Shown: piece after piece, positions 1 through 64,000 of the stretch
How positions within the stretch are numbered: position 1 is the first letter of the stretch
Layout of the letters: each line of letters opens with the position of its first letter
DNA from: Escherichia phage AV118
Strand: one strand, 5' to 3'
DNA length: 64,000 nt
Sequence record: OR352948.1
The notes under the pieces: generated by a model
The model's input: the letters and a program-made list of their open reading frames with translations, nothing else
What the model was told of the DNA's origin: nothing
The model's database searches: none
Made by a program: the position numbers and the translations under genes

Positions 1-8
1 TCTGAAGA

Positions 9-395
9 TTATGACTCATATTGTTCCTTATAACTATCAATATAGTCCTGTATGTCGAAGAACGATATTTCATATTCTAGGGCATTAAGAGCCTGTTCTT
101 CGGTGTAGTCAGAACCAAATACAATAGTGATTTCACCTGGTTTAGAATGACTGAAATCAACACTAAACTCAATTCTAGAGCAGACTTCATCTTCCATATC
201 TATGATAACACTACGATACACTTCTCGGTTAACCTGATAAAGCTCTGCAAGTTCTTCACAACGAATAACAAGTTCAGTGGCAGGATTTTCTTTGATTTTA
301 GTAAGCATAGTCTTTACCCTTATGTTTTTGTTTACGTTTAGATTGAAGTTCTGATTTCTTTTTGTCCTTATGGACGGAAGCCTTATTGAAATCAT
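9..395 (-). CDS. hypothetical protein (128 aa)
   Basis: Minus-strand ORF; start codon overlaps stop of upstream gene (ATGA coupling). Alternative internal ATG at 308 with AGGG Shine-Dalgarno. Confidence 0.4.
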   Translation of the reverse strand: MISIRLPSIRTKRNQNFNLNVNKNIRVKTMLTKIKENPATELVIRCEELAELYQVNREVYRSVIIDMEDEVCSRIEFSVDFSHSKPGEITIVFGSDYTEEQALNALEYEISFFDIQDYIDSYKEQYES

Positions 396-610
396 GTTTT
401 GCTACAAGATTGTTCATAATGCTTTATAACCTCGTTTAAACATTTATCGGTAAAAGAAAACTTTTTAGCCACAGAACATTCGATAATGTGCTCTTTCAAA
501 TCTTTAGAGTCGGTATATCCCATCTCAGTAATAAAGTGGCGAATTAAAGCTTTATTCTTATCATTAACAGAATTAAAATAATCTGCTTTAGAATCAATTA
601 TTCTCATCAT
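392..610 (-). CDS. hypothetical protein (72 aa)
   Basis: Minus-strand ORF in packed early-gene array. Confidence 0.4.
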   Translation of the reverse strand: MMRIIDSKADYFNSVNDKNKALIRHFITEMGYTDSKDLKEHIIECSVAKKFSFTDKCLNEVIKHYEQSCSKT

Positions 611-875
611 CTAATTTCCTTAATTGATATTGCAACGAGCTAATAATTTCTTCGTTCATTTTAATATACATGTCACGCAAGAAAGGTTTTAACCCATCAC
701 GAATAATTGCTAACGTATCACCTTTACATAAATTAACCAAATAAGGATGGTCTAAAGCGTCCCAACCAGGCTGATTAGCATACATACCATAGTTTTCTTC
801 CATCATATGATTAAGACGTTTGATATCTTGGATACGTGATTCAATAGCATCTTTCTGGAGTTGTTTAATATTCAT
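594..875 (-). CDS. hypothetical protein (93 aa)
   Basis: Minus-strand ORF in packed early-gene array. Confidence 0.4.
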   Translation of the reverse strand: MNIKQLQKDAIESRIQDIKRLNHMMEENYGMYANQPGWDALDHPYLVNLCKGDTLAIIRDGLKPFLRDMYIKMNEEIISSLQYQLRKLDDENN

Positions 876-1336
876 TAATAAAGGTCCTCTGAATAAAGTT
901 CTTTCTCACTTCCACCACGTTCAATACGTACCTGTCCAGCATACGTTGCAATAATCATTGCTTCTTCACGCGTCCAGTAATTAGAGTATTGGTCAATAAA
1001 GCCTTGGTCGTCACCACAAACTTGTTGCGAGACTAATTGAGGACCAACTATATCAAGTACTTCAGCCATATCTTTAGAGTAATGACGAACTCCAGGAATA
1101 ACTAGAGTTCCACCACTCTTCAATTTAAACCTATTAGCCGCACATACTATAACACGTTGAACTTTTTGGTCATTATTCCAATAGCACGTTTGCCAACAGA
1201 TTTCAGGAACTTCATTCATTATATCATCAGCAGAATAATTATAACCGTAGGACTGGAATTTTTCTGCTAGACTTTCAGGAGTCTCACGAGACAAGGCCAA
1301 ATCTAATAGCTCTAAACGTTCTTTAAATGATTTCAT
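875..1336 (-). CDS. hypothetical protein (153 aa)
   Basis: Minus-strand ORF; stop/start overlap with neighbours. Confidence 0.45.
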
Positions 1337-1662
1337 TTAAACCATTCCTTAATACGTTGCCAAATAGATTTTTGTGCTTGTTTATTTACACCAATCGAAC
1401 GAATAATCGGTTGTGACTGCTGATATTCTTTATAATCTTCTTTATAGATTTCGTAAGCGGCATCAACAAATGAACTGATCGCTGCCATGTAGTTTTTACG
1501 AAGGCCAAATGGAGCGTCATTATTTTCACGAATAACCGTATATTGGCCTGCTTTAATCTTTACAATTGTCCCTAAATAAGCCCCGTGGTACCAAATATCC
1601 CATCCTTCCTGAGTAGGTTCTGCACATTTACGAAGTTCGTTAATAATATTCAGCTTATTCAT
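1333..1662 (-). CDS. hypothetical protein (109 aa)
   Basis: Minus-strand ORF immediately downstream of motA. Confidence 0.45.
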
Positions 1663-1672
1663 TATGTATTCC

Positions 1673-2305
1673 TCACAGTACGTTAGTTACAAGGGTAATG
1701 ATTTCTTTGGACACATTAGGGAAGTCAATGTAAGTATATTTACCACCGATCTTAATCTTAACATCATTTTCAAGAGAAGTAAACAGCTTTGATTCAGTTT
1801 CTGACATGTTGTATGCAAAGATTCTAAGAGAACCATCTCGACGAATTTCGATCTGACGAATACCTAGAACTCGTTTTGCAAATCGAACTTCCAAGTTACT
1901 ACGGTTTTCACCGATTTCTTTAACTTCAACTTTATCTTTAATATTTTCAAAAACAAAGTTTGCTAGTTCATGCATTTCAGGAGTAACTCCACGTGCTTTT
2001 CTGGTGTTACGTTTCTGAAGAAGTTCTGGAGCATTTTCTTGAGCAAATAGGTCTGCAGCTTTTTGGATAATATCCATTGCTTCGCCTGTTGCTATAAGTC
2101 CATCACCAGATTTTTCGACTAAACCTTTCTTAATCAATACACCAATGTTAGAGTTAACAACCGATGCATTGTATTCTGCTTCCAGAGCTTCACGGACATT
2201 GGCAGCAGTGGTGAAGTTGTTCTTAATGATATAAACCATTATTGCAGCAGTTTTTTCATTCAGAGCGTTTTCAGAAGCTTTGATGATGTAAGTAACTTTA
2301 GACAT
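1673..2305 (-). CDS. motA: MotA-like activator of middle transcription (210 aa)
   Basis: Size, N-terminal MSKVTYIIKAS and NSNIGVLIKKGLVEKSGDGLI segment typical of T4 MotA; position downstream of gene 52; preceded by early-type promoter. Confidence 0.7.
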   Translation of the reverse strand: MSKVTYIIKASENALNEKTAAIMVYIIKNNFTTAANVREALEAEYNASVVNSNIGVLIKKGLVEKSGDGLIATGEAMDIIQKAADLFAQENAPELLQKRNTRKARGVTPEMHELANFVFENIKDKVEVKEIGENRSNLEVRFAKRVLGIRQIEIRRDGSLRIFAYNMSETESKLFTSLENDVKIKIGGKYTYIDFPNVSKEIITLVTNVL

Positions 2306-2344
2306 TTTATTTCTCCAATTTGGTTGTTTTGTTTTGATAGGTCT

Positions 2345-2373
2345 ATAATATCATGTTTGAAGCATATGTAAAC
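2345..2373 (-). promoter_or_regulatory. T4-early-type promoter (-35 GTTTAC, 17-nt spacer, -10 TATTAT) upstream of motA
   Basis: Minus-strand GTTTAC-N17-TATTAT read directly from sequence. Confidence 0.5.
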
Positions 2374-2392
2374 TGTTTTGTGAGAAAAATGC

Positions 2393-2414
2393 ACAAAAGG
2401 GAGCCGAAGCTCCC
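2393..2414 (-). terminator. C(UUCG)G hairpin followed by U-run on minus transcript, downstream of gene 52
   Basis: Plus-strand gggagc-cgaa-gctccc preceded by A-run (U-run on minus transcript). Confidence 0.5.
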
Positions 2415-2490
2415 TAATCATGTTTGTCCAACCAATACAGCCAAATCACTAGTGCAGCTATTGCGCCGAGAAATCCTAAGGCTATGGCAC

Positions 2491-3816
2491 TCAAAGTGCC
2501 TCCAAGTCTTTAGTGTACTCTGTCACAACATCAGTAGACTTCCAATACTCATTTTCTTCTTTCTTAGCTTTAGCTTCTTCTGCTAGTTTACGTGCTTCAT
2601 CGGAAGTGATATGGAAGATGTTAAGACCTACCAGTTTATCGACATGTTCTTTATACATTTCGATTTGTGCGAGCTCTTCAGTCAAAGCTTTACGAGTCTT
2701 GCCCTGAATCACAATTTCGCCGTTGATAACTTTTTTGATGAAGTGTGCCTTAGCAAAAGCCAGTTTAAATGCTTTTTCAGATTCAAGGATTTTGTTGTCA
2801 ATACGTTTCTGAACGTAAGTCTTACGGACTTCAACAAAATCTTTGATTAAGTCCACTACGTTATCGTAGACAGCTAATTTACCCTTTTCATTAATCACTG
2901 TGATGTTTTGTGAACGACGTTCGATGAGACTAAAATCTTTCATGATTTTTTCATGACGTAGCTCTTCATCATCAGGAAGCGAGTACTCTTTACGGAACTT
3001 CACCTTAAACCCAAAGCCGTGTTCACCGCAATCATCTTCCCATGAGATTAGACCTTTGTCTTCCAACGGGTCAAGAACCTTACTCACATACGTTTCACGG
3101 TCGAATTTATATGGGATTTCAGTTATCTGCATTTGAGTGCGAGATGTGAACTTATATGTTCCGTGAATCTCATAGCGCCCATCAACTTCATGTACTTCAC
3201 CACGGAATTCCGGGAATTCAACTTTTGGCTTAGTGACATTTTTACCTTGAAGAGCTTGTAATACAGCCTTTTTGACTGATTTAAAACTATGAGGCAGAAT
3301 ATTTGTTGCGTAACCGGTTGCAATACCAGAGACACCATTCAAAAGAACTGTCGGAATAATAGGAAGATAGAATTTTGGTGGAATGTGTTCTTTATCTTCA
3401 TGAGCTGGAGCATATTCAGTATCTTTATATACGTTATAGAAATTTTTACTTACACGAGCAAAAATATAACGAGATGCTGCAGCTTTTTGGACTGTTCGAG
3501 AACCAAAGTTGCCTTGACCATCTAACAGTGGATAGTTGTTGTTCCATGTGTTAGCCATCAATGCACCTGCATCTTGTGCAGAAGATTCACCATGGTGATA
3601 ACCTAAATCGGCAACACCACCCGCAATTGACGCAAGTTTATGAAATTTTTCTTTATTACCACGAGCCAAATCTAACGCACGATGGACCACAAAACGTTGA
3701 ACCGGCTTAAATCCATCAATCATGTTTGGGATTGCACGGTTTTCAACGGTGTACATCGCATATGCTAAGGCTTCGTTATCAATAATACTTTTTAGATTAC
3801 GAGAATTCAATTGCAT
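2491..3816 (-). CDS. 52: DNA topoisomerase II medium subunit gp52 (GyrA-like N-terminal domain, 441 aa)
   Basis: Type IIA topoisomerase A-subunit motifs (PNMIDGFKPVQRFVVHRAL; active-site region ARVSKNFY); size matches T4 gp52. Confidence 0.9.
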   Translation of the reverse strand: MQLNSRNLKSIIDNEALAYAMYTVENRAIPNMIDGFKPVQRFVVHRALDLARGNKEKFHKLASIAGGVADLGYHHGESSAQDAGALMANTWNNNYPLLDGQGNFGSRTVQKAAASRYIFARVSKNFYNVYKDTEYAPAHEDKEHIPPKFYLPIIPTVLLNGVSGIATGYATNILPHSFKSVKKAVLQALQGKNVTKPKVEFPEFRGEVHEVDGRYEIHGTYKFTSRTQMQITEIPYKFDRETYVSKVLDPLEDKGLISWEDDCGEHGFGFKVKFRKEYSLPDDEELRHEKIMKDFSLIERRSQNITVINEKGKLAVYDNVVDLIKDFVEVRKTYVQKRIDNKILESEKAFKLAFAKAHFIKKVINGEIVIQGKTRKALTEELAQIEMYKEHVDKLVGLNIFHITSDEARKLAEEAKAKKEENEYWKSTDVVTEYTKDLEAL

Positions 3817-3820
3817 ATTT

Positions 3821-3961
3821 TCACCATATTAATGAACGAATAACCATTATAACATCTGAAATGAAAAGCACTACTTGGATTAGTCCAAACATCACACTGT
3901 AGTACAGAACCGTAAGCAACAACAAGAGCCCGAAGGCTCCTGCTAAGATTTTCTTAATCAT
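3821..3961 (-). CDS. small hydrophobic protein (46 aa), below ORF-track threshold
   Basis: ATG at 3961 shares TAATG overlap with upstream ORF; translation MIKKILAGAFGLLLLLTVLYYSVMFGLIQVVLFISDVIMVIRSLIW; contains an internal UUCG hairpin, so may be non-coding. Confidence 0.3.
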   Translation of the reverse strand: MIKKILAGAFGLLLLLTVLYYSVMFGLIQVVLFISDVIMVIRSLIW

Positions 3962-4107
3962 TACTCGCCTTTTAACACGTTAAGAAGAGCTAAGACCACT
4001 AAGGTACCTTGTGATACGGCCTGTTGAAATACTGTTGTTTCGCCTGTAACTAAAGTGTTAACGAATAAAAACGACCAACACAACAATGCAATAATCCATG
4101 CTACCAT
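3961..4107 (-). CDS. small membrane protein (48 aa), positional analogue of T4 ac/stp region
   Basis: ATG at 4107 with GAGG Shine-Dalgarno; translation MVAWIIALLCWSFLFVNTLVTGETTVFQQAVSQGTLVVLALLNVLKGE. Confidence 0.35.
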   Translation of the reverse strand: MVAWIIALLCWSFLFVNTLVTGETTVFQQAVSQGTLVVLALLNVLKGE

Positions 4108-4159
4108 TTTAATTACCTCAAAAATAAATTAAAGGCCCAACTTAATAGGCCCGTATAAA

Positions 4160-4606
4160 TTAATAACTCTGCAGAATGAATTTAAAGTTATCAGCCAGAA
4201 GACGGTTCATTTCAGTGAGTGTTTGATATTCTGATGTATGGTTGCGAGTGAATGCCAGAGCCAATTGACCTTTACCGTAACCAGTGGTCAGTGGTTTCAT
4301 GTTCTTAGCTGCAACAAAGATTACATCATATTCAATATTGTTAGTGCCCATGGTACGGGCTAGTTGCGAACGGCCTTGACGAATGTGAGAAAGAATTGCA
4401 TCCAACCCTTGTTTAGAACGTTGACGTCCTACAAAGAATCGTGCTGCAACTTGACGCCAGTCGGATGAACCTTTAACAAAGAAGTAAAAACCTTCACGAG
4501 AACGAAACTCTTTAGAAACTTCAGAACCGTATTCACCATTACGAACTACTGCAACAACTTCACCGCCAACTGCCAGAAGGTCTTTACGAGTTAAATATTT
4601 GGACAT
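4160..4606 (-). CDS. ndd: Ndd-like nucleoid disruption protein (148 aa)
   Basis: Size and position between rIIB/denB region and gene 52; C-terminal LALAFTRNH...[12 protein letters not shown] segment resembles T4 Ndd from memory. Confidence 0.5.
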
Positions 4607-4650
4607 GCTAATTTCCTCAATTGATTAATGTTTTTGTAATCCATGAGAGC

Positions 4651-4680
4651 ATTATACTCTGCTCTCAAGAGTTTGTACAA
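4651..4680 (-). promoter_or_regulatory. Early-type promoter (-10 TATAAT inside 7-bp inverted repeat) upstream of ndd; part of a 35-nt sequence repeated at 51517-51551
   Basis: Minus-strand TGTACA-N18-TATAAT; gagagca/tgctctc inverted repeat flanks the -10. Confidence 0.4.
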
Positions 4681-4682
4681 TT

Positions 4683-4883
4683 TTATTCGGCTATATCAGA
4701 ACGTTCAAAAAGCTCTTCAACAGTTAAACATTCAGTGTCATCTTCAATAAAGAATCGAGTCCAACACGTTGGGGCGATACAGTTATGAGTTTGTCCGGCG
4801 ATAGAAGCTACACGAATAAGCTGCTGACCATTATTCAGAACAAATTTTTCACCAATTTCAACATCTTTAAAAAGCTTAGCCAT
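4683..4883 (-). CDS. hypothetical protein (66 aa)
   Basis: Minus-strand ORF downstream of promoter at 4912-4941. Confidence 0.4.
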   Translation of the reverse strand: MAKLFKDVEIGEKFVLNNGQQLIRVASIAGQTHNCIAPTCWTRFFIEDDTECLTVEELFERSDIAE

Positions 4884-4911
4884 TTTGTGTTCCTCATGTT
4901 TCAGTAGAACT

Positions 4912-4941
4912 ACTATACCATAATCCTACCTTGTTGTAAAC
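4912..4941 (-). promoter_or_regulatory. T4-early-type promoter (GTTTAC-N18-TATAGT)
   Basis: Read on minus strand. Confidence 0.45.
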
Positions 4942-5133
4942 AATTAAATTACATTAAAATATGTTAAAGCCAACCATGTTCCAGTGAACGAACATGCAAT
5001 GTAAAAACCAGTATCACAAATTGTTTTTAGTACAATAAGAAGTGCATTTTTCATAAGTACCTCAATGCAATTGAAAATATTATACAAATCATAGGGATAC
5101 TAAGCAACCATATTCCGATCCACATTTTAGAGC

Positions 5134-5397
5134 TCATATCTCAACTTCCGCGAGTTCCATATATCCTTTGTTGATAACCTCTTTAAGGTCTTTAGAAAGA
5201 ATAACACCAAAATGGTCGTTCATATGTCCATTAACTAAACGAGTTATTTCGGCTTCAGATGACATATAAGGCACGTCTGAGTCCCAATGAGATAGTCCCA
5301 AATGGGTATAAATCATCCCTTCGTCATCTGCAGTGTTGTACATTGAAACAAATTCGCCTGTTACTTTATGTTTTGCGTAGAAAAATTTAAATTTCAT
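5134..5397 (-). CDS. hypothetical protein (87 aa)
   Basis: Minus-strand ORF with AGAGGA Shine-Dalgarno; promoter 5424-5453 upstream. Confidence 0.45.
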   Translation of the reverse strand: MKFKFFYAKHKVTGEFVSMYNTADDEGMIYTHLGLSHWDSDVPYMSSEAEITRLVNGHMNDHFGVILSKDLKEVINKGYMELAEVEI

Positions 5398-5423
5398 GAT
5401 GTTATCCTCTTTTAGATAGGACT

Positions 5424-5453
5424 ACTATATCATAGTCCTACTTAGTTGTAAAC
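5424..5453 (-). promoter_or_regulatory. T4-early-type promoter (GTTTAC-N18-TATAGT)
   Basis: Read on minus strand; -10 flanked by aggacta/tagtcct inverted repeat. Confidence 0.45.
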
Positions 5454-5465
5454 ACTTTTATGAAA

Positions 5466-6023
5466 TTAAAGATGAAGATACCACCCGTTGTAGTTGCTCT
5501 TGCGGACGATTTTCTTTAGGTCTTCATGGTCTCCCACGAACTTTATAGAATAAGAGAAGACGTCAGGTGAGGTTTCTTTGACATCTAATATAATAATGCA
5601 ATCTGCGACTCGATGGTTCAAGAAGGGCCCTATATTGATTCCATTACCACCAGGATAATCACCACTGTATCCTGTGGTAACCGAAATCCATTTAGAATCT
5701 ATCTGGTGCGTCTTGACTTCGACACGCAACCCGCAGTATTTAGGATGAGCTAACACGTCCCATGCATACGTGTACGGGTCTTCTACGTCTTCATTACCTT
5801 TATTAACATATCCGTCTAGCCAATTTGCTACTACATACTCTGCAAAGACTGCAACCTTACAACGTCGAACAACGTCTTCTTTTATTTGACCTGGATCTTG
5901 TTTCAACGAGTACCGAGCAGTGTCAGCAATCTTCACCTTCATTTCACTAGTCAAAAACTCATTCGACAGGATAAATGTCGGAAGATTCTTCAGCCTCAAC
6001 AGCCCCAAGTTCGTCTTTACCAT
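5466..6023 (-). CDS. hypothetical protein (185 aa from ATG at 6023); positional candidate for DenB (endonuclease IV)
   Basis: Internal ATG at 6023 has GAGG Shine-Dalgarno and gives 185 aa (T4 DenB length); the ORF-track start at 6086 would overlap the upstream ORF. Confidence 0.4.
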   Translation of the reverse strand: MVKTNLGLLRLKNLPTFILSNEFLTSEMKVKIADTARYSLKQDPGQIKEDVVRRCKVAVFAEYVVANWLDGYVNKGNEDVEDPYTYAWDVLAHPKYCGLRVEVKTHQIDSKWISVTTGYSGDYPGGNGINIGPFLNHRVADCIIILDVKETSPDVFSYSIKFVGDHEDLKKIVRKSNYNGWYLHL

Positions 6024-6246
6024 AGATACCTCTGATGTGTAGTTCGCCAAAATAAATGCGGTCACCTTCTTCAAGATATTCTGCATCTACAGGCGGAATT
6101 TCAATAACAACTTCGTCGCATTCTAACCAGCCGTAGTGTGCATCGCCCGGGTGTTTTACCAATTTAGCACAATAAACTGATTTACACTTATGATGACCAC
6201 GAAGATTAGCAATTTTGGATTCTGATACGTCAAATGGATGAATCAT
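5959..6246 (-). CDS. hypothetical His/Cys-containing protein (95 aa)
   Basis: ATG at 6246 with AGGGG Shine-Dalgarno, directly after the rIIB terminator. Confidence 0.4.
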   Translation of the reverse strand: MIHPFDVSESKIANLRGHHKCKSVYCAKLVKHPGDAHYGWLECDEVVIEIPPVDAEYLEEGDRIYFGELHIRGIYGKDELGAVEAEESSDIYPVE

Positions 6247-6257
6247 AATTACCCCTA

Positions 6258-6282
6258 AAGAAAAAAGGGGACCGAAGTCCCC
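6258..6282 (-). terminator. C(UUCG)G hairpin + U6 intrinsic terminator immediately after rIIB
   Basis: Plus aaaaaa-ggggac-cgaa-gtcccc; on minus transcript GGGGAC-UUCG-GUCCCC-UUUUUU. Confidence 0.6.
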
Positions 6283-6287
6283 AATTA

Positions 6288-7214
6288 TTATTCTGCAAAT
6301 AATTCAGTAACGTCTGAAATTACTTCGTAACGACAAGTACGCATCTTAGCATCGCCATAGTCAACTGGGATAGATACAACATCACGTGGATGAACTTTAA
6401 CCTTAACAACTTTATCTGAGCTAGAACCGAAGTAACGAATATATGATTTAGCACAAACATGTAGACCACGGGAGCAGGTTTGAGTATCATCATCGTTAAC
6501 ACGAGTACGAGGCATTGAAACAACTTTACCAGGCGAGTTATCAAATGTGCCGCTATAGCAATCTAAATAGTCTTTACGAACTACTTTCCATGCATAGAAA
6601 TGCCCGTCTTCAGTGATTTCAATATCATTTGCAACCAAGAAGTCGAATAAACGTTGTACAGCTTTTTCGCTCGGGTTTTCTAACAGGTTTTCAAGGAACG
6701 GTAGATAGAATTTAAAGTCTTCGCCTTTTTCCATAGAATCAATAATACGATTAACAAGGCCAGAACGAATCTCTATACCTTGATAAAATAAACTACCACC
6801 TTCAATAACAACATTACCGTCAACAAACTTACTAATAGCTTTCTTGATGTTAATAAGTTCGACAGCTTTACTAAGGTTTCCTGCGACCAGATTAGCTTTA
6901 ATTTCTTCAAAATTTGCATGACTTGATGGAGTCGCATTGTATGCTACGCGTCCTTCAATAATTGAAATAAATTTAGATGACGCGTTCCATACGATTTCAG
7001 GACGATGGCCGCCGATAATAGGTTCATCATTTTCTGGAACTTCTTCAACTTTCGAAGTCTCATCTTCGGCTTTAAAATTCTTAACAATCTTACGAAGAGT
7101 ATCTGTTGAAATGTCGAAGTAATCAGCAATTTCCCGACGGGTCCATTGACCTGATTCAACCAGTCTGTAAGCTTCTAACTGTTCTTCTTTGGACAAGCAT
7201 TTGATATTGTACAT
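6288..7214 (-). CDS. rIIB: rIIB protein (308 aa)
   Basis: Immediately downstream of rIIA; size close to T4 rIIB (312 aa); N-terminal HTH-like segment. Confidence 0.7.
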   Translation of the reverse strand: MYNIKCLSKEEQLEAYRLVESGQWTRREIADYFDISTDTLRKIVKNFKAEDETSKVEEVPENDEPIIGGHRPEIVWNASSKFISIIEGRVAYNATPSSHANFEEIKANLVAGNLSKAVELINIKKAISKFVDGNVVIEGGSLFYQGIEIRSGLVNRIIDSMEKGEDFKFYLPFLENLLENPSEKAVQRLFDFLVANDIEITEDGHFYAWKVVRKDYLDCYSGTFDNSPGKVVSMPRTRVNDDDTQTCSRGLHVCAKSYIRYFGSSSDKVVKVKVHPRDVVSIPVDYGDAKMRTCRYEVISDVTELFAE

Positions 7215-7223
7215 AATGTTTCC

Positions 7224-9437
7224 TTATTTGGCCGCTTCCACGGCCTTCATGAATTTAACGATTTGAGCGACCTGTTCTTTGGAAAGAGTACCACGTCGTC
7301 CCATGTAGTCTGACACAATATGATAATTGGTTTCGAATTCAATAACCATTTTATCATCATTATCGTAAGCATTATCTTTAAGCTTATCGAAAATTTTAGC
7401 ACACAATTCTAACTTCTTATTCAGGTCTGTATTAGTAGCACCTGCGAATCGATTCCATCCCCAACGATTATTTACTGTTGAGAGTTTTGCAAAGTCTTTA
7501 CTGATTTCTTTGTTCTTAGAGCTAAAATACTTACTAAGGAAGTTAAGCTCTTCATTACGAGTAATATGATTCAAATAAGGCTGTGCTCTACGACTTGGTG
7601 ATACATACTCATCATAATCCACTTTATCGATTAGCGTAATATAGTCATTAATTGATTTTTCGAACAAGCATTCTACTTCACCAAGTTTACGAACTTTCTT
7701 AGCAATCTGTGGACGAACTACAGTGAACTCTTTAATACCTGACAAATCAGCAATACGGGTCAAGAAATTAGAGTCGTAGTTCAACCAACCTTTATCTGCG
7801 TCAAGACATTCAGCATTAGAACGATTACGAACTATAGCATAACCTTGGATTTCATCTGCTTCACTTGCCGGAATAAAGAGGTCTTCTGATACCCAAACAT
7901 CGTTTTCATTCTTAAAGAATCGATGAGCACTTGGCGATTTAGGACGAGGCTCATTAGTCCGTTTCTTGACTTCAATCCATGGCTTAACGATTTGTAAAAG
8001 CTCTGAAGTCTTGTACATGTTAATGTTGTCGCCATCAAAGATAACTTTAAGGCGTTCCAAAAGTTTCATTGCATCTTCGTCTGTAGGGTCAACGAATAGT
8101 ATGCTTTTACCAAAACCGCGCGGAACTTTACCAGTTAATTTAACATCGTCTTTAGACATTTCAATTGAATTAAGAGCTCGCATTAATGGAACGCGTCCCT
8201 TAACGTCGTCAATAACAATTTCAACATTTTTAATGTTAATGCCAATCAGACTGTTAATTGAAATAGTCGCCGATGAGCTACCACTTTCACGAATACGACG
8301 AAGACGAGGGGATTCAACTATATCGTATACTACGCCAAGATTACACCACTCAGGCCCCATTTTAAAACGTTTGTACAACTCAGAATAAGTTAGTTGTTCT
8401 TTAGAGTATTTCAGTGATTCAATATTAGACCCGGCCTTTTCCATGTATTTACGAGCGGTATAGCCAAGAGAATCAATTTCACGGAACACATGACGTGGGT
8501 ATTTACAATCAATCCATTTCTTAGAATCTTCAGCGAACAATTTAGCATCGATTTCTGCAACGCGTTTATGGATATTTGCTACTGTACGTTTATCAAATGA
8601 CAATGCTTCACGAGACGGGGCTACATCTAGTTCACCCATAGGGAATTTAATATAAGCTGTAGTGCATCGCGTCATCATCCATGTTTGTTCTTTAATAACA
8701 CTTCCGATTGGATATACAATACCACCATAAACAGCCATGATATTACCACGTTCACCCCATGGAGCTTCCTTGGCCAAATATACATCATCAAATTCAGGAA
8801 AGTATTTAATATCTTTAACACCACGAACTTCTGCAATATCACCTAGAGGACGCATAACATATGCAATTTCGGATGCGAACTTTTCAAAATCTTCTGGGTT
8901 AACCGGTACAACTACTTCTACACCCGTACGGTCATCAGGGCCCATCTTATCTACAAAGGTTGGCTTAATTTGTGGACCCGTGTCATCTTGGTAGATTACG
9001 TAACCACGAACTTCACCGTTGTGATAAGACGTAAGGTTAAACGTATCGGTATATGCTAATGGAGCTTTAGAACCGAGTCCGAATCCACCAATGAAATCGT
9101 TACTCGATGTTTTAGTTGAAGCAAAATATGAGTTATAAATTCCTGGCTCTTTGTCATTACCTCGAATGGTGAAATCACTCATACCCGGTCCAAAATCACG
9201 AACTACAAAACGTGGGTCTAAACGACCTGGAGCCTGAACAATAAACTTATCAGTGCAACCATTAAGAATTTGCCCATCAATACAGTTTGTGATTAATTCA
9301 CGTACACAAGCCAATTCTTTGTTTGTATAAAGGTCATTAGACAAAATCTTATAAACTTTGCTATTGCCTTGAATAGTAAATGCTGTGCTCTTACCGCCTG
9401 AACCAATAATCGTTTCTTTAGCCGTTTCGATAATCAT
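7224..9437 (-). CDS. rIIA: rIIA protein with N-terminal GHKL (Bergerat-fold) ATPase domain (737 aa)
   Basis: GHKL N-box ELITNCID and G1 box DFGPGM; size near T4 rIIA (725 aa); synteny 39-rIIA-rIIB. Confidence 0.8.
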   Translation of the reverse strand: MIIETAKETIIGSGGKSTAFTIQGNSKVYKILSNDLYTNKELACVRELITNCIDGQILNGCTDKFIVQAPGRLDPRFVVRDFGPGMSDFTIRGNDKEPGIYNSYFASTKTSSNDFIGGFGLGSKAPLAYTDTFNLTSYHNGEVRGYVIYQDDTGPQIKPTFVDKMGPDDRTGVEVVVPVNPEDFEKFASEIAYVMRPLGDIAEVRGVKDIKYFPEFDDVYLAKEAPWGERGNIMAVYGGIVYPIGSVIKEQTWMMTRCTTAYIKFPMGELDVAPSREALSFDKRTVANIHKRVAEIDAKLFAEDSKKWIDCKYPRHVFREIDSLGYTARKYMEKAGSNIESLKYSKEQLTYSELYKRFKMGPEWCNLGVVYDIVESPRLRRIRESGSSSATISINSLIGINIKNVEIVIDDVKGRVPLMRALNSIEMSKDDVKLTGKVPRGFGKSILFVDPTDEDAMKLLERLKVIFDGDNINMYKTSELLQIVKPWIEVKKRTNEPRPKSPSAHRFFKNENDVWVSEDLFIPASEADEIQGYAIVRNRSNAECLDADKGWLNYDSNFLTRIADLSGIKEFTVVRPQIAKKVRKLGEVECLFEKSINDYITLIDKVDYDEYVSPSRRAQPYLNHITRNEELNFLSKYFSSKNKEISKDFAKLSTVNNRWGWNRFAGATNTDLNKKLELCAKIFDKLKDNAYDNDDKMVIEFETNYHIVSDYMGRRGTLSKEQVAQIVKFMKAVEAAK

Positions 9438-9449
9438 GTTTTTCTCTCA

Positions 9450-9650
9450 TCACAAGTTACGTTTAAAAATTTCTGCCACTTCGAGAAGTTCTTCTTTAGT
9501 AGCTGTGTCGGTTTGTATTTTATATCGAATTTCCTTAAAGCCTTCTTTAAAGGCTTCAGCTGATTCGATATCAAAAAATCTTTGGATAAGCCGGAATTCC
9601 CGGAGCACTGCTTTATCAAAAAGTTCCAAGTCCACGTTATATGTTCTCAT
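9450..9650 (-). CDS. hypothetical protein (66 aa from ATG at 9650)
   Basis: ATG at 9650 with GAAGAG Shine-Dalgarno; the ORF-track start at 9680 lies inside the inverted-repeat arm. Confidence 0.4.
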   Translation of the reverse strand: MRTYNVDLELFDKAVLREFRLIQRFFDIESAEAFKEGFKEIRYKIQTDTATKEELLEVAEIFKRNL

Positions 9651-9670
9651 AATATTCTCTTCAGTAGATT

Positions 9671-9731
9671 CCTGAGGCACTATTACTAAAGACCATATAA
9701 TCTATCATCTTATGTGTAATAGTGCCTCAGG
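9671..9731. repeat. Perfect 16-bp inverted repeat (cctgaggcactattac / gtaatagtgcctcagg) with 29-nt loop
   Basis: Read directly; arms at 9671-9686 and 9716-9731. Confidence 0.8.
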
Positions 9732-9742
9732 CGATTCAGGAT

Positions 9743-10843
9743 TTACGCTGTGAAGATTTTATCCCACATCGCAACAACTGCATCTCGATTATACTTCTTC
9801 CATACTGCTTCAGCACGTTTAACTCGAGCTTCGTATGTGTCAGTGAATTCTAATACAGCTTTTGTGTAAAGCGCAACTACTTCTTTCTTAGGAGTAGAGG
9901 AATCAATTTCTACACGCACAGTATCTGGGTCGTATTCGAATGTCGCATGAGGATAATCCTTAAAAACTAACTGGATTACAGGGACACCTTTAGAGATGGC
10001 TTCAATAGAACTATTCTCTACCGTACCTGTGTCAGGACACGTATTAATAAGTGCTTTAGCTGTTTTAAGACGTTCCATGATTTCACTGTGTGGAGCATCA
10101 ATAATAACAGGATATTTAGCTGGTGGTGCCCATTTACTAGGACAGTATCCTACACCATTTTCGCCTAGTGCTTTAATCGCTTCAAGAGCAACATCAGTAC
10201 GACGCATTTTAGTGTCATAACGTTGGGCACTAATAATCAAATCAGTTGCTGGGAGAACTTCTGGCTTTTCGGTCAAACAAATAACCGGGTAGTCATCATG
10301 TTCAAATAATGGATTTTCACGCCAGTAATCATAATCAATGCTATCAGTAAGAGCTGAAGTCATATGGCAATATTTACGTTCAAATTCACGGAATGCTTTA
10401 GTAGGAGCATAGCTCTTACCACCGTATTTGTGGGTAAGAATAGTTTGTTTCCAAATTTCTACAATACCGCGAGATACAGGCTCAAATGGAGTTGCCATAA
10501 AATTTCTATGAACACTGGATAAACCGGCATCTTTAATTGCGTTAACAGTTAGTTTAGTCGGTTCCATAGTAACAACAAAATCGTATTCATGGATGCCGGC
10601 TAGTTCAACAATCTTACGAGCCATAGTATAACTCATACCTAGACTGAATTTAGTCAGATGACCAACAGGATGATGATTAACTTTCCAGTCACCAAACGTG
10701 TCATTATCAAAGCCGATATAATCAATATCAGCACCGATGGACACAAGATATTTCAACACATTTAAATGTACTGCTTCAAGGCCACCTTGTACACGGTCAG
10801 GATTAAATGGGACTGCACGAGATGGGATAAACATAACTTTCAT
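9743..10843 (-). CDS. GT-B fold glycosyltransferase (GT4-like, 366 aa); candidate DNA hydroxymethylcytosine glycosyltransferase
   Basis: N-terminal MKVMFIPSRAVPFNP..GGLE and C-terminal ENSSIEAISKGVPVI motifs typical of GT-B/GT4 enzymes; AAGG Shine-Dalgarno; sits between rIIA and 39. Confidence 0.6.
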   Translation of the reverse strand: MKVMFIPSRAVPFNPDRVQGGLEAVHLNVLKYLVSIGADIDYIGFDNDTFGDWKVNHHPVGHLTKFSLGMSYTMARKIVELAGIHEYDFVVTMEPTKLTVNAIKDAGLSSVHRNFMATPFEPVSRGIVEIWKQTILTHKYGGKSYAPTKAFREFERKYCHMTSALTDSIDYDYWRENPLFEHDDYPVICLTEKPEVLPATDLIISAQRYDTKMRRTDVALEAIKALGENGVGYCPSKWAPPAKYPVIIDAPHSEIMERLKTAKALINTCPDTGTVENSSIEAISKGVPVIQLVFKDYPHATFEYDPDTVRVEIDSSTPKKEVVALYTKAVLEFTDTYEARVKRAEAVWKKYNRDAVVAMWDKIFTA

Positions 10844-10860
10844 AATTAAGCCTTATTAAA

Positions 10861-10887
10861 ATTAAAATGAAGCTCCCGAAGGAGCTT
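10861..10887 (-). terminator. C(UUCG)G hairpin terminator overlapping stop of the HNH gene
   Basis: Plus aagctcc-cgaa-ggagctt. Confidence 0.45.
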
Positions 10888-11684
10888 AGGACATCCAACA
10901 CATTTTATAACCTTTGCAGGTTCTGTTAGGATTATTTAATGCTTTCAATATATTAGAAGACCCTATATCTAAATACTCCCTTAATTCATAAAGATAGTTA
11001 AAATCAATAGTTTCACCTGTTTTTACACTTGTGATTCTTATAGGCCTTCTTTCATATTTAGATTTATACAACTCTCTAGTCTTAGCTTTAGTTTCTTCTG
11101 ACCTAGGAGTGTATGGTTTAAATCCTTTTGTTTTAAATGTTTCCATTCTTGATTTAGTTATTTTATCCTGGTGTTCTTTTGTTTTTACAGGTGCTTTTCG
11201 CCCATTCTCCCAAGATAACTTGTTGGCCTGTATTATTTTATCTATTGCTTCTTGCGTATGAGTTTTACCATAAAATGGATTTAATTCGCCTATACGTTGT
11301 GAAGCAATATGTGACATTAATTCTCTTGTTGCTTTAGTATGTTTTTTTACCTTTAAATGGATTGCCATTTTTAGCAATCCATTCTTTCATAAATCTAGAG
11401 TGCTCTTTAGAGAATTCTTGTTTAAGCCAATCATAATCTCTAGAATTTCTAGCTCCCATGTAAAAAGCTCTAATAGCCATAAGCATAGAACGGTTCTTAT
11501 GAATTTTATAAAGCAATAAATGGGCGATAAAATGCTCTCTAGGGGTCATTTTAACTAGATTTGATTTAGCATTACTCCCACCCATAGATTTAGGCAAAAT
11601 ATGGTGAGTTTCAGTATAATTAGGAATAGTGCTGCGGTTTTTAGCCGCAGCGATAAGTTTATCATAAATTTTACGATAATTCAT
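10886..11684 (-). pseudogene. HNH homing endonuclease (HNH N-terminal domain + NUMOD3 C-terminal repeats) disrupted by +1 frameshift in an A7 run (plus-strand T-run 11342-11348)
   Basis: ORFs 11334-11684 (HNH motif ETHHILPKSMGGSN...REHFIAH) and 10886-11377 (NPFYGKTH NUMOD3 repeats) are in frames offset by 1; removing one A restores a continuous NPFKGKKHTKATREL reading; ATG at 11684 shares TAATG with gene 39 stop. Confidence 0.55.
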
Positions 11685-13522
11685 TATCCTAGCATCCAAT
11701 CTTTACGGAGTTCAGGGTCGTTACCCATGAGCATTTCAAATAGTTCTTTCCAATTTTCAGGAAGTTTAACTACGTCGTACACAGGGTTTTGAATCATTTC
11801 TTTATATTCATCCCGCTGAAGTGAGCCCAATCCCTTGATGTATCGAATACTATGCTTAGGCAGTGTATCTTTAACTTCTTCATACTCAGCTACAGTATAA
11901 AACCATTTTTGAGTTTTGCCAATTTGTGCAATAATTACAGGCGTTTTAACAAAGCGAATACGTCCTTGTTCAAACAATTCAGGCCAATTACTAAAGAAAG
12001 CAAGCAAAGCCGGATAAATACTTCCAAGGCCGTCATGATCGGCATCGGTCATAATTGCAATATTACGGTAGTTCGTATTCTCTGCCTTTTCACCAAGAAT
12101 AAGACCCGTGATAGCACAGATATCAAAGAGCTCTTTGTTCTTCATCATATCGACATATGACATACCCCAGCTATTCATCACCTTACCACGTAATGGGAAT
12201 CCGCCGTGTAGTTCACGGTCACGAACATCAATGAGATAACCAATTGCCGAATCACCTTCTGTTAAAAACAATGTCGTATCTGCATCTTTACCACATTGGT
12301 TAGCTTTAATATGCTTATGAACCTTAGCTTTAGTTGCCTTTTTAGCTGCTTTAGTTTCTGCAGCCTTTTCTGCTGCCAATTTACGAGCTAATGCGGCTTC
12401 AATTATAGGCATTAAAACTGCTTCAGAATTCAAAATATTTTTTGCCAATTTTTTTGTATCTAATTTAATATGCGTCCGAATTTCGCCATAAGGACTTGTT
12501 AAACGCTCTTTGGTTTGGGAATCAAAACGAAGGTTCTTCATTCCACGAACGAACATTAAGAGAGTGAGACATTCCTTGATGCGCGCTTTAGTCACGTCGA
12601 TTTTATATTTGCGTTTAATAGCCGGAATTAATTCTTCGCAAATGTCGTCCATCACACATTCAATGTGATGACCACCGTTTTTGGTATGGATGTTATTCAC
12701 ATAAGTTAAATGACGGAAGCCATCTGGTGACCGTCCAATGGCAATAGAGCATCCGTCTTGTTCTTGAATGATGGTCTCTTCATCAAATTGTTTAGCAAAC
12801 TTCTTAAAGTTACCTTGAATCTTTTTGCCATTAAATTTAAATTCAATACCAGGATAAACGACCGCCAATGTTTGGAGCCGGTCTATAGTAATATCTTGGT
12901 ATATTTTTTCAAATTGATTCATTTCAAAATGTGAGAAATCAGGAATAAACTCGACCTTAGTACCGTTGTTTTTAGACGGCTTAGATTTCCAAGAAATATT
13001 ATCAGCGTTATTAGAACAATTAACGGTCAATTCATTTTTACCATCTGAAGTAGTGCCAACAAAAGAGACAGAAAAAATATTTGTTAATGAAGAACCGACA
13101 CCGTTTTGTCCACCCGTAACACGTTCTTTGTCGTCACCAAAGTTGCCACCGGCTTTTGTACGTGTCCACGCCGCAACTGGTCCTGGAATTTCTTCTCCTT
13201 CAGGAGTAATAACTGTTTCTTGAGGAATACCTCGACCATTATCTTCAACAGTCACTTTATTAGAATTTAAATCAATACTAACGGAAATTTTATTAGCATA
13301 TTTGAAATTGGTTCGAATAGCTTCGTCTACTGAGTTGTCAATAATTTCATCAATTAATTTGAGAACACCTGCAACATATTTAACCTTTTTAAATTCACCG
13401 AATAGGAAACGTTCTTGTTCTTCATTGGCAACACTTCCAATATACATGCCAGGACGCTTCAAACAATGCTCTTTATCAGATAGCATTTCAATTTTATTAT
13501 CAATCATTAGATTTTCTCTCAA
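11684..13522 (-). CDS. 39: DNA topoisomerase II large subunit gp39 (GyrB-like ATPase + TOPRIM; contiguous 39+60 equivalent, 612 aa)
   Basis: GHKL ATPase and TOPRIM motifs (PGMYIG, EDNGRGIP, LTEGDSA, DADHDG). Confidence 0.9.
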   Translation of the reverse strand: MRENLMIDNKIEMLSDKEHCLKRPGMYIGSVANEEQERFLFGEFKKVKYVAGVLKLIDEIIDNSVDEAIRTNFKYANKISVSIDLNSNKVTVEDNGRGIPQETVITPEGEEIPGPVAAWTRTKAGGNFGDDKERVTGGQNGVGSSLTNIFSVSFVGTTSDGKNELTVNCSNNADNISWKSKPSKNNGTKVEFIPDFSHFEMNQFEKIYQDITIDRLQTLAVVYPGIEFKFNGKKIQGNFKKFAKQFDEETIIQEQDGCSIAIGRSPDGFRHLTYVNNIHTKNGGHHIECVMDDICEELIPAIKRKYKIDVTKARIKECLTLLMFVRGMKNLRFDSQTKERLTSPYGEIRTHIKLDTKKLAKNILNSEAVLMPIIEAALARKLAAEKAAETKAAKKATKAKVHKHIKANQCGKDADTTLFLTEGDSAIGYLIDVRDRELHGGFPLRGKVMNSWGMSYVDMMKNKELFDICAITGLILGEKAENTNYRNIAIMTDADHDGLGSIYPALLAFFSNWPELFEQGRIRFVKTPVIIAQIGKTQKWFYTVAEYEEVKDTLPKHSIRYIKGLGSLQRDEYKEMIQNPVYDVVKLPENWKELFEMLMGNDPELRKDWMLG

Positions 13523-14182
13523 ATTGCATGACTATATTTTTGTATGAACCTTCCGGAAATCCACGTTTAATGCTTTCTTTAGCAAATTTCCCAACCTTTG
13601 GTTTATCCAATTCTAACCATAATTTATATAAAGCAGATTCATATTCCCATACAGGACTTTTACGATTTTTAAGCCCACACTTTATAAGCACTTCCTTTGT
13701 ATGTTTCTTATTATAAAATGGATTGTTTTTGCCACTCATTGCTTTAGAATGTTCCGGGCGCTTAATTCCATACATCGGATTAAGATCGCCTTTCTTGATA
13801 ACGGATTGTAGTTCAATAGTTTCTTCAGAGTGATTGTGTCCATAAAATGGATTTAACTCTTTTGAAACATCCATACCAAAGCACCCATCGACTGTGGCAT
13901 AAGACATGTTGAAAAATTTTTCAGATTTAACCACATTATGCAATTTCTGGTAATACAACTCACAAAACGTCGCTTCTTCCCGTGTATCAAATTCGCCAAT
14001 AATACATGAATCAAATAAATGAGGATTATCTTTTATCTCTTTATCATAAATTTGTTTATATTTTTCGACTTTACCGTACCATGATAGTGATTGTTTGTAT
14101 GTTTATTAAGATAAGTAGACCCTATATAAAACGGTGGCAACTTATCGCCTGTGTATATTGTTAAGTATGTTATGTATTTCAT
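13500..14182 (-). pseudogene. GIY-YIG (Seg-like) homing endonuclease disrupted by -1 frameshift in an A5 run (plus-strand T-run 14061-14065)
   Basis: ATG at 14182 encodes MKYITYLTIYTGDKLPPFYIGST... (near-identical to N-terminus of intact Seg-like gene at 48570-49373) then stops after about 44 codons; downstream frame continues ...KYKQIYDKEIKDNPHLFDSC... into the NUMOD3-repeat ORF 13500-13958; restoring one A rejoins the frames. Confidence 0.55.
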
Positions 14183-14210
14183 AAAGGTATTCTATCATCC
14201 GAAATCTAAA

Positions 14211-14230
14211 GCAAAAAGGGCCGAAGCCCT
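14211..14230 (-). terminator. C(UUCG)G hairpin + U-run
   Basis: Plus caaaaa-agggc-cgaa-gccct. Confidence 0.45.
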
Positions 14231-14652
14231 TATTTAAATTTAATTTTCTGAAGTGCATCAATTGCAGCCAAACGCCCTTGTTCACTTTTAACTGTAATGA
14301 CCACATCACCTGATACGATCACCGAACCATCAACAAATTCTATAGAGCCTTTTTTGAAATCGACGGCTGTATCTGATTCAGGAACTTCTTCAAAGAATTT
14401 AAATTCTGCACCATAAAGCAGAATATCACCTTGCATACTAATGATTGTACGTCCAGGTCCATCGGTTTCAGCGGCAATCATTGAAACACCATAACCAATC
14501 ATCTCTTCTACAATAAAATCTCTTGATAATAAAACTGTATGCAGAGTAGTGTTAAGACGTTTACCAGTCGTATTAAGAATTCTCAAGAAATTATCTTCTT
14601 GTCCTTTGATAATACGATATTTCTTACCAACTTCAAAACCTTTAAAAGCCAT
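14230..14652 (-). CDS. hypothetical protein (140 aa)
   Basis: Minus-strand ORF. Confidence 0.45.
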   Translation of the reverse strand: MAFKGFEVGKKYRIIKGQEDNFLRILNTTGKRLNTTLHTVLLSRDFIVEEMIGYGVSMIAAETDGPGRTIISMQGDILLYGAEFKFFEEVPESDTAVDFKKGSIEFVDGSVIVSGDVVITVKSEQGRLAAIDALQKIKFK

Positions 14653-14654
14653 AA

Positions 14655-14834
14655 TTAACCCTTCTTAAGTAAGTCGTAAAAACCACCGTTCACATGTTTA
14701 GGAGCAGAAACCCGACGAGTAGACAGACGATGACATTCAGGGCAAACATCGTTTTCTCGTTCAGAAATTCTTTTAATTTTTTCATATTCATGACCACAAT
14801 CTTCAGATTGACATTTATAGTCGTATAACGGCAT
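14655..14834 (-). CDS. Zinc-ribbon protein (59 aa; Cx4C...CxxC), below ORF-track threshold
   Basis: ATG at 14834 shares TAATG overlap with upstream ORF stop; translation [37 protein letters not shown]...; fills an otherwise empty gap. Confidence 0.45.
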   Translation of the reverse strand: MPLYDYKCQSEDCGHEYEKIKRISERENDVCPECHRLSTRRVSAPKHVNGGFYDLLKKG

Positions 14835-15247
14835 TATTGTTCCTTAAAGTGAGCTTTCAACATTTGATACAAAGACCATGCCTGGTCGTTATTTTCGATA
14901 GTAATCGTCATCACCGGAAATTCAGACAATTCATCAAGTTCACCAGAATCTTGCTCTTCGGACGCTTGATATGGATTTCCAACTTCGTCAAAGAATTCTG
15001 CTTCATTCGTGGAGAGCCAGATAAAGTTTTCATCAAGGATATCACCGCCTGTTGCGTATCCAACCGTGCCGGTAGATGTCACAATTTTAGTAGGACGACC
15101 AAGATGGTCAACATCTAATACTTTAAATGGTTCCATGCCAAGACGTCGTGCATAAATCCCATTATCAGTGTGGTCTTTAATAAACTCTTCTTGGACACGT
15201 TTATCTTTAAATTGATACCACGAGTTAACGCAGAATTTATTAGCCAT
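14834..15247 (-). CDS. hypothetical acidic protein (137 aa from ATG at 15247)
   Basis: ATG at 15247 overlaps upstream stop (TAATG); ORF-track start at 15265 is upstream of it. Confidence 0.45.
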
Positions 15248-15474
15248 TAGTAAGTTTCCTTCCAATAAGTTGTACCATTTTCAGTGATTTCACGGAAGAT
15301 ACCATAGATAGGCATTTCATCGCCTAGTTTTTCGTAAACGTAAACCACTTCAGTGTAGCATAAAAATTCAGTCCAGTTTTTCTGTACAACAACTAAATCA
15401 GGATTAAACAGAACATCTTCAAACTCATCGATGTTTGAATCAGTAGTTACGTTTTTAATGATTTGACGTTTCAT
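15247..15474 (-). CDS. hypothetical protein (75 aa from ATG at 15474)
   Basis: ATG at 15474 with AAGAGGAG Shine-Dalgarno; the longer ORF-track form runs into the promoter. Confidence 0.45.
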
Positions 15475-15502
15475 AATATTCTCCTCTTGTTTTGATAGGT
15501 CT

Positions 15503-15532
15503 ATAGTATCATAGACCATAGTTGTTGTACAT
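15503..15532 (-). promoter_or_regulatory. Early-type promoter (-10 TACTAT, weak -35)
   Basis: Shares the gataggtctata -10-proximal motif with other promoters in window; approximate coordinates. Confidence 0.35.
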
Positions 15533-16056
15533 CATTTTAGCAAAATAAAATCAACTTGTTCTGCCAATGAACGTCTAAACATTAATTGACAACTTCCGAG
15601 GATGAAATCAGGTGCTTCATAGACCGCGATGTAGTATCCTTTAGCTTTCAAGAGTTCAACATCCACCTGGTCATCAAACCATGCATAAACCGCGTCAACA
15701 CTTTCAAATCCAAAATAGAACCCTTGAGCCCAATCTTCACTCAATTCAAATGTGTTCTCAATTCTATAATATCTTAAGATATTTTGTTCAAGGAGTTTGT
15801 CTTCATTTATTGTAGGACGATTAGGGACATTATAGTTGTCGCCGTGATGGTAGAAGTTACCCGAGATTATTCCATGCTTATCAAGGAACTCCCATGTTTC
15901 TTCAGAGTTGTCGGTGCCCGACCAACCGTATGGCGAACGAGGTTCTTTATTCCAAGAGGTTTCCCAAATTCTGACGGCTTTACCGTCTTCGATAGCAATT
16001 CCTGGTAATGATTCACGTTGAGTACAAAAACTACGTTCTACGCGGTAAACTAACAT
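15532..16056 (-). CDS. hypothetical protein (174 aa)
   Basis: Minus-strand ORF, ATG at 16056. Confidence 0.45.
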   Translation of the reverse strand: MLVYRVERSFCTQRESLPGIAIEDGKAVRIWETSWNKEPRSPYGWSGTDNSEETWEFLDKHGIISGNFYHHGDNYNVPNRPTINEDKLLEQNILRYYRIENTFELSEDWAQGFYFGFESVDAVYAWFDDQVDVELLKAKGYYIAVYEAPDFILGSCQLMFRRSLAEQVDFILLK

Positions 16057-16082
16057 ATTATTCTCCTCTGGTTGATATGGTT

Positions 16083-16111
16083 ATAATATCAAAACCAGAG
16101 GAGAAGTAAAC
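16083..16111 (-). promoter_or_regulatory. T4-early-type promoter (GTTTAC-N17-TATTAT) with -10 inside an 11-bp perfect inverted repeat (16063-16073 / 16093-16103)
   Basis: Read on minus strand. Confidence 0.5.
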
Positions 16112-16115
16112 AACT

Positions 16116-16535
16116 TTATGCAAAAGATGCTGGACAATATTTTTTGATTTGGAACTCAGGAACTACCATGAACTGTCCAGCAAAAACAATGTTATAAAGC
16201 TTGACGCCATCTTCAACCCATTGGTCCGAAATAAAACCAGCAACTTGATTCGTTGTCCATGGAGACCCATCAGTTGCGGCAGCAATAGTAAATTCATGGT
16301 CTTTTACAACTAAAACTGACCTGCACAGTTTCCATTTGAACGCTTTTTCTTCTGGTTCAATGAACTGGCTTGAGACGTAACCAATGTTACCATTAACATC
16401 TCGAACTTTAACTTCGTTACGTCCAAAAACCGGATCACTCACAGAAAGAACTTCAACCAACTTCCCGGCAACTTTAGAGCGAGAAGCAACAGATACATAT
16501 ACGTAATCACCTGTAGAGAGATTCACAATATTCAT
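16116..16535 (-). CDS. hypothetical protein, tandem paralogue A (139 aa)
   Basis: Shares RSK.AG.LVEV...FKW.LC...GFISDQWVEDG.KLYNIVF pattern with adjacent gene; AAGGA Shine-Dalgarno. Confidence 0.5.
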   Translation of the reverse strand: MNIVNLSTGDYVYVSVASRSKVAGKLVEVLSVSDPVFGRNEVKVRDVNGNIGYVSSQFIEPEEKAFKWKLCRSVLVVKDHEFTIAAATDGSPWTTNQVAGFISDQWVEDGVKLYNIVFAGQFMVVPEFQIKKYCPASFA

Positions 16536-16544
16536 AATAATTCC

Positions 16545-17000
16545 TTAAGCTTTACGAGGAGACACATAGCGAGTGATTTCAGATTCTTTAACAACTCGGA
16601 AGTCACCTAAGAATACAATATTGTATAACTTTTCACCATCTTCAACCCATTGGTCGCTAATGAAGCCACACATAGTATCAGTTTTGCTTGGATAACCGTA
16701 TTCATCGATGAAGTCAAATTCTTTATCAGTCTGGAATTCAACACCTTTACACAAGGCCCATTTGAACTGTACATTAGGTTCAGTAGAAGCAGATGGAGTG
16801 CTCACACGAGTTTCCAGGAATTTAGGACTTACGTAAGCGTACTGAGTATCCTGACGTCCAAAACTAGGAATGATTCGAACTTTAACTTCTTTAATACGTC
16901 CCATGCCATTTGTGCGAAGTCCGACAACTTCAACCAGACGACCTGCAGCTTTAGAACGAGAAGCTGTCGATACACGTTTAATTTCACCAATATTAATCAT
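16545..17000 (-). CDS. hypothetical protein, tandem paralogue B (151 aa from ATG at 17000)
   Basis: ATG at 17000; paralogous to 16116-16535. Confidence 0.5.
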   Translation of the reverse strand: MINIGEIKRVSTASRSKAAGRLVEVVGLRTNGMGRIKEVKVRIIPSFGRQDTQYAYVSPKFLETRVSTPSASTEPNVQFKWALCKGVEFQTDKEFDFIDEYGYPSKTDTMCGFISDQWVEDGEKLYNIVFLGDFRVVKESEITRYVSPRKA

Positions 17001-17030
17001 ATTTTTTCTCTCTTTGTTTAAGTTGAATTC

Positions 17031-17060
17031 ATTATACTCCAACCATCCTTGGTTGTAAAC
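17031..17060 (-). promoter_or_regulatory. T4-early-type promoter (GTTTAC-N18-TATAAT) with caacca/tggttg inverted repeat in spacer; 27-nt core repeated at 60056-60082
   Basis: Read on minus strand. Confidence 0.5.
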
Positions 17061-17065
17061 TGGTT

Positions 17066-17743
17066 TTATCGCTGTTTTACACTTAACGGGTCAGGATTCT
17101 CAGGGACATCTTCAAGGCCAAGCGCATAACGCTGAGCATATTTTAACATCAAAATATCTTTAGCACAATCATGAATACTATCATGGGCAACGAATCCTTT
17201 TAGCGTACCCATCGGTAATGGACACATACTTAATCCTCGTGTCAACGAGTAAGCTTCGATTGCTGTACGAATATCGCGTTGTGCCCAGAATTTAACCGGT
17301 TCTAATTTATCGGTATCAATCTCTGGTTCAAGAACACCTTCATCACGATAGAGGTCACGAATCAAATCGACCAATATCGGGAAGTCAAAGCTCATACCAC
17401 GGCACCACATCTGTGATTTCCATTGGTCAACTTTATTAGCTCGGCAATAGTCTAAAAAGATTTTAATGCCTTCAAGCGTAGTGACATCGTCTTCAGACGG
17501 GGCCAAGTTTTTACGTGCTTCAGCTGATTGTTCTTTCCACCATTTCATAGTGGATTTAGCGAAAACTCGCTTCCCTTTCTGAGAAGCTAAATTAAATTTA
17601 ATTCGCTTACCTCGTTGAACAAGTTCTTCAAATGATTCAACAACTTCAGGGTCGGAATTATATGCAATAACCGCAAGGTCAATAACAGCCGCTTTTGATG
17701 TATTGCCGAATGTTTCAAAATCTATAATAACATCAGTGCTCAT
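17066..17743 (-). CDS. dexA: Exonuclease A DexA (DEDD-type 3'-5' exonuclease, 225 aa)
   Basis: N-terminal IIDFET motif, size and position next to dda. Confidence 0.75.
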   Translation of the reverse strand: MSTDVIIDFETFGNTSKAAVIDLAVIAYNSDPEVVESFEELVQRGKRIKFNLASQKGKRVFAKSTMKWWKEQSAEARKNLAPSEDDVTTLEGIKIFLDYCRANKVDQWKSQMWCRGMSFDFPILVDLIRDLYRDEGVLEPEIDTDKLEPVKFWAQRDIRTAIEAYSLTRGLSMCPLPMGTLKGFVAHDSIHDCAKDILMLKYAQRYALGLEDVPENPDPLSVKQR

Positions 17744-17752
17744 AATTTTCTC

Positions 17753-19066
17753 TCAAATAAAATGGACGTCAAACCGACCACGAGTCGTGCCGACATACAA
17801 TAACTGTTTAGCTAATTCTGAATCAGCATAATGGATACACGGTGTATAAACAAAGGCCGTGTCAACAGACATACCCTGGGCCTTATGGAAGGTTGATACA
17901 GGTAGTGCCTTCACCTTAGTGAACATGCGTTTAGCATCCCAGAATTCGCTCCATGGGGCTTTACCATCTTTATTCCAAAATTTGTATGTTTCTGCGGTCT
18001 TAGCCAAAAACAAATTGAATTTATAAAGCTCTTCTTCAGAAGAAATAACCTTTATATCTTCGCGGATGTATTCTTCATCATCCCCATATGTTTCTACTGT
18101 AAGATTCCAGTATCGTATCATATATTCGCCCGAAACACCACGTGCTTTAACGAATGTAGACGTTTCTACAGCATCTCGAATACGAACGAATTGCCCATTA
18201 TTGAAAAGCATTTCGGTCATATTTTTACCATCTAGCTTATATGTCTTAGTAAATGGCTCTTGTAGAACAATGACTTCGTCTTTAATAAATGGTTTTTCTG
18301 TTTCAAGAAGTTTTCGGCGAATAATTGAATTTAACTTGTCCACCGACTTATTTGTGAATGCCATCATTCGATTTTCGAAAAGGTCTTCAGGAGTTTTAAC
18401 GACGTTAAAATAGTTCATCATATACGATTTAAGGTCTGTGTATCCATGAACACCGTGCCCATCAACTACTTTATCGTAAATCCATTTGCCATTACGAATA
18501 TCAGTCGCAACATCAATAATTGGTGCATTGCTACGTTTAACTTCTGTAAGGTTGCATTGCACGAAGTCTTTGTGAGTGAAGAAAGGACTTAGATACGCAG
18601 TTGATTCGCCTGGGTCTACCGGTCGAATCTGGCATCGGTCACCAATTCCAATTACTGTACACCATTTAGGGATACTAGCTAACATTATTTTAAACAGAGA
18701 ACGGTCGCACATTGACGCTTCATCAAATAACAGTACACGACACAAGGCTAAGTCGGGAACCTTTTTCTGTTCAAACAATACGTTTTCTTCGTATGTAGTT
18801 GGGTTGATTTTAAGAATGCTATGAATAGTCGATGCTTCTTGACCAGCAAGTTTGCTTAGAACCTTTTTAGCGGCATGTGTTGGTGCTGCTAAAATAATAC
18901 CTGATTCTCCAGAAGAAATAAGAGCTTCAACGATAAATCTAGTAAGGGTTGTTTTACCTGTACCGGCAGGCCCATTAATAGTTACGTGATGTTTCTTTTC
19001 TTTAATAGCTTTCATAACAACGTTGAAGGCGTTTTTCTGGCCTTCAGTCAAATCATCAAATGTCAT
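17753..19066 (-). CDS. dda: Dda DNA helicase (SF1, 437 aa)
   Basis: Walker A GPAGTGKTT, Walker B LLFDEASM; size as T4 Dda. Confidence 0.85.
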   Translation of the reverse strand: MTFDDLTEGQKNAFNVVMKAIKEKKHHVTINGPAGTGKTTLTRFIVEALISSGESGIILAAPTHAAKKVLSKLAGQEASTIHSILKINPTTYEENVLFEQKKVPDLALCRVLLFDEASMCDRSLFKIMLASIPKWCTVIGIGDRCQIRPVDPGESTAYLSPFFTHKDFVQCNLTEVKRSNAPIIDVATDIRNGKWIYDKVVDGHGVHGYTDLKSYMMNYFNVVKTPEDLFENRMMAFTNKSVDKLNSIIRRKLLETEKPFIKDEVIVLQEPFTKTYKLDGKNMTEMLFNNGQFVRIRDAVETSTFVKARGVSGEYMIRYWNLTVETYGDDEEYIREDIKVISSEEELYKFNLFLAKTAETYKFWNKDGKAPWSEFWDAKRMFTKVKALPVSTFHKAQGMSVDTAFVYTPCIHYADSELAKQLLYVGTTRGRFDVHFI

Positions 19067-19374
19067 CGTAAAGTCCCTGCAATTGGAATACTAACAATAC
19101 GGCCTGTGTCCAGGATTCGTTGATACAATCTTTGTGTCTCCGCATCTAGTTTAACGTGTTTCATTTCAAGCTTATTAAACCAGAACTTACGCGGAGTTTC
19201 GACCATTCTTAGAACTCCCATTTTTAAATCTGTTTTATACTGTGTTTTCAAAGTATCGAAAACTTTATCTGCAATATCCTTTCTAAAAAATACTGCAGGA
19301 CGATGCTCATCAAGTGGAACCGGGACAGTAAATCCTTCCATATCTCGATAAACTATTGCATATACATAAACCAT
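19063..19374 (-). CDS. hypothetical protein (103 aa)
   Basis: ATGA overlap with dda stop. Confidence 0.45.
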   Translation of the reverse strand: MVYVYAIVYRDMEGFTVPVPLDEHRPAVFFRKDIADKVFDTLKTQYKTDLKMGVLRMVETPRKFWFNKLEMKHVKLDAETQRLYQRILDTGRIVSIPIAGTLR

Positions 19375-19376
19375 AA

Positions 19377-20123
19377 TTAACCTTTAATCAGTTGGAATAA
19401 TGATGCGCTAAGTGGTAAGCCACGTTTCAATTTTAATTTACCAATGAAACCAATCTTTTCAAAACGTTGCAGACCTTGGATAACTTTATCATATGTATCG
19501 AAAAGCGATTCAGCGTCAGTTAATTTAGTTTTAGTTTTCCAGTCAGAGCCTTTAAGAAGAACGTTGAGTTTAGTAAGTTCATGGCCTTCTGCTTGATGTG
19601 AGCCATTAATGCGTGCTTTCAAAGCAACAATTCTAAGTTTAGACTCATTAGATAAAGGTTGATTTTTCATCATGTTCGCCATATGCTTAACACGGTTTTC
19701 ACGTTTTGCTCGGATTTTTAAAATAGTACCATAAACCTTTTTAATTTGGGCCCATTTCTTCTCGTCGAGATTAAGTTTCTCTACTTTACGAGCAGAAGGA
19801 TTAGCGATACGTCTTGCAATAGCATCACGTTTCTCAATAAGTTCTTCTAATGTTAAATCAGAACGAGCCGTGTTATATTTTTTCTTAACTGGGATAACAT
19901 TACCTTTAATGTAGCCTATATCATTATTAAAACGTTCTAAGGATAATTTCTCACCTTCAACAGAGTTATTAAAAGATTCACCTGAGTAAGCGCAGACCTT
20001 TTGATCAAGAATGTTTTTAAGGTAATTAAAGTCTAAGTTAAAATCCTTAGAGCGTCTCTTCGCAGAAGCTCTGGTGTGGTCAAGACGACGATTGATTTTG
20101 TTAATTTTATTATTTGATAACAT
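19377..20123 (-). CDS. hypothetical basic protein (248 aa); positional analogue of T4 Srd
   Basis: Size/position between dda and modA; GAGGA Shine-Dalgarno. Confidence 0.4.
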   Translation of the reverse strand: MLSNNKINKINRRLDHTRASAKRRSKDFNLDFNYLKNILDQKVCAYSGESFNNSVEGEKLSLERFNNDIGYIKGNVIPVKKKYNTARSDLTLEELIEKRDAIARRIANPSARKVEKLNLDEKKWAQIKKVYGTILKIRAKRENRVKHMANMMKNQPLSNESKLRIVALKARINGSHQAEGHELTKLNVLLKGSDWKTKTKLTDAESLFDTYDKVIQGLQRFEKIGFIGKLKLKRGLPLSASLFQLIKG

Positions 20124-20276
20124 AATATTTTCCTCTGTCTTACGGACGTTAAGGTCATTTAGCTGATAAGCTTATAATATCATGCCCTCAGGTAGTGTAC
20201 ACTCTTTTTTCGTAAAATGCTTTAATTTTTTATGTGTTATAATGGTTCTGAGTTCCATCCGGTTATTCCAATTCAG

Positions 20277-20885
20277 TCAGTAACTGACAATAGACAGATT
20301 CCAGATTGTATAACGTCCATCTTGAATAATAGAATCTACACGCAGTGTAGTCCCTATAGGGAGCATAAATTCACATTCGTCAGATATAAGTCTAGCATTA
20401 GACCGTCTTGTCGCTTCAGGGAAAGCTCCATTGAACTCACAAGATGGCGCAGCCAGAATCATGTTAAGCATATGTTCACGGAAGTTGAAAGCAAATGGTG
20501 CATCTTTGATGCAGAACATATTAAATGTTCCGTAAAAATTATACGAAGCAAAGTTACGTGCTACACCGAACACTGGACTGAAGCTCATTACTCTGTCAAA
20601 TTTAATAATACTACCAATGCCTTTATCATCAAGTGTGGCCATAGTTTTCTTAGAGATTCCACGATACATTGTCTCAGGAACAGAAGACGTCCAATTTCTA
20701 CGAACGATTGAACTTAACTCCTGTTGAATACAGTCTGGCTTGTTTTCCATACACTGCCAAAGGATGCTTTGTTCATTATCGTTGAATTGACTATCAATTT
20801 CGTACTGCAATACATCTTGATATTCGGGGTTTTGAGCACGACGAACCATTTCTTCAATTTCACACTCGTTATACGGCATAAACAT
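20277..20885 (-). CDS. modA: ADP-ribosyltransferase, ModA-like (202 aa)
   Basis: Arg (YRG) and Glu-x-Glu elements of ADP-ribosyltransferase fold; tandem with paralogue; position as T4 modA. Confidence 0.55.
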   Translation of the reverse strand: MFMPYNECEIEEMVRRAQNPEYQDVLQYEIDSQFNDNEQSILWQCMENKPDCIQQELSSIVRRNWTSSVPETMYRGISKKTMATLDDKGIGSIIKFDRVMSFSPVFGVARNFASYNFYGTFNMFCIKDAPFAFNFREHMLNMILAAPSCEFNGAFPEATRRSNARLISDECEFMLPIGTTLRVDSIIQDGRYTIWNLSIVSY

Positions 20886-20942
20886 TTAGGTTTCTCCTGT
20901 GGTTGATAAAGGTATAATATCATCATCGGAAGAGTTTGTACA

Positions 20943-21524
20943 CTAAAAATTCAACATTTTCAAATGAATGATTTTGTATAATCGAGATAAAGGGTCATAT
21001 TCTAAGTCTTCAATTTCCACAATCTCAAATCTAGAGATACCTGAGACCATGTACTCTTGTTCAGATTCAATCATATCTAGGACGTCAACACGCGTTTCTT
21101 CCATAACATGCTTAGGGTTCTTTCCGGCGAGTACAATGTTAACCATGTTTTGGTAGTAATCAAAAATGAATGGAGCATTCCTGAGACTAAGAATAGTGTA
21201 CGTCTGATACTCCCAACTCCCAGAGAATTGACGAGCTGTACTGAAATCAGTTGTGAACGATGTTACTCGTCCAGGAGACCAATGGCATCCAACAGAAAGA
21301 AGTGAAAGACGTTCTACTTCTTCTGGAGTTACACCACGGTAGAGTTCTACCGGTACTGTAGAAGTCATATGCTTACGAACAAGATGGTCTAATTCATAGT
21401 GGAAATCCGGGTCTTCCTTAGAATCAGTGCAAGCCCAGAGAATGTTTTGTTCTTGGCGGGTGAATTTGCTATCAATCAGATTTGTTAGGTATTCGCGTTC
21501 TTGAAGTTCAGATTGACATGTCAT
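20943..21524 (-). CDS. modB: ADP-ribosyltransferase, ModB-like (193 aa)
   Basis: Paralogue of adjacent ART gene; GGAGG Shine-Dalgarno. Confidence 0.55.
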   Translation of the reverse strand: MTCQSELQEREYLTNLIDSKFTRQEQNILWACTDSKEDPDFHYELDHLVRKHMTSTVPVELYRGVTPEEVERLSLLSVGCHWSPGRVTSFTTDFSTARQFSGSWEYQTYTILSLRNAPFIFDYYQNMVNIVLAGKNPKHVMEETRVDVLDMIESEQEYMVSGISRFEIVEIEDLEYDPLSRLYKIIHLKMLNF

Positions 21525-21740
21525 GATAGACCTCCGTTTAAAGATAAGCCTATCATAACACGAGAGGAGGGAATGTAAACTACTTTTTAAGCTTTCCTAC
21601 TAAAGGACCATCAGGACCAGGTTGTTCTAACATGAATAAGGATGCTTTAAAAAGCAATGTCAACCCTTTCACCATTCGATACCATGTCTCAAAGTCTTTT
21701 TCCTTGATTTCTAGTAAGAATTTCTCTTTCAATTTATCTT

Positions 21741-21920
21741 TCATTTCCAAGGACTCCATGGTGGAGGGTCGTCATAATAAGAGGCAAGGTCTTTCAGGGC
21801 TTCAACAGGTAAACTAAAGCCATGTCGTTGTATAATACTATCTAGTTCATCAACAAGTTCACTACGATGCACTTTAGGAGCCTCAACTTCAGGCTCGTCA
21901 AACATACTCATAAGGTCCAT
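21741..21920 (-). CDS. hypothetical acidic protein (59 aa from ATG at 21920)
   Basis: ATG with AGGTGA Shine-Dalgarno. Confidence 0.35.
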   Translation of the reverse strand: MDLMSMFDEPEVEAPKVHRSELVDELDSIIQRHGFSLPVEALKDLASYYDDPPPWSPWK

Positions 21921-21921
21921 A

Positions 21922-22386
21922 TTATTCACCTAAATAAAAACTAGGCTGCTCGGAGAATGTTTCTAGCGCTACACCTTTTGTCTTAAAAAATTTCCAAATA
22001 GCTCGTTGCAAATGGATTAAATCTGCTAATGATGTAATAAAGTATTTTTTGGCAAAATACTTATGGTCTCGCTTTTCAAACAAGTCTAAACGCTTTTCAG
22101 GATTCACATAAACTGCATTTTCCGTAGATTCATAACCTAAGTCCTTTATGCCTTCTTCAAGACTAAACGGAGAATTTTTAGAACGAGTAATAGCTCCAAC
22201 TCGCTCTACACGAATTTTGTAACCTTTAGGAATCTGCAATTTGCAGAATTCTTCTACGATATATTGCGGATTATTTAGACTTTTGTTAATGAGAATAGCT
22301 ATTTCTAGTGGAGTCTTATCTTCTACTGGTATATGTTTAAACGACTTGGCTTCAAGCAAATACATTTTAAATAACATAGCATCCAT
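21922..22386 (-). CDS. hypothetical protein (154 aa); positional analogue of T4 mrh
   Basis: Minus-strand ORF, TAATG overlap. Confidence 0.45.
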   Translation of the reverse strand: MDAMLFKMYLLEAKSFKHIPVEDKTPLEIAILINKSLNNPQYIVEEFCKLQIPKGYKIRVERVGAITRSKNSPFSLEEGIKDLGYESTENAVYVNPEKRLDLFEKRDHKYFAKKYFITSLADLIHLQRAIWKFFKTKGVALETFSEQPSFYLGE

Positions 22387-22565
22387 TATAATTTCCTCGG
22401 TGGTTCACCCATATAAAGTTTTACGATACGTTCGCCTTCATCTTCGACGAGCTTCTCTTCGTGTTTCTGGAATTCTTTAGCCATATTCTCTTCAAGAACA
22501 TCCAGCCAATCTTCCGGACCGACACCATCGTCCCAGCTTTTAAACCATCTTACCACTCTGTTCAT
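22386..22565 (-). CDS. hypothetical protein (59 aa from ATG at 22565)
   Basis: ATGA overlap with upstream gene. Confidence 0.35.
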   Translation of the reverse strand: MNRVVRWFKSWDDGVGPEDWLDVLEENMAKEFQKHEEKLVEDEGERIVKLYMGEPPRKL

Positions 22566-22810
22566 TCGCAGCTCCCTGAGCTTGAACCACAATCAGAATA
22601 ACTTGACCCAGAATCACCAGACCAAGACGGTACGTATGAATGATTATAACTTGAAGAGCTTGAAGCATTAACCTGTTTTGTTTTTGGACGAACAACTTCT
22701 TCCATCATCCCGTCACAGATATATTCCCAACTTTTTTCGTGTGTATCAGGAATAGGCATCATACCTTCGCCTGGTTTAACAGCAAATAACTTCTTCAGCG
22801 TCGTAAGCAT
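22562..22810 (-). CDS. hypothetical protein with Ser/Gly/Cys-rich C-terminal tail (82 aa from ATG at 22810)
   Basis: ATG at 22810 with GAGGA Shine-Dalgarno; overlaps 3' end of upstream gene out of frame. Confidence 0.35.
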   Translation of the reverse strand: MLTTLKKLFAVKPGEGMMPIPDTHEKSWEYICDGMMEEVVRPKTKQVNASSSSSYNHSYVPSWSGDSGSSYSDCGSSSGSCE

Positions 22811-23003
22811 TAATTGTTCCTCGAACAAAACGAACACCACCATCGCCCAAACGGATTTCGGCATTAAATTTGACGTCTTCACCATCCATCATGAATGAGT
22901 GTACGACTACATCATCGTAATATCCAAGACCGTATTTCAACGAAACTTCTTGAGCAATCAAAGCACCTAATGTGTTATTAGGTTTAATCCAACGATTTAA
23001 CAT
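22776..23003 (-). CDS. hypothetical protein (75 aa from ATG at 23003)
   Basis: ATG at 23003 with AAGAGGAG Shine-Dalgarno, downstream of promoter 23032-23061. Confidence 0.4.
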   Translation of the reverse strand: MLNRWIKPNNTLGALIAQEVSLKYGLGYYDDVVVHSFMMDGEDVKFNAEIRLGDGGVRFVRGTINAYDAEEVICC

Positions 23004-23031
23004 ATTGTTCTCCTCTTGAGTAAGTAAGAAT

Positions 23032-23061
23032 ATCTTAACACAGTTTTTAGTGGTTGTAAAC
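23032..23061 (-). promoter_or_regulatory. T4-early-type promoter (GTTTAC-N18-TAAGAT)
   Basis: Read on minus strand. Confidence 0.45.
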
Positions 23062-23069
23062 TGTAGAAA

Positions 23070-23098
23070 CAAAAAAAGGAATCCCGAAGGATTCCTTA
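23070..23098 (-). terminator. Strong intrinsic terminator after soc: 8-bp stem, UUCG loop, U7
   Basis: Plus aaaaaaa-aggaatcc-cgaa-ggattcct. Confidence 0.7.
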
Positions 23099-23104
23099 AA
23101 TTAT

Positions 23105-23341
23105 TTAACCACTTACTGATGTAGGGGTAAACATTGCAGCGTTCTTAGTTTTCCAAGTTGCTGCATCAGAAACGACATCAGAATAAGCTGCCTTTTCTGA
23201 CGGAAAGATTTGGTAATGAGAATCTGCAATCCGATGTTCGTTTGAATAAATCTCAAACGGTACAGAAACTTCCATACCTTTGACTTCTTTGCCTTCACCA
23301 GCCGGACGTGTAAAGGTTTTGATATTAACGTAACCACCCAT
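23105..23341 (-). CDS. soc: Small outer capsid protein Soc (78 aa)
   Basis: GYVNIKTF...HYQIFPSEKAAYS matches T4 Soc pattern; AAAGGAG Shine-Dalgarno; late promoter upstream. Confidence 0.85.
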   Translation of the reverse strand: MGGYVNIKTFTRPAGEGKEVKGMEVSVPFEIYSNEHRIADSHYQIFPSEKAAYSDVVSDAATWKTKNAAMFTPTSVSG

Positions 23342-23372
23342 AATTAACTCCTTTGTTGTTTAATTACAGGTG

Positions 23373-23380
23373 TATTTATA
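23373..23380 (-). promoter_or_regulatory. T4 late promoter TATAAATA upstream of soc
   Basis: Exact TATAAATA on minus strand about 30 nt upstream of soc ATG. Confidence 0.5.
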
Positions 23381-23386
23381 ACTTAA

Positions 23387-23908
23387 TCAGTAACCATTAT
23401 CCTGACGTTCAAAGTTGTGTTGGTTTTTCAAGTAGTAAAGTTTAAAGATTTCTTCAGCGGAAAGACCCAAACCTTGGAACATATTCAGAACAAAGTGGAG
23501 AATATCAATCATCTCGAATTTAATTTCAAGCTGGTCTTCAGGAGACAGTTCATCGATACGACGATTACGATATTCAGCATGTTGTGCTTTCCATGGCTTC
23601 CACACAGAGCTGGCAGCTTTTTCACCGTTGGACATACCACCGAGTGAAGTCAGCAGTTCACGGAATTCATCATCAATATAATCTTTCTGATTACGCAGCC
23701 AATCAACAACATCACCGGCAGTAGCCAATTCATCAGGATGTTTGTTATGTTCAGGCTTGTCATTTGCCAGACGAACCTGTAAAGATTTCTGCATATCAAG
23801 CATTACCTGCAGTGGGTCTTTATCTTCGTGAATCAGAGCATTAAAATAAGCTTCTTCTGCTTTATCAACACCAGAAATAAGTTGTGAACATTCGTTAAAG
23901 TGTGCCAT
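23387..23908 (-). CDS. 56: dCTP pyrophosphatase gp56 (MazG-like dCTPase/dUTPase, 173 aa from ATG at 23908)
   Basis: MAHFNEC N-terminus and overall pattern of T4 gp56; position between soc and 61. Confidence 0.7.
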   Translation of the reverse strand: MAHFNECSQLISGVDKAEEAYFNALIHEDKDPLQVMLDMQKSLQVRLANDKPEHNKHPDELATAGDVVDWLRNQKDYIDDEFRELLTSLGGMSNGEKAASSVWKPWKAQHAEYRNRRIDELSPEDQLEIKFEMIDILHFVLNMFQGLGLSAEEIFKLYYLKNQHNFERQDNGY

Positions 23909-23997
23909 TATTTTTCCTTTCAATTCAGTATAAGAGAGTTAATTCTAACATTAATTTTATAAAGCGTAATAAATAATAAGGTAACTAAGGAGATATT

Positions 23998-24195
23998 ATG
24001 TTTAAACTTCCATCGTTAATCAACGCTATTAAAGGCAATAAAAAGAAAACTGCTATCGCTGCAATAGTTGTAGGTGGCATTATTTCATGGAACTTCGGGA
24101 TTGCACCATTGTTAGTTGCCAATGGTATTATAGTTCCTTCTGTTCCATTGGATACTGTAGTTGATTTGGCCTTTGCTATTATAGGGCTTGTTTAA
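23998..24195 (+). CDS. Small membrane protein (65 aa); only convincing plus-strand gene in window
   Basis: Strong Shine-Dalgarno TAAGGAG 7 nt upstream of ATG; fills the 268-bp gap between genes 56 and 61; hydrophobic; AATAAATA late-promoter-like motif upstream. Confidence 0.5.
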   Translation: MFKLPSLINAIKGNKKKTAIAAIVVGGIISWNFGIAPLLVANGIIVPSVPLDTVVDLAFAIIGLV

Positions 24196-25214
24196 ATCTT
24201 CGAATAACGAGATAATCTCATTTTAGCATGCAACCCACTTGAAATATTCTGTTTCATATATTCTAAAATTTCTTGTGGTGTTGCATTTTCTTTCATTACC
24301 ATATCATTCACATCCTTTGATCTCCATGGAGCTCGGTCCCAGAACATGACACGTTCGCCTGCATCAACTAATCGCTTCATGCGAGCTATAGTATCCGGAT
24401 GCCTAGGTTCATTATCCATTACCCATACCCGACGTTCTTTAAATGGTACCACATCTAAATCTATCGAGCCGCCTGTAATAGCGATTGCATTGGGTATGAA
24501 TAAACTATCAATAGGGCCTTCCATTACCCAGACGTCCCCTTCCTTAACACGTTCAACACCATAAATTTTTGTTGCAGACTCAAACGCTTTAATAGTGATA
24601 TATTTCTGAGGAGCATCTTTACGAAGTGCACGTCCTTGGAATGACTCGGCCTTCCCATCTTTATTAAAAATAGGAATAACTAAACGTGGTTCGGGAATCT
24701 CTTTCTTATACGTACCAGGTTGAATCTTGTTGACCAATTTGGGCCATTCTAATGTGAACCATAATCTGTTCCATGATTCTTTAGGAATACACCGAGACTT
24801 AACATATTTCACAATAGGATGCTCTTCAGGCAACTTGTCTAGACGAGAACAAGACGGCAAAGAATTTATAGTCTTTTTCTCCGGTTCTGGTTTATGTTCA
24901 GGAACCTTTTCAATCTTTGGTTCCATTCTAGCTTTTTCTTTACGAACTTCCATTAGATATTCGCGATAAAGCTCTTCATCATACTCTTTTAAGTATCCGG
25001 AAATTGTATTGTGGTATTGACAGTTATAGCAATGTACATTACCAGGAGTACCGCCATAATACCAACCGCGAGCTTTCATTGCATCTGTCTGAGAGTCGCC
25101 ACAAACTGGACATCGAAATGTTAATTTAAATGTGCTTGAATTATTGATTTGTCTAAAACGAGGTAGGTGAGAAAACGCACGATAAGCAAATTCATTATCT
25201 ATCCATTCAGCCAT
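24192..25214 (-). CDS. 61: DNA primase gp61 (340 aa)
   Basis: N-terminal zinc-binding CPVCGDS...CYNC, TOPRIM core; size as T4 gp61. Confidence 0.85.
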   Translation of the reverse strand: MAEWIDNEFAYRAFSHLPRFRQINNSSTFKLTFRCPVCGDSQTDAMKARGWYYGGTPGNVHCYNCQYHNTISGYLKEYDEELYREYLMEVRKEKARMEPKIEKVPEHKPEPEKKTINSLPSCSRLDKLPEEHPIVKYVKSRCIPKESWNRLWFTLEWPKLVNKIQPGTYKKEIPEPRLVIPIFNKDGKAESFQGRALRKDAPQKYITIKAFESATKIYGVERVKEGDVWVMEGPIDSLFIPNAIAITGGSIDLDVVPFKERRVWVMDNEPRHPDTIARMKRLVDAGERVMFWDRAPWRSKDVNDMVMKENATPQEILEYMKQNISSGLHAKMRLSRYSKI

Positions 25215-25253
25215 AGTATTCTCCAGAGGCCTTAAATTAATAAGGCCATCTTA

Positions 25254-25721
25254 TCACAACTTATTAATATTTACTTTAATTCGCTTTCTTTTCTTGGAAG
25301 GAATTTGTTCGGGACCTTTATTTACGACTGCACCTGTAGTTGTTCCTGATGCAATAGCTTGAGGGCTGCCACCTGAATAACCAGCAACCATATCCTCAAA
25401 TAAAGGGAGTTCTTTAAATATTTCTTTCTGTTGTTCTTCAGTAATGTTATAGCGTGAAGCTACAGCACTCCAAGCAGACATCATTGAGGCCATTCCATTA
25501 AGACCCGGAACAGTGCTCATCATTCGCTTCATTGAACGAACTGAAGCATGAAAAGGTGTATAAGCCGCTTTCTCTTCAGGAGTAGAAGGACGTTTAAGAA
25601 CACTTCCACGTTCATCGATGATTTTGGCTTCGTATGCTTTCCATTCGGTAAAAGGTTTTTGCATTAGTCGAATAAACTTATATGCATAAACAGAATCTAT
25701 TGCAGTGTTAATAATACCCAT
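25254..25721 (-). CDS. hypothetical protein (155 aa from ATG at 25721)
   Basis: ATG at 25721 with CAGGAGG Shine-Dalgarno. Confidence 0.45.
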   Translation of the reverse strand: MGIINTAIDSVYAYKFIRLMQKPFTEWKAYEAKIIDERGSVLKRPSTPEEKAAYTPFHASVRSMKRMMSTVPGLNGMASMMSAWSAVASRYNITEEQQKEIFKELPLFEDMVAGYSGGSPQAIASGTTTGAVVNKGPEQIPSKKRKRIKVNINKL

Positions 25722-25740
25722 AGGTACCTCCTGAGTATAT

Positions 25741-25938
25741 TTAATCAATTACAAAGATTGCTTTGTCACCATTTATATCTGTGACTTCATATGTAGTGCC
25801 TTCATACTGTGGAATATTCCAAATTACACCGTCATTAGCTTTTACGCTAATATGGCATTGGTGTTTTGAAACAACTTCATAATCTTCAAAACTTGTAAAA
25901 ACACTAATTTTAGAACCAGTGCAAATTGCAGTAGTCAT
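25741..25938 (-). CDS. hypothetical protein (65 aa)
   Basis: GAGG Shine-Dalgarno. Confidence 0.4.
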   Translation of the reverse strand: MTTAICTGSKISVFTSFEDYEVVSKHQCHISVKANDGVIWNIPQYEGTTYEVTDINGDKAIFVID

Positions 25939-25939
25939 T

Positions 25940-26599
25940 TTAACCTCGATTCATAAATGCATTAAATATTTGGTCATCAACAGAAATTTCTAATTCGACT
26001 TCAATTGCTTCAGCCTTTTCTTCAGGTGGTAATTCGTATCCACACACTACAATTTTTTCATCGATATCAAAATATACAGAAGCAATACGATTAATGTTAT
26101 TTTCAGTTAAGTCTAAATCAACATCAACATCTTTTTGATCTACACTTAAAGGATAACTAATACGGGTTATTTTATTATCTTTAACAAAGAGTCCACCAAC
26201 ATACTCTGTACTACGTTTGAAGTTTACACGTTTCCGAATTGAAAGATATGATACATCTTTACCGTGAGCTCGGCTCATAGGACATAATGAATAGCTAGAA
26301 TAAGAGATGTCAAATCCTACACCTTCAATATGAGCCAACGTGTCATGATTAAACCAATTATAATCATATGCCAAATCCATTATATTGTAATATGTGAAAG
26401 GCACTGGATTAACATCATATGTTGTACCTTTAAAATCTGCCCAGGCAACGATTTCGTTATCTTTAACAATTACAAAAATTACACCAATATGGTATCCGTT
26501 ATTATTTTCATTCGGCGTTATATTATAACATTGTGCATTAGGAAATTTACCATATTTAAATGGCGCATTTTTGTGCATATAATAAATCATATTATTCAC
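25940..26599 (-). CDS. hypothetical protein (219 aa)
   Basis: Minus-strand ORF. Confidence 0.45.
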   Translation of the reverse strand: MNNMIYYMHKNAPFKYGKFPNAQCYNITPNENNNGYHIGVIFVIVKDNEIVAWADFKGTTYDVNPVPFTYYNIMDLAYDYNWFNHDTLAHIEGVGFDISYSSYSLCPMSRAHGKDVSYLSIRKRVNFKRSTEYVGGLFVKDNKITRISYPLSVDQKDVDVDLDLTENNINRIASVYFDIDEKIVVCGYELPPEEKAEAIEVELEISVDDQIFNAFMNRG

Positions 26600-26885
26600 C
26601 TGTGATTTCGGTTACGATATCTTTGTTATCGAAATTAGGGTCACAATACAAAACATAGTTGTACTGCATGATACCGCCAGACTTAAGTTGTTCAACAACT
26701 TTATTAACCATATTAGGACGGTCTCGTTTAGTGATGTTCATGATATCAGAGAAGATTTGTTGTTCAACATCTTCTTGATTTGCAGTCATTGACCACTCAC
26801 AGAGGTCTTTATCATAACCTGCCGTAACTGGAGCCGGTGCACATGATACTGCAAGTAAGATTGCTGCCAATGATAACTTTTTCAT
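26592..26885 (-). CDS. Secreted/lipoprotein-like periplasmic protein (97 aa), Sp (spackle)-like by size and position
   Basis: N-terminal signal peptide MKKLSLAAILLAVSC; T4 Sp is a 97-aa periplasmic protein in this neighbourhood. Confidence 0.45.
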   Translation of the reverse strand: MKKLSLAAILLAVSCAPAPVTAGYDKDLCEWSMTANQEDVEQQIFSDIMNITKRDRPNMVNKVVEQLKSGGIMQYNYVLYCDPNFDNKDIVTEITGE

Positions 26886-26948
26886 TTTAACTCCTTAGTT
26901 GATTTGATAGGACTACTATACTATAGTCCATCTATAATGTAAACAAGT

Positions 26949-27197
26949 TTATTCTTTTTCGCGAATAATAATTACTTGTTGAGGCTGCTGAGCAGATTTC
27001 TTTTCGGCAACGATAGACCAAATTAAAGTTCCAATCCAACCAATCATCGTCCAGTTAAAGAGTAAAGATACAAAGAAGATTGCTGTTGTGCTTTTTGTGC
27101 CACGAATAAGTGCGATTACCCAAGGCAACATGTAAATGATGATTGAACCAATACCTGCGATTAAAACTGCTACTGAACTAGCTACGAATAATTCCAT
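26949..27197 (-). CDS. Small inner-membrane protein with two predicted TM helices (82 aa)
   Basis: Hydrophobic segments; size similar to T4 Imm (83 aa), which is missing from its usual 42-43 slot. Confidence 0.45.
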   Translation of the reverse strand: MELFVASSVAVLIAGIGSIIIYMLPWVIALIRGTKSTTAIFFVSLLFNWTMIGWIGTLIWSIVAEKKSAQQPQQVIIIREKE

Positions 27198-27258
27198 GTT
27201 AATTTCCTCTTGATTTGTTATGTTTATAGTATCTTATTTTAACTTTGGCGTAAACCAA

Positions 27259-27627
27259 TTAATTAAATTTGTTTAAACGTTCAATACACTGGACGTAGTT
27301 ATTCGCGATTTGTTTCTGGATAGGCTCTTTACCAGTTGTTTCAACATAGCGAATGAATGCGATTTCAGTAGCCTGTAAGCAATGTTCTTTAACGCGCTGT
27401 TCTTTTGACATAGCTACAGTATCAGAATCACGATAACGTTGAGCATGGGCATCAGCTTGAATCATTCGATTACCTACAGTAACCGGGTCTTCCACTTCAA
27501 CTTTAGGTTGGTCGTACTGTTTAACATTCGGATTGTAAATCAATTGGCCGACGTTATTAGGGATAAAGCCATGGGCACCACATCCGGTTAATCCAAATAC
27601 CATTGCTAAAGCGATTAATTTTTTCAT
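27259..27627 (-). CDS. Lipoprotein (122 aa)
   Basis: Signal peptide with lipobox LTGC. Confidence 0.5.
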   Translation of the reverse strand: MKKLIALAMVFGLTGCGAHGFIPNNVGQLIYNPNVKQYDQPKVEVEDPVTVGNRMIQADAHAQRYRDSDTVAMSKEQRVKEHCLQATEIAFIRYVETTGKEPIQKQIANNYVQCIERLNKFN

Positions 27628-27698
27628 TTCAATTTCCTCTGTAGTTGATAGAAAGATAGTAACACAGTATGTGGTGCTTGTAAACAGTTATTTTAAAA

Positions 27699-27887
27699 TT
27701 ATCGAAAATCTGCTTCGAAAACTTTCTCGTCATTAACAAATGCTTTAACTAATGCTTTGTTCACTTCAGCAAGTTGTACCGTAACCCACTCGATTTCTTC
27801 GCGATCACCTGATAACATGATATCTTTAGTGAACATCTCACCGCTTTTAAACCAACCGATAAAAGTAACTTTAGTTAATTTGCTCAT
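27699..27887 (-). CDS. dmd: Dmd-like antitoxin (62 aa from ATG at 27887)
   Basis: F.GWFK...MFTKDI...AEVNKALVKAF pattern and about 60-aa size as T4 Dmd; located upstream of gene 41 region. Confidence 0.55.
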   Translation of the reverse strand: MSKLTKVTFIGWFKSGEMFTKDIMLSGDREEIEWVTVQLAEVNKALVKAFVNDEKVFEADFR

Positions 27888-28201
27888 ATTTCCTCGCAAA
27901 ATGCCCATTCAGCGTGATAAACTGTAGCGCCTTTAGTATCATTCATTTGAACTACATCTACCGGAGAAATTACTCGATAGAGACGTGGTTCACCTCCATA
28001 AGAGCGTGCTGCTCGTCCTGCATAAATCTTTGCTAAACCGATATCTTCAGTAAAGAATACACGATCCAAGTTTTTCTTACGTCCAGTTTCAGACAGAACT
28101 CCTGTTTCTTCAGGAGGACAAAGCATGTTTTCGATGTTAGCTGAACTACTTGAACCGTGATAAAAAATCTTAAATTCTACTTTACAATCGATGGTTTTCA
28201 T
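27884..28201 (-). CDS. hypothetical protein (105 aa)
   Basis: ATGA overlap with dmd; promoter with 14-bp inverted repeat upstream (about 28206-28255). Confidence 0.45.
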   Translation of the reverse strand: MKTIDCKVEFKIFYHGSSSSANIENMLCPPEETGVLSETGRKKNLDRVFFTEDIGLAKIYAGRAARSYGGEPRLYRVISPVDVVQMNDTKGATVYHAEWAFCEEI

Positions 28202-28256
28202 TTTGTTCTCCAGTAGTTGATAGGTCTATAATAACACAACTACTGGAGAAGTAAAC

Positions 28257-28631
28257 TTAAAAACGTAATTTAGATACATCTGCGTTGATTTCGGTTTGGT
28301 TTGCGTCGTATGCAATTAAACGAACCGCTTTAGATGGGTCATTCAATGCATAGAAATGATGGAACATTGCTCGAACGATATCACCATTTACGAGTTCTAC
28401 CTGGATAGGAGAACCTTTTTCGAGTTGGAAATGTTCATAAGCTTTGATGGTTCGCAGATAATCAAGTTTTTGATTTCCGGCTCCAACAATTTGTACGATA
28501 CGTTTGCCCATGTTTTCCATACGAGATACAATAGTTTTAGGAGCAAGAATAACGTAGGTTGCCAGCGGAGAAACTACTTCAACAGTTGTGTTTTCGGTGA
28601 TTGCAGTAAAAATTGCTTGAGACATATTCAT
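28257..28631 (-). CDS. hypothetical protein (124 aa)
   Basis: Minus-strand ORF downstream of promoter 28661-28690. Confidence 0.45.
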   Translation of the reverse strand: MNMSQAIFTAITENTTVEVVSPLATYVILAPKTIVSRMENMGKRIVQIVGAGNQKLDYLRTIKAYEHFQLEKGSPIQVELVNGDIVRAMFHHFYALNDPSKAVRLIAYDANQTEINADVSKLRF

Positions 28632-28660
28632 AATGTTTTCCTCTTGGTTGGTGTAAGTAC

Positions 28661-28690
28661 ATCATATCATGCCTAGAGGAAGATGTAAAC
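28661..28690 (-). promoter_or_regulatory. T4-early-type promoter (GTTTAC-N18-TATGAT)
   Basis: Read on minus strand. Confidence 0.45.
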
Positions 28691-28697
28691 CCCGAAA

Positions 28698-28718
28698 GGA
28701 GACCGAAGTCTCCTTTTT
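28698..28718. terminator. C(UUCG)G hairpin just downstream of gene 41; T-run on plus side, weaker U-run on minus side
   Basis: Plus ggagac-cgaa-gtctcc-ttttt. Confidence 0.45.
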
Positions 28719-28719
28719 A

Positions 28720-30162
28720 TTAAAATTTTAACTCATTGGCTAAGCTATCTAGGTCAGCACGTGTTGCTTTGGCTTTACCTACGCGTTCCGTACGATTCAC
28801 CTCTGCCTGACGCATCTGAGCACCTGCGTTTTCATTTACTGTGTTAGGTGTGTTCATGCCTTCTTGCTCAATCTCAACCCATTTCTGATTGCCTTTACGT
28901 ACACCCATCAGGAATTTATTCCACTTATTCTTATCGCCGTATCGTGATTTGATTTGTTTGATAAGTTGTTGTTCAGCTTGGGCAAGTTCTTCGGTTTCAA
29001 TTACAGCCAACATGAAATCTGCCGTTGCTGGTAAACCTGCTGATTCTGCGATATCACTCATGTTCATGTCTGAAGCATCCCATGCTGCACGTCCTACTTG
29101 AGCTGCAGTCCATAGAACTGTTTCAGATTCTACTGCTAATGCACGAAGTTCTTCTGCGATAGCTTTAACTAATGTGTAGCTATTTTCAGTGTAAACTCTG
29201 ATACGACAAGACCCACAAATACCTAAGTAATCAACCATGATTACAGATGGCACAAAGTTCTTCTTAAGTTTTAACTCATTAAGCAATGCACGGAATGTAT
29301 TAGCATTAGCTCCGCCAGTAGGATACTGTTTAACTACTAAACGTCCTAATGTTGTTTTTGAACGCCATTTTTCCATCTTGGCTTTATATTCAGCATAAGA
29401 TACGTTACCATCATCGATATCATCGAGTGATACGTCAAGCATGTTTGCATCTATACGCTTAGCACAAACTTCTTCAGCCATTTCCATGGAAATATAAAGA
29501 ACATTATGACCTGTTTGAAGATAATCTGCAGCAAGTGAACAAAGGCCTAAAGATTTACCGACGTTAACACCAGCCATTAAAACGTTTAGTGTACCTGTTT
29601 CTGCGCCGCCTTTGGTGATTTTATTCAAAATGTTTAATTTGAACGGGACCTTACGTGCTTTATTTAGATAAGAAAGCCAGCGTGCTTCGTAGTCTTCCAT
29701 CCAGTCATGTCCAACATAACTATCGAACGAAATTGAAAGTGCTTGACGCATAATATCAGGAATAGCTCCTACGTCAGGCATTTTCTTGTTACGTTGTTCT
29801 GGAGGTAGTTCAGCATTAGACTGAATCTCAATGATTTTGGATGTAGCATTATACATCGCTTTTTGCTGGACATATTTCTCAGTTTCTTTAACCAACCATT
29901 CATGGTCTTCAGGAGTATCAGCCAATTTTTCAATTAGGTCTGAAGTTCCTTTATATTCGGCTTCAGTTAAAGAACTGTTATCTAAAGCCACCTTTAACGC
30001 ATTGATAGATGGCATTGCATTATATTCGTTAACGTGGCTCTTTATAATTTTAAAGACATTTTTTGCCGGTCCACGCTCAAAATACTCAGAATCCATATAA
30101 GGCCAGACCTTAGAAAAATAAGCCTGGTCATATACGAGATGAGACAAAATAATTTCTACCAC
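28720..30162 (-). CDS. 41: Replicative DNA helicase gp41 (DnaB-like, 480 aa; GTG start)
   Basis: Walker A GVNVGKS, DnaB-family motifs; AAGGAG Shine-Dalgarno. Confidence 0.9.
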   Translation of the reverse strand: MVEIILSHLVYDQAYFSKVWPYMDSEYFERGPAKNVFKIIKSHVNEYNAMPSINALKVALDNSSLTEAEYKGTSDLIEKLADTPEDHEWLVKETEKYVQQKAMYNATSKIIEIQSNAELPPEQRNKKMPDVGAIPDIMRQALSISFDSYVGHDWMEDYEARWLSYLNKARKVPFKLNILNKITKGGAETGTLNVLMAGVNVGKSLGLCSLAADYLQTGHNVLYISMEMAEEVCAKRIDANMLDVSLDDIDDGNVSYAEYKAKMEKWRSKTTLGRLVVKQYPTGGANANTFRALLNELKLKKNFVPSVIMVDYLGICGSCRIRVYTENSYTLVKAIAEELRALAVESETVLWTAAQVGRAAWDASDMNMSDIAESAGLPATADFMLAVIETEELAQAEQQLIKQIKSRYGDKNKWNKFLMGVRKGNQKWVEIEQEGMNTPNTVNENAGAQMRQAEVNRTERVGKAKATRADLDSLANELKF

Positions 30163-30171
30163 GATAACTCC

Positions 30172-30513
30172 TTAAAAGAATTTAAATTTTTTCTTGGTTC
30201 GTTCATTAAAAGCTTGTTGTACTTGCATTGTAACACATTTTTCAACATGTGGTGCAAGTTCTGCTTTTCTGTCCTGGTCAAGAACTGCAAAGTCCATTAC
30301 GATTTTACCATCAACCCAGTCTAGTTTTGTAATATAGACTATATGATGAGAACCGTCTTCAAGTGTAATCAGAATCTCTTGAATGACATTTTCCATTGCT
30401 GAACGGATAATTTTAAGAGATTCATTAAACACTCGTTCTTTGCGAATGTCTTCCCCTTCCAAAGAAGGGGATTCATCAACGATTTCTAGATTTAAATCAT
30501 CGAGATTATTCAT
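30172..30513 (-). CDS. hypothetical protein (113 aa from ATG at 30513); positional analogue of T4 gp40
   Basis: Between 41 and uvsX as in T4. Confidence 0.4.
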   Translation of the reverse strand: MNNLDDLNLEIVDESPSLEGEDIRKERVFNESLKIIRSAMENVIQEILITLEDGSHHIVYITKLDWVDGKIVMDFAVLDQDRKAELAPHVEKCVTMQVQQAFNERTKKKFKFF

Positions 30514-31678
30514 CGAAATCTTCCATTTCGTCAAGGTCGTTTTCTATATCTGCTGCAGATGGAGCATCAGAAGTTTTAACCGGAACTTTAGTTGTTGCTT
30601 TGCAATTAATAAGGTCATTAACAGCGTCATCAACTTCTTTAATAGAAGAGATAGCACCTAGTTTATATTTAGTTTCAATTGCATCTCGGAAAGGTTTGTG
30701 TTTAAACAAAGGTCCCCAGAATTCTACACAATCAGTAGCTTTAGCACGCCATGATTTCTCTTCACGAATCATTTCACCTGTTTCTTCGTCAAGGAATTCA
30801 CGAGCATACCAACCAGCTTTAGGCTTAACCACAAAACCAATTTCAGTTGCCATTTCTAGCAAGCCGCTGAATGGGTCGATACCACCATCAAAATTAACCG
30901 TGATTGGGAAAGTAGATTTTTCTTTAACGGTGCGAGATTTTTCTGCTTTCAACGTGAAGTCATAACCGGTCAATTCTGTACCTTCTTTAACCTGACGTTT
31001 AGAGATAAAGAATACAGTGTTAGCAGAATAAAGAATACCTGTACCACCACCCATAATCTCTTTAGGATACAATCCGCCGATTTCCATTGCTGTATGGTTG
31101 ATTGCAACACACGGAATATCTTTAATAGTCAGATAAGGAGTCACAATACGGAAAAGAGATTTAAGTGCCTTAGCACGAGACATATCACCTACAACTTTCT
31201 CGTTCAATGCATCTTCAGTTTCTTTCTTAGATGCAGTATTACCGATTGAATCGATAAAGATAATAACTTTATCACCCCGTTCAATCGCGTCAAGCTGATT
31301 AGTCATATCAACTTTAAGTTGTTCGACGGATTGAATCGGAGTATGAACTACACGGTCTAAATCAACACCCATTGAACGAAAATAAGATTCTGAAGCACCA
31401 AATTCTGAATCATAGAACAAACAAATTGCATCTTTATATTTCTTCATATATGCTGCAACCATGGTCAGTCCAAACAACGTTTTAAAGTGTTTAGAAGGAG
31501 CAGCAAAAATAGTCAAGCCTGATTGCAATCCTGCATTCAGAGCACCACCTAGTGCAATATTCAACATTGGAATACGAGTAGGGACTTCATCACGATTATT
31601 AAACAGCTTAGACTTAGTCAAGTCTGCAGTCATTTTAGAAGTAGAAGCTTTAATCAGACGAGATTTTAAATCAGACAT
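30506..31678 (-). CDS. uvsX: UvsX recombinase (RecA/Rad51 family, 390 aa)
   Basis: RecA-fold Walker A region and overall T4 UvsX-like sequence. Confidence 0.9.
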   Translation of the reverse strand: MSDLKSRLIKASTSKMTADLTKSKLFNNRDEVPTRIPMLNIALGGALNAGLQSGLTIFAAPSKHFKTLFGLTMVAAYMKKYKDAICLFYDSEFGASESYFRSMGVDLDRVVHTPIQSVEQLKVDMTNQLDAIERGDKVIIFIDSIGNTASKKETEDALNEKVVGDMSRAKALKSLFRIVTPYLTIKDIPCVAINHTAMEIGGLYPKEIMGGGTGILYSANTVFFISKRQVKEGTELTGYDFTLKAEKSRTVKEKSTFPITVNFDGGIDPFSGLLEMATEIGFVVKPKAGWYAREFLDEETGEMIREEKSWRAKATDCVEFWGPLFKHKPFRDAIETKYKLGAISSIKEVDDAVNDLINCKATTKVPVKTSDAPSAADIENDLDEMEDFDE

Positions 31679-31731
31679 TGTATTTTTCCATAGGCATCAT
31701 TATATTTTACTCATGTTTAAAAGATAAGATG

Positions 31732-31756
31732 ATTATATACTAAGGGTTATACAGCA
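31732..31756 (-). promoter_or_regulatory. Candidate MotA-dependent middle promoter for uvsX (TGCTGTA box, 12 nt, TATAAT)
   Basis: MotA-box-like element with typical spacing to -10. Confidence 0.3.
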
Positions 31757-31776
31757 TTTAAAACTTTAAATGGCTC

Positions 31777-32325
31777 TTAACGAGCCCATTTGATGATTTC
31801 TGTAATCAAATCATTACGTTCGCTTGCATTAAATCCTATAACTTTGTTAGCACCATCATGATTAAGTAATTGATACGTTTGGATTTCGTTATGAATTGCA
31901 AACTCTTCAAAATGTGAAATGACTGTATTAAAACCGAATGAAGACAAAGTAATAAGGTCGTCTTCAAAACTTTCAGTCATTTCGTTACGTGTTAAAATAA
32001 TTGTGAACACATCATGGTTTTGGCAAAGACGAATATAATCCTGTTCATAAACGTCAAGAACCGAGTCCGCATCTTGTCGAATACGTCCGTAAACCCAGTT
32101 ACTAATATATCCACGGTCTAACAGATAAATCTTAGTAGGGTCTAAATAATTCAACATCGTTTCGAAACAGCCAACTTCATTTCGAGACTTAACATCGAAA
32201 CGTCCATCAACTGTTCGTTTAGGGAAATCAATCTTTACATATCTTTCACTAATTTCCATTATGTCATTAATGAAAGTTGTTTTACCAGCATTATCCGGTC
32301 CATCTACTAAAATAATTTTAGCCAT
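31777..32325 (-). CDS. P-loop NTPase, nucleoside/nucleotide-kinase-like (182 aa), in the beta-glucosyltransferase slot
   Basis: Walker A VDGPDNAGKTT near N-terminus; TAATG coupled to upstream 299-aa gene. Confidence 0.5.
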   Translation of the reverse strand: MAKIILVDGPDNAGKTTFINDIMEISERYVKIDFPKRTVDGRFDVKSRNEVGCFETMLNYLDPTKIYLLDRGYISNWVYGRIRQDADSVLDVYEQDYIRLCQNHDVFTIILTRNEMTESFEDDLITLSSFGFNTVISHFEEFAIHNEIQTYQLLNHDGANKVIGFNASERNDLITEIIKWAR

Positions 32326-32326
32326 T

Positions 32327-33226
32327 TTATTCCTCGATTACGACATCTTCATATTTAGGTATATTATATGGTGAAGAAATTAAAGCATTAAAGTAGATGA
32401 ACTCACCAAGACCTGGATGAAATACTTCTTCAGGATTTTCGAAATATTGAATCTTCGGACGTCCTTTAAGAATTTGATAGTACTCGGTTTTAGTTGGTTT
32501 AAAAATTCGAATCAACGCTTCTTCAGGATACTTATTTCTGTCAAAGCTATTATTTGGATCTGTTATATAAAGCGGTTGACCTAATTGAATTGCGCATTCA
32601 ACAACTTGTTCAAAACGATAGCATGGGTCACTAATTCGAAATGGATGAAAAATACCATCTAGATTAATAGGAGCCAAATCACCTACAAGACGCTGCATGA
32701 TGGAAGGACGTATAACTTTCTGCGTTACGATAATCTTATTACCATCTGCACCTGCGTTAACCAGCACTTCTTTTTGACGTTCATTCAACACAGTTGTTTG
32801 GATTGAACGATTAACCGACAATATGTCGGTTTTTAAGAATTCGTCAATATAAAAACGTGGTTTATTAGGGTCTGCGGTGATATTGAAATTGAATTCTACA
32901 TCAAAAGCGCCGTCATATCCAGTGATATCTGTGATTAGAAAATCACAATCATAATAAGCAATTAATGAATCAACCACAAATTCATTTTCAGACCAGAAAT
33001 ATTTACGAGTGTTATACGCGTTATCTTTATACCATAATGGAACAAACTTAAATTCTGGAAAAAGACGTTCGCATTCTTTAATATCAGATGCATTACGTGG
33101 ATATGTAATCACATCACCCGGATTAGCACGGTGCAAATGAAGTTGGAAGTTGCCATCCTTAAGGATAGCATACTGTCCAGTTTCATAAGACCGCATACTC
33201 AAGATAGGTACGCGGAAAATAGCCAT
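32327..33226 (-). CDS. Unknown protein (299 aa) in the beta-glucosyltransferase slot; candidate hmC-modifying transferase
   Basis: Translationally coupled to gene 42 (TAATG); no motif recognised by eye. Confidence 0.4.
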   Translation of the reverse strand: MAIFRVPILSMRSYETGQYAILKDGNFQLHLHRANPGDVITYPRNASDIKECERLFPEFKFVPLWYKDNAYNTRKYFWSENEFVVDSLIAYYDCDFLITDITGYDGAFDVEFNFNITADPNKPRFYIDEFLKTDILSVNRSIQTTVLNERQKEVLVNAGADGNKIIVTQKVIRPSIMQRLVGDLAPINLDGIFHPFRISDPCYRFEQVVECAIQLGQPLYITDPNNSFDRNKYPEEALIRIFKPTKTEYYQILKGRPKIQYFENPEEVFHPGLGEFIYFNALISSPYNIPKYEDVVIEE

Positions 33227-33942
33227 TAGTCAAGGAATCCTTTAACATAATCAAAATCACGTTCAAACACATGGGCACTTACCATGGTATGAGTATAATC
33301 ACCAACTTCTACACCACATTCGTTAGCGATATAATGAAGTAATTTTCCTTGGAGATAAAAATCCAACTGCATAACAACAGCACAGTTCTGAGAACGCATA
33401 TGACAGTGGGTATAAAGCTTACCATCACGAATATAATAAGTCACTGAGTCAGTACATGGATATTCAAGCGTTTCGTCTGAATCAAGCAAAGCCTGATCAG
33501 AACTTTCTAGAATTTGGAACACAACTCTTCGGGAGTTAGGCTTCTCTTTAAGTTCTTTTAGAAGAGCTGGTAATTGAGCCGCAATGCGAGGACCATAGAA
33601 AGTGTTGAAGTTCGCCGGCAAAACATCTGATTTTGGTTTAGAAATAAATTTAGCGACATTAGGATATGCCTTAAACGCTTCTTCTGCATTGGTACCACCA
33701 GAAATCATAAACTTCCAGAAGTCTTCGGCATATTCATAAGAGATGCGGTTAATACGTGGGTCGGTCATTTTGAATGTCGATGGAGTGTCAACAACTACTG
33801 TCATAGACCCAATTTCATTACAACGTCCAATACGAGAATCAGTTACGAATTCCGGGTTTTCTAAAATTTCACGATTGACTGCTTTAAATGCGGCTTGAAA
33901 ATCTGCGGCTTTGATATATTTCATTGTGTTATGTTTTCCCAT
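33226..33942 (-). CDS. 42: dCMP hydroxymethylase gp42 (thymidylate synthase fold, 238 aa)
   Basis: Catalytic Cys in YPCTD; MRSQN...D with Asp at the position that is Asn in thymidylate synthase (cytosine-specific). Confidence 0.8.
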   Translation of the reverse strand: MGKHNTMKYIKAADFQAAFKAVNREILENPEFVTDSRIGRCNEIGSMTVVVDTPSTFKMTDPRINRISYEYAEDFWKFMISGGTNAEEAFKAYPNVAKFISKPKSDVLPANFNTFYGPRIAAQLPALLKELKEKPNSRRVVFQILESSDQALLDSDETLEYPCTDSVTYYIRDGKLYTHCHMRSQNCAVVMQLDFYLQGKLLHYIANECGVEVGDYTHTMVSAHVFERDFDYVKGFLD

Positions 33943-33961
33943 GTTTACCTCAATACAATTT

Positions 33962-33985
33962 ATTATATACTCAATTTGTAAAGCT
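33962..33985 (-). promoter_or_regulatory. Candidate MotA-dependent middle promoter for gene 42 (AGCTTTA box, 11 nt, TATAAT)
   Basis: Box/spacing resembles T4 middle promoters. Confidence 0.3.
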
Positions 33986-34124
33986 TATTTGAATTTCTTG
34001 ACAATGTTGATATAACGTAAAGCTTCAGCATCGATACTTCCAAGAACACTATGAAGAAATGCGTCAGCGTAGTATTCCAATTGAACAGGTTTCTTTAATC
34101 ACTTTAGCCGCTTTAGTTTTAAAC

Positions 34125-34144
34125 AGGCCCATCAGGGCCTTTTT
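34125..34144. terminator. Hairpin aggccc-atca-gggcct followed by T5 on plus strand (terminator-like)
   Basis: Read directly; orientation ambiguous. Confidence 0.3.
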
Positions 34145-34221
34145 AAGAATTTGTTCGTTAGTGTTCAGTTTAATAGTCAAAATCTCTTCGTTAAGTTTAT
34201 AATTAAAAGTTTTTCTAGAAA

Positions 34222-35382
34222 TCATTCCGGGTACCTCAAAGCGTCATCAGAGTTAGTTATATCAATAATAGATATAGAGTTTTCTGCTAACCCGTTTTTA
34301 GATAATTGACGTTTATAATATCTTTCACAATATGTACACGTCGTCCCGCAGATTTCATTAGCACAATCGAAATCTGGATGTCTGAACCACCTTTTTTCTA
34401 AAAAGCCATCTAACAAAGAGGTTTCAATATTTACTGTATGTGAAAACTCAGTTTCGTTTTCAAGAGTGAAAATGGTCTCTAAAGGCTTCCACAGTTCTAA
34501 CAAATTACCTTCAAACTTTTCAGAAGCGTATGCTTCAAGAACTTTCAAAATGTAGTCTGTGCTACCTGTACGTCCTGAAACTTTGAATTGAGTGATACCA
34601 ATATCATTATAAAGTTTCAAATCTTGAGGACGAACAAAACGAGTTCTCAACCAGTTAAATGGGTCTGTATCACGAGCTTTAATACAGTGCTGCATAGGAT
34701 ATCCGTTTAAGGATTTAGCATCATCAGCTGTAACATCAGTACTATGGAAAATATAGCAAGAGTCACGATAGCTACAATGTGTTGTATACCCTTTACCAGC
34801 ATTAGAACAGAACTCATTTACAAGAACTTCAAATATTATATTGTTCTTATTGCAAAACTCTGCTGCACGCTTCAGGAAAGAAACTGAACGGTTCTTATGA
34901 ATTCCACAGCAGACCTTTTTGATATTATATTGGTCATGCAAGTATTTGATTTGAGTTACAGCATCGACATGTAGAATTGTTGAAACTTCAATCTCAATGT
35001 CTTTATTGACTTCACGAACAATTTCCATAACAACAGGGTTAGCGATAGTAATACGCCATACGCCTATTGACCAAAGATACTGAACATAATCCTGAATAGC
35101 TTTCTTCTTCCACTCAACTAGTTCTCTTTTTGAACCAGGATTTATCGTGTTGAGTGTATAGTTAAAGCAAATACCTAATTCGTTACAACGTTTAACGTAA
35201 TCTTCTAACATCTTTTTGTCAACGTCAGGAAGCCTAAAATCAGGTCTGGCTGCTACAAAAGCCATTTCTCTTGTAGAGCCGTATACTTCGTTTATCAAGC
35301 TATTAGGATAAGTTTTATTGAGCTCTACGATTTTATCAAGAAGAGCTAAATCAAAATTCGTTCCAATTTTAAAAGTATTCAT
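34222..35382 (-). CDS. Cys-rich enzyme of unknown function (386 aa from ATG at 35382; ORF track GTG start 35397), possible Fe-S / U32-peptidase-like TIM-barrel protein
   Basis: C-terminal CxxxCxxC (CGTTCTYC) plus further Cys pairs; N-terminal VYGS...ARPDF...ELGI.F.YTLNT pattern reminiscent of U32 family. Confidence 0.45.
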   Translation of the reverse strand: MNTFKIGTNFDLALLDKIVELNKTYPNSLINEVYGSTREMAFVAARPDFRLPDVDKKMLEDYVKRCNELGICFNYTLNTINPGSKRELVEWKKKAIQDYVQYLWSIGVWRITIANPVVMEIVREVNKDIEIEVSTILHVDAVTQIKYLHDQYNIKKVCCGIHKNRSVSFLKRAAEFCNKNNIIFEVLVNEFCSNAGKGYTTHCSYRDSCYIFHSTDVTADDAKSLNGYPMQHCIKARDTDPFNWLRTRFVRPQDLKLYNDIGITQFKVSGRTGSTDYILKVLEAYASEKFEGNLLELWKPLETIFTLENETEFSHTVNIETSLLDGFLEKRWFRHPDFDCANEICGTTCTYCERYYKRQLSKNGLAENSISIIDITNSDDALRYPE

Positions 35383-35438
35383 TTTTTTGCATCTCACGTT
35401 AATTGATGCGATGGTTTTTGCAGGTCTTACTTAAATTA

Positions 35439-35840
35439 TTATAGATTCGGTTTATATGATTTAAATGTTTCGAATTCGCCTTTATTCATAAGAGCTTTGA
35501 ATTCGTCAGGACGCATAGCTTTGTCGTCGATAATCCAATCATATACTGGTTTATGTGTTAGCAAATTATGGTACTTCAAACCAATGTTTTCCAAGTTCTG
35601 AATCAGACTTGGGAGAATGTCAATTGCTATACGTCCAGGACCTACTGACTTCATACCGCGAGCAGTGTAAAGCGTTATGGTATGCCCTGCATCATACAGG
35701 GCATTAATGGCAGACACCATTTCGACGTCTGGTTTGAAGTTCACGTAATCACGATTGTTATTCCACTCTGTTATACAATCATCGACATCAAAACAAAGAT
35801 TAAGCATGTTTTCTACACGGTGCATTAGATTCGTTCCCAT
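35439..35840 (-). CDS. HAD-superfamily phosphatase (133 aa), KdsC-like candidate sugar-phosphate phosphatase
   Basis: HAD motif I FDVDD, motif II TARG, Lys, and DD motif (WIIDD). Confidence 0.55.
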   Translation of the reverse strand: MGTNLMHRVENMLNLCFDVDDCITEWNNNRDYVNFKPDVEMVSAINALYDAGHTITLYTARGMKSVGPGRIAIDILPSLIQNLENIGLKYHNLLTHKPVYDWIIDDKAMRPDEFKALMNKGEFETFKSYKPNL

Positions 35841-37510
35841 TGATGAGTGATATCGCCACCGATTGGACGATAGGAAACACCAGTTTCTTTATCAGTTAGT
35901 ACCCATTTACCAGGATTTTTTGTAATCAGAGTAGCCGTTACAGGTTCTGCTACGTCATAACTAATAGAGCCGTCTTGAAGTACACGGCCCATATTACGTA
36001 ATTGCTTAGTCAGAAGTTCCATACCTTTATAATATGCGGCTACCGCTTTAAGTGGATTATTCTTGAAATAACCACCTAATGCAATCCAGATAATTGCCAC
36101 TGCCAAATGATGATACTCGTTAAACGAACTCATCTTTCCATATTTGTAAACTAATGGATTGATGTTAATAGTCACATTACAAGTTGTTTCATCAATAGTA
36201 AACTGTCCCCAGGTCGGATTAGCATTGAATTCATCATAACCTGAAACAGCATAAAGCACTTTAGCTTCATCATACAATTTTGGCCCGTAAATCTTGGTTT
36301 CGCCAAAATATCCACGAGGGTCGATAAACTTGACTTCGCCGTTATCAGTAATCATAGTATTACTGAAGTTCGGGTCACCATGAATAACAGAGTACTGTCC
36401 CTGAGAACGGTTATGATAACGAATAAGGTGTTCTAAAGCTTGTTTCAGCATTGGCTTCAGACGTCCAATCTTAGTGTAGTTCACATGTGTGATTTTACCA
36501 AATGAATCAATCAATGGTTGAATGCTTTCACAACGATCAATAACTTTCGTATAGAATTCTTTAGTGAAATCACGACGAACAGTTTCAGGACTTACAAAAT
36601 AAGTGTCTGTGCTGAATTTCAGTGCATCTAAAATTGCATCAACAATTTGTGGACGAGCAAGACTTGATTTGGATTTAATATATTCAAATGCCGGCTTACC
36701 TTTAATGCGTTCCATTTCAAAGTTATTTTCATTAACAGAAACTAACTGAGGAACTGAATCTGATTTCACTTTCAAATACCACGAAATCTCATCTTTCTGA
36801 AGAGCTCGACCCTGTTCGGTTAATGCGAATTTAGTTACAGTTTCTTCACCAATTTCAACTGCATTAAAACTACGATTAAGTTCACGAACTTCATGAGCCT
36901 TTTCAAGTTTAGGCATATCACCAAGGTCGATGATATTCATAAGCTCTGATTTATTGAATGCGCCACTGTAAAGGAATTCTACGAAATCACGTCCTTTGCA
37001 GTATTCATGAATTTCCTCATCAGTAGAACCCATATAGAATTCCCAGTCTTTGAACTGATAAATTCCTACAACATTACCACCTGTTGAACCTACGTTAGTG
37101 ATATTTTCACCGTCGAAATTATATCGACATTCGTCACCCTTAACATAGATTGCATTAACATTCCAAGACCATGAACCAAAATCGGGAATAATATCACACC
37201 AGTTAACAATTACGTTATGGCCGTCTAAATCTTTGTGTAATTTAGCAAGAGCATAAGCAGAACCATACGCTTCATCAACTGTACGAATAGTCACATTGAA
37301 CCCTTCTTGCTCACAATAAGCTCGAACAGTTTCAGCAAATTTTGAATGAACTACTACAATAATTTCATCTGCGCCAAGGTCAGAATAAATTGTATACAAA
37401 TTGCTCAGAATAGTGTCTTGTTTATAGTTAACAAGCACCTTAGGAATATGATGCGTTATTGGATACAAACGAGTTGCCAGTCCAGCACCAAGAATAACAG
37501 CTTTTTTCAT
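35825..37510 (-). CDS. Bifunctional sugar-1-kinase (APH/choline-kinase fold) / sugar-1-phosphate nucleotidyltransferase (561 aa)
   Basis: N-terminal nucleotidyltransferase motif AVILGAGLATRL; C-terminal kinase Brenner motif HGDPNFSN and FIDPRG; GAGGA Shine-Dalgarno. Confidence 0.65.
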   Translation of the reverse strand: MKKAVILGAGLATRLYPITHHIPKVLVNYKQDTILSNLYTIYSDLGADEIIVVVHSKFAETVRAYCEQEGFNVTIRTVDEAYGSAYALAKLHKDLDGHNVIVNWCDIIPDFGSWSWNVNAIYVKGDECRYNFDGENITNVGSTGGNVVGIYQFKDWEFYMGSTDEEIHEYCKGRDFVEFLYSGAFNKSELMNIIDLGDMPKLEKAHEVRELNRSFNAVEIGEETVTKFALTEQGRALQKDEISWYLKVKSDSVPQLVSVNENNFEMERIKGKPAFEYIKSKSSLARPQIVDAILDALKFSTDTYFVSPETVRRDFTKEFYTKVIDRCESIQPLIDSFGKITHVNYTKIGRLKPMLKQALEHLIRYHNRSQGQYSVIHGDPNFSNTMITDNGEVKFIDPRGYFGETKIYGPKLYDEAKVLYAVSGYDEFNANPTWGQFTIDETTCNVTININPLVYKYGKMSSFNEYHHLAVAIIWIALGGYFKNNPLKAVAAYYKGMELLTKQLRNMGRVLQDGSISYDVAEPVTATLITKNPGKWVLTDKETGVSYRPIGGDITHQWERI

Positions 37511-37551
37511 GTTGAAGTCCTCATTGGTAAGTAGGAGTATTGTACACTATT

Positions 37552-37695
37552 CTAGTTAAAGCATTCATACTTTGCTTGTAGTCCAATCATAATCCATCCA
37601 ATTACAAGTGTTGGAATCATTACCGGAGCCGTTAAGCTCCAGTAGATAGTCATGACAAGCATCAATAGTAAAAGTCCTATTGTTATTGCTTTCAT
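37552..37695 (-). CDS. Small membrane protein (47 aa), below ORF-track threshold
   Basis: ATG at 37695 overlaps stop of SIS gene (ATGA); translation MKAITIGLLLLMLVMTIYWSLTAPVMIPTLVIGWIMIGLQAKYECFN. Confidence 0.35.
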   Translation of the reverse strand: MKAITIGLLLLMLVMTIYWSLTAPVMIPTLVIGWIMIGLQAKYECFN

Positions 37696-38327
37696 TGTTC
37701 GCCTCGTAACATGGCACCTAGTGCACCGCCTGGATGGAACTTAAGGAAATCATTAGAGGTAAATCCACGTTCAGACGAAAGGTTGATAGCAAACGTATCG
37801 ATAAGCGCTAACAACAATGTAGTGGACATTGTCGGAGCTAAAGAGTTCTCGTCAACTTCTACCGCGATACCAGTACAGAACGTATAATCAAAAAGAGCTT
37901 CGTATTCTTGTGGAATGTCAGGGTTACAATGTAACAGAATCTGTTTAACCTGAGGACGAATCATACGAAGATGTTTAGCAACACCTATCATTTCTTCAGT
38001 CTTACCAGAACGACTGATGTGAACTAATACATCATTAGGTGCAATAAATCCTGCGTCACCATGAGAATAATGCCCAGTGTTCAAGTACATACTTGGGATA
38101 CCGAGTGAAGCAAAAGTCTCGGAAGCTTTAGTTGCGATATTAGCGTTCTTACCAACACCTGTAATAATTACCCGGCTTTCATAATTACTAAGTCCAGGGC
38201 GTCGAAGAGTTTCTAGAATAGCGTTATAACGAGCAGGGTTTTGACTAATTACTTTAGCCATAGTGGCAAGAGATGAAGCTTGTTTTACGATTGCGTCAAT
38301 AGCGATAGTGATTGGTGTAGTTTTCAT
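37692..38327 (-). CDS. SIS-domain sugar-phosphate isomerase, arabinose-5-phosphate isomerase (KdsD/GutQ/KpsF)-like (211 aa)
   Basis: SIS motifs GVGKNANIATKASETFASLGIPS...HGDAGF...HISRSGKTEE closely follow the KdsD pattern. Confidence 0.7.
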   Translation of the reverse strand: MKTTPITIAIDAIVKQASSLATMAKVISQNPARYNAILETLRRPGLSNYESRVIITGVGKNANIATKASETFASLGIPSMYLNTGHYSHGDAGFIAPNDVLVHISRSGKTEEMIGVAKHLRMIRPQVKQILLHCNPDIPQEYEALFDYTFCTGIAVEVDENSLAPTMSTTLLLALIDTFAINLSSERGFTSNDFLKFHPGGALGAMLRGEQ

Positions 38328-38367
38328 ATTTCTCTCATTTAATTAGTTGGCCGTCCTTGGCATTATA

Positions 38368-41079
38368 TCAAAAATCAAACATATCGAACAGAGATGCTTT
38401 CTTCTCGTAATCGAGTTTAGCTGCTGATGTGAATCCTTCAAGTGGTTTAATAAATGTCTTCTCAAGGAGAACAGTGTAGTCCATCCAATGAAGTACATCG
38501 TCTTTAATTAAATCTGTGATTTCAGTACCAGAAGGCCATGCGATACATTTATCACCGAATGGGTTTCCTTCACGTAAAGGCAGAACATATACTTTTTCAC
38601 CTTCTACAACTTGCGGTGCATCGATATTACCTTTGATAGCCCGGTTATACGTCAGAATTCCACGAATATGGAACGGGCATTTAGGACCAGGGAATCCACC
38701 GACATCATATTTAGCAATGTTATTCGCAGAAGATACCGACGCGATGCTAATATAATTCAATTGACGGAATTCTTTTTCAAACTCTTTAAAATATTCTTGT
38801 AATGATTCTTCACCTTCTTGAAGCATACGACGAATACATTCTTTAAGAGCTTTCTGTACTGCTTTAGGGGTCGAAGATTTCTGAGTCTCTAGACCCATGA
38901 TTTTGAGTTTAGGCTCAGCGTAACGAGTGCCTTCCATATCCCACACGTTTAATGCATAACGTTTCTTACCAGTCCAGAATCCACCAATACCTTTAGAACC
39001 GAGCGGAGGACCAGCGATAGCTTCTCGGTCCATGAACATTAAGTGTTGTTTATTGTTCATGTATTCACACATTTCACGGAAACCTCTATCAATAGCTGGT
39101 TCCATACGTTCACGTGCAAACTTATCTAAGAAGTCTACCCAATGGTTGGTATCACGGAATTTAGATTCACCAACCTTATCGATAATTTTATCAGCAGATA
39201 CGTAAATAGAGTCTGTATCACCATAAAGAACGAAAGCTTTACCTTCTGTACCACAAACTTCATTCAGATATTCATTAACTTTACGTTCAATCCACTGTAA
39301 AGCCATTTGCCCGAATGTTGTGATTGCAGTAGCATTACGCAAATCATAATAACGGAACCAAACGTTGCCAAGTGCACCATAAAGTGAGTTGATAAGCAAT
39401 TTACGGTTAATTTGTGCAGTCATACCTGCAACTTCAGTACGTTGAGCTCTAAACAACATTTCATTAAGAGATTTAGCAGACAACTTTTTAATCTTTTCTT
39501 TAATCTCATCACTGAAGTCGAAACGATAATCAACATCTAATGGTTCGTCAATAGAAAGATTAGGATTATGCAATGCCTCTTTAATTATTTCACCATTACG
39601 TTGAGCTGCAAGCATGTAACCTTTATGTTCTTTACGTTGATTAAAGACCTTAGTGATTTCAGTTGGAACTACACCATCACGGTCTTTATAATACATCATG
39701 CCGTTAGGAGAGCAACTGTACACATCTGAAGGACGTTCAGCGATTGCGTTAATATAATCATGCAATGGAGCTACTTTAAACGTTCCTGCTATTGTTTCCG
39801 GGCTAATATTCACTTGGCGAATAATACTTGGATACAGAGATGTAAGGTCGAAACTCATTACATATTTGTATCGATTTGGAATAGGTTCCTTAACAAAAGC
39901 GCCAGGATAAGGTTGAACCGGGTGAGAACGACCTTGTGGAATCACCTTGTTTTGTTCTTTAAGGCTATTAAAAATAATAGCATCCCAAGTTTTAATTGGA
40001 CTGAACACAGATTGAATCTGAATTTTAGCATAATAACCCATGTCCAAGCTCAAGTTGATGAACTGACGCTTAGAATCAATTTGCAATACACGATACACGT
40101 CGATAATGTTATAAGAAATATATCGTTGGTGATTGCTTTCACGAAGCTTAGAAATAGGGCCGTCATATTTCAGTTTACCAACGTTCAATTCAAATTCTGA
40201 AATGTAATCCAGAGAATACGACGGTTGATTGGTAAAAGAGAATTTTTTGTAAAGGTCAATGTAATCAAGAACAGAGATACCGAACAATGTAATGATTTCA
40301 CGAGAACCATACATGTTTTCGATAACTTTAACACGAGTTTTACGATGTGGCGATAAACGTTTCGCAGTAGATTCGCCAAAAATATTCTTGATTCGGTTAT
40401 ACACATATGGAATATCAAATGACTCAACGTTCCATCCGGTTAAAATGACAGGAGTTTTCTGTTGCCAGAAATTGAGATATTCCATCAATAATTCTTTTTC
40501 ATTATCAAACGGCATATAAACAATTTTGTCGATAATTTCGGATGGAACTTCATCACCACCTTGTTCTTGAAGCTTAGCCGCAATTTCGATAGACCATTCT
40601 TCTACATTGCCGTATGGAGAATTCAAAAGGTCAAATACGTAGAACCTGTCGTCAATTGAGTCATAATGGGTGATAGCATCAATCGGATGTTTTGCTTGTG
40701 ACGGCTCAGGGAACCCGTCCGGAGATGTTACTTCGATGTCGAAGTTAGCCACACGAATTTTTGTATGGTCGTATTTGATTTCATAGTTATAAGTGTCAGA
40801 CAAATACGCCAATTTGAAATCGTCCATGCCAAGTGCTTCAAGTCCGATATCTTCCATGCGTTTAATCCATTGGGAGGCATCACGCATATTAGCGAACAAC
40901 TTACGAGTACACGGCTTACCGTAGATATCGAAATATTTCGTAGCCTGACTTTCCGGACAATGAGCAAACAGTGATGGTTTATATTCTACTTCACGAGTAC
41001 GTTCACGGCCATTAGAATCGATGTAACGTTCAAAAATTGAATCACCAATCTGTTCAACCGTTAAGTAAAATTCTTTCAT
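38368..41079 (-). CDS. 43: DNA polymerase gp43 (family B, 903 aa)
   Basis: Exo motifs (FDIE), Pol motifs (DxxSLYPS, YGDTDS); size as T4 gp43. Confidence 0.95.
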   Translation of the reverse strand: MKEFYLTVEQIGDSIFERYIDSNGRERTREVEYKPSLFAHCPESQATKYFDIYGKPCTRKLFANMRDASQWIKRMEDIGLEALGMDDFKLAYLSDTYNYEIKYDHTKIRVANFDIEVTSPDGFPEPSQAKHPIDAITHYDSIDDRFYVFDLLNSPYGNVEEWSIEIAAKLQEQGGDEVPSEIIDKIVYMPFDNEKELLMEYLNFWQQKTPVILTGWNVESFDIPYVYNRIKNIFGESTAKRLSPHRKTRVKVIENMYGSREIITLFGISVLDYIDLYKKFSFTNQPSYSLDYISEFELNVGKLKYDGPISKLRESNHQRYISYNIIDVYRVLQIDSKRQFINLSLDMGYYAKIQIQSVFSPIKTWDAIIFNSLKEQNKVIPQGRSHPVQPYPGAFVKEPIPNRYKYVMSFDLTSLYPSIIRQVNISPETIAGTFKVAPLHDYINAIAERPSDVYSCSPNGMMYYKDRDGVVPTEITKVFNQRKEHKGYMLAAQRNGEIIKEALHNPNLSIDEPLDVDYRFDFSDEIKEKIKKLSAKSLNEMLFRAQRTEVAGMTAQINRKLLINSLYGALGNVWFRYYDLRNATAITTFGQMALQWIERKVNEYLNEVCGTEGKAFVLYGDTDSIYVSADKIIDKVGESKFRDTNHWVDFLDKFARERMEPAIDRGFREMCEYMNNKQHLMFMDREAIAGPPLGSKGIGGFWTGKKRYALNVWDMEGTRYAEPKLKIMGLETQKSSTPKAVQKALKECIRRMLQEGEESLQEYFKEFEKEFRQLNYISIASVSSANNIAKYDVGGFPGPKCPFHIRGILTYNRAIKGNIDAPQVVEGEKVYVLPLREGNPFGDKCIAWPSGTEITDLIKDDVLHWMDYTVLLEKTFIKPLEGFTSAAKLDYEKKASLFDMFDF

Positions 41080-41137
41080 TTAATTTCCTTTAGACGAGTT
41101 ATTGTCTTTTGTTTGTTGATGAACTTATTATACTCCA

Positions 41138-41157
41138 AATGGGACCGAAGTCCCATT
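41138..41157 (-). terminator. C(UUCG)G hairpin between regA and gene 43 (terminator or mRNA-stabilising stem-loop)
   Basis: Plus aatgggac-cgaa-gtcccatt. Confidence 0.4.
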
Positions 41158-41160
41158 GCT

Positions 41161-41538
41161 TTAATTACCAATTGTATATTTTGCTTTCAAAGTCCAGTCA
41201 TCTTTCTGTTTAAAAGAGATAACACGGAAGTTATTAGTAAGGCCAAATAGATCTTCACGAGCAGAGTCTTCAATAACAATCAATCCCCAGTCTTCAAGCA
41301 ACTGGGCAATCGAATCACGTCGCTGATAGTCTTCACCGTCAATATCAACCTGACGTCCATCCATACGCAGCATTTCTTTAAAGTGGACGATGTAGTATTT
41401 ACCTTGCTTTTGGAGGATATGACAGGACTGATAAAGGACTTTATCCTTGTTATTAGCGATGCCCATACGGGTCAGAGTCTCTTTGACTTTCAGAAAATCT
41501 TCAGGGTTCTTCAATTTAATTTCAATCATTTTTACCAT
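41161..41538 (-). CDS. regA: Translational repressor RegA (125 aa)
   Basis: [41 protein letters not shown] matches T4 RegA pattern. Confidence 0.85.
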
Positions 41539-42095
41539 TCCAATGCTAATTTTTTAAATTGTTTTTGTTCTTTCACATTTTTTGTAACTTCTTTGAGAAA
41601 CTCATCAGTGACCATGGCCTTCAGTTCTTTAAGGACTATTGGCAGCTTGTTATTTTTTTCAAGGAGCCGTTTATACTCGGTGGCATCATTCATGTTGATT
41701 GTGTAATGTTTCATCAACAATTTGATAACTAGTAACTCTGAAGTGTCTTCGACTAGTTTAGCCCATTTAGAGAATCGTCGGCCACGTGGAATTGCCGCCA
41801 TCATATAGTTGAAGTGCGCTTCATCACTTAATTCAGAACCGACTAAGTTCATCATGTAAACAGCTGGCATACATTCCTGGAACTGGGATAATGAGTTCTC
41901 AACCATAAATTTTGAGTAGTCGACCTGAGCAATTGACATAGATTTCTTTTCATTAATAGCATTAATGATTTTAAAGAATTCGTTCTCAGGTTTTTCTTTA
42001 AACATGTCAGCACATTTTTGAATCGCATCAGCGTCATTAGACTTCCATGCAATTTGGTGCTCGTTAAGTTGGACGTCATCATCAAATAAGTTCAT
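41532..42095 (-). CDS. 62: Clamp-loader small subunit gp62 (187 aa)
   Basis: Size and position between regA and 44. Confidence 0.75.
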
Positions 42096-42096
42096 A

Positions 42097-43059
42097 TTAT
42101 TTCCAAGTCAGTTCGCAGGTCAGTTGAAGAAGCATATACATAACATGTAATTCAATATTACTTGCTAATCCATGAAACTTATTATTTTCGCCTGCAATTT
42201 CATAAAGCGAAATAATACTTTTACCTGGTGCAACTTGGTCATAACATTCTGAAACTAATTTATCGATGAACCATGAATAATCTGCAGCATATTTTGGAGC
42301 TAATGCACGAAGTTGTTTGATATCTTTGTTCTTCATTGCTTCTATGACATCATCTACCGTGCCACGGTCATTAGTTACGATAGACAAAATACCCGCATCA
42401 AGAACACCTTTAGACGAGTACTGGTCTAATTGACCAATTGTACGACGAAAGTCCGGGAAGTTCTTTTTAACCAGAGCTGCAACAACTTTCATATCAGCGA
42501 TTTCGATATTTTCGTTCTTACAGATTTCAACCATACGATGAATCATTTTCTTCATCATCGAGATTTTATCTTCTTCGGTTGGACGTCCGAATTCGATAAC
42601 TCGACAACGACTACGTAACGGTTCGATAATTCCATCGATGTTGTTAGCAGTAATAATAATAGAACAGTTACTAGAGAATTCTTCCATAAACGTACGAAGG
42701 TGACGTTGTGATTCGGCGAGGCCACTACGGTCAAATTCATCGATAACGATAACTTTCGGCTTGCCTTCCATTGAGACTGAACGAGCGAATGCAGTTAATG
42801 GACCACGCACAAAATCAATCTTACAATCAGAACCGTTGACGAACATCATTTCGGCATTAATATCATTACATAATGCTTTTGCTACGGTTGTTTTACCTGT
42901 ACCAGGAGAAGGAGAGTGTAAAATAATATGAGGAAGTTTTCCTTTAGATACTAAAGACTTGAATGTTTCATGGTCATACGCAGGCAGAATACATTCGTCA
43001 ATGGAAGAAGGACGATATTTCTGTTCTAGAATGTGTTCTTTGGAATTGATAGTAATCAT
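42097..43059 (-). CDS. 44: Clamp-loader large subunit gp44 (AAA+, 320 aa)
   Basis: Walker [11 protein letters not shown], Walker [12 protein letters not shown] motif. Confidence 0.9.
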
Positions 43060-43104
43060 GTAATTTTCCTCATTATCATTAAACTGGAGGATTTCTCCTC
43101 CATA

Positions 43105-43129
43105 ATCGTATCACAATAAACGTAAAGCT
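43105..43129 (-). promoter_or_regulatory. Candidate MotA-dependent middle promoter for gene 44 (AGCTTTA box, 12 nt, TACGAT); adjacent GGAGGA/TCCTCC hairpin at 43086-43101
   Basis: Read on minus strand. Confidence 0.3.
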
Positions 43130-43134
43130 TTGAC

Positions 43135-43821
43135 TTAGAAGTCGTGAGTAGAATCGGCTTCCATCGCAATAACATAACTTACTTGAGAGCTTTCAAACTT
43201 GGCTGCAACTTTATCACCAGCTCCCCACAACATTACTTTATAGTTACCTGGCTGGATTTTCATATTAGCCATATTGATTACGAAGTTAAAGTTGTTAGAA
43301 CCATCATAATCGGTAAGAGTCAAAGAATACTTAGGACGAGTTAGTCCTGAATCTTCAACTTTATTATAGCCATTGATAACAATTTTACCATCTTTATTTG
43401 TAATAGCAATTGTATCAATCTGAAGACCACGTGAAACTCGAAGCAATTGTTGAAGGTCTTCAGCTTTAATTTCAGTAATCACAGAAGCTACTGGGAATTG
43501 AATTGGCTTATTAGGAAAAACAATTGTGCTCTTGTCAGCGGCAGGCCAATAAACTGTGGAACGTGTATCTGCAATTTTAATATTGCCATCAGTGTGCATT
43601 GAAATTTCAGCATCATCAGACACTAGACTCAAAATGCTTAAGAAGCTATTCAAATCATAAAGTGCTACGTCAAAATCAATTTCATCAGAGATATTTGCTT
43701 CCGCATAAGTGGTGCCATTAACTGCACGAGTCATAATAAATTTACCTTGACTCAGCAGAATGCCAGAGTTAATAGAAGCGAAGTTTTTCAGAATATTTAC
43801 GGTTTCACGGCTAAGTTTCAT
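43135..43821 (-). CDS. 45: Sliding clamp gp45 (228 aa)
   Basis: Size identical to T4 gp45; MKLS...NFASINSGILL N-terminus. Confidence 0.85.
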   Translation of the reverse strand: MKLSRETVNILKNFASINSGILLSQGKFIMTRAVNGTTYAEANISDEIDFDVALYDLNSFLSILSLVSDDAEISMHTDGNIKIADTRSTVYWPAADKSTIVFPNKPIQFPVASVITEIKAEDLQQLLRVSRGLQIDTIAITNKDGKIVINGYNKVEDSGLTRPKYSLTLTDYDGSNNFNFVINMANMKIQPGNYKVMLWGAGDKVAAKFESSQVSYVIAMEADSTHDF

Positions 43822-44708
43822 TTAGGTTTCCTATTAGCATAATAATTTGTCCAAGACCGGATAGCACCTTGGTATGATTCATCATTAAAACCATGCTGAA
43901 TTGCATGTTTTCTAAATGTAATATAACTTGGTTTTCCTAAAGCAATCCACAATTCCTTTAATTTTTGTTCATGAAATATCCATGTACCTCTAGCTTTAGA
44001 TTTTCTGAATTTATCCTTAAATTCTTTGGTTGCATTTCTTTTCGAAGCTGCGATAGAGGCCTTTGCTCTATTTTCAGGTTTAGACCAATACAATGTTTTA
44101 GATATTTTTATTTTATCTTTAACATTAGGAGAATTCATTATATCTTTAAATTTTAAAGCAAAATCTCTATCGCTAAACATTTTTTTAGAAAGAATAGAAA
44201 CTTTCTCTCTTCGTTCTTTGGTCCAATATGTTTTTTGAAATTCTCTAATTGCGTTTAAATGATTCTCCGACAATTTGCAATTTTTTCTAACACCGACGTA
44301 ATCTTCGTTTATTTCGTTTTTAGAAAGTTTTACTATTTTGCCTGTTTTTAAATTTTTATACGGTGCATATCCTTTAGCTGATATTCTAGACTTCTCGTTA
44401 GCATAAGCCTTATTAAAATATTTTTCATTTGAAACGGCTTTAACATTGAGTTGGAATAGTCTTTCTATTCTTCTAGGGTCTAATGTGGTTTCGCCTAAAA
44501 TTTTTACAGAATATTCGCCTTGGTCTATTAATCTGGTATATAAAGGAGAATACGAGGAATTAACACTACCGGTATATATTTTACCGGTAGAATCTTCAAT
44601 AATATCCTTTCCATTAAAATGACACGAAACTTTAGAACCTATATAATAACACGGGTATTCATTTTTAATCTCACGATTATAAAAGGTTATAAGATATATT
44701 AAATTCAT
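43818..44708 (-). CDS. GIY-YIG (Seg-like) homing endonuclease (296 aa from ATG at 44708)
   Basis: N-terminal LIYLITFYN...YYIGSK GIY-YIG motif; basic C-terminal DNA-binding region; inserted between rpbA and 45; weak Shine-Dalgarno. Confidence 0.55.
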   Translation of the reverse strand: MNLIYLITFYNREIKNEYPCYYIGSKVSCHFNGKDIIEDSTGKIYTGSVNSSYSPLYTRLIDQGEYSVKILGETTLDPRRIERLFQLNVKAVSNEKYFNKAYANEKSRISAKGYAPYKNLKTGKIVKLSKNEINEDYVGVRKNCKLSENHLNAIREFQKTYWTKERREKVSILSKKMFSDRDFALKFKDIMNSPNVKDKIKISKTLYWSKPENRAKASIAASKRNATKEFKDKFRKSKARGTWIFHEQKLKELWIALGKPSYITFRKHAIQHGFNDESYQGAIRSWTNYYANRKPK

Positions 44709-44713
44709 AATTA

Positions 44714-45130
44714 TCAAGCAGCAACCATCTGCTTTTTAATAGTTTCAGGCAGTGATTCAATATATTCTGGAATTTTAGAAGCAACAATTTCGCCAGCTGC
44801 AATTAGTTGTTCGTCGGCATCAACACAGTAGGAATCTTCCAGACGCTCAGAACCGTCTTTATCAAGAACGATTTTTGCGCCAGCTTCAATAGAATCGTTA
44901 TAGTGCTTACGCATCAGATGAATCCACATATCAGATACATCGTTATCAATAAAACCATAAATCATAAAACGAGTTTCTTGTGGCAAAGATTGGAGTTTTT
45001 TAGCACTTGCGTCATCACAATGCAGGACCCATGCTTTACGAACACGATTATGGTTATGTGGGTTAGCGTCAGTACGGATAGAAGTAACTTTCAGATCAGC
45101 AGCAGTGAAACCTTTAGCAGTAGTAAACAT
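44714..45130 (-). CDS. RpbA-like RNA polymerase binding protein (138 aa)
   Basis: Position between 46 and 45 as in T4; size near T4 RpbA. Confidence 0.45.
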   Translation of the reverse strand: MFTTAKGFTAADLKVTSIRTDANPHNHNRVRKAWVLHCDDASAKKLQSLPQETRFMIYGFIDNDVSDMWIHLMRKHYNDSIEAGAKIVLDKDGSERLEDSYCVDADEQLIAAGEIVASKIPEYIESLPETIKKQMVAA

Positions 45131-45142
45131 ATTATTTCTCTC

Positions 45143-45343
45143 TTATTCGTAGAAGTCGGTAACTGTCCATGCAGAATTGCGATTAGACATTATTTTATTA
45201 TACTCGTCTTTAAAAGCAGATTTGAGCATTTGTTCAGTAACAATATGTTCTTCACCTGAAAACGTATTGGTCAGAACATATTTTTTAATTTCAGGGACAA
45301 CAAGAAGATGTTGTCCGGTTGAATACTCCATGTTGTTCTCCAT
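45143..45343 (-). CDS. hypothetical protein (66 aa)
   Basis: Minus-strand ORF. Confidence 0.4.
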   Translation of the reverse strand: MENNMEYSTGQHLLVVPEIKKYVLTNTFSGEEHIVTEQMLKSAFKDEYNKIMSNRNSAWTVTDFYE

Positions 45344-45385
45344 TTAATTTGATGTGGTCATTATAACCACATCGTGTTAAAGCGT

Positions 45386-47074
45386 TTATGAAACAGTCAT
45401 TACCGTAAATCGTCCAACTTTGCTCATTTGAAGATGTTGTCCATAAGCTTGTGGGTCATGGTCTCTGTGACTAATTATAAACACGTTTGCATCGGTTAGA
45501 GAGTTAAGAATTGTTGAAATAGCTTTAATACCTTCAGAATCAGTCGCGGAATCCATGACTTCGTCCATAATTAATGTATTGATTCTAACACCAGAGACCT
45601 TTTCAGCAATATCTCGCCATGTAAACAACAACGCGATATCGATACGTGCTTTTTCACCTTGACTAAATGAAGCATAACTGAACTCTTCACGACCACGTGA
45701 TTTTATAGATTCATTGAATTCTTCGTCAATAGAAAACACGTAATCAGCTTCCATGATTTTAAGATAATGGTTAATCTGCTTGTTGAACAGAGGCACATAT
45801 TTTTTAATGATAGCACCTTTAATACCAGAATCTTTTAACATATCTGTGATAATACCACGATGGTATTTTTCAAGAACGATATCCGATTTTGTTTTAATGA
45901 TTTTATCAAGTTCTTTTTGAAGCAAAGCTATCTCATCGGCATGGTCGATAAATTCCGCTGAGGCTTGTTCTATTGCAGCTTTAACTTTCTTAGCTTTATC
46001 AATAGTGGCAATCATTGCTTGTTTCTTGGTACGAATATCAGATGCAAGGTCCTGTTTAGTCTTAACATTAGCTCTATATTCGTCCACTAGGACACTCAGA
46101 TTATCTCTGTGGCAGGTAAGTTGCTCGAATGAGTGATTACATTCATGAAGCTTATCGGTAATCTTAGAGACAATAGGATCACCCTGGTGCAACTGTGATG
46201 CGCAAGTAGGACATGTACCGCCATCATGATACATCTTAATAACTTTGTTGTATGAGTCAATTTTAGATTTAATCAAGAATGCTTCTTGTCCTATCTTGTT
46301 GAATGCCTCAGTAGGGTCTTCATCAAGAACGATATTAAGTAGTCGCTCATTAGCTTCTTCGATTTCTGCTTTTAATGAACGAGCTTCTTTAGCTAGGTCG
46401 TCATACATATTCTGTAGACGCGCTACATTATCACCAGATAATTTCTTTTGACGTTCGATATTCTCGTTATAAATCTTAATTTGTTGGATAACACCATCTT
46501 TCTTGGCATCGAGAACTTGTCCCTGGGAATTAAGTTCTCGAACTTGAGACTTATTGATTTTATCCATTTCAGCGAGTGTGCCGACTTCTAAAAGGTCTTC
46601 GACAAGTTTTCTACGAGCAGGGGTGCTAAGAGCCATGAAAGGGGTATACCCTGCCGTCCCAAGCACAACGATCTGTTTAAAAGACGCGTATGACATTCCG
46701 ATGCTACGTTCAAATTCTTCTTGGAAGTCACGACTGCTGGCAGATTCATCAAGACGAACACCGTCAACGGAGATTTCGAAAATATTGGGCTTTTGGCCAC
46801 GTTTAATGAAGTATTTTTTATCATCGAATTCCATCCAAAGCTCAACTAAGAGCTCTTTCTTGTTCGTGCTATTAATGATTTGTCCTTTCTTAACATCACG
46901 AAATGGTTTACCGAAAAGTCCGAAAGTAATGGCTTCTAACATCGTAGATTTACCACCGCCATTTTTACCAGTGATTAATGTCTTTTGAACTTTATCTAAT
47001 TGGATATCAATAGGATTCCCACCTACCGACATGATGTTTTGATAACGAACACGATTTAATTTAAATGATTTCAT
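45386..47074 (-). CDS. 46: Recombination endonuclease subunit gp46 (Rad50/SbcC-like ATPase, 562 aa)
   Basis: Walker A GKNGGGKST, coiled-coil middle, signature/Walker B region LIMDEV. Confidence 0.9.
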   Translation of the reverse strand: MKSFKLNRVRYQNIMSVGGNPIDIQLDKVQKTLITGKNGGGKSTMLEAITFGLFGKPFRDVKKGQIINSTNKKELLVELWMEFDDKKYFIKRGQKPNIFEISVDGVRLDESASSRDFQEEFERSIGMSYASFKQIVVLGTAGYTPFMALSTPARRKLVEDLLEVGTLAEMDKINKSQVRELNSQGQVLDAKKDGVIQQIKIYNENIERQKKLSGDNVARLQNMYDDLAKEARSLKAEIEEANERLLNIVLDEDPTEAFNKIGQEAFLIKSKIDSYNKVIKMYHDGGTCPTCASQLHQGDPIVSKITDKLHECNHSFEQLTCHRDNLSVLVDEYRANVKTKQDLASDIRTKKQAMIATIDKAKKVKAAIEQASAEFIDHADEIALLQKELDKIIKTKSDIVLEKYHRGIITDMLKDSGIKGAIIKKYVPLFNKQINHYLKIMEADYVFSIDEEFNESIKSRGREEFSYASFSQGEKARIDIALLFTWRDIAEKVSGVRINTLIMDEVMDSATDSEGIKAISTILNSLTDANVFIISHRDHDPQAYGQHLQMSKVGRFTVMTVS

Positions 47075-47310
47075 ATGTATTCTCTTCGAATGAAGTCCTC
47101 TACATATTTTAACATGTCATCCCTATCAGCAAAATATTCATCTAGTTCTGCATACATAACAACACCTGGTGCATACTCACAGGTAACATACATTGTTCCA
47201 AAGAAACGAGGAGTTGATTCCTCGTAATTCTCAGTCCATTCAACGATACCAATATAACCGTCACCAATACTAAATTCATGACGATGGATTTCATAATCAG
47301 TCTTCGTCAT
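47071..47310 (-). CDS. hypothetical protein (79 aa from ATG at 47310)
   Basis: ATG with GAGGA Shine-Dalgarno. Confidence 0.4.
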   Translation of the reverse strand: MTKTDYEIHRHEFSIGDGYIGIVEWTENYEESTPRFFGTMYVTCEYAPGVVMYAELDEYFADRDDMLKYVEDFIRREYI

Positions 47311-47554
47311 TATACGCATCCTCAATACACGCTTCAGCCATTTTAAGAATAGAGCCAGGAGTATCGTTGTCCATTATATTAAAGCTAAATTCAATAGCCC
47401 AGTCAGTGCAGACATGAACTGCTTTAACTTCATTGCCTTCAACGCGTAATGGCTCAATCCAATACTTGATAGTGTTCTCGAATCCATCGTCATCTTTAAC
47501 GTCCATTTCAACTTCAAGCCTGAGTCCAGCATTGTTAAATTCATCTAAAGTCAT
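47297..47554 (-). CDS. hypothetical acidic protein (85 aa)
   Basis: ATGA overlap with gene 47 stop. Confidence 0.4.
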   Translation of the reverse strand: MTLDEFNNAGLRLEVEMDVKDDDGFENTIKYWIEPLRVEGNEVKAVHVCTDWAIEFSFNIMDNDTPGSILKMAEACIEDAYNDED

Positions 47555-48573
47555 TGTGTTGCCTCAATATAAAGTTCGTTGGAATATTTGACCAGCGCTT
47601 CTCTGTCTTCATCTGAGATATCTGGAATCGCGTCAATATATTCTTTAATGATATCTTGAAGTGATTTAATCTCGATTTCCTGGTCGTCATCAGATTCAAC
47701 ACTGTTATCAACTTTAGAAACCATACGAAGAGAGTGAACTACTTTTTCAAGTTCAGATTCAAACTTAGTCAACTCTGAATCAATTTCTGATACTATAACA
47801 CGTACGGCTAGATTAGTATAATCAGAATAATTGATTTTGCCTTTAAATGGATAAGTGATTCGTCGATGCCATGTTGTTTCATTAGGAATAAATTCCATAC
47901 GTTCAACATCAGTGTCAAATACCCAGAATCCGCGAGGGTCGTTCTCATCACCTGCAGTAAGGGTCCATGGTGTCCCAATATATTTGACGTTAGCAGCTTC
48001 AGAGATTGTGTGGAAGTGGCCAGACCAGACTTGTTTATAGGTCTTTAAGAAATCAGGTTCAAGCCCATGAGACTTCATTCCTTTATAGAAATAGAAGCCA
48101 TTTAATTCCCAGTGCCCAACACAATACGCTGCAGAAGAAGTCTTGATGTGCTCTAAGATTTCACCTGTATTTTCTTCACACATCCATGGAATCAAATCAA
48201 TCAAGCACCCATCAAAATCTACTGTAGTTGGCTTATCATAAATTATTACGTTTTTACGATGGCTCAATAATTCTTGAACAGTGTTAGGATATAAGGTTGT
48301 TTTATAAAAGAGATCATGATTCCCAAGTATTGTATGGACTGTTATACCAGCGGCTTCCACCAAATCAAACATTTCACGCGTGAATTCCATACAACGTTGT
48401 GTGGTGTGGGCTCTGACATCAAATGTATCACCATATTGAATCCATGTTGTTATTCCATTTGCGACGGAATAGTCGATCATTTGTCTGAAACCGTCACGTT
48501 GTATAGCTTGAATCCAATCGTCGTCTTTTTTGACGCCTAGATGCAAATCGCCTATATTAAGTATTTTCATCAC
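47551..48573 (-). CDS. 47: Recombination endonuclease subunit gp47 (Mre11/SbcD-like phosphoesterase, 340 aa)
   Basis: Calcineurin-like motifs DLHLG, GDTFD, GNHD, GHFH. Confidence 0.9.
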   Translation of the reverse strand: MMKILNIGDLHLGVKKDDDWIQAIQRDGFRQMIDYSVANGITTWIQYGDTFDVRAHTTQRCMEFTREMFDLVEAAGITVHTILGNHDLFYKTTLYPNTVQELLSHRKNVIIYDKPTTVDFDGCLIDLIPWMCEENTGEILEHIKTSSAAYCVGHWELNGFYFYKGMKSHGLEPDFLKTYKQVWSGHFHTISEAANVKYIGTPWTLTAGDENDPRGFWVFDTDVERMEFIPNETTWHRRITYPFKGKINYSDYTNLAVRVIVSEIDSELTKFESELEKVVHSLRMVSKVDNSVESDDDQEIEIKSLQDIIKEYIDAIPDISDEDREALVKYSNELYIEATQ

Positions 48574-49373
48574 ATACCTTTAAATTTGGAGTAAATTATA
48601 TTGTGGTACGATATATCAGGAAACCCTTTATCGACCGCAATTTTTCTAAACTTATTAGGACTTATTTTACCACACTCCATCCATAATGCAAACAACTCGT
48701 CAAAATGCTCATATGCTGGACCTCGACGAGCTTTTGACACAGCAGCACTTATGCGAGCCTTTTTCTCAGAATCAAGGTTTTTAAGAGAATTACTTATTTT
48801 ATTTTTTTGCTCTTCTGAATTGAAGGTGCCTTTTTCCCAGCCTAAAGGTTGGCTTCCTTCATGGAACATTTTTCTTGAAGTTCCATTGGTATACCATATT
48901 TTACCTTTATTGTGCCCTGATGCTTTATATTTTGGTGAGCGTCCTTTTATAAATCCTTCAGGTATAGTAGGAGCAAATGTTTGTTCAAGGGTTTCTGGGT
49001 TATACGAATGTATGTTATTTTTGGCGTTATGAGACCCATATAATGGGTGATTTTTACCAGAAACATCACGCCCAAAGAAACCAGTTGGTGATGCCAAAGA
49101 CATATTCATATACAAAGGATTTTTATGAGCTTGAACTCTAATTTGATAGTCCTTTTCCACCTTTAAAGCTTCTTCTCGTGTTGGATGTTCGCTCAAAATA
49201 CAAGAATCAAACAACGTAGGATTTTCTAAAAGTTCTTTGTTATAAATTTTACGATAGGCTTTAGATAGAATAGTACCATGATACCCGTTTAAATGTTTTT
49301 CTAAGCTAGTCGAACCTATGTAAAAAGGTGGTAGCTTATCTCCAGAATAAATTGTCAAATAGACTATAAACAT
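48570..49373 (-). CDS. GIY-YIG (Seg-like) homing endonuclease with NUMOD3-type repeats (267 aa from ATG at 49373)
   Basis: YLTIYSGDKLPPFYIGST GIY-YIG motif; AAAGGAG Shine-Dalgarno; own promoter 49398-49427. Confidence 0.6.
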   Translation of the reverse strand: MFIVYLTIYSGDKLPPFYIGSTSLEKHLNGYHGTILSKAYRKIYNKELLENPTLFDSCILSEHPTREEALKVEKDYQIRVQAHKNPLYMNMSLASPTGFFGRDVSGKNHPLYGSHNAKNNIHSYNPETLEQTFAPTIPEGFIKGRSPKYKASGHNKGKIWYTNGTSRKMFHEGSQPLGWEKGTFNSEEQKNKISNSLKNLDSEKKARISAAVSKARRGPAYEHFDELFALWMECGKISPNKFRKIAVDKGFPDISYHNIIYSKFKGM

Positions 49374-49397
49374 ATATTTCTCCTTTGATTTAAGGAG

Positions 49398-49427
49398 ATT
49401 ATAACACGCCTTTAATGAAGCGTAAAC
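49398..49427 (-). promoter_or_regulatory. T4-early-type promoter (GTTTAC-N18-TATAAT) driving the Seg-like gene
   Basis: Read on minus strand. Confidence 0.45.
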
Positions 49428-49452
49428 AAAAAAAGGAAGCACTAGGCTTCCT
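49428..49452. terminator. Bidirectional hairpin terminator (aggaagc-actag-gcttcct) flanked by A7 and T4 runs
   Basis: Read directly. Confidence 0.45.
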
Positions 49453-49518
49453 TTTGATATCGCCTAAGGCTTATAGGTCCTTAGAAATCTGGATGTTCAT
49501 CTTCAACAAAGCTAGTAT

Positions 49519-49719
49519 TCATCGCTGCCACCATTTTTTAAGTTGATGTGAATCTACCCATACCTTCGCTACAGGCTCAATATTAAAAATACCATCGGAC
49601 GTACGTCCAATCATTTTGTATTCGGTTTCAGATTGCTTGATACAAATATCACCATAAGAGCGAAGTCTAAAAGCGGCTCCTACTAGAAGCCGTTTAAACT
49701 TTGTTTGAACTAGCGCCAT
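49519..49719 (-). CDS. hypothetical protein (66 aa from ATG at 49719)
   Basis: GAGGA Shine-Dalgarno. Confidence 0.35.
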   Translation of the reverse strand: MALVQTKFKRLLVGAAFRLRSYGDICIKQSETEYKMIGRTSDGIFNIEPVAKVWVDSHQLKKWWQR

Positions 49720-50017
49720 TAATGATGTCCTCAATAGCCTGACGAGTAGTAACCCACTGGATTTTAATTAACTTGTCATTATATGGTTGTCTTAGAATAT
49801 CCCGAGATTTCTTAATAGCATATTCGTAAGCTTCGAAGTTGTTTTGAATTGCTGCTTCTTGAGCATGAGCATAAAGACGGTTTAGTTCAAAACGATTCTT
49901 TTTAAGAATCTTTTCGGATTTTTTACGTGCTTCAGCTTCATTTTTCTTTTGGATTTCTTGTAGCATTTTAGCTACTGCATCTTCTGCTTCTTTATTTTCA
50001 ATAATCTCGGTAGTCAT
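49694..50017 (-). CDS. hypothetical coiled-coil protein (107 aa)
   Basis: Minus-strand ORF. Confidence 0.4.
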   Translation of the reverse strand: MTTEIIENKEAEDAVAKMLQEIQKKNEAEARKKSEKILKKNRFELNRLYAHAQEAAIQNNFEAYEYAIKKSRDILRQPYNDKLIKIQWVTTRQAIEDIINGASSNKV

Positions 50018-50018
50018 A

Positions 50019-50234
50019 TTATCTCATTAAATTAAAATAAAAACGTCCGTCCTCTTCAATACAGAACTCATACTCAACCGGAGTCCCATTTATCGAAAAT
50101 AACACGTCATGTGGGTTCAAAGGGTCGATGTCAAAATTAATTTTAAATTCACGACCCAACAGTTTTACCAAATAAGGGATTGCTTCGTCAAAAGGTTCTT
50201 CTAAGTAGTTAGAGATGTCAATTGTCATCCTCAT
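50019..50234 (-). CDS. hypothetical protein (about 70 aa); start ambiguous (ATG at 50234 or 50228)
   Basis: Overlaps 3' end of gene 55. Confidence 0.3.
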
Positions 50235-50775
50235 ATAAAAAATCCAAACTAGGCGAATCGCTAACAACTTCCTTCTTTTCAGCCCCAGGAGCTTTATAAG
50301 CGGATTCTTCATAATGCGTCATTTTATCGTAGATGTCTTGAATAAACGTTTCATCTACCAACGCTACCATATCATCGTCATGACTGTCGTAGACATTATG
50401 AACGAAGTAACTATATTTCTTTGCAACTTCCTTACGTTCTTTTTTGATACGTTGGACAAAAGCATTAAAACAAGCTCGAGTTATGTATGCATGTGGGTTA
50501 TTGTACTTAGTTTCGTCGAAATTATGAAGTCCCTTAATAGAGGCTTCAATCCCATCTGCAATCATCTCCTGCTTCCAAGACTGGGTATATCCTGAAAAGT
50601 TGAAACGTTTGGACAGGCCTTCGGCGATAAGCATAATTGCTAAACCGATGGTATCATTCTGACGAATAATTTTGTTTGGGTCTTTATTATTTAAGAGCTC
50701 CTTTTTCCACTCGATTATAGCGGCGAGAAGCTCTTTATTATTCACATAGTTATTTTTAGGTTTTTGTTCAGTCAT
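50218..50775 (-). CDS. 55: Late sigma factor gp55 (185 aa from ATG at 50775)
   Basis: [17 protein letters not shown]...[37 protein letters not shown] matches T4 gp55; ATG at 50775 with AAGAGG Shine-Dalgarno gives the T4 length. Confidence 0.85.
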
Positions 50776-50930
50776 AAGTACCTCTTGGCTCAATTCATAG
50801 GTCTATTATATCATAATATTTAGAGACCTATCTTAAAGCACGAGATACTATCAAAGATACGTAACTTTCATAAAGTTGTCGACTTAAAATTCACCAAACT
50901 TTTCTTCGGTTATAGCGATTCAAGATAGTT

Positions 50931-51158
50931 TCATTCTATTTCCTTTGCTGCAAATAAGGCAGCATCCAACGAATCAAATTGGTCAACAAAATCAATATTT
51001 AACGCATCGTCAACCGTAGCATATAACCACCATTGTTTGAATTCATATTCAAGAATAAATCCAGGCCCTTCAATCTGAGGAAGACCTAGGCTATTTGTAC
51101 CAACTTCGTAACCAGCTAGACGGAGGTCATTAATCAAAGTTTCTGTTAATACGCTCAT
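50931..51158 (-). CDS. hypothetical acidic protein (75 aa)
   Basis: ATGA overlap. Confidence 0.4.
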   Translation of the reverse strand: MSVLTETLINDLRLAGYEVGTNSLGLPQIEGPGFILEYEFKQWWLYATVDDALNIDFVDQFDSLDAALFAAKEIE

Positions 51159-51487
51159 TTTACCGCCTTAACAATTTTCAAGTCAACGAATTTTTTCTTA
51201 CGTTGATTTTTCATACGACGGATAGTCTTTTCAGAGATTTCATGTTTCTGATAAGCTTTAGATTCAACACCAAATGCAGCAACGTCAAATTCAGAAAGAA
51301 TATATTGTACTAGAATTTCACGAATAGAATTACGTCCAATTTTCTGGTCGTGTTTTTGCATGATTTCATAAAGACGGAATTCCCACGCGTCAAGAACTTG
51401 AGGAGTAACAATATTGCCGGATTCCAGAAGAGCAACAACTTTATCGAAAGCGAAAGAATTAACTACGTTTTTGATTTTAGTAGACAT
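51155..51487 (-). CDS. hypothetical protein (110 aa from ATG at 51487)
   Basis: ATG with GAGGAAA Shine-Dalgarno downstream of promoter 51525-51554. Confidence 0.4.
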   Translation of the reverse strand: MSTKIKNVVNSFAFDKVVALLESGNIVTPQVLDAWEFRLYEIMQKHDQKIGRNSIREILVQYILSEFDVAAFGVESKAYQKHEISEKTIRRMKNQRKKKFVDLKIVKAVK

Positions 51488-51524
51488 ATTATTTTCCTCG
51501 GTTATTTTATTATCCAATGAGAGC

Positions 51525-51554
51525 ATTATACTCTGCTCTCAAGAGTTTGTAAAT
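51525..51554 (-). promoter_or_regulatory. Early-type promoter (-10 TATAAT inside gagagca/tgctctc inverted repeat); second copy of the 35-nt repeat
   Basis: 35 nt identical to 4643-4677. Confidence 0.4.
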
Positions 51555-51556
51555 CG

Positions 51557-51757
51557 TTATCCGAACTTTTTAGCGCCTTTCCAGCCTTCGTACATAACTG
51601 CACAAGTCAGTAGTACAGCATGCTGGCATTCTTTGTATTTGTAAATCCAGAACCAGCGTAAGAAGTCTTCATCCTCAACGCCGTTGAGTTTCATATTGGC
51701 AAAGAATTCGGCACGTTCTTCACGAAGCTTTTGCGATAACATAGATTCAGGATTCAT
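51557..51757 (-). CDS. hypothetical protein (66 aa)
   Basis: ATGA overlap. Confidence 0.4.
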   Translation of the reverse strand: MNPESMLSQKLREERAEFFANMKLNGVEDEDFLRWFWIYKYKECQHAVLLTCAVMYEGWKGAKKFG

Positions 51758-51888
51758 TTTGTGTTCCAGGCCCCATTTTCATCGATGAACTTAATCCAGT
51801 CATTTACAGACCATTTAGTTGTATCGCCCTTTGGATTAACATTTAAAGTATATAATCCCTGCTTAAAAAGCATTCGTTTGATATTCAT
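51754..51888 (-). CDS. hypothetical protein (44 aa from ATG at 51888)
   Basis: ATG with GAGGAAA Shine-Dalgarno; longer ORF-track form overlaps the upstream gene. Confidence 0.3.
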   Translation of the reverse strand: MNIKRMLFKQGLYTLNVNPKGDTTKWSVNDWIKFIDENGAWNTK

Positions 51889-51895
51889 AATTTCC

Positions 51896-52189
51896 TCAAC
51901 TGTAACGATAACATTCGTTAGCTTTACGTTTGGCTTCAGTATGAGAAGTATTATAATCATAATCTTCTTTACTGTAAACATCTTTTTTCAACTTACGAAC
52001 TTCTTTGCGGAGTTGTCGATTCATTTCATTCTTGACTTCAGAATCAACGCCTTTCATACGTTTCCATTTATCTGAGCGGAAGATGTTTTCAACCATGTCT
52101 TTGTGGCTAACACCGTCAGGAGCTTTACGCTTACCAAAATAGTCGTAATCGCGAACTTTCAAATCTTTACGACGATATGTTTTACCCAT
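51896..52189 (-). CDS. hypothetical basic protein (97 aa from ATG at 52189)
   Basis: GAGG Shine-Dalgarno. Confidence 0.4.
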   Translation of the reverse strand: MGKTYRRKDLKVRDYDYFGKRKAPDGVSHKDMVENIFRSDKWKRMKGVDSEVKNEMNRQLRKEVRKLKKDVYSKEDYDYNTSHTEAKRKANECYRYS

Positions 52190-52196
52190 AAGTACC

Positions 52197-52484
52197 TCAG
52201 AGGTTGATTGATACAATGCGTTTGATAAAATTCACTTCACTTACTGAAAGGTCTTTAAGACCGATTGATTCTAAACGCTGAGTAAGCGTCAACATCGTGA
52301 TATAGTCCCATTGTGTTTTAGACGTTTGATAAGTACGGACGCCATTAGCAATTTCAACATGCAAATCGGAAATGGTAACGAATACCGGTCGCTCGTCATT
52401 AACTTTAAGGGTTAGAACAACTTTCTTTGAATCTAAACTAATCATTTTATTTTCCTCTGTGGTAGATGGTGTTAATCTTAACAT
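52197..52484 (-). CDS. hypothetical protein (95 aa)
   Basis: Downstream of GTTTAC-N17-TAAGAT promoter (about 52490-52520). Confidence 0.4.
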   Translation of the reverse strand: MLRLTPSTTEENKMISLDSKKVVLTLKVNDERPVFVTISDLHVEIANGVRTYQTSKTQWDYITMLTLTQRLESIGLKDLSVSEVNFIKRIVSINL

Positions 52485-52612
52485 ATCTATCGAGGATGTA
52501 AACTGTTTTATGAAAATATTTTTTGATTTGAGAGGGGCACAAGGAGATAGTGAAGTGAAGATTCCAATGGATTATATTAGAAATGAGATAAAGAAGACCA
52601 GGCGGCACCTGG

Positions 52613-52921
52613 TCAATCTTCTATGATATCAGAGTCATATCCTAATGAAATCAAGGACTTTTTAAACTCTGCAATATTCTTTTGTTTCTTATCATTTAAA
52701 AATATGACAGGATAACGAATATTAAGTGAAGTGAATCCTGCACGTTTAGCAAGAGATACGATTAAAGGACGGTCATATTCAATCTTACCATTATTAGTGA
52801 GGACTTTATAAAATGTATAAGGAGCATTGAGCTCCTTTAAAAGTTTTGTAACAGTATAACATCCTGGACAACGTCCAACTTCTTCAGGGATGCCATAAAT
52901 TTCAATCTTGTTGTGTTCCAC
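52613..52921 (-). CDS. nrdH: Glutaredoxin-like protein NrdH (102 aa; GTG start)
   Basis: CPGC redox motif near N-terminus; adjacent to nrdG/nrdD. Confidence 0.6.
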   Translation of the reverse strand: MEHNKIEIYGIPEEVGRCPGCYTVTKLLKELNAPYTFYKVLTNNGKIEYDRPLIVSLAKRAGFTSLNIRYPVIFLNDKKQKNIAEFKKSLISLGYDSDIIED

Positions 52922-52923
52922 AA

Positions 52924-53136
52924 TTATTCCTTGCCAAGAACAGAATTCAGTTTATTAGTAATTTTGTCCAAACGTTCATTGAATTCGCTGGAGGATAAAC
53001 CCTTTTCCGGAGAAATTAAACTAATCACGAAAAATACAACAGTAAAAGGAATAAGAAAAATAGCTCCAACTGCCATAAATGAAAAGAACGTTACAGTTGT
53101 AAGAAAATCAGCTAAACCTTTACGAAATTTATACAT
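52924..53136 (-). CDS. Small membrane protein (70 aa)
   Basis: Hydrophobic core; AAGGG Shine-Dalgarno. Confidence 0.45.
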   Translation of the reverse strand: MYKFRKGLADFLTTVTFFSFMAVGAIFLIPFTVVFFVISLISPEKGLSSSEFNERLDKITNKLNSVLGKE

Positions 53137-53246
53137 ATTTGCCCTTAATTAACTAAGCATTGATAAGCACTAAACTATATTGCGAATAAAATTCTGGACC
53201 AAAACGAAAAATCATATCATTTATAGTATCCATAATGTAATTCAAT

Positions 53247-53717
53247 TTAATCATGTTTCCACACCCCATCGGTATTTGACCAAAGTCGCTGATTATCTGA
53301 TCCTCGCCACAGCTTTTTAGTCGGAAGATTTTTCTCATACTTCCCATCAATAATAACATCAACATATTTAAGCATTTCTAGTTGTTTAATATCTTCAAAA
53401 TTATATCCTGTCCACAACCAAATGCTTTTATTGGGATAAAGATTTTTAATAGTTTGAACCACAGAGTGAATCACATCTCTGTTATCAGGATAGAGAGGGT
53501 CACCTCCGGTTATAGTCAATCCTTCTATATAATCATTATTCAAACATTCAATTAATTGTTCTAGTGTTTCACCAGTGAATGGAATACCATTTCTAGCATT
53601 CCATGTTGATTTATTATAACACCCTTCGCATTTATGCAAACAACCCGTAACGAAAAGAACGACCCTGCAACCAGGGCCATTCACAAAATCGCAAGGATAA
53701 AATCTATCATAATTCAT
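53247..53717 (-). CDS. nrdG: Anaerobic ribonucleotide reductase activating protein NrdG (radical SAM, 156 aa)
   Basis: N-terminal CxxxCxxC (GCLHKCEGC); ATGA coupled to nrdD. Confidence 0.85.
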   Translation of the reverse strand: MNYDRFYPCDFVNGPGCRVVLFVTGCLHKCEGCYNKSTWNARNGIPFTGETLEQLIECLNNDYIEGLTITGGDPLYPDNRDVIHSVVQTIKNLYPNKSIWLWTGYNFEDIKQLEMLKYVDVIIDGKYEKNLPTKKLWRGSDNQRLWSNTDGVWKHD

Positions 53718-55531
53718 TGGTGTTTAACCCTATGCATGATTTCTTTATTTTTACCGAGATTAAATCCGCGTTCGTTCGGATTTCCCAAATAACCGCATGT
53801 TCTTCTTATGGTGTTCATCTTTTTAGGATCAGTTTCTCCACAGATAGAACAAACAAATCCGTTTTCAGTAGGAGTCATTTCATGGGTACTTCCACATGTA
53901 AAACATTTATCTACTGGCATATTAACACCAAAATAATCTAAATGTTGTGCAGCATAATCCCACACGGCCTCAAGTCCTTTTAAGTTATTTTTCATATCAG
54001 GAAGTTCAACATAAGAAATGTGACCACCTGTCGCAATGAAATGATATGGCGCTTCACGAGAAATCTTTTCAAACGGAGTAATATTTTCTTCTACTGAAAC
54101 GTGGAAACTGTTAGTGTACCAGCCTTTATCGGTAACATCTTTTACACTTCCATATTTTTCTGTATCGAGTTTACAGAAGCGATAACAAAGGTTTTCAGCA
54201 GGAGTCGAATATAAACTAAAAGCAAATCCAGTTCTTTCGGTCCACTGCTTAAGATGAGCATTCATTTTAGTTAAAATTTCTTGCCCAATATCACGACCGA
54301 CAAGAATATTCAATTCGTGAATACCAATGTATCCTAAAGACACTGAACTTCTACCGTTTTTAAATAACTCAATTATGTCGTCATCAGGTTTAAGACGAAC
54401 CCCGAATGCACCTTCTTGGTAAAGAATAGGAGCTACAGTTGCTTTAACACCCTTTAAAGAACTAATTCTACACATCAAGGCTTCAAAACACAGATCCATT
54501 CGTTCATTGAATAATTCAACAAATTTCTGTTCATTGAACTGTGTTCCAATATAAGAATCTAATGCGATACGAGGAAGATTCAGTGTTACAACGCCGAGAT
54601 TATTACGACCGTCAAGAATTTCATTTCCAGTTGAATCTTTCCATACGCTCAAGAAACTACGGCAACCCATCGGAGAAACTGGAACTGAAGAACCGGTAAT
54701 AGCTTTATTATTCTTAACTGAAATAATGTCAGGATACATTCTTTTGCTTGCACATTCTAACGCAAGTTGTTTAATATCATAGTTTGGATCATCTTTATAA
54801 AGATTAACACCTTCTTCAAAAAACATAACAAGCTTAGGGAAAATAGGAGTTATTCCATCACGTCCAAGGCCTTTAATGCGGTTTTTAAGAATTGCCTTCT
54901 GAATCATTCGTTCAGTCCAGTCAGTTCCTGTACCAAATGTAATTGTTACAAAAGGTGTTTGTCCGTTTGAACTAAAGAGAGTATTTACTTCATATTCATA
55001 AGCTTGGAATGCATCGTATACATCTTTTTCTGTTTTAGATTGAGCATAATTCAACGCATCAGCGATTTGCCATTTTTCTGCATCCTCAATATGTTTTGCA
55101 TAGGTGCGTTTAACATAAGGAGAAAGTACTTTATCTACATTAGCAAAAGTCGTTCCGCCGTATTGATGGGAAGCAACCTGTGCAGTAATTTGTGCCATAA
55201 TTGCAGTAGCAACACCGATTGATTTAGGAGTTTCAATCTGTGCATTACCAAGCTTAAATCCATTCTCAAGCATTCCTTTTAAATCTACTAAACAGCAATT
55301 AGTAAAAGGCAATGATATACTGTAATCTAAATCGTGAAAATGAATTAATCCGACATTATGAGCATTTACAATATGGCTCGGAAGAATACTACAAGCGATA
55401 TGTTTAGAAACAATACCGGCCATTAAATCTCTTTTTGTTGGAAAGACACGAGAATCTTTGTTGGCATTTTCGGTATTTAATTCTTTATCTTTATTTGAAA
55501 TAAAATTTAAAACATCTTTCTCTAAAGACAT
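53714..55531 (-). CDS. nrdD: Anaerobic ribonucleoside-triphosphate reductase NrdD (605 aa), uninterrupted
   Basis: C-terminal zinc-ribbon Cys cluster and glycyl-radical region; size as T4 NrdD. Confidence 0.9.
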   Translation of the reverse strand: MSLEKDVLNFISNKDKELNTENANKDSRVFPTKRDLMAGIVSKHIACSILPSHIVNAHNVGLIHFHDLDYSISLPFTNCCLVDLKGMLENGFKLGNAQIETPKSIGVATAIMAQITAQVASHQYGGTTFANVDKVLSPYVKRTYAKHIEDAEKWQIADALNYAQSKTEKDVYDAFQAYEYEVNTLFSSNGQTPFVTITFGTGTDWTERMIQKAILKNRIKGLGRDGITPIFPKLVMFFEEGVNLYKDDPNYDIKQLALECASKRMYPDIISVKNNKAITGSSVPVSPMGCRSFLSVWKDSTGNEILDGRNNLGVVTLNLPRIALDSYIGTQFNEQKFVELFNERMDLCFEALMCRISSLKGVKATVAPILYQEGAFGVRLKPDDDIIELFKNGRSSVSLGYIGIHELNILVGRDIGQEILTKMNAHLKQWTERTGFAFSLYSTPAENLCYRFCKLDTEKYGSVKDVTDKGWYTNSFHVSVEENITPFEKISREAPYHFIATGGHISYVELPDMKNNLKGLEAVWDYAAQHLDYFGVNMPVDKCFTCGSTHEMTPTENGFVCSICGETDPKKMNTIRRTCGYLGNPNERGFNLGKNKEIMHRVKHQ

Positions 55532-56343
55532 AATTCTAATTTATCCTTTTGAAATTCTTCGTCTAAATATGGGTTCCAACCCATTTTAAACCTTTTGATG
55601 AAATTATCAATTCTAAATTTCGGTAAATTTAACTCCGCAAAAATAGATGATTTACTTTTAAAATCTGGACCTAAATAATCATATAAAATTTCTGCGTATT
55701 TTAACCATAATATATAAGTACCAGATTTAATTGCTCTAGGAGTTTTCCAAGGTTTTACGCCGTACATCGGATTTCCACTTCCTTTATGCCTGATAGAAGA
55801 TGAAATTCCAATTTTAATTTTAGCTTCCTTTGTGTGCGAAAATCCATGATGTGGATTTTCTTTCCAGTATTTTTTAGAAGCTTCTGATATTTTCTTTCTG
55901 GCTAAATTAGTATGATGCTTTCCATAAAATCCATGATTTTTACCTTTATTACGATTTCTTTTAATCATGGTTATTGATTGCTTTTCTCTAGTTTCTTTAG
56001 AAGGAGAAACACCGTACGTTGTAAATTGACCATTAGCATATGCTAAATTAAAATACTCTTTATTCCATATATCTTTTTCTATATTCTTTTGAAATTCAGC
56101 TTCAATGCTAGTTATTTGTTCATCTCCGACTAATTGAAAATATAATATTTCAACTTTCGGTGTTTCTTTCAACAGAGCTTTTTGAAATTCGGAAGATGAC
56201 GAAGACGAATAATAAAATTTACCATTTTTATCAATAATATTCGTTCCGTCAAAAGTGCAATTGGTTTTACTTCCAATATAATAATATGGCGGGGTTTTAG
56301 CATTAATTCTACTAATAAATGATAGTTTATATACTACATTCAT
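55522..56343 (-). CDS. GIY-YIG (Seg-like) homing endonuclease (273 aa)
   Basis: VYKLSFIS...PPYYYIGSK GIY-YIG motif; NUMOD-like repeats; ATGA coupled to gene 49. Confidence 0.6.
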   Translation of the reverse strand: MNVVYKLSFISRINAKTPPYYYIGSKTNCTFDGTNIIDKNGKFYYSSSSSSEFQKALLKETPKVEILYFQLVGDEQITSIEAEFQKNIEKDIWNKEYFNLAYANGQFTTYGVSPSKETREKQSITMIKRNRNKGKNHGFYGKHHTNLARKKISEASKKYWKENPHHGFSHTKEAKIKIGISSSIRHKGSGNPMYGVKPWKTPRAIKSGTYILWLKYAEILYDYLGPDFKSKSSIFAELNLPKFRIDNFIKRFKMGWNPYLDEEFQKDKLELCL

Positions 56344-56813
56344 TTTAAACTCTTTCTAAGCTGCTTCTTAAATGAAGCTATTAATTGTGTTTTGGTGTCA
56401 GATTCATTATATTCAAATCCTCTTTGAAGCATCTCGGCCATCATTTCCTCTTTTCCTAAACGAGAAAATTCCTTTGATTTATCTCCAACGAAGTTAGGGT
56501 GAATATTATTTTGGGTGTAATCGGATTTTAAATAAGTAAGTAAATTTTCTAACCATTCAAGATAATCAACGCCTTGTCCCTTTAAACCAGAGCGATTAAA
56601 TTTATGTTTCATTTGACCTTCTGCAGCATTGCAGAGATTACAAAGCAATCCACGTACCTTTCCTGCTTTTGGTCCATTTAATTCATGGTCATGATCGAGG
56701 TGATTAGCTTGAACATCAGGATTTAGTTCTCGTTGGCAAATTAAGCATTTACCGTTTTGTGCATCATAAAATTTCTGTTTTTCTTCTTTATATAATTTGC
56801 CAGTCAATAACAT
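56340..56813 (-). CDS. 49: Endonuclease VII gp49 (Holliday junction resolvase, 157 aa)
   Basis: Zn-binding Cys pairs and His-Me finger (HLDHDHELNG...CNLCN); size as T4 gp49; AATAAATA late-promoter-like motif about 30 nt upstream. Confidence 0.8.
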   Translation of the reverse strand: MLLTGKLYKEEKQKFYDAQNGKCLICQRELNPDVQANHLDHDHELNGPKAGKVRGLLCNLCNAAEGQMKHKFNRSGLKGQGVDYLEWLENLLTYLKSDYTQNNIHPNFVGDKSKEFSRLGKEEMMAEMLQRGFEYNESDTKTQLIASFKKQLRKSLK

Positions 56814-56855
56814 AATAAAACCCTTACCTTAAATAGATAAGGGTATTTATTATTT

Positions 56856-57341
56856 TCAAGTATTGTAAAACATTTGATGCAATCGCTTATATTGCCGAAT
56901 CATTTGGTCAGAAAAAGAAATTTGAGTTTCAAGCCATTCAATGTATTCTGCGGCAGCTTGCATCAGGTTACCTTCATAGCCATCGTTATTTTCTTGTGCA
57001 GCTAATTTAGCTAATGCGTATGAAATACGTTCACCTTGAAAATCGGCTTTAGGCTTCTGAACAACTTGATTAGTTCGCTCTACAACTTCTTCAATTTCGC
57101 CATTTTCGACTGATTCAGTATTCCACAAACACCAATACGTAATTGGCTTATCGTAGATGTTAATAATCTTTCCATCAGAAAGTTCAATTTCAATAATTCC
57201 AGTATCAGGTTCTATATCATCTTCACATTCTTTTGCAAGTTCACGAACTTTAAAGACAGTACCTGCACTAAGTTCCGGCCAGTAATTACACAGCCCTGTA
57301 TCAGCACGATTAATTCTAAACCACTTATCTACTGTAATCAT
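56856..57341 (-). CDS. hypothetical protein (161 aa from ATG at 57341); positional analogue of T4 Pin
   Basis: ATG at 57341 with GGAGATGGG Shine-Dalgarno gives the T4 Pin length. Confidence 0.4.
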   Translation of the reverse strand: MITVDKWFRINRADTGLCNYWPELSAGTVFKVRELAKECEDDIEPDTGIIEIELSDGKIINIYDKPITYWCLWNTESVENGEIEEVVERTNQVVQKPKADFQGERISYALAKLAAQENNDGYEGNLMQAAAEYIEWLETQISFSDQMIRQYKRLHQMFYNT

Positions 57342-57464
57342 GTCCCATCTCCATATCAATTAAGTCATTTATCGTTGGTTCATTATACACCGTTTCTTCA
57401 TCAGTGTAAACCGGTTCTTCCGGCTCTGGCTCTACAGTTTCCCATCTAGCCGCCCACCAAGGTT

Positions 57465-57785
57465 TTATAGCGTAATCCATTCTCTTACTGTCTGAGTTAC
57501 TACACGTTCTCGAAGCTCAACCAGTTCAACGGTAGGAACTGCATAATACCAATCAGAATGGTAAGAACCTGAGCGAGATTCATTTACAGCCACATGTACA
57601 TTATGTTTTGGACTAAAATAAACACACTGACGATATTGGCATTTACCATCTTGCACCCAGTCTTCTATTTCGACAGGTTTAAGATAATCGGAAAAATCGA
57701 AATCATAGTTTTCTGAAAATGCATCATGGTCTTCAATGATTTCACTCAGAACTGCATCAACATCTAATTTATTTTCAATAGTCAT
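57465..57785 (-). CDS. hypothetical protein (106 aa)
   Basis: Minus-strand ORF. Confidence 0.4.
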   Translation of the reverse strand: MTIENKLDVDAVLSEIIEDHDAFSENYDFDFSDYLKPVEIEDWVQDGKCQYRQCVYFSPKHNVHVAVNESRSGSYHSDWYYAVPTVELVELRERVVTQTVREWITL

Positions 57786-57795
57786 TTTTCACCAA

Positions 57796-58005
57796 TTAAT
57801 TTCGCAATTTATTAAGTTCTTCATAATCAATCCAGGATTCTAATCCTGATGGCAAATCAGATTCAATTTCCCAAAGAAGTTCTTCAATTTTATGAAGACG
57901 ATCTAGTTCTTCAGCAGGAATAGTAACCATTGACGGAGCTTTTGCTACATTAATATCGTAAATCATATTTACCCCAGTTTGACCATACAATCGCCGTATT
58001 TCCAC
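57796..58005 (-). CDS. hypothetical protein (69 aa)
   Basis: Minus-strand ORF. Confidence 0.35.
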   Translation of the reverse strand: MEIRRLYGQTGVNMIYDINVAKAPSMVTIPAEELDRLHKIEELLWEIESDLPSGLESWIDYEELNKLRN

Positions 58006-58184
58006 TTAGAAATAGACTTTTCACCGTTAGAATAATAAACTTCAAGTTTAGCACGATTATTTTTAATTTGAATAACCTTTGCTGTCATCAAAGTTCCATA
58101 CCCATAATAAACTGCAACTTCATCACCTACATATACCGCGCTTCCGCGGTAATCGTGAATATAGTCAGTTCCTTCGAGCATCAT
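57969..58184 (-). CDS. hypothetical protein (71 aa)
   Basis: ATGA overlap with nrdC. Confidence 0.35.
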   Translation of the reverse strand: MMLEGTDYIHDYRGSAVYVGDEVAVYYGYGTLMTAKVIQIKNNRAKLEVYYSNGEKSISKWKYGDCMVKLG

Positions 58185-58444
58185 TTAAAATATTCTCGCA
58201 GTTGGTCAAATCCACCAATATGACTTCCATCAGGAGCAAATACTTGTGGCATTGTCAAACCAATTTGAGTATCACGACCTAGTTTAGCCAGAAGCTCAGC
58301 GATTTTCTCATCATCAAAAACACCTTTTTCCGGCATAATGTTGATAAATTCAAACGGCTGTTTCTTCACGGTCAAAAGACGTTTTGCATTATCGCAATAC
58401 ACACATTTATGAATGTTGCTATCATAACCATATACTTTAAACAT
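58181..58444 (-). CDS. nrdC: Glutaredoxin-like thioredoxin NrdC (87 aa)
   Basis: CVYC active site; size as T4 NrdC. Confidence 0.75.
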   Translation of the reverse strand: MFKVYGYDSNIHKCVYCDNAKRLLTVKKQPFEFINIMPEKGVFDDEKIAELLAKLGRDTQIGLTMPQVFAPDGSHIGGFDQLREYFK

Positions 58445-58466
58445 ATTATTCCTTAATTCCTAGTAC

Positions 58467-58688
58467 TCATTTAAAAGTCTCGTCGTAATCAAGACTTTGG
58501 CCCGTTTGTTCTTTATGTTTGTATATAATATCACTTACTTCTGATAGCATATTTTTATATGAACGAGTTAAAGCAGATTTAAGCACGCTGTATCTATCAG
58601 GAAATTTACCATGTTCATTATAATACGCTATTGCTAATTCACGGACTGCCTTTTCAGCAGTCTCCGTATATTCTTTACGCTTTGTCAT
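58467..58688 (-). CDS. hypothetical protein (73 aa)
   Basis: Minus-strand ORF. Confidence 0.4.
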
Positions 58689-58690
58689 TT

Positions 58691-59080
58691 TTAATCCAAA
58701 ATATTATTAGGCATTGGTTGAACACTCACAAGTTCTTTAAAGAACTCAGTAGAATCAGGCAATTTAACCATTTCCGGAGCATGCTTACTGAATTTATGTT
58801 TACATTGACGGCATTTATATTCAAGCTCTGGTTTACGCCAGTTAATCAATTGAACTTGTTCAGTACCGCATTCAGGGCAATTAGGAACGTTTTTAGAAGC
58901 TCTTTCACGTCGTTCAACCATAGCCATAATAGCATCCCATGCTGGAGGTTTAAAATCTAAATCGTCGCAGCCGTGAATCTTTCCACGCATTTCCATATCA
59001 TCTTCCTCACCAGCCATAATAATTTTAATTAAACTGGAATTACTTGAAGCTGCAATGTCTTCTAATAAACGCTTTTTCAT
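58691..59080 (-). CDS. Zinc-ribbon protein (129 aa)
   Basis: CPECG...CRQC Cys pairs. Confidence 0.4.
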
Positions 59081-60027
59081 TTCAATACCTCAATAGCATT
59101 ACGTAAACCATTTGCTTTTGCATTAAGAGCTTTTAACAATTTGGTGTGTTCTGCAATTTGGGCTTCAACTCCAATCAAACGGGCATTGAGATATTCACGT
59201 TCTTCACTCAGATTATCAACCTTTTCTACTTTAGGCTCTTTTACAACTGTCTTATATGTATTAGGGTTCTTCAGTTTAATTAGAATGCGTGAACTGTACA
59301 GCATTGAATCATTATCTTCGGATTCGTCGAACGTTTCAACAACATCCATAGTCTCTAACAATGTAATAAGTTTATAAGACAACGAACGAATAGTTTTGTT
59401 GTGCTTATTAATTTCTTCGGCTTTCATGGTACCGAGATTACGTGAGTAATAATAAGGAACCTGGATATCAATTGATAATGATGCGTTACCATTACCGGTT
59501 GGTTTGAATACTGCAGTAACCCAATCTTTAACATGAACTTTATTTGTACGACCATCACCGCCTGTGAATAATTTACGAGAATGTTTAAAAAGCATATTCA
59601 CTTGTTTATTGAATTCACAAGCAAATTTATCAGCGAATTTAGTTTCAGGAATGGTAGATAACCAATCAGCCAAATGAGTCTTTTTAACATCATTAACAAT
59701 AGTGAATTCAACCAAATCGGTTTTAGATGTCACAGATTTAATAAAGCTCGGCTTCATAAAGTTTTTAATGTTATCGCGAGCTACAGTAGAAGATAATAAA
59801 CGAGAACGTTTGAACCATTGAAGCAGTGTCCCTAATGAATGAGAATACGCATTCTGAGTATCTTTACAGATATGATTTTCTTGGCCTGTATATGTACCAA
59901 AATCTCGAAGAATACCACTTACTACATCTCGGTGTGGAACATCAAATCCTAGTGCACCAGAAGCGCGCTGAGCATGAACGTTAGCGATAAGACCGGCAAA
60001 GTATTCAATGTAATGTGAACGTGTCAT
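59077..60027 (-). CDS. hypothetical protein with C-terminal coiled coil (316 aa)
   Basis: ATG at 60027 with GAGAGGAAA Shine-Dalgarno; promoter 60056-60085. Confidence 0.45.
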   Translation of the reverse strand: MTRSHYIEYFAGLIANVHAQRASGALGFDVPHRDVVSGILRDFGTYTGQENHICKDTQNAYSHSLGTLLQWFKRSRLLSSTVARDNIKNFMKPSFIKSVTSKTDLVEFTIVNDVKKTHLADWLSTIPETKFADKFACEFNKQVNMLFKHSRKLFTGGDGRTNKVHVKDWVTAVFKPTGNGNASLSIDIQVPYYYSRNLGTMKAEEINKHNKTIRSLSYKLITLLETMDVVETFDESEDNDSMLYSSRILIKLKNPNTYKTVVKEPKVEKVDNLSEEREYLNARLIGVEAQIAEHTKLLKALNAKANGLRNAIEVLK

Positions 60028-60055
60028 AATATTTTCCTCTCGTTAAGATAGAAAG

Positions 60056-60085
60056 ATTATACTCCAACCATCCTTGGTTGTACAT
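60056..60085 (-). promoter_or_regulatory. Early-type promoter (-10 TATAAT; caacca/tggttg inverted repeat in spacer); second copy of the 27-nt repeat
   Basis: 27 nt identical to 17031-17057. Confidence 0.4.
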
Positions 60086-61080
60086 CATTCCTTAAGAAGT
60101 TTTACTACCTGAATAAGATTAGCTCGTTCTGTTTTATTTTTACCGTTTAAGCCTGCTAATCGTGAGATTTCATCGTCGGTCTGTTGAATAGTTACATTAA
60201 GTTCGTTAATCAAAGCTTCAAAGTATTTGATTTGCTCAGCATGTTTTGATTCAAATTTCTGAACCGGAATAACGTCTTGGTTTAGTTCATCAATAAGGTC
60301 TTTAAGAGCATCTTCTTGGTTGATATCATATTCAACTTCTTTTATTTCTTCAACAAGCTCGTCTTTATATCTAACGTCTTTTAGTCCTGGGATCGGGCCT
60401 AAAATCTCTTCTTTAAGAGTACAAACATATCCAATACGGTATCCAATGCCGTCTCGCTTGATATCAACTTCGTCGATAAATCCACAATGTTTAAAACCAG
60501 AGCCGATTAGGTCAAAATATCCTTGACGTCGTCCTTCAAACGTTACACGAACTACTAAGATGGTTTTGCCACCAACCTTTTGAAGCTCACATTTATAAAA
60601 GTCTGTTGAACCTGAATAACGTGGATGAGTTTTAAAGTTCATCTGACGATCTAGGCCCATTTGTAAACGTGCTGTTACGGCCAGAAAACGTGTTTGGTTC
60701 TCGTTAAGATGAGCAACAATCCATTTCAAAGGCATTTTACCATGTTCACGACCGAACAAATCAGTACGTCCTAAATTACGCAGGATATTGTTAGAGTTAA
60801 TCATCGACAGAACGTTAAGTTTATTCAGCGCGCTGAAGATTCCATCGGCCATTGATTTTCCGTAACCTTTACATGCTTTAATAAGCGCTCGCGGTAGATT
60901 AGTATAGATTTCAGACGGCATATGAAAATCAAATTTACTAGTCAGTAATTGATGAACTTGGATAGCAATTTGTTCATAATTAAGTGCTCTGCGATCGTTA
61001 TGGTCTTTAAACCACACTTTAATCTGTGAAGCACATAAACCGTTAATTTCATGTTTTACCGCATCAGATGTAATGCTCAT
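60085..61080 (-). CDS. hypothetical protein with C-terminal coiled coil (331 aa)
   Basis: Minus-strand ORF. Confidence 0.45.
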   Translation of the reverse strand: MSITSDAVKHEINGLCASQIKVWFKDHNDRRALNYEQIAIQVHQLLTSKFDFHMPSEIYTNLPRALIKACKGYGKSMADGIFSALNKLNVLSMINSNNILRNLGRTDLFGREHGKMPLKWIVAHLNENQTRFLAVTARLQMGLDRQMNFKTHPRYSGSTDFYKCELQKVGGKTILVVRVTFEGRRQGYFDLIGSGFKHCGFIDEVDIKRDGIGYRIGYVCTLKEEILGPIPGLKDVRYKDELVEEIKEVEYDINQEDALKDLIDELNQDVIPVQKFESKHAEQIKYFEALINELNVTIQQTDDEISRLAGLNGKNKTERANLIQVVKLLKE

Positions 61081-61142
61081 AACTATTTCCTCAGATTGAA
61101 TTGGAATTCAAAACCATTATAACCCGTCCTTGGGTAAAGCGT

Positions 61143-61670
61143 TTATGCGTGAACCGTCTTTAAACGTTCTTCAAATTTCCGAAGAGTACTAATACGTTCT
61201 GCTTTCTGTTTTGTATAGTTTGCAATACGTTCTGAAGTGAGAGCGTATCGTTCGTTTACTGATTCTTTCATGAAGTCAGGGATTTCACGAGAAGCTTTAA
61301 TTTCATCAAACTTATCGAGTACTGCCTGGTCTTCAGCGATTAAATTTTCGTACATCTCGATATCTTTCTTGATAAACTCGATATCTTCCTGGGTTACTTT
61401 GGATAAACGAGATGCTTTATCCTTTTTGTACTGCTCGTTAGTTTCACGAGACCAGAATAATGTACGTTTTTTGTTAGTGTTTTTGTAGACTTCCACAATT
61501 CCAACTGAATCGATGATAACAATCCAATTCCAGCGAGATTTGAAAATCTGACCTCCGTCCACGGTAATCTCGTTACCATAAGCAATGTCATTAAAGAACT
61601 TACTTTGTGCTTCAGATTTAAATTTACCGTCGTTATAATTTACCAGGTTGAAAATATCTTTAGCGTTCAT
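61143..61670 (-). CDS. hypothetical protein (175 aa)
   Basis: GGAGG Shine-Dalgarno; promoter 61698-61726. Confidence 0.45.
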   Translation of the reverse strand: MNAKDIFNLVNYNDGKFKSEAQSKFFNDIAYGNEITVDGGQIFKSRWNWIVIIDSVGIVEVYKNTNKKRTLFWSRETNEQYKKDKASRLSKVTQEDIEFIKKDIEMYENLIAEDQAVLDKFDEIKASREIPDFMKESVNERYALTSERIANYTKQKAERISTLRKFEERLKTVHA

Positions 61671-61697
61671 GTTTTACCTCCAGTAGTTGATAGGTCT

Positions 61698-61726
61698 ATA
61701 ATAACATAACCATAGACCTTGTAAAC
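61698..61726 (-). promoter_or_regulatory. T4-early-type promoter (GTTTAC-N17-TATTAT) with aggtctat/atagacct inverted repeat around -10
   Basis: Read on minus strand. Confidence 0.5.
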
Positions 61727-61728
61727 AA

Positions 61729-62016
61729 CTAAAAGAAACTTTTTTCGGTATTTTTTCCACTGAACCAAACAGACTTCGGGATTTTTTGTAATTTTTCAGA
61801 TTTAAGTTTCTCTTCCTGTTCTTTCTTATATACACCCTTGTCGTACTGGAGCATCTCTATGGCATTCTTTTGCAAACGATCTAAGGTAATTAAGGCTTTA
61901 GTTTTTCCTTTCAAGGAAGAGTCTTGGCGAACCTCCTCGCTATATTGCATCGTAGAACTAACCATACGATGAGCATACAGTTCTACTGCGGCTTTAATTT
62001 TTTGCATAAAATCCAT
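61729..62016 (-). CDS. hypothetical protein (95 aa)
   Basis: Minus-strand ORF. Confidence 0.35.
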   Translation of the reverse strand: MDFMQKIKAAVELYAHRMVSSTMQYSEEVRQDSSLKGKTKALITLDRLQKNAIEMLQYDKGVYKKEQEEKLKSEKLQKIPKSVWFSGKNTEKSFF

Positions 62017-62192
62017 AACATATCCTCTTTGATTTGTACATCATTATTTTTAAATATTTCTATGCCCTCAGTAGGTTCCTGGTGTCCTTCTTTGAGGTAA
62101 GCCATATGATTATTCATCTTTATGGCTTTTGTTACCTCAGAACTTCCTATAAAGCTTATTTCAGTAAAGTAACTTCCGAGATTTCTTCCCAA
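61983..62192 (-). CDS. hypothetical protein (69 aa)
   Basis: Minus-strand ORF overlapping neighbours. Confidence 0.3.
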   Translation of the reverse strand: MGRNLGSYFTEISFIGSSEVTKAIKMNNHMAYLKEGHQEPTEGIEIFKNNDVQIKEDMLWILCKKLKPQ

Positions 62193-63136
62193 CCATCTTT
62201 ATCAGTTGAAATAAAATCTGCTACATAAAGAGCCGTACGTAATGATACATTGCGAAGACGAGATACGTTAGCCTTCATCCAGGACAATGCTTTGTACGTT
62301 TCTGCATCCGTCAGGCCACGTTTCTGCATCATGTCAGTAGATAATATTACATCTTCAACTCGAACCATAATCTCTTCATTAGAGTGTACTCCAAGGTCGA
62401 GATACACTGAACGAGATACTAAAGCTTGAAGGTGTGGAGCAAGTTTCGAACCCCGTTCTAACTCTTTATCGATATCAACGTTTGTAATGAAAACGATAGT
62501 ACCTTCAAACTCAAATTCTTTATCAATACCCTTATCCTCGAGATAAGATGACGCAGTGCTCCAACAAACTTTGCGTTTATCGCCGGTATCTAATGCTGCT
62601 TTAAGAAGGTTCAAGATGTCCATATCTGAGAATACGTCAACGTCGTCGATTAAGAGAACGCTGTCTGCATCACGGTTGAGCCAAAGTTGTTCGTAAAGGC
62701 CAATACCAGAGATTTTACCATTAATGCTTTTGTATTTGATGAAACCATTATCATTAGCGTTATTAAGTGCTTTATCCAGAGAATACGTCTTACCAATACC
62801 GGCTGCACCTGAAATAATGAGTGAACGAATTTTGCCATCGATAATGCCATTCGTCATCATGTTCATTACTTTAAAGCGTTTGTTGATACGAGTTTTCATA
62901 TCTTCAGTGCTTTCAATAACTGCAACTGGTGACGTCCCAACTCCTTCCATTACGATGTCTGATTTGAAGACCCATACTCCACGTTCAGAACCATCAATCA
63001 TAACGAAAATTTTACCATCACCTAAGTGGGAACATTCAGGATTAAGCTTTGCCGGGAACCATGTCTTTGTGGCAACATAAGAACCAGAGATTTCGTTATT
63101 ACGATAGATACCTTTTTTGATTTGAACGTTGAACAT
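62156..63136 (-). CDS. P-loop AAA-type ATPase of unknown function (326 aa from ATG at 63136)
   Basis: Walker A GAAGIGKT, Walker B VLLIDDVD; ATG at 63136 with GGAG Shine-Dalgarno. Confidence 0.5.
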   Translation of the reverse strand: MFNVQIKKGIYRNNEISGSYVATKTWFPAKLNPECSHLGDGKIFVMIDGSERGVWVFKSDIVMEGVGTSPVAVIESTEDMKTRINKRFKVMNMMTNGIIDGKIRSLIISGAAGIGKTYSLDKALNNANDNGFIKYKSINGKISGIGLYEQLWLNRDADSVLLIDDVDVFSDMDILNLLKAALDTGDKRKVCWSTASSYLEDKGIDKEFEFEGTIVFITNVDIDKELERGSKLAPHLQALVSRSVYLDLGVHSNEEIMVRVEDVILSTDMMQKRGLTDAETYKALSWMKANVSRLRNVSLRTALYVADFISTDKDGWEEISEVTLLK

Positions 63137-63174
63137 TTTATTCTCCAATTTACTCATTTCGTTTCGATAGGTCT

Positions 63175-63203
63175 ATAATAACATGTTTAAAGCAAAAGTA
63201 AAC
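63175..63203 (-). promoter_or_regulatory. T4-early-type promoter (GTTTAC-N17-TATTAT)
   Basis: Read on minus strand. Confidence 0.5.
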
Positions 63204-63205
63204 AA

Positions 63206-63424
63206 TTATTTGCGACGAGATTTTTTGGTAAGAGGTTGAAAGAACACTGCTTTACCGGCTGGGGTTAAGGTGACCCGTAATGCATTACCGATTCCTAAGG
63301 ATGCTTTAACTAGACCTTTAGCTTTCAGTTCACCGAATGCTTGACATTGGTCTGCATCACGAGTGTTAACCATAAGACCTTTATCACCGGCTTCACGAAT
63401 CATTTCTAACATTTTGGTTTTCAT
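63206..63424 (-). CDS. hypothetical basic protein (72 aa from ATG at 63424)
   Basis: ATG at 63424; the longer ORF-track form runs into the promoter. Confidence 0.4.
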   Translation of the reverse strand: MKTKMLEMIREAGDKGLMVNTRDADQCQAFGELKAKGLVKASLGIGNALRVTLTPAGKAVFFQPLTKKSRRK

Positions 63425-63453
63425 TTTGTTCTCCTCTTGTTTTGATAGGTCTA

Positions 63454-63482
63454 TAATAACATATCCTAAAAGCATGTACACT
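63454..63482 (-). promoter_or_regulatory. Promoter (-10 TATTAT with upstream TGCTTTT MotA-box-like element)
   Basis: Shares the gataggtctataata motif; approximate. Confidence 0.35.
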
Positions 63483-63529
63483 ACTTTTTAAAAATATTTT
63501 AACCCCCTAAAGGGACCCGAAGGCCCTTA

Positions 63530-64000
63530 TCATTTATAGTATGAATTGTGGTTTTCTAAGTAGACTTGTTCAAGGAAATCATCCCAGAAACTCATATCTA
63601 CTTTTTGTTGCATACCGTTCTTAGCGGCTTGTTCCGATGCTTGTTCAACTTGGTCAACGATATCTTCTAGGAATTCTTGTACAGTTTTAAACGTATGTTT
63701 ACCAAGCTTAACATCGAGAATAAATGGAGCATCCTGAAGTGGGTAAACCAGGTCGCCGGTTTTGTAAATTTCCAATAATTGAAGTCCACCACGACATGCA
63801 TGACTCAATGCTTTCCAGTCAATACCTTCGTTGGCTTCAGCCTTACGAGCACGTTCACCATAGTTCTCTTCCAGTTTAACCAGGATGGCATTGAACTCTT
63901 TGTTAGTTAACGTATCTTGGAATTTACGGTCCAACAGACTATAAAATGTTTGCTTACCTGTTTTCTCGTTTTCGGTTTCAACCCATGAAGCAAATTCACC
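63530..64000 (-). CDS. hypothetical protein, 5' end beyond window (partial)
   Basis: Reading frame stays open to the window edge; ORF-track start at 63934 is a TTG. Confidence 0.4.
   Translation of the reverse strand, partial: GEFASWVETENEKTGKQTFYSLLDRKFQDTLTNKEFNAILVKLEENYGERARKAEANEGIDWKALSHACRGGLQLLEIYKTGDLVYPLQDAPFILDVKLGKHTFKTVQEFLEDIVDQVEQASEQAAKNGMQQKVDMSFWDDFLEQVYLENHNSYYK

Follow-up and report, generated by a model that had tools for sequence, protein, structure and literature searches.

A perfect 16-bp inverted repeat between the putative hmC-arabinosyltransferase gene and rIIA.1 of a Mosigvirus phage: a candidate intercistronic mRNA hairpin

The DNA analysed here (the window, 64 kb in full length) comes from a Mosigvirus, an RB69-like T4-type phage. 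The region considered is 99-99.5% identical to that of the Escherichia phages AV109, AV114, AV115 and AV116, and about 95% identical to that of about 150 further Mosigvirus genomes. It includes the following features:

13522-11684, minus strand: topoisomerase gene 39.
11699-10886, minus strand: two overlapping homing-endonuclease-like ORFs.
10843-9743, minus strand: putative hmC-arabinosyltransferase, homologue of RB69 ORF003c, 366 aa; the gene upstream of the hairpin, with its stop codon at 9743-9745.
9651-9742, minus strand: intercistronic spacer of 92 nt that holds the hairpin; no promoter or terminator detected inside.
9716-9731, minus strand: 5' arm of the hairpin in the gene-sense RNA, CCUGAGGCACUAUUAC; starts 11 nt past the transferase UAA.
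9687-9715, minus strand: hairpin loop of 29 nt, ACAUAAGAUGAUAGAUUAUAUGGUCUUUA; 8 further pairs predicted.
9671-9686, minus strand: 3' arm of the hairpin in the gene-sense RNA, GUAAUAGUGCCUCAGG; ends 20 nt short of the rIIA.1 AUG.
9662-9656, minus strand: likely Shine-Dalgarno sequence of rIIA.1, GAAGAGA, as read from the sequence; outside the stem.
9650-9450, minus strand: rIIA.1, 66 aa, the downstream gene, with its ATG at 9650 (Pfam T4_RIIA1, E = 8e-30, residues 1-65).
9437-7224, minus strand: rIIA, next after rIIA.1.
7214-6288, minus strand: rIIB, next after rIIA.

The function of the upstream gene follows that of ORF003c, described as a putative hmC-arabinosyltransferase (PMC6024577). Between gene 39 and the transferase gene, one of the two overlapping ORFs carries an HNH motif (11334-11699, minus strand) and the other a NUMOD3 motif (10886-11377, minus strand); at this position, RB69 and AlbertHofmann have a 42-nt spacer only. 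The pair has the appearance of a homing-endonuclease insertion that has been broken into two frames, located where T4 carries mobA.

The arms of the inverted repeat, CCTGAGGCACTATTAC (9671-9686) and GTAATAGTGCCTCAGG (9716-9731), are 16 nt each, 100% complementary and separated by 29 nt. The first-pass annotation, which reported a perfect 16-bp repeat with a 29-nt loop between the glycosyltransferase gene and the next ORF, was exact in both sequence and coordinates. From the base composition, only 0.0025 perfect inverted repeats of at least 16 bp with a loop of 3-60 nt are expected per 64-kb window, and none of 200 first-order Markov simulations contained one; therefore, the repeat is real and not a product of chance. 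By contrast, 10-bp inverted repeats are common in the window (5.5 expected, 11 seen). Within these 64 kb, no second copy of an arm was found, even with up to 3 mismatches allowed. The spacers of two early promoters on the minus strand (20160-20201, CCTGAGGGCATGATATTAT, and 28650-28689, CCTCTAGGCATGATATGAT) resemble the arm CCTGAGGCACTATTAC, a likeness that is short, needs an indel and may be due to chance.

The annotation was also right in setting this stem apart from the terminators of the window as a longer one; the terminator-like hairpins elsewhere have stems of 6-9 bp and UUCG-type loops. The U-run that it described as missing is indeed lacking, since on neither strand is the stem followed by a run of U/T. 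An intrinsic terminator was thus rejected on account of the 29-nt loop and of tails without a U-run (AAUCUACUGAAG on the gene strand, CGATTCAGG on the + strand); the terminator scan, which lists the UUCG hairpin at 10887-10870, omits this element.

RNA folding bears out the very stable stem-loop that had been suggested as a possibility. The predicted fold of the gene-sense RNA (-35.3 kcal/mol) is the most stable of all 70-nt segments on both strands of the 64 kb (mean -9.85, sd 3.85 kcal/mol), and the 131-nt piece that contains the hairpin has a z of -6.27 relative to dinucleotide shuffles. The hairpin is still predicted in folding contexts of 190-450 nt. Inside the loop, positions 9711-9707 are predicted to pair with 9693-9689 and 9705-9703 with 9697-9695. 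These 5+3 extra pairs sit beyond a small internal loop and, added to the 16 bp of the stem, would give about 24 pairs, in keeping with the roughly two turns of interrupted double-stranded RNA of an RNase III site. The natural variants described below all fold at -24.6 to -28.5 kcal/mol and rank among the six most stable separate structures of the window. The runner-up among the 70-nt folds (-30.1 kcal/mol, 33126-33195, minus strand) is located inside a 299-aa ORF (32327-33226).

A search with the spacer (95-nt query) matched 154 phage records, all Mosigvirus-like, at 93.7-100% identity, and the transferase and rIIA.1 genes are present in the same set of 154 records. The spacer was read base by base in 26 relatives (GenBank records and metagenome or viral contigs), giving 27 sequences with that of the window. 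These sequences correspond to 11 haplotypes, every one of 92 nt and without any indel. Perfect pairing is lineage-specific: it was found in the window and in four AV records that are 100% identical to it across the spacer (4 of the 154 related records), and in none of the 26 relatives read. The forms of the hairpin are:

Perfect form, window and 4 AV records: arm GTAATAGTGCCTCAGG; -35.3 kcal/mol.
Majority form, all other relatives read: GTAATAGTGCCCTAGG, with one A.C mismatch and one G.U pair; -28.5 kcal/mol.
RB69 form, RB69: additional A.C mismatch in the stem core; -24.6 kcal/mol.
TH58/ST2 form, TH58, ST2 and one metagenome contig (L021): terminal stem pair lost; -25.2 kcal/mol.

In the gene-sense RNA, the majority form of the 3' arm reads GUAAUAGUGCCCUAGG. 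Conservation in related phages had been proposed as a check of the element: the hairpin is kept in every close relative, though mostly in an imperfect form and without compensatory change, as no pair is altered on both sides in any of the 27 sequences. While 12 of the 16 stem pairs are invariant, all variation of the stem is confined to the 3' arm, where three of the four variable sites (9671, 9674, 9675 and 9679) lead to non-Watson-Crick pairs in the lineages carrying them. The loop varies at 4 of its 29 sites, one of these changes breaking an inner pair.

Site variability was compared over an ungapped alignment of 17 sequences and 1295 nt, the p values being relative to third codon positions:

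Third codon positions: 108 of 397 variable (27%).
First and second codon positions: 18 of 794 variable (2.3%).
Whole spacer: 9 of 92 variable (9.8%), p = 2e-4.
rIIA.1 initiation region (20 nt upstream of the AUG): 0 of 20 variable (0%), p = 0.0031.
5' arm: 0 of 16 variable (0%), p = 0.016.
Loop: 4 of 29 variable (14%), p = 0.13.
3' arm: 4 of 16 variable (25%), p = 1.

Taken as a whole, the stem is variable at 4 of 32 sites, which in raw counts is about half the rate of third positions. As judged from these counts, the spacer as a whole is constrained, whereas the pairing itself is not demonstrably so. Moreover, local divergence within the genus is shallow (2.5-4.2%) and therefore retention of the hairpin is not by itself proof of selection.

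Several of these records call for separate remarks. In RB69 (NC_004928.1, 2428-2519), the extra change gives an A.C mismatch on the gene-sense RNA and a G.U pair on the RNA of the other strand, but one such case does not suffice as an argument for an antisense transcript. Shigella phage JK45 (NC_054940.1) carries at 585-1295 a perfect 503-bp tandem duplication that runs from the 3' part of the transferase gene through the hairpin spacer into rIIA.1, of which it includes the first 16 nt. This duplication, which is either real or an assembly artefact, doubles the hairpin and generates a fusion ORF annotated at 136 aa. The additional hairpin was rejected as a mobile cassette, the duplication being a plain tandem one. 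Except in JK45 and other tandem-duplication cases, the element occurs at one place per record. Furthermore, 'Escherichia phage ST2' (OM982647.1) is filed under Guernseyvirinae/Kagunavirus and is a 171-kb record with Mosigvirus rIIA, rIIA.1 and transferase sequence; its taxonomic assignment is probably mistaken.

The perfect state is distinguished from the imperfect one by two neighbouring bases at 9674-9675, TC in the former and CT in the latter, CT giving the A.C mismatch and the G.U pair. Among the 154 records, no intermediate with one of the two changes was found, and the identity classes pass from 100% to 97.9%. As in a quasipalindrome, a one-step multinucleotide difference thus makes or unmakes the exact complementarity of the arms. 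According to PMC7202029 and PMC8604942, template switching between repeat arms makes multinucleotide changes of this kind, and the TC/CT difference, as a pattern in the aligned sequences, would fit such switching between quasipalindrome arms in either direction. The AV clade is locally the most divergent one (4.2% to the others compared with 2.5% among the others) and behaves as a local outgroup; therefore, either TC or CT may be the ancestral state. Adjacent double differences are also found in the flanking coding sequence. Given this divergence and these coding differences, correction to perfection is, in our view, just as parsimonious as decay from it.

Beyond the genus, no comparable hairpin was found upstream of rIIA.1 in eight other T4-type genera, where this position is occupied by overlapping small genes, an early promoter (T6) or UUCG terminators. 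When viral and metagenome contigs were searched for deeper homologues of the two proteins, rIIA.1 and the transferase, only relatives at 95-96% identity were returned. The transferase genes of Acinetobacter phages (42% identical) are followed by an ordinary UUCG hairpin. There was no match in 5,426 E. coli genomes or among phage records outside Mosigvirus, and a look-up of transcript-like contigs by exact protein returned nothing on record. Since the element was not found outside the genus, the comparison does not reach deeper than Mosigvirus.

Various known classes of elements were considered for the spacer and rejected. Early promoters were scored with a two-block position-weight matrix derived from 18 clear promoters of the window (GTTTAC...TATTAT/TATAAT). 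These promoters score 16.9-24.1 bits, whereas the best site in the spacer, ATTACA-17-TATGGT, scores -0.7 bits; for a start site between the arms, this weak match is the only one present. The + strand of the loop contains a perfect TATAAT followed by CTATC, as at the starts of early promoters, but a -35 element is lacking and the score is at most -6.6 bits. The spacer contains neither a MotA box, the nearest middle promoter being at 14214, nor the late promoter motif TATAAATA. A PeSL cassette was rejected because no strong sigma-70-type promoter adjoins the stem-loop (best score -0.7 bits) and there are no dispersed copies. A MITE or IS remnant was likewise rejected, the element being single-copy, with no matches in the E. 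coli genomes or in phage records outside Mosigvirus and no direct repeat abutting the arms. No Rfam family could be assigned: the best match, mir-200, reaches 22.5 bits for a gathering score of 86, and the matches are miRNA and snoRNA look-alikes of the kind that any hairpin gives. The window contains no tRNA or tmRNA.

The explanation that we tentatively prefer, as possible and not as established, is that the repeat acts as an intercistronic mRNA hairpin forming a stability or processing boundary in a polycistronic transcript. All on one strand, the transferase gene and rIIA.1-rIIA-rIIB would belong to one polycistronic early or middle transcript; as no promoter or terminator was found between transferase and rIIA.1, we infer that the spacer is transcribed through. 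Once transcribed, the 61 nt would form the 16-bp stem, to which the 29-nt loop can add about 8 pairs. Since the hairpin extends from 11 nt past the UAA to 20 nt before the AUG, it would pack nearly all of the spacer into one compact helix. It would leave the ribosome binding site of rIIA.1 free and sit between two ribosome footprints. Such a hairpin could block 3'-to-5' exonucleases or be a cleavage site for a double-strand-specific enzyme of the RNase III type, a boundary that would let the transferase and rII segments differ in lifetime. The folded spacer could also deny entry to Rho or RNase E. The locus has the layout of REP-like elements, i.e. a stable hairpin in an untranslated spacer between same-strand genes with no promoter or terminator between them, and nothing marks this hairpin as more than an ordinary intercistronic one. 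It is rather improbable that it is a dedicated cis-acting RNA element of Mosigvirus, for processing or anti-polarity, that uncouples arabinosyltransferase expression from rII expression. Under that stronger proposal, for instance, an RNase III-type cut would set the 3' end of the transferase message, or the folded 92-nt gap would stop Rho or RNase E.

Less likely than the intercistronic mRNA hairpin, but with a real share of the probability, is that the repeat is a functionless by-product of an inverted duplication or template switch at the ORF003c-rIIA.1 junction, whose arms drift or are re-homogenised within a young genus. The stem without compensatory change, the 3' arm evolving at the rate of third codon positions with most of its changes breaking pairs, and the restriction of the element to one shallow genus (2.5-4.2% local divergence), with no such element upstream of rIIA.1 in the eight other T4-type genera, all suit such a scar; so does the TC/CT step, a kind of change that template switching makes according to PMC7202029 and PMC8604942. 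However, the early regions of T4-type phages are compact, and in the window it is exceptional for a spacer to span 92 nt and hold neither promoter nor terminator. Variation is also lower in the spacer and in the 5' arm than at third positions (p = 2e-4 and p = 0.016, respectively). Moreover, inverted repeats are deletion-prone, and yet none of the 27 spacer sequences has an indel. Homogenisation of the arms by template switching, if it took place, would require the hairpin to form in DNA, be it only transiently. As single-stranded DNA, the segment has a predicted fold of -17 kcal/mol (z = -5.3). Both points could speak for an element acting at the DNA level, whether a protein-binding palindrome, a cruciform or a single-stranded DNA hairpin used in replication or recombination. 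The suggestion of a DNA cruciform or protein-binding palindrome made in the first-pass annotation nevertheless fared poorly and such an element is very unlikely: with 45 bp between the centres of its 16-bp half-sites, the repeat does not resemble a dimer operator, it has no further copy in the genome, and one of its arms is free to drift. Cruciform extrusion is unfavourable with a 29-nt spacer. A replication origin was rejected, as T4 oriA maps near soc and not near rIIA.1 (PMC3016281).

Two other proposals give the hairpin a role in the expression of rIIA.1 itself. Translational control of the downstream ORF, which had also been suggested, was not upheld: the stem ends 20 nt before the AUG, with the Shine-Dalgarno sequence (9662-9656) outside it. 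A hairpin sequestering the ribosome binding site, of the T4 e or soc type, was rejected because the 3' arm holds neither the Shine-Dalgarno sequence nor the start codon, and an in-frame N-terminal extension of rIIA.1 from a GTG, reaching the stem, because a UAG closes the frame in most relatives. It is similarly very doubtful that the hairpin controls or couples rIIA.1 translation in any of the remaining ways, i.e. by masking the ribosome binding site, through a closing helix or through a 15-codon frame running from the loop to the Shine-Dalgarno sequence. The minimum free energy fold of the 131-nt piece does pair UCUUCA (9756-9751, end of the transferase gene) with UGAAGA (9663-9658, Shine-Dalgarno sequence), but this 6-bp closing helix is lost in the 190-450-nt contexts, where the Shine-Dalgarno bases have a probability of about 0.3-0.8 of being unpaired, and it was therefore rejected. 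An AUG in the loop does open a 15-codon frame that ends 11 nt before the rIIA.1 AUG; this mini-ORF was rejected in turn, having no Shine-Dalgarno sequence and no coding signature (three non-synonymous changes and one synonymous change within the frame). The T4 hairpins at e, soc, 49 and I-TevI have a promoter within them and, when transcribed by read-through, sequester the ribosome binding site. A switch of this type, in which a weak sigma-70-type promoter in the loop (ATTACA-17 nt-TATGGT, gene strand) starts RNAs without the 5' arm, would make read-through and locally started RNAs fold differently. The window has two clear promoter-in-hairpin cases (16061-16105 and 28201-28255, minus strand), repeats flank the -10 element in many of its early promoters, and T6 has an early promoter directly upstream of rIIA.1. 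In addition, a G-to-A change in the loop of phage F27 converts TATGGT into TATAGT, a -10 hexamer of real promoters here. Despite this, we consider the switch improbable, since about 500 positions of the window score as well as the candidate, at -0.7 bits against 16.9-24.1 bits. Its -10 hexamer also holds two of the four variable loop sites and is weakened in phage PNJ-9 by a T-to-C change, and the 3' arm leaves the Shine-Dalgarno sequence uncovered, unlike at 16061-16105 and 28201-28255. The PNJ-9 change in the TATGGT hexamer also breaks one predicted pair of the inner loop.

The two promoter-in-hairpin cases of the window deserve mention in their own right. They are early promoters (GTTTAC...TATTAT) located in 13-14-bp hairpins, the 5' arm being the promoter spacer and the 3' arm the next Shine-Dalgarno sequence; the ribosome binding site would be concealed in read-through RNAs but not in those started locally. 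Many further early promoters of the window, for example those near 4679, 5452, 26943, 51553 and 61725, have short inverted repeats on either side of the -10 element.

We found no description of the ORF003c-rIIA.1 hairpin in the literature, and PMC6024577 does not contain the words stem-loop, hairpin or palindrome. A search for mapped RNA ends likewise yielded none for any Mosigvirus. If functional, the hairpin marks the junction of a recently acquired ara-hmC transferase gene with the old rII unit and would show RNA structure tuning expression across this junction with neither promoter nor terminator. If the uncoupling proposal were true, T4-type phages would have an RNA control point of a kind that has not been described for them. 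If functionless, it is a well-preserved scar and an ordinary finding. Between clades, the TC/CT difference may represent a natural case of a one-step quasipalindrome change.

Among known systems, quasipalindrome template-switch mutation, as described in PMC7202029, PMC8604942 and PMC5941160, shares with this locus arms that are imperfect in most lineages and a one-step change (TC/CT), but here the change may have gone in either direction. PeSL elements consist of a terminator stem-loop and a strong sigma-70-type promoter (TTTACW-N17-TAYWAT, of the T4/PST type) and are repeated in the genome (PMC4122927, PMC2839356). The present hairpin is similarly an intergenic stem-loop in a variable region, at the edge of a lineage-specific gene (ORF003c), but it has no promoter and no terminator tail and is present in one copy. 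With the T4-type promoter-in-hairpin sites of the window it has the genome and the strand logic in common, and like them it is an inverted repeat (13-16 bp, loop of about 17-29 nt) that closely precedes a gene start. It differs from them in that no credible promoter lies in or before it and its 3' arm contains neither Shine-Dalgarno sequence nor AUG. Closest to the preferred intercistronic mRNA hairpin are the REP-type stabilisers of polycistronic bacterial mRNAs, such as that of malE-malF, and the 3' hairpins left at T7 RNase III sites. REP elements form a repeated family, whereas this hairpin is single-copy, and T7 RNase III sites are marked by a typical internal loop and by cleavages that have been mapped, whereas this one is a predicted fold. 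As in these systems, however, a stable stem-loop without a U-run lies in the untranslated spacer between two genes (here probably co-transcribed), in a position that would suit the protection of the upstream segment or the marking of a processing boundary.

What the first reader, a model, noticed from the sequence alone, without database searches (positions are those of the whole stretch)
9743..10843. GT-B glycosyltransferase between rIIA and gene 39
A 366-aa protein with GT4-like N- and C-terminal motifs (MKVMFIPSR...GGLE; ENSSIEAISKGVPVI) sits where T4 has only rIIA.1/60/mobA. With the canonical alpha-gt and beta-gt loci lacking glucosyltransferase homologues, this is the best candidate DNA hmC glycosyltransferase, possibly using the NDP-sugar made by the 42-43 island.
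Basis: partly seen in the sequence, partly recalled or inferred. Interest (0 to 1): 0.7.

Follow-up and report, generated by a model that had tools for sequence, protein, structure and literature searches.

The report
Known phage DNA second-arabinose transferase (RB69 ORF003c)
This gene is the already-described RB69 "ORF003c" glycosyltransferase of RB69-like coliphages. It most likely adds a second arabinose onto arabinosylated 5-hydroxycytosine in phage DNA, and is not a new hydroxymethylcytosine glucosyltransferase.

Summary
The ORF is real: 9743-10843, minus strand, 366 aa, under purifying selection (dN/dS 0.04-0.13). The window is a Mosigvirus (RB69-like) genome.

**What it is.** The protein is 95% identical to RB69 ORF003c/gp3. 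It is 96% identical to the crystallised "phage HY126 glycosyltransferase", solved alone and with UDP (PDB 9IQZ/9IR0, released 2025). It was proposed as the RB69 arabinosyltransferase in 2018, so it is already known.

- **The base is not hmC.** The gene 42 homologue is 98% identical to RB69 gp48, a demonstrated 5-hydroxy-dCMP synthase, and carries that enzyme's Asn signature.
- **The beta-gt locus is not empty.** A 299-aa ORF (32327-33226) next to that synthase folds confidently as GT-B. It is found in every phage with the arabinose cluster and is the better candidate for the base-proximal transferase.
- **The target family is an add-on.** It has no copies in clusters of many other genera, including a phage reported as mono-arabinosylated. 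It has one copy in Mosigvirus (mono- plus di-arabinosyl DNA) and two tandem copies in Acinetobacter phages (tri-arabinosyl DNA).

Published in-vitro work shows that the Acinetobacter pair extends arabinose chains on RB69 DNA using UDP-arabinofuranose.

**Most likely role.** A UDP-Araf-dependent transferase that makes the beta-(1->3) Araf-Araf link. No assay of the Mosigvirus enzyme was readable here.

The parts
9743..10843 (-). Target CDS, 366 aa. GT-B glycosyltransferase and orthologue of RB69 ORF003c/gp3 and the HY126 glycosyltransferase (PDB 9IQZ/9IR0). Proposed second-arabinose (Araf-beta-1,3-Araf) DNA transferase.
   Evidence: ORF. phrog_8302 E 2e-218. 95.4% identity to RB69, 96.4% to Bas47 and 96% to the 9IQZ chain. 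Family-invariant G20, R208, R214 and E281. dN/dS 0.04-0.13.
10851..10854 (-). AAGG ribosome-binding site, 7 nt upstream of the ATG.
   Evidence: Read directly from the sequence. Identical in RB69, Bas47 and HY126.
10870..10887 (-). Conserved hairpin AAGCTCC-TTCG-GGAGCTT followed by a T-rich run, immediately upstream of the target gene. It is terminator-like or a 5' RNA structure. Its function was not tested.
   Evidence: Terminator-like hit. The same element follows the gene 39 stop codon in RB69, Bas47 and HY126, which lack the homing endonuclease.
32327..33226 (-). 299-aa GT-B glycosyltransferase (= RB69 gp46:47). Probable first, base-proximal alpha-arabinosyltransferase, at the position of T4 beta-gt.
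33226..33942 (-). Thymidylate-synthase homologue (gene 42 position). Predicted 5-hydroxy-dCMP synthase, not a dCMP hydroxymethylase.
   Evidence: PF00303. 98.3% identity to RB69 gp48 and 24.8% to T4 gp42. Asn at the ThyA-D169 position. gp48 activity is shown in PMC13326640.
31777..32325 (-). Nucleotide (dTMP-kinase-like) kinase of the cluster (= RB69 gp45).
   Evidence: Weak dTMP-kinase hits. 99.5% identity to RB69 p045.
34222..35397 (-). Peptidase-U32-family protein of the cluster (= RB69 gp50). Role unknown.
   Evidence: PF01136 E 7.5e-11. 99.2% identity to RB69 p050. At least 80% identity across enterobacterial and Shewanella phages; absent from the Acinetobacter-phage and JS10 (Dhakavirus) clusters examined, and no Acinetobacter record among its tblastn hits.
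35439..35840 (-). HAD-type sugar phosphatase (= RB69 gp51, AfhF-like).
   Evidence: TIGR01689 E 2e-13. 98.4% identity to RB69. Role as described in PMC13326640.
35825..37510 (-). Bifunctional nucleotidyltransferase plus sugar kinase (= RB69 ORF53_52c, AfhE-like). Makes UDP-arabinofuranose.
   Evidence: PF00483 at the N-terminus plus kinase-like C-terminal hits. 98-99.7% identity to RB69 p053/p052. Role as described in PMC13326640 and PMC6024577.
37692..38327 (-). SIS-domain arabinose-5-phosphate isomerase (= RB69 gp55).
   Evidence: PF01380. 96.7% identity to RB69.

Best explanation
The ORF encodes the Mosigvirus orthologue of RB69 ORF003c/gp3. It is a soluble GT-B glycosyltransferase that binds a UDP-sugar in its C-terminal domain.

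The proposed pathway has three steps:
1. The phage replaces dC with 5-hydroxy-dC, made by the thymidylate-synthase homologue at 33226-33942.
2. The 299-aa GT-B enzyme at 32327-33226 attaches the first alpha-D-arabinofuranose to the C5 oxygen.
3. This enzyme transfers a second D-arabinofuranose from phage-made UDP-Araf onto O3 of the first sugar. The product is beta-D-Araf-(1->3)-alpha-D-Araf-5-hydroxy-dC on most, but not all, cytosines.

The thicker sugar coat would broaden protection of phage DNA against restriction, glycosylase and CRISPR-type defences.

**Shown here:** orthology, synteny, fold and UDP-binding family, conserved donor-binding residues, presence of the complete arabinose cluster, and the phyletic and copy-number pattern.

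**Taken from papers:** the DNA chemistry of RB69 and NP, the gp48 activity, and the in-vitro chain extension by the Acinetobacter-phage enzymes.

**Inferred:** that this particular enzyme performs step 3, acts on DNA, and forms the beta-1,3 link.
For: **Identity**
- phrog_8302, full length, E 2e-218.
- 95.4% identity to RB69 ORF003c, 96.4% to Bas47 bas47_0105 ('putative hmC-arabinosyltransferase'), and 96% to PDB 9IQZ/9IR0 'phage HY126 glycosyltransferase (with UDP)'.
- The same gp39|GT|rIIA.1 synteny is found in every Mosigvirus locus examined.

**Donor site**
- G20, R208, R214 and E281 are invariant across the whole family down to 20% identity.
- These match the beta-phosphate and ribose contacts named for T4 alpha-gt in PMC6024577.

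**Pathway context**
- The window holds the full RB69 arabinosylation cluster at 96.7-99.7% identity.
- Its 5hodCMP-synthase signature is present.

**Accessory, chain-extending role**
- The 299-aa GT occurs in 348 phage records. These include Klebsiella, Serratia, Enterobacter, Proteus, Yersinia, Edwardsiella and Dhakavirus phages.
- The target family occurs in only 211 records, all Mosigvirus (one copy) or Acinetobacter T4-like phages (two tandem copies inside the cluster).
- Reported chemistry follows copy number. Thanatos has a single ara-GT and is mono-arabinosylated. RB69, NP and Bas46/47 are mono- plus di-arabinosylated. DLP3 is tri-arabinosylated (PMC13326640; PMC13390438; PMC12923530).
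- DLP3 gp76 plus gp77 add a further arabinose to RB69 DNA from UDP-Araf in vitro. They occupy the cluster positions of the two AbTZA1 paralogues, which are 41-42% identical to the target.
- A Bas46 'Aat' arabinosyltransferase deletion is viable but defence-sensitive (PMC13216743). Which Bas46 gene 'Aat' names could not be checked in any readable text.
Against: - No text I could read reports a direct assay of the Mosigvirus enzyme. PMC13326640 lists RB69 gp3 as a proposal only.
- The two papers most likely to hold direct data were not held, and could confirm or overturn the assignment. They are Mahler et al. 2025, Cell Host Microbe, and He et al. 2026, Nat Chem Biol, which is probably the source of 9IQZ/9IR0.
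- The DLP3 enzymes were inactive singly, and none acted on 5hoC-DNA. The order of action and any need for partner proteins are therefore unsettled.
- I equated DLP3 gp76/gp77 with the target family by cluster position in a related phage, not by their own sequences.
- Both phage GTs resemble retaining GT4 enzymes by fold. The first sugar is alpha and the second beta, made from one donor, so one of the two must invert. Which one is unknown.
- The canonical GT4 EX7E motif is not intact in the target (E276-x4-E281).
- My AF2 model of the target is poor (pLDDT 59.5).
Confidence: 0.78

Rival explanations
1. It is the primary, base-proximal arabinosyltransferase that puts the first arabinose on the modified cytosine. 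This is the 2018 Thomas et al. reading and, in essence, the first reader's. The 299-aa GT would then add the second sugar or do something else.
For: - It was the only GT detectable by profile methods in 2018 (PMC6024577).
- It has a UDP-bound crystal structure.
- No in-vitro activity has been shown for the 299-aa family on 5hoC-DNA.
Against: - More than 130 phage records carry the arabinose cluster, the 5hodCMP-synthase homologue and the 299-aa GT but have no homologue of the target.
- These include Shewanella phage Thanatos, reported as mono-arabinosylated with a single ara-GT.
- Copy number of the target family tracks the number of extra sugars.
- An arabinosyltransferase called Aat can be deleted in Bas46. 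This counts against the rival only if Aat is this gene, which I could not confirm.
Confidence: 0.1
2. It is a DNA hydroxymethylcytosine glucosyltransferase, functionally replacing T4 alpha-gt or beta-gt.
For: - GT-B fold shared with T4 alpha-gt and beta-gt.
- Location in a T4-like early region.
Against: - The phage's gene 42 homologue is the 5-hydroxy-dCMP synthase type (98.3% identical to RB69 gp48, Asn signature), so hmC should not be made.
- RB69 and NP DNA contain arabinose on 5-hydroxycytosine and no glucose or hmC.
- There is no sequence similarity to alpha-gt or beta-gt.
- The glucose-contacting histidines of alpha-gt are not conserved.
Confidence: 0.02
3. It glycosylates a non-DNA acceptor, such as a nucleotide, a phage or host protein, or a cell-envelope component. 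Its link to DNA arabinosylation would be indirect.
For: - Its closest structural relatives act on lipids and small molecules (PimA, BshA, MshA).
- In Mosigvirus the gene lies 21 kb from the arabinose cluster.
- PMC13326640 could not tell whether the first transfer happens on nucleotide or DNA.
Against: - In Acinetobacter phages both paralogues sit inside the arabinosylation cluster.
- The enzymes at those positions in DLP3 extend arabinose chains on DNA in vitro.
- The family is found only in phages that carry the cluster.
Confidence: 0.05

Closest known systems
RB69 ORF003c / gp3 and the phage HY126 glycosyltransferase (PDB 9IQZ apo, 9IR0 with UDP); bas47_0105 in phage Bas47
   Same: Orthologues. 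All are 366 aa, 95-96% identical and free of indels. They share the gp39|GT|rIIA.1 position, the upstream hairpin and RBS, and the accompanying arabinosylation cluster.
   Different: There are 13-17 substitutions, almost all in residues 101-191. In this window an HNH homing-endonuclease gene is inserted between gene 39 and the GT.
Acinetobacter phage tandem pair (AbTZA1 gp019/gp020; by position DLP3 gp77/gp76, 'beta-arabinosyltransferase 2/3')
   Same: Same protein family: 41-42% identity over the full length, with the same invariant donor-site residues. The DLP3 pair extends arabinose chains on DNA with UDP-Araf in vitro.
   Different: There are two copies, encoded inside the cluster next to the first GT and the kinase. 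They yield a tri-arabinosyl product and need each other in vitro. The Mosigvirus gene is single and displaced 21 kb to the rIIA-39 junction.
T2/T6 beta-glucosyl-HMC-alpha-glucosyltransferase (ba-gt, makes gentiobiosyl-hmC)
   Same: Works alike in concept. It is a second, accessory phage transferase that adds a sugar onto the first sugar already on the modified cytosine in DNA, giving a disaccharide on a fraction of sites (PMC6024577).
   Different: Different sugar (glucose from host UDP-Glc), linkage and base (hmC). Homology to the target was not tested here.
T4 alpha-glucosyltransferase (GT72, 1XV5/1Y6F) and beta-glucosyltransferase (GT63)
   Same: GT-B fold, UDP-sugar donor and DNA acceptor. 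The Gly/Arg/Glu donor contacts are conserved according to PMC6024577.
   Different: No detectable sequence similarity. The genomic locus differs. These enzymes act on the base hydroxymethyl group, not on a sugar, and the glucose-binding histidines are absent.
Bacterial GT4-type GT-B enzymes (PimA 2GEJ/4N9W, BshA 3MBO, MshA 3C4Q)
   Same: Best non-phage structural matches: Foldseek E about 1e-8, probability 1.0. The R-x5-R/K phosphate-binding pair and the C-terminal Glu are shared.
   Different: 10-16% identity. No Pfam GT4/GT1 model reaches threshold. The EX7E motif is altered to E-x4-E. The acceptor is a DNA-borne sugar.

Membership tests
RB69 ORF003c / HY126 GT family (phrog_8302; 'Aat'-type arabinosyl-arabinose transferases) | Full-length, high-identity match to the founding members | tested here: met
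   phrog_8302 residues 1-366 of 366, E 2e-218. 95.4% identity to RB69, 96% to the 9IQZ chain, 96.4% to Bas47.
RB69 ORF003c / HY126 GT family (phrog_8302; 'Aat'-type arabinosyl-arabinose transferases) | Conserved synteny: gene 39 | GT | rIIA.1 | rIIA | tested here: met
   Here an HNH homing endonuclease lies between gene 39 and the GT.
RB69 ORF003c / HY126 GT family (phrog_8302; 'Aat'-type arabinosyl-arabinose transferases) | Co-occurrence with the arabinosylation cluster (5hodCMP synthase, first GT, UDP-Araf genes) | tested here: met
   All are present in the window at 31777-38327, 96.7-99.7% identical to RB69. Every locus with a target homologue that extends far enough carries the cluster.
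RB69 ORF003c / HY126 GT family (phrog_8302; 'Aat'-type arabinosyl-arabinose transferases) | Invariant donor-site residues (Gly20, Arg208, Glu281) | tested here: met
   Invariant in the 14-sequence family alignment. Functional equivalence is stated in PMC6024577.
RB69 ORF003c / HY126 GT family (phrog_8302; 'Aat'-type arabinosyl-arabinose transferases) | Transfer of arabinofuranose from UDP-Araf onto arabinosylated 5-hydroxycytosine in DNA | not testable with these tools
   Only indirect support: the in-vitro result for DLP3 gp76+gp77 and the copy-number versus sugar-number correlation.
GT-B fold, GT4-like glycosyltransferases | Two Rossmann-like domains with a nucleotide-sugar site in the C-terminal domain | tested here: met
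   A 96%-identical protein was crystallised with UDP (9IR0). Foldseek of my low-confidence model still gives PimA, BshA and MshA at E 1e-8 to 1e-6.
GT-B fold, GT4-like glycosyltransferases | Match to Pfam GT4/GT1 profiles (PF13439, PF00534, PF13692) | tested here: not met
   No Pfam or NCBIfam hit for the window protein even at E 10. Only sub-threshold hits in one or two distant family members.
GT-B fold, GT4-like glycosyltransferases | Canonical EX7E motif | tested here: not met
   The sequence reads T-G273-T-V-E276-N-S-S-I-E281-A. The second Glu is invariant. The position 8 residues upstream is Gly, and a near-invariant Glu sits at -5 instead.
T4 alpha-glucosyltransferase (GT72) | Sequence homology to T4 a-gt and location after gene 47 | tested here: not met
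   BLASTP gives nothing below E 1 and hhalign probability is 0.2%. The locus after gene 47 holds a GIY-YIG-like ORF. Only fold-level relatedness is known, from PMC6024577 HHpred.
T4 beta-glucosyltransferase (GT63) | Sequence homology to T4 b-gt and location between gene 42 and uvsX | tested here: not met
   hhalign probability 0.2% and no BLASTP hit. That locus is occupied by the unrelated 299-aa GT-B.
T2/T6 ba-gt (second-sugar glucosyltransferase) | Sequence homology to T2/T6 ba-gt | not tested
   No ba-gt sequence was fetched. The resemblance is functional only.

The most novel reading that the evidence does not exclude
Residues 101-191 form a hypervariable central segment. In this phage lineage (AV109/AV114-AV116-like) it carries 10-14 substitutions relative to RB69, HY126 and Bas47. 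This segment could be the acceptor- or DNA-facing surface, and its variation could tune which cytosines receive the second arabinose, or the linkage made, under pressure from modification-dependent host defences. Separately, the first sugar is alpha and the second beta, made from one UDP-Araf donor. This GT4-like enzyme may therefore be an inverting transferase on a scaffold usually associated with retention.
Probability: 0.1. Interest if true: 0.45.

Novelty: already known. Interest (0 to 1): 0.12.

Why it matters
Sugar coats on phage DNA decide which restriction, glycosylase and CRISPR defences a phage escapes. They also affect how well therapeutic phages can be sequenced or engineered. This gene is part of the recently revised RB69-type pathway: arabinose on 5-hydroxycytosine, in one to three units. 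For this window it adds another orthologue, and it corrects the annotation in three ways: the base is not hmC, the gene is not a glucosyltransferase, and it is not the only glycosyltransferase. The one open point is that no assay of the Mosigvirus enzyme's step and stereochemistry was readable here.

Tried and rejected
- **Pfam and NCBIfam scans of the target:** no hit, even at E 10.
- **hhalign of the family profile against T4 alpha-gt, T4 beta-gt and the 299-aa GT family:** no signal. The only aligned patch is the C-terminal Glu motif.
- **AlphaFold of the target:** the homologue set is very shallow (5 clusters at 90% identity, 11 representatives at 50% among 1.84 billion proteins). The model was poor (pLDDT 59.5), and I used it only to retrieve 9IQZ/9IR0 and GT-B neighbours.
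- **IMG/VR and metagenome scans for distant relatives in new genomic contexts:** only Mosigvirus and known Acinetobacter phages came back.
- **Attempts to read Mahler et al. 2025 and He et al. 2026:** neither paper is held.
- **Text searches for the PDB codes and for HY126:** nothing useful.
- **Rejected: alpha-gt or beta-gt orthologue.** No sequence similarity and the wrong locus.
- **Rejected: hmC acceptor.** The synthase is the 5-hydroxy type.
- **Promoter scan around the gene:** fewer sigma-70-like sites than in shuffled sequence, so it was not informative.
Full report
**Observation.** The ORF exists exactly as described. It runs 9743..10843 on the minus strand, starts with ATG, encodes 366 aa and contains the quoted N- and C-terminal strings. 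An AAGG ribosome-binding site lies 7 nt upstream. It lies between gene 39 (11684-13522, a fused 39+60 type of 612 aa) and rIIA.1/rIIA (9450-9680; 7224-9437). T4 has rIIA.1, 60, 60.1 and mobA in that interval. In this window an HNH/NUMOD3 homing-endonuclease gene separates it from gene 39. Pairwise dN/dS against four orthologues is 0.04-0.13, so the gene is under purifying selection.

**What the window is.** Megablast places the region in Mosigvirus, the RB69-like coliphages. It is 99.6% identical to phages AV109 and AV114-AV116 and 93-95% identical to about 150 others. Phage Bas47 (AlbertHofmann) annotates the orthologue as 'putative hmC-arabinosyltransferase'.

**Identity of the protein.**
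- No Pfam or NCBIfam model hits it.
- It matches phrog_8302 end to end, E 2e-218.
- It is 95.4% identical to RB69 ORF003c, 96.4% to the Bas47 protein and 95.4% to the HY126 protein.
- A search of PDB sequences finds one match, 96% identical over all 366 residues. Foldseek labels the entries 9IQZ 'phage HY126 glycosyltransferase' and 9IR0 'with UDP', both released 2025-07-16.
- In HY126 that gene sits in the same gp39|GT|rIIA.1 position.
- My own AlphaFold model was poor (pLDDT 59.5) because the family is tiny. It still retrieved 9IR0/9IQZ first, followed by GT4-type GT-B enzymes PimA, BshA and MshA at E 1e-8 to 1e-6.
- BLASTP and profile comparison show no similarity to T4 alpha-gt or beta-gt.
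- Across a 14-member family alignment reaching down to 20% identity, G20, R208, R214 and E281 are invariant. Thomas et al. equated the corresponding residues with the beta-phosphate and ribose contacts of T4 alpha-gt (PMC6024577).
- The canonical GT4 EX7E motif is not intact. It reads E276-x4-E281, with Gly at the -8 position.

**What the literature says.**
- Thomas et al. 2018 found arabinose in RB69 DNA and proposed ORF003c, by HMM and HHpred, as the arabinosyl-hmC transferase (PMC6024577).
- Lee et al. 2026 revised the chemistry. RB69 DNA carries alpha-D-Araf, and beta-D-Araf-(1->3)-alpha-D-Araf, linked by an ether bond to 5-hydroxycytosine, not hmC. The thymidylate-synthase homologue gp48 makes 5-hydroxy-dCMP.
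- The same paper proposes gp46:47 as the first arabinosyltransferase and gp3 as 'beta-arabinosyltransferase 2'.
- The only enzymology is on the Acinetobacter phage DLP3. Its gp76 and gp77 together add a third arabinose to RB69 DNA from UDP-Araf. Single enzymes, and 5hoC-DNA as acceptor, gave nothing (PMC13326640).
- Bas46 and Bas47 are cited as doubly arabinosylated (PMC12923530).
- A Bas46 deletion of an arabinosyltransferase called Aat is cited as viable but defence-sensitive (PMC13216743).
- From memory only, Mahler et al. define Aat as arabinose-5ara-hC transferases that add second or third arabinoses. That paper and He et al. 2026 on HY126 are not held.

1. *The base.* The window's gene 42 homologue (33226-33942) is 98.3% identical to RB69 gp48 and only 24.8% to T4 gp42. 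It has Asn where E. coli ThyA has D169 (the ThyA sequence was supplied from memory). Lee et al. give this as the signature of 5hodCMP synthases. hmC is therefore not expected in this phage.
3. *The sugar island.* The kinase, U32 protein, HAD phosphatase, nucleotidyltransferase-kinase and SIS isomerase at 31777-38327 are all present, at 96.7-99.7% identity to RB69.

**Which transferase does which step.** The distribution of the two families across phages points to the answer.

| Group | 299-aa GT | Target-family copies | Reported DNA chemistry |
|---|---|---|---|
| Shewanella phage Thanatos | stated single ara-GT | 0 | mono-arabinosyl |
| Klebsiella, Serratia, Enterobacter, Proteus, Yersinia, Edwardsiella, Dhakavirus phages | present | 0 | not reported in what I read |
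| Mosigvirus (RB69, NP, Bas46/47) | present | 1, at gp39/rIIA.1 | mono- plus di-arabinosyl |
| Acinetobacter T4-like phages (DLP3 type) | present | 2 tandem, inside the cluster | tri-arabinosyl (DLP3) |

- tblastn against 50,697 phage records finds the 299-aa GT in 348 records and the target family in only 211.
- No Shewanella record is among the target hits.
- JS10 (Dhakavirus) has a minimal cluster with neither the target homologue nor the U32 protein.
- In four Acinetobacter-type loci the two paralogues (41-42% identical to the target) lie inside the cluster. The order is SIS, NTP-transferase/kinase, HAD, TS homologue, first GT, kinase, GT, GT, gp40/41. These are the positions of DLP3 gp77 and gp76.
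- The target family behaves as a chain-extension module, and the 299-aa GT as the universal first transferase.
- Searches of 5.8 billion clustered proteins, 1.84 billion representatives, IMG/VR and JGI metagenomes found no members outside these two phage groups.

**Mechanism and confidence.** Most likely (about 0.78), the enzyme uses phage-made UDP-arabinofuranose to add the second, beta-(1->3)-linked arabinofuranose onto the first arabinose already on 5-hydroxycytosine in DNA.
- Shown here: orthology, fold and UDP-binding family, donor-site conservation, pathway context and the phyletic pattern.
- Taken from papers: the DNA chemistry and the DLP3 enzymology.
- Inferred: the assignment of this step, DNA as acceptor, and the linkage for this protein.
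- Open: whether the enzyme inverts or retains (the first sugar is alpha and the second beta from a single donor, so one of the two GTs must invert), whether it needs a partner, and what the two unread papers show.

**Rivals.**
- Primary base-proximal transferase: about 0.1.
- Non-DNA acceptor: about 0.05.
- hmC glucosyltransferase: about 0.02.

**Verdict.** Novelty: already known. Interest is low.

**Side observations.**
- *U32 protein.* The peptidase-U32-family protein of the cluster (34222-35397) is far more conserved than its neighbours. It is at least 80% identical across Escherichia, Klebsiella, Serratia, Proteus, Yersinia and Shewanella phages, where the first GT is only 39-72% identical.
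  - It is missing from the Acinetobacter-phage and JS10 (Dhakavirus) clusters.
  - U32-family proteins RlhA, TrhP and UbiU/V are O2-independent hydroxylases. RlhA is required for 5-hydroxycytidine in 23S rRNA (PMC5727448, PMC6599085, PMC10990095).
  - The phage's 5hodCMP synthase takes its oxygen from O2.
  - A speculative reading is that the U32 protein is an anaerobic back-up cytosine hydroxylase. The absence from JS10 weakens it, and it was not tested further.
- *Other items.* A frameshifted homing endonuclease, a divergent gene 39, a mosaic central segment in the target, and conserved hairpins flanking the gene.

Noticed in passing
window 34222-35397 (-): The peptidase-U32-family protein of the arabinose cluster (= RB69 gp50) is at least 80% identical across phages of Escherichia, Klebsiella, Serratia, Proteus, Yersinia and Shewanella. 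The neighbouring first GT is only 39-72% identical across the same phages. The U32 protein is absent from the Acinetobacter-phage and JS10 (Dhakavirus) clusters.

It has a four-Cys group at 197-238 and a C-terminal CX4CX3CX2C motif. U32 relatives RlhA, TrhP and UbiU/V are O2-independent hydroxylases, and RlhA is needed for 5-hydroxycytidine in rRNA. The phage's TS-like 5hodCMP synthase uses O2.

A possible reading is that this protein is an anaerobic back-up cytosine C5-hydroxylase. This is speculative, and the JS10 (Dhakavirus) absence is a counter-example to a simple link with host physiology.
   Followed up: partly
window 10886-11699 (-): The HNH/NUMOD3 homing-endonuclease gene between gene 39 and the target is split into two ORFs (10886-11377, 11334-11699). 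The cause is one extra base in a homopolymer: T7 on the plus strand near 11337-11343, against T6 in phage AV116, where it is a single 265-aa ORF. The two sequences are otherwise 876/877 identical. It is either a pseudogene or a sequencing error. RB69, Bas47 and HY126 lack this gene.
   Followed up: yes
window 11684-13522 (-) and 10886-10900: Gene 39 is only 78-81% identical to other Mosigvirus gene 39 proteins, while flanking genes are 92-99% identical. Its C-terminus differs. The homing-endonuclease ORF ends with the same ...WMS-stop codons and hairpin that terminate gene 39 in endonuclease-free phages. This looks like an endonuclease-associated replacement or co-conversion tract. A second NUMOD3 ORF lies just upstream of gene 39 at 13500-13958.
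   Followed up: partly
window ~10213-10573 (codons 91-210 of the target): Divergence between this lineage and RB69, HY126 and Bas47 is concentrated in nt 270-630 of the gene. There are 13-19 differences per 90 nt there, against 0-4 in most other bins (up to 10). Ten to fourteen of the 13-17 amino-acid changes fall in residues 101-191. Both synonymous and non-synonymous sites differ, so this is a mosaic or hypervariable segment. It overlaps the part AlphaFold could not model, residues 116-188.
   Followed up: partly
window 10870-10887 (-) and 9669-9727 (-): A GC-rich hairpin plus T-run sits directly upstream of the target's RBS and is conserved in RB69, Bas47 and HY126. A long inverted repeat (CCTGAGGCACTAT ... 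ATAGTGCCTCAGG) lies between the target stop codon and the rIIA.1 start. The distal arm is degenerate in RB69.
   Followed up: partly
window 48570-49442 (-) and 43818-44717 (-): At the T4 alpha-gt position, after gene 47, there is a 290-aa ORF with only a weak GIY-YIG match (E 0.005). After gene 45 there is a 299-aa TTG-start ORF with no Pfam hit, where T4 has rpbA and 45.2. Both are probably mobile-endonuclease-type insertions. Neither was examined further.
   Followed up: no
L005 (HY126, PP658200.1) 3001-4101: The GenBank HY126 translation differs from the deposited 9IQZ chain, and from every family member, at two family-invariant residues (P288L, V289G). This suggests an error in one of the records.
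   Followed up: no
L002 (AV116, OR352946.1) 19229-20281: The closest relative by DNA identity, AV116, retains only about 265 residues of rIIA and has no rIIB between denB and rIIA. It therefore looks like an rII deletion. The window has intact rIIA (737 aa) and rIIB (308 aa).
   Followed up: no

Follow-up and report, generated by a model that had tools for sequence, protein, structure and literature searches.

A single-base frameshift, probably from recent slippage, splits a Mob-type homing endonuclease gene at the 3′ end of gene 39 in Escherichia phage AV118

Downstream of gene 39 in Escherichia phage AV118, a Mosigvirus from pig waste in Denmark with a genome of 169,872 bp, the coding sequence of a homing endonuclease is divided between two reading frames that meet at a run of A residues. 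Does this split reflect a gene that has begun to decay, an error of sequencing, or a mode of expression that depends on slippage at the run? An earlier, sequence-only reading had put forward all three, and here we ask which best accounts for the locus within a window of 64,000 nt (the whole stretch of record OR352948.1 that was analysed, whose coordinates are used throughout).

The frameshifted homing endonuclease gene (HEG) occupies 10886–11684 on the minus strand and spans 799 nt, one more than the 798 nt (265 codons) of the intact form. Its first ORF (11334–11684, minus strand) starts with the ATG at 11684, reads MNYRKIYDKL...NGNPFKGKKTY* and ends after 116 aa at a premature TAA (11334–11336); it contains the HNH (ββα-Me) motif at 11520–11618 on the minus strand (residues 23–55, YTETHHILPKSMGGSNAKSNLVKMTPREHFIAH). 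The additional base lies in an A7 run at 11342–11348 (minus strand; T7 on the plus strand). In intact orthologues this run is A6 and encodes the Lys-Lys (AAA AAA) of the first NUMOD3-like unit, NPFKGKKHT, and the frameshift therefore falls inside this unit, between the nuclease half and the DNA-binding half. The C-terminal part, with the NUMOD3 repeats and the C-terminal DNA-binding region, continues in the +1 frame at 10886–11341 (minus strand; from 11684 to 11341 there are 343 = 3 × 114 + 1 nt) and ends at the TAA at 10886–10888; an internal ATG at 11317–11319 gives it a 143-aa product. Deletion of one A from the A7 run restores, as had been claimed, a continuous frame, ...NPFKGKKHTKATREL..., whose product matches that of the uninterrupted 265-aa ORF in phages AV115 and AV109 at 100% identity; the repaired reading with one A fewer is also given as ...NPFKGKKHTKATRELMSHIASQ..., equal to the 265-aa AV115/AV109 'homing endonuclease'. 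At the nucleotide level the AV118 gene has 0 SNPs relative to the A6 copies of AV115 and AV109 and differs from them in run length only. By this alignment, the likeness of the split ORFs to intact orthologues is a direct match and no chance resemblance. ORFs, coordinates and orthologue identity thus confirm the earlier description: an HNH HEG follows gene 39, and a +1 frameshift in an A7 run splits it. In GenBank the two pieces are annotated separately, as a 116-aa 'homing endonuclease' (WPK36056.1) and a 143-aa 'hypothetical protein' (WPK36055.1).

Upstream of the HEG, gene 39 (11684–13507, minus strand) encodes the large subunit of topoisomerase II in its full-length, fused 39+60 form, with 607 aa from its ATG and with GyrB, HATPase and Toprim domains (Pfam). 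Its TAA (11684–11686) overlaps the ATG of the HEG in the sequence TAATG. We searched the window for the T4 late-promoter motif TATAAATA and found a sole site at 23373, far from the HEG; the HEG thus lacks its own late promoter, and its translation may be coupled to that of gene 39 through the TAATG overlap.

Several lines of evidence assign the gene to a family. It matches PHROG 655, 'homing endonuclease' (E = 1.3e-55), and in tblastn searches it resembles RB5 mobD (35.6% identity over 186 aa, E = 6e-17) and VR5 mobE (58.5% over 62 aa), while the T4 mobA pseudogene is 53% identical to its first 45 residues. Three Pfam HNH models overlap at residues 22–44, with single-sequence scores below their curated cut-offs (16–17 bits against 21–27), and a single-sequence search of the PDB gave a marginal match to McrA (E = 0.38); a profile search took its place. 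Across 42 aligned homologues from the databases, N42, H51 and H55 never vary and H27/H28 are at least 90% conserved, and the profile built from this alignment matches the HNH domains of 6ME0 (3.5e-5), 6GHC (6.1e-5) and 8YDB (1.9e-4), which belong to a group II intron maturase (6ME0), McrA (6GHC) and Cas8f-HNH. The same profile matches the DNA-binding domain of I-TevI (1I3J, E = 2.5e-5). Pfam NUMOD3 was found on the C-terminal ORF of the window (E = 1.6e-8) and, in a separate search, over two stretches (E = 4.6e-9); TIGR01453 gives a sub-threshold match to the NUMOD3 units. The predicted HNH and NUMOD homology is thus recovered by profile searches.

Taken together, the PHROG 655 match, the similarity to mobD, mobE and mobA, and the profile matches to HNH domains and I-TevI identify the product, as judged from its sequence, as a Mob-type free-standing HNH + NUMOD3 homing endonuclease. 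It has the Mob-type layout, with an HNH nuclease at the N-terminus joined to a distinct DNA-binding region at the C-terminus. T4 MobD and MobE share this order of domains and are also free-standing between conserved genes, and for MobE, too, translational coupling to the gene upstream has been discussed (PMC2988022); insertion site and presumed target differ, however, being the 3′ end of gene 39 for the AV118 enzyme and nrdB/nrdA for MobE. With I-TevI the AV118 protein shares NUMOD3 units that match the DNA-binding domain 1I3J and the joining of a nuclease to extended DNA-binding units, but the nuclease of I-TevI is of the GIY-YIG type and its gene lies in an intron, in contrast to the free-standing HNH enzyme described here.

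The distribution of the gene is that of a mobile element. It is held by 27 phage records at 98.6% identity or more, on both Mosigvirus and Tequatrovirus backbones, and in both it is found at more than 99% identity. In many other Mosigviruses only the flanks are matched (21% coverage) and there is no HEG; in JM10 and HX01, gene 39 is directly followed by a 366-aa gene with no HEG between them. The gene is thus polymorphic for presence among close relatives, free-standing between conserved genes and bounded by a defined junction. Against JM10, this junction delimits a cassette of about 795 nt (10898–11692), flanked by two copies of the 6-nt sequence CATCCA, on the left at 10892–10897 (TGGATG, or Trp-Met, on the coding strand) and on the right at 11693–11698. 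Where the HEG is absent, gene 39 contains ...TGGATGTCCTAA... at its 3′ end, and gp39 of JM10 ends in ...KEWMS*; in the window, gp39 ends in ...DWMLG* and the HEG in ...CWMS*. The last codons of the HEG, WMS*, are by this comparison the original gene 39 end of HEG-less phages, and the repeat copies together with the compared ends place the cassette in the last codons of gene 39. It lies upstream of a terminator-like hairpin (AAGCTCC-TTCG-GGAGCTT with a U-rich tail; 10870–10887, minus strand) that overlaps the HEG stop codon and that is found, identical, directly after gene 39 in HEG-less phages. The annotation of fPS-90 has a 'terminator' feature at the position of this hairpin, in a flank common to JM10.

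This position invites comparison with T4 mobA, the analogy drawn in the sequence-only reading, and the analogy holds. MobA is also of the HNH family; its start overlaps the 3′ end of gene 39, it apparently has no promoter of its own, and in T4 it is a pseudogene frameshifted just after the HNH core that is intact and active in relatives (PMC2988022; bioRxiv 10.1101/2022.08.31.505936). Both phages have a frameshifted HNH gene beside gene 39. The two loci differ in gene 39 itself: mobA interrupts the topoisomerase gene, so that 39 and 60 are separate, and is accompanied by a 50-nt bypass cassette, whereas the AV118 HEG lies in the last two codons of a full-length, unsplit gene 39 and has no bypass element. 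In addition, the C-terminal halves of the two proteins are unrelated at the level tested, and T4 mobA is heavily decayed, in contrast to the single lesion in AV118.

Having defined the gene, we turned to the status of the A7 run. All 27 phage records are shorter than the window here, by 1 nt or, in one record, by 2 nt, and those whose annotation was read have one 798-nt CDS each. The run lengths of orthologues had been proposed as the informative comparison; all copies examined directly are A6, except that of phage ECO111 5-P, which is A5. Because the AV118 gene is otherwise identical to the AV115 and AV109 copies, the change to A7 is private and very recent.

A single base in a homopolymer, set against A6 in all near-identical relatives, is also what a sequencing or assembly error would produce; true AV118 would then have A6 in this gene and in a second HEG whose reading is likewise broken, and both genes would be intact. 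This second free-standing HEG lies upstream of gene 39 (13500–14182, minus strand), combines a Seg-like N-terminus with three NUMOD3 units and has 227 aa when intact. In AV118 it is frameshifted by a 1-nt deletion in an A6 run, leaving A5 at 14061–14065 (minus strand; T5 on the plus strand); this is unique to AV118, as the run is A6 in AV109, AV114, AV115, AV116, JM10, HX01, G2285 and CEV1. WPK36058 is a fragment of this gene. Pfam GIY-YIG matches it with E = 0.84 only, and the name 'Seg-like' is therefore given on motif and PHROG grounds only; in HX01, RefSeq calls the gene 'HNH endonuclease'.

A mixed lysate or a consensus-calling artefact could, in principle, account for two frameshifted HEGs in a single assembly. 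Illumina MiSeq makes few errors at runs of 6–7 nt. We compared the homopolymers of the window with those of AV115 over 57 kb and polarised the differences with AV109, JM10 and HX01. This stretch contains 270 A/T runs of at least 5 and 54 of at least 6, and only two indels are specific to the window; both are frameshifting, there is one in each of the HEGs that flank gene 39, and each lies in the only A6 run of its HEG. The remaining homopolymer differences either belong to AV115 alone or fall in intergenic runs that vary, and no homopolymer indel is present in the flanking essential genes. Private indels confined to two dispensable HEGs argue for mutation filtered by selection, as random error would rarely choose both. 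A general homopolymer error in assemblies of the AV collection was considered, as AV115 has a split srd gene and a split Seg-like gene, but was rejected for AV118 on the same distribution. The AV collection was sequenced by Illumina MiSeq 2×250 from Nextera XT libraries and assembled with CLC (PMC10844046), not a homopolymer-prone platform. The tract is, moreover, A7 or A5 in independent sequencing runs whose flanking genes carry no homopolymer indels. An error in both HEGs is accordingly an unlikely account of the split, and the best reading of the A7, as assembled, is that it represents a real and recent mutation.

Independent data sets show how variable the tract is. In a Logan assembly of SRR25936345, the run is A7 in a Tequatrovirus setting, on a haplotype that differs by 3 SNPs; A5 alleles come from phage ECO111 5-P and from no fewer than 12 contigs belonging to several SRA series. 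We grouped 48 fetched loci (some contigs were fetched twice) by haplotype after normalising run length, which gave 13 haplotypes; four of these were found both as A6 and as A5 or A7, and two more were seen only in frameshifted form, so that frameshift alleles occur on six haplotype backgrounds. When the run is reset to A6, 13 of the 13 haplotypes have an intact 265-codon ORF, and no second lesion was found in frameshift alleles on any of the six backgrounds. A5 and A6 copies of one haplotype also occur within the same SRA series. In the 2–3.7 kb flanks of the variant metagenome contigs there is no other homopolymer indel, and gene 39 and rIIA are intact; these clean flanks again argue against platform error. 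A scan of viral, metagenome and genome contig collections with the pattern CCATTTAAAGGTN{3,10}CATACTAAAGCAACAAG yielded two more copies, both A6, and these, being only two, add nothing on allele frequency.

Variable sites across the haplotypes comprise 17 synonymous and 6 non-synonymous changes. The HEG family is thus otherwise under purifying selection, and the frameshift alleles are young descendants of a functional gene. About a fifth of the sampled contigs (~20%) are frameshifted and none of these has a second lesion, somewhat more than simple one-way decay would lead one to expect. It is most parsimonious to assume that each A5 or A7 allele arose independently, although one mutation could also have been carried between haplotypes by short-patch recombination.

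A reversible switch, with A6 competent for drive and A5 and A7 silent, would leave this pattern as well: frameshift alleles on six haplotypes, of which four also exist as an identical A6 copy, no second lesion in any of them, and A5 and A6 side by side in one SRA series. Such a switch may hold the HEG silent and harmless to the phage and re-arm it by reversion when HEG-less targets appear. Alternatively, the two ORFs may form a split enzyme of nuclease and DNA-binding subunits that serves in target protection, in repression or as a two-piece nuclease. The arrangement of the ORFs could accommodate this: in the A5 allele, in which the nuclease ORF has 121 aa (116 aa in A7), the stop of the first ORF and the start of the second are joined in TAATG, with one base shared between the adjacent genes, and in the A7 allele 14 nt separate the stop from a downstream ATG that has a weak GAG in front of it. 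For a contingency locus, however, six A residues make a short tract, and intergenic homopolymers in these phages vary as freely, so that neutral slippage explains the pattern equally well. We consider both the switch and the split enzyme very unlikely.

The third proposal, expression by slippage, would make A7 the functional, low-expression state that keeps a toxic nuclease scarce, a 'savior indel'. Full-length protein would then arise by transcriptional loss of one A or by a +1 ribosomal slip of tRNA-Lys on AAA-AAA-A, for which A7 permits perfect re-pairing of tRNA-Lys in the +1 frame; an SD-like AAGG (4 nt) lies just upstream of the run. ACA, the codon in the A-site, is no stop and is not a rare codon in E. 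coli. A downstream RNA fold was considered as a stimulator of frameshifting, over 131 nt from the shift site, and rejected (weak hairpin about 30 nt downstream, z = −2.0). There are precedents for the general idea, as T4 HEG expression is kept low by several means (PMC2988022) and compensatory low-level frameshifting on short homopolymers has been documented for herpesvirus thymidine kinase (PMC5009743). Efficient bacterial transcriptional slippage, however, has been described for runs of 9 A/T (PMC5009743), against which A7 is short. The shift site is also unconserved: most copies are A6 and in frame, and A5 copies need the opposite correction and offer no good slippery re-pairing. A designed, slippage-dependent mode of expression is thus unsupported, and we consider it, by either route, very unlikely.

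The reading that we favour, and hold to be probable, is that AV118 carries a recent Streisinger-type slippage mutation in a free-standing HEG inserted in the end of gene 39, which has probably inactivated it. The intact gene would produce a 265-aa protein with an N-terminal HNH domain, I-TevI-like NUMOD3 units and a C-terminal DNA-binding region; this enzyme would cut or nick gene 39 close to its 3′ end in alleles that lack the HEG, and recombinational repair would copy the HEG into the cut allele. In AV118, we infer, replication slippage turned A6 into A7 in the only A6 run of the HEG and shifted the frame inside the first NUMOD3 unit, and the main product of this allele would be the 116-aa nuclease domain without the DNA-binding half. 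With this half lost from the main product, the A7 allele most likely no longer works as a homing endonuclease. Both pieces, of 116 and 143 aa, might still be produced and keep some function, and slippage of RNA polymerase or the ribosome on A7 may yield a trace of the full-length protein; such slippage would be adventitious and not programmed. Because the HEG is dispensable to the phage, frameshift alleles are tolerated, and the same tract appears to have changed length repeatedly in nature, among A5, A6 and A7.

Slippage at A-runs is the classical Streisinger type of hot spot in T-even phages, and such frameshift hot spots occur at A-runs in the rII and e genes of T4. The AV118 HEG appears to be an instance both of these hot spots and of the Goddard-Burt life cycle, from which it differs in nothing essential. 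In that life cycle, selective support is lost once no empty sites remain, and the frameshift described here would represent the first step of the homing-endonuclease degeneration cycle as summarised for T4-type phages (PMC2988022). The frame is disrupted relative to intact orthologues, yet there is a single lesion and no relaxed constraint, which places the gene, on its sequence, at a very early stage of decay and not among old pseudogenes. Of the possibilities raised at the outset, the decaying HEG is favoured, since the lesion is specific to AV118 and the orthologues have A6 and an unbroken 265-aa ORF.

These results have consequences for annotation: WPK36056 and WPK36055 are halves of one Mob-type HEG, and annotation as a frameshifted gene is warranted. 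Beyond annotation the finding matters little, as this route of decay is common and already well understood for dispensable genes; the recurrent frameshifting at one tract without secondary lesions is mildly notable. As a natural example, the locus shows cleanly how HEG decay begins, with a single slippage in the only A6 run of the gene, and the Lys-Lys homopolymer runs within NUMOD3 motifs are a built-in weak point of HEGs in AT-rich phages. Where haplotypes are otherwise identical, the A5/A6/A7 polymorphism could be used to mark HEG turnover in T-even populations.

The main homing endonuclease gene (HEG; Mob-type HNH plus NUMOD3, 10886-11684, minus strand) lies 3′ of gene 39, which encodes the topoisomerase II large subunit, and a 6-nt direct repeat, CATCCA, stands on both sides of its cassette (10892-10897 and 11693-11698). 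Upon insertion the C-terminus of the gene 39 product (gp39) changed from ...WMS* to ...WMLG*, and the old WMS* codons are now reused by the HEG together with the terminator hairpin. Identity to JM10, a related phage without this HEG, is 85.7% in the junction-side part of gene 39 versus 98.7% across the opposite flank; the lower identity beside the junction may reflect co-conversion or target-site immunity. A gene for a 366-aa protein (9743-10843, minus strand; PHROG 8302, unknown function) holds the position at which T4 has the gene 60/rIIA.1 neighbours. A Pfam search with this protein returned no match, and its names differ by relative: ‘putative hmC-arabinosyltransferase’, ‘glycosyltransferase’ and ‘DNA alpha-glucosyltransferase’.

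The frameshifting A7 allele of the main HEG is also carried, on a haplotype that differs from that of the window, by a Tequatrovirus-type contig (Logan SRR25936345 contig 6150) with a 725-aa rIIA and rIIA.1 adjacent. Directly upstream of gene 39, overlapping its start by 8 nt, is a second free-standing HEG (13500-14182, minus strand), with a Seg/GIY-YIG-like N-terminus that matches Pfam GIY-YIG at only E=0.84, three NUMOD3 units, and matches to PHROGs 10820 and 314. Its product is 227 aa long in AV109, AV114-AV116, JM10, HX01, G2285 and CEV1, eight phage genomes in all; AV118 alone has an A6-to-A5 deletion, in the run at 14061-14065, that splits it.

Homopolymer changes occur elsewhere in these genomes. 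A 299-aa Seg-like ORF (LIYLITF...CYYIGSK; 43818-44717, minus strand) between gene 45 and rpbA is unbroken in the window and AV109 and missing in JM10 and HX01; the AV115 copy, split by expansion of a T7 run (window ~44180) to T11, is a further HEG-like gene disrupted at a homopolymer. The gene for the 248-aa anti-sigma factor Srd (19377-20123, minus strand; run near 19878) is unbroken in the window, AV109, JM10 and HX01, and is annotated in two pieces in AV115 because of a private T6-to-T5 change. Among five close relatives, intergenic A/T runs vary freely in length: A7/A8/A11 at 23071, T6/T7/T8 at 35382 and A7/A9 at 49428. GC-rich hairpins that look like terminators, GGAATCCCGAAGGATTCC and GGAAGCACTAGGCTTCC, immediately follow two of these three runs.

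Over both HEGs and gene 39 (window ~10200-14100), SNPs relative to AV115 and AV109 fall to 0-6 per 500 bp; some flanking stretches (6-9 kb against both phages, 14-18 kb mainly against AV109) have 10-59 over the same length. This low-SNP stretch is consistent with a recently shared segment, possibly one whose spread was driven by a HEG.

Follow-up and report, generated by a model that had tools for sequence, protein, structure and literature searches.

Two homing endonuclease genes with single-base frameshifts flank topoisomerase gene 39 in the sequence of Escherichia phage AV118

In the sequence of Escherichia phage AV118, gene 39 retains an intact reading frame between two frameshifted endonuclease genes, a seg-like GIY-YIG gene upstream that lacks one base in an A run and a MobA-like HNH gene downstream that has one base too many in another. 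Our preferred explanation is that both are free-standing homing endonuclease cassettes and that both were probably disabled by real slippage mutations, a reading to which we assign a probability of roughly 0.66. The features on which this reading is built are collected in Table 1, with positions given in the window, that is, the whole 64-kb stretch of AV118 DNA that was analysed. By megablast the window is that of a Mosigvirus, an RB69-like T-even phage, and the closest record is Escherichia phage AV109, with 99.8% identity over positions 10800-14300 and 98.9% over positions 1-52444. The minus strand of the region carries rIIA, a glucosyltransferase-like gene, the unsplit gene 39, goF, cef, motB, dexA and dda.

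Table 1. Features of the gene 39 region of AV118, and a further seg-like gene, with positions in the window
Feature	Position	Strand	Description
Terminator-like hairpin	10870..10887	-	Ends the seg-39-HNH transcription unit
MobA-like HNH homing endonuclease gene	10886..11684	-	799 nt; intact form 798 nt, 265 aa
A7 run (T7 on the plus strand)	11342..11348	-	1 nt inserted here; GGT AAA AAA CAT in intact relatives
Gene 39	11684..13507	-	Topoisomerase II large subunit, 607 aa; unsplit, mosaic
Free-standing seg-like GIY-YIG homing endonuclease gene	13500..14182	-	683 nt; intact orthologues 684 nt, 227 aa
Longest downstream-frame seg ORF	13500..13958	-	152 aa from a TTG without Shine-Dalgarno; holds N92, the NUMOD3 repeats and the C-terminal helical domain
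Truncated N-terminal seg ORF	14033..14182	-	49 codons; GIY and YIG motifs kept, E49, E75 and N92 lost
A5 run (T5 on the plus strand)	14061..14065	-	1 nt deleted here; TCG AAA AAA TAT (S-K-K-Y) in intact relatives
Predicted MotA-dependent middle promoter	14189..14215	-	MotA box TTTGCTTTA at 14215-14207, 12-nt spacer, -10 TAGAAT at 14194-14189
Terminator-like hairpin	14216..14231	-	Ends the gene upstream of seg
Intact seg-like gene downstream of gene 47	48570..49373	-	267 aa from ATG

Anatomy and identity of the upstream endonuclease gene

The seg-like ORF starts at an ATG at 14182 on the minus strand, begins MKYITYLTIYTGDKLPPFYIGST, and overlaps the start of gene 39 by 8 nt at its other end (ATGATTGA). 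Its first frame comprises 40 native codons and 9 out of frame and closes at a stop at 14033-14035, so that the N-terminal module is 49 codons long and not the 44 or so of the first-pass annotation; the remaining coding sequence lies in a second frame, which stays open as far as the stop at 13500. The same annotation had located the split in the A run at 14061-14065, and the relatives bear this out. AV109, HX01, G2285 and CEV1 all have an uninterrupted ORF of 684 nt and 227 aa with A6 at this place (four of four in the alignment), and putting one A into the AV118 run restores an ORF of 227 aa. In the five-way alignment the missing A of AV118, where the run reads GTCG-AAAAA(A)-TAT, is the sole indel. 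Four further relatives, AV114, AV115, AV116 and JM10, span 1102 nt compared with 1101 in the AV118 window, and the seg genes of AV114 and AV115 give full-length tblastn matches in a single piece. As the frameshift after codon 40 removes E49, E75 and N92, the 49-residue product cannot be an active nuclease. The 152-aa downstream ORF is probably not translated.

Motifs and predicted fold support the earlier assignment of the gene upstream of gene 39 to the GIY-YIG type. In an alignment of 67 homologues drawn from a large protein collection, the invariant residues are Y10, G12, P16, Y19, I20, Y33, S39, E49, F57, A71, E75 and N92. The two signature motifs, LTIYTG (with Y10) and PFYIGS (with Y19-I20-G21), fall on strands 3-10 and 18-24 of the structural model. 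The counterparts of the Glu and Asn of I-TevI (E75 and N90) are E75 and N92 in the restored and orthologous proteins, and both are absent from the 49-residue product of AV118. Where I-TevI R27 would be expected, no invariant Arg is seen in the 67-sequence alignment; Y33 and G35 are conserved there. An AF2 model of the seg protein (pLDDT 90.8) predicts a GIY-YIG alpha/beta fold, with I-TevI as its top fold match, and a profile built on the 67-sequence alignment matches the I-TevI DNA-binding domain 1i3j. NUMOD3 (Pfam PF07460) is found in the restored protein in three stretches, at 43.1 bits against a cut-off of 20.4, and PHROGs place the protein among homing-endonuclease families. TIGR01453, the model for group I intron endonucleases, is matched at 2.8e-5, which is under its cut-off.

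The general GIY-YIG model is of little use for this family. Pfam PF01541 gives no match at E <= 0.01 for the restored seg protein, a precomputed match to it occurs in none of 120 seg homologues, and the related gene at 48570-49373 scores 17.8 bits, under the cut-off of 22.6. A single-sequence PDB search of the seg protein likewise did not recognise the GIY-YIG domain. PF01541 is silent because the seg-like family is too divergent for the model, and membership therefore rests on fold and motifs. Taken together, the motif pattern, the PHROGs placement and the profile match to the I-TevI domain point to a modular I-TevI/Seg-like GIY-YIG endonuclease, predicted to consist of an N-terminal nuclease, NUMOD3 repeats and a C-terminal helical domain.

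The upstream gene has relatives elsewhere in the genome. The first-pass annotation regarded the gene at 48570-49373 as an intact and near-identical paralogue. It is indeed present and intact, but near-identity with the restored seg protein is limited to the first ~23 residues; overall identity is 38%, with the similarity mostly in the N-terminal half. This makes the gene a member of the family rather than the product of a recent duplication. The genome has a third seg-like gene, also intact, at 55522-56343.

Insertion sites and the mosaic of gene 39

The seg-like gene follows closely on a predicted middle promoter, a call made from the T4 consensus, and its ATG comes 6 nt after the -10 hexamer. 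The predicted promoter is common to RB69, which has no seg gene, and the same layout is found in Bp7, TG1 and Mexia. From the hairpin through the -10, the flank upstream of seg is identical in seg-carrying and seg-less Mosigvirus. What comes after the -10 differs: in RB69 and phi25-307 there is a short leader, a GAGGAG ribosome-binding site and then gene 39, and in AV118 and its relatives a 680-nt endonuclease ORF. The upstream flank is matched by 163 records and the Mosigvirus seg gene by 9 (at least 97.7% identity), together with two Bp7 records at 76%. Orthologues of seg also lie upstream of gene 39 in Dhakavirus (Bp7, IME281), in Tegunavirus (TG1), in a Providencia phage (Gualtarvirus) and in Klebsiella phages, and some of them are already annotated as GIY-YIG homing endonucleases.

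On the other side, the start of the HNH gene overlaps the stop of gene 39 (TAATG). The gene is the 798-nt gene of AV109 with A7 for A6 and zero substitutions, and A6 is also found at this run in phi25-307 and fPS-90, so the earlier report of a homopolymer frameshift in the gene across gene 39 holds. The broader statement that both flanking genes carry the same kind of lesion is right in that each has a single-base change in a homopolymer, but the sign is opposite, -1 in seg and +1 in HNH. The HNH frameshift parts a nuclease piece of 116 aa from a NUMOD3 DNA-binding piece of 160-163 aa. The HNH motif is THHILPKSMGGSNAKSNLVKMTPREH; the protein matches phrog_655 (1.3e-55), its N-terminus is homologous to the remnant of T4 mobA, with 53% identity of the HNH domain to the T4 mobA region over 45 aa by tblastn (1.5e-10), and Pfam HNH_4 scores 16.7 bits, under the cut-off of 22. 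Between AV118, a Mosigvirus, and fPS-90, a Tequatrovirus, the gene is >99.5% identical. Among the 27 phage records with the stretch around the run, 25 span 83 nt (A6), ECO111 5-P spans 82 nt, with a run of A5, and one alignment is incomplete; the A7 allele is found in none of the 27. The same A7 does occur, on a different SNP background, in the Logan assembly of SRR25936345, which holds a phage without the seg cassette and with a gp39 of 605 aa.

Between the two cassettes, the identity of gene 39 to other phages changes in steps. Compared with seg-less Mosigvirus, the gene 39 of seg-carrying phages has only 60-80% identity over its first ~1100 nt, rising to 93-100% (mostly 96-100%) over the ~600 nt that follow. 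The last 130-330 nt are 98-100% identical among HNH-carrying phages of two genera, and the last ~130 nt show only 84% identity when compared with HNH-less phages. Double-strand-break-initiated homing with co-conversion of the flanks has been described for the seg and mob genes of T4 (PMC2988022, PMC2330249). Judged from these identity patterns, the mosaic tracts beside each cassette resemble a co-conversion footprint, which suggests that cleavage and homing may have taken place here as well.

Slippage mutations and their alternatives

The proposed course of events begins with an intact, promoter-less seg cassette, placed after the middle promoter and ahead of the gene 39 coding sequence. From the analogy with T4 Seg we infer that the intact enzyme would cleave co-infecting phages without the cassette in the region of gene 39, and that repair of the break by recombination would carry the cassette into them along with the adjoining gene 39 sequence. 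A replication-slippage deletion from A6 to A5 would have shifted the seg frame after codon 40, with loss of the catalytic Glu and Asn, and the MobA-like HNH gene would have been disabled separately by a change from A6 to A7. On this view, both endonuclease genes would be selfish elements that have entered the decay phase of the homing cycle.

Care must be taken with lesions of this type, as homopolymer length is a classic assembly error. The phage may really have A6 in both genes and functional endonucleases, the frameshifts being homopolymer miscalls, an alternative that we consider unlikely yet far from negligible. Both differences are of one base, in A runs of 5-7 nt, and the sequence around them is 99.8-100% identical to that of AV109, whose ORFs are intact; two errors would also look like two single-base lesions in near-identical sequence. 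The A5 allele of seg is, moreover, unique to AV118 and absent from all other records searched, including IMG/VR and JGI metagenomes. Pattern scans of these two collections returned no seg copy of either run length and a single HNH copy, that of phiE142, with A6, and exact-protein look-ups gave no match for gp39 or for any of three fragments, the seg pieces of 49 and 152 aa and the HNH piece of 160 aa. Curators may also have mended frameshifts in recognisable genes only, which would mimic a signature of selection. Miscalls fit poorly, however, with where the indels fall. Over 52 kb compared with AV109, frame-breaking indels affect just three annotated genes, the two for endonucleases and a small, dispensable ORF of 79 aa, although the window holds 258 other coding homopolymers of at least 5 nt (out of 300, of which 30 are non-coding and 12 belong to the endonuclease pair); under random error, the probability that four run-length changes miss all 258 is ~4e-4. 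The remaining isolated 1-nt indels relative to AV109 (35382, 52471, 52519, 63147, 63501 and 63515) lie between annotated genes. The indel in the 79-aa ORF, a homologue of RB69ORF049c, is an AV118-specific change from AA to AAA at 34090 and not a long-homopolymer miscall, and HX01 has broken the same ORF independently, by a 39-nt deletion (that the two phages have the 34090 indel in common was ruled out by direct alignment). The HNH run is found naturally as A5, A6 and A7 in three independent data sets, and a per-run error rate high enough to produce this would put many frameshifts in every genome. Changes specific to AV118 further include two nonsynonymous substitutions in seg as against one in the whole of gene 39. 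Because the frameshifts spare other genes, the run length varies and seg has extra substitutions, real mutation is favoured, and the chance that both frameshifts are real mutations in the DNA can be put at about two in three.

Slippery A runs could also act at the level of expression, with ribosomal frameshifting, transcriptional slippage or a reversible run length providing endonuclease at a low but nonzero level. A7 permits perfect +1 re-pairing of tRNA-Lys, three natural run-length alleles of the HNH gene exist, and T-even phages are known to restrict the expression of homing endonuclease genes tightly (PMC2988022). We nevertheless regard recoding as very improbable: every other seg copy and about 20 copies of the HNH gene have an unbroken frame, so that the shifted arrangement is not a conserved one. 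The A6 of seg amounts to two Lys codons in an AT-rich genome, and in Bp7, TG1, Mexia and PSTRCR_127 a G or another base breaks up the run. Programmed frameshifting in particular was rejected for lack of conservation among orthologues, both of the shift and of the A run, and G AAA AAT does not fit the canonical X XXY YYZ pattern of a -1 heptamer. Runs of 5-7 A are short for efficient slippage by RNA polymerase, and low-level slippage on A7 is conceivable but unsupported. On analogy with bacterial contingency loci, the Lys-Lys A runs might instead be hypermutable switches by which a costly nuclease is silenced and re-activated repeatedly. Such a switch, to which we give a slim chance, would explain both the A5, A6 and A7 alleles of the HNH gene and the finding of both cassettes off in one genome.

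Comparison with known homing systems and significance

With slippage mutation as the preferred reading, AV118 can be set beside the homing systems of T4. Like SegA-SegG, the seg-like gene is an intergenic, promoter-less cassette in an existing transcription unit whose ORF overlaps that of its neighbour, and it is present or absent in close relatives together with a divergent, co-inherited flank (PMC2988022, PMC2330249). It differs from the T4 Seg proteins in its low similarity to them, the best match being ~27% to a segA-annotated gene; the site upstream of gene 39 is not among the T4 seg sites, and the AV118 copy is frameshifted. In contrast to I-TevI, the endonuclease of the T4 td intron, it is not intron-encoded, and identity to that enzyme is ~19-20%. 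The HNH gene comes directly after the gene 39 ORF and overlaps its end, as does T4 mobA at gene 39/60, and the T4 RefSeq record annotates mobA as defective, just as the AV118 gene is broken. In T4, however, the mobA cassette divides the topoisomerase gene in two (39 and 60) and is accompanied by a 50-nt bypass, whereas in AV118 the HNH gene follows a full-length gene 39 and there is no bypass element.

The homing life cycle of invasion, fixation, degeneration and loss, for which the defunct I-TevIII of T4 is one example, provides the wider frame. As in that cycle, the reading frames of the nucleases are broken and the host gene is intact, and intact, broken and empty alleles coexist in close relatives (PMC2790892, PMC2988022). 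The lesions of AV118 differ from advanced decay in being single and very recent, with no deletions and almost no further decay. AV118 is, in short, an ordinary example of a T-even phage whose homing endonuclease genes are decaying (or were mis-assembled). Our literature search found no paper on the seg-like family upstream of gene 39, which appears experimentally uncharacterised but of a well-known kind.

The case matters little beyond annotation, where the "hypothetical" fragments that flank gene 39 can now be read as parts of two homing endonuclease genes. The seg-like family itself is widespread in Straboviridae, with members in Mosigvirus, Dhakavirus, Tegunavirus, Gualtarvirus and records of Klebsiella phages, and its cleavage site could readily be mapped with the intact copy of AV109 or HX01. 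In the AV118 lineage, gene 39 is a three-part mosaic that appears to have been shaped by two endonuclease genes, and, if the frameshifts are real, AV118 would offer a naturally occurring double knock-out with which to test for marker exclusion around the topoisomerase gene.

The seg start and its predicted middle promoter

Seg-like endonuclease genes occur elsewhere in the window as well, where two further ones are both intact (table). At seg itself, Mosigvirus, Bp7, TG1 and Klebsiella phage Mexia all place the ATG 6-7 nt 3' of the −10 hexamer. A MotA-box-like element lies 5' of the hexamer in the window, TG1 and Mexia, where no Shine-Dalgarno sequence precedes the ATG. Given this spacing and the missing Shine-Dalgarno sequence, the seg middle transcript is predicted to be leaderless. 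Phages that lack seg have the same promoter; their leader is ~25 nt long, and gene 39 is served by a GAGGAG site.

Coordinates of the features discussed
Feature	Sequence	Position
Intact seg-like genes (first, downstream of gene 47; second, flanked by nrdD and gene 49)	window	48570-49373; 55522-56343
seg start region	window	14183-14215
	Bp7 (L012)	2926-3000
	TG1 (L017)	126-200
	Mexia (L018)	126-200
gene 39	window	11684-13507
gp39 N-terminus	RB69 reference (L007)	4235-4330
MobA-like HNH gene	window	10886-11684
	fPS-90 (L011)	2865-3662
	Logan SRR25936345 (L013)	3001-3799
HNH-gene A run, variant phages	ECO111 5-P (L015)	510-520
	Logan SRR25936345 (L013)	about 3330
RB69ORF049c homologue	window	33985-34225 (indel at 34090)
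T run	window	35382-35388
391-aa ORF	window	34222-35397
motB-like gene	window	16545-17042
length differences from AV109	window	16783-16797 (net 9 nt); 17022-17037 (net 27 nt)

Length differences elsewhere in the window

A third window-specific frameshift affects the homologue of RB69ORF049c (79 aa), in which AA has become AAA on the minus strand, splitting the gene into ORFs of 53 and 31 aa. The same gene is also broken in HX01, by a 39-nt deletion, and so it seems dispensable. A T run immediately 5' of the 391-aa ORF's start codon, beside the ribosome-binding region, is polymorphic in length: the window has T7, AV109 and RB69 have T6, and HX01 has T8. The motB-like gene carries clustered in-frame length differences relative to AV109, both inside the gene and at its start.

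Gene 39 and the adjoining HNH gene

Gene 39 is a mosaic of three parts. Its first ~1100 nt are foreign, with 60-80% identity to seg-less Mosigvirus and their closest match in Dhakavirus Bp7 (73-85%). Over the middle ~600 nt, identity to RB69 is 93-100% (mostly 96-100%), and the final 130-330 nt, at 98-100% identity, are common to HNH-carrying phages of two genera. The gp39 N-terminus reads ...DVEPLLRNRMVCILVLSAKE in the RB69 reference and ...DVEHIKKRSGMYIGSSAKEA in close relatives, a difference apparently owing to compensating indels in the RB69 sequence of 2003.

The HNH gene is >99.5% identical between the window Mosigvirus and Tequatrovirus fPS-90, and in the same cross-genus comparison the adjoining gene 39 is only about 57-78% identical over most of its length, which points to very recent spread of the HNH gene between genera. 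One A run in this gene is found as A5, A6 and A7 across independent phage sequences; judged by this variation, the run is a recurrent frameshift hot spot.
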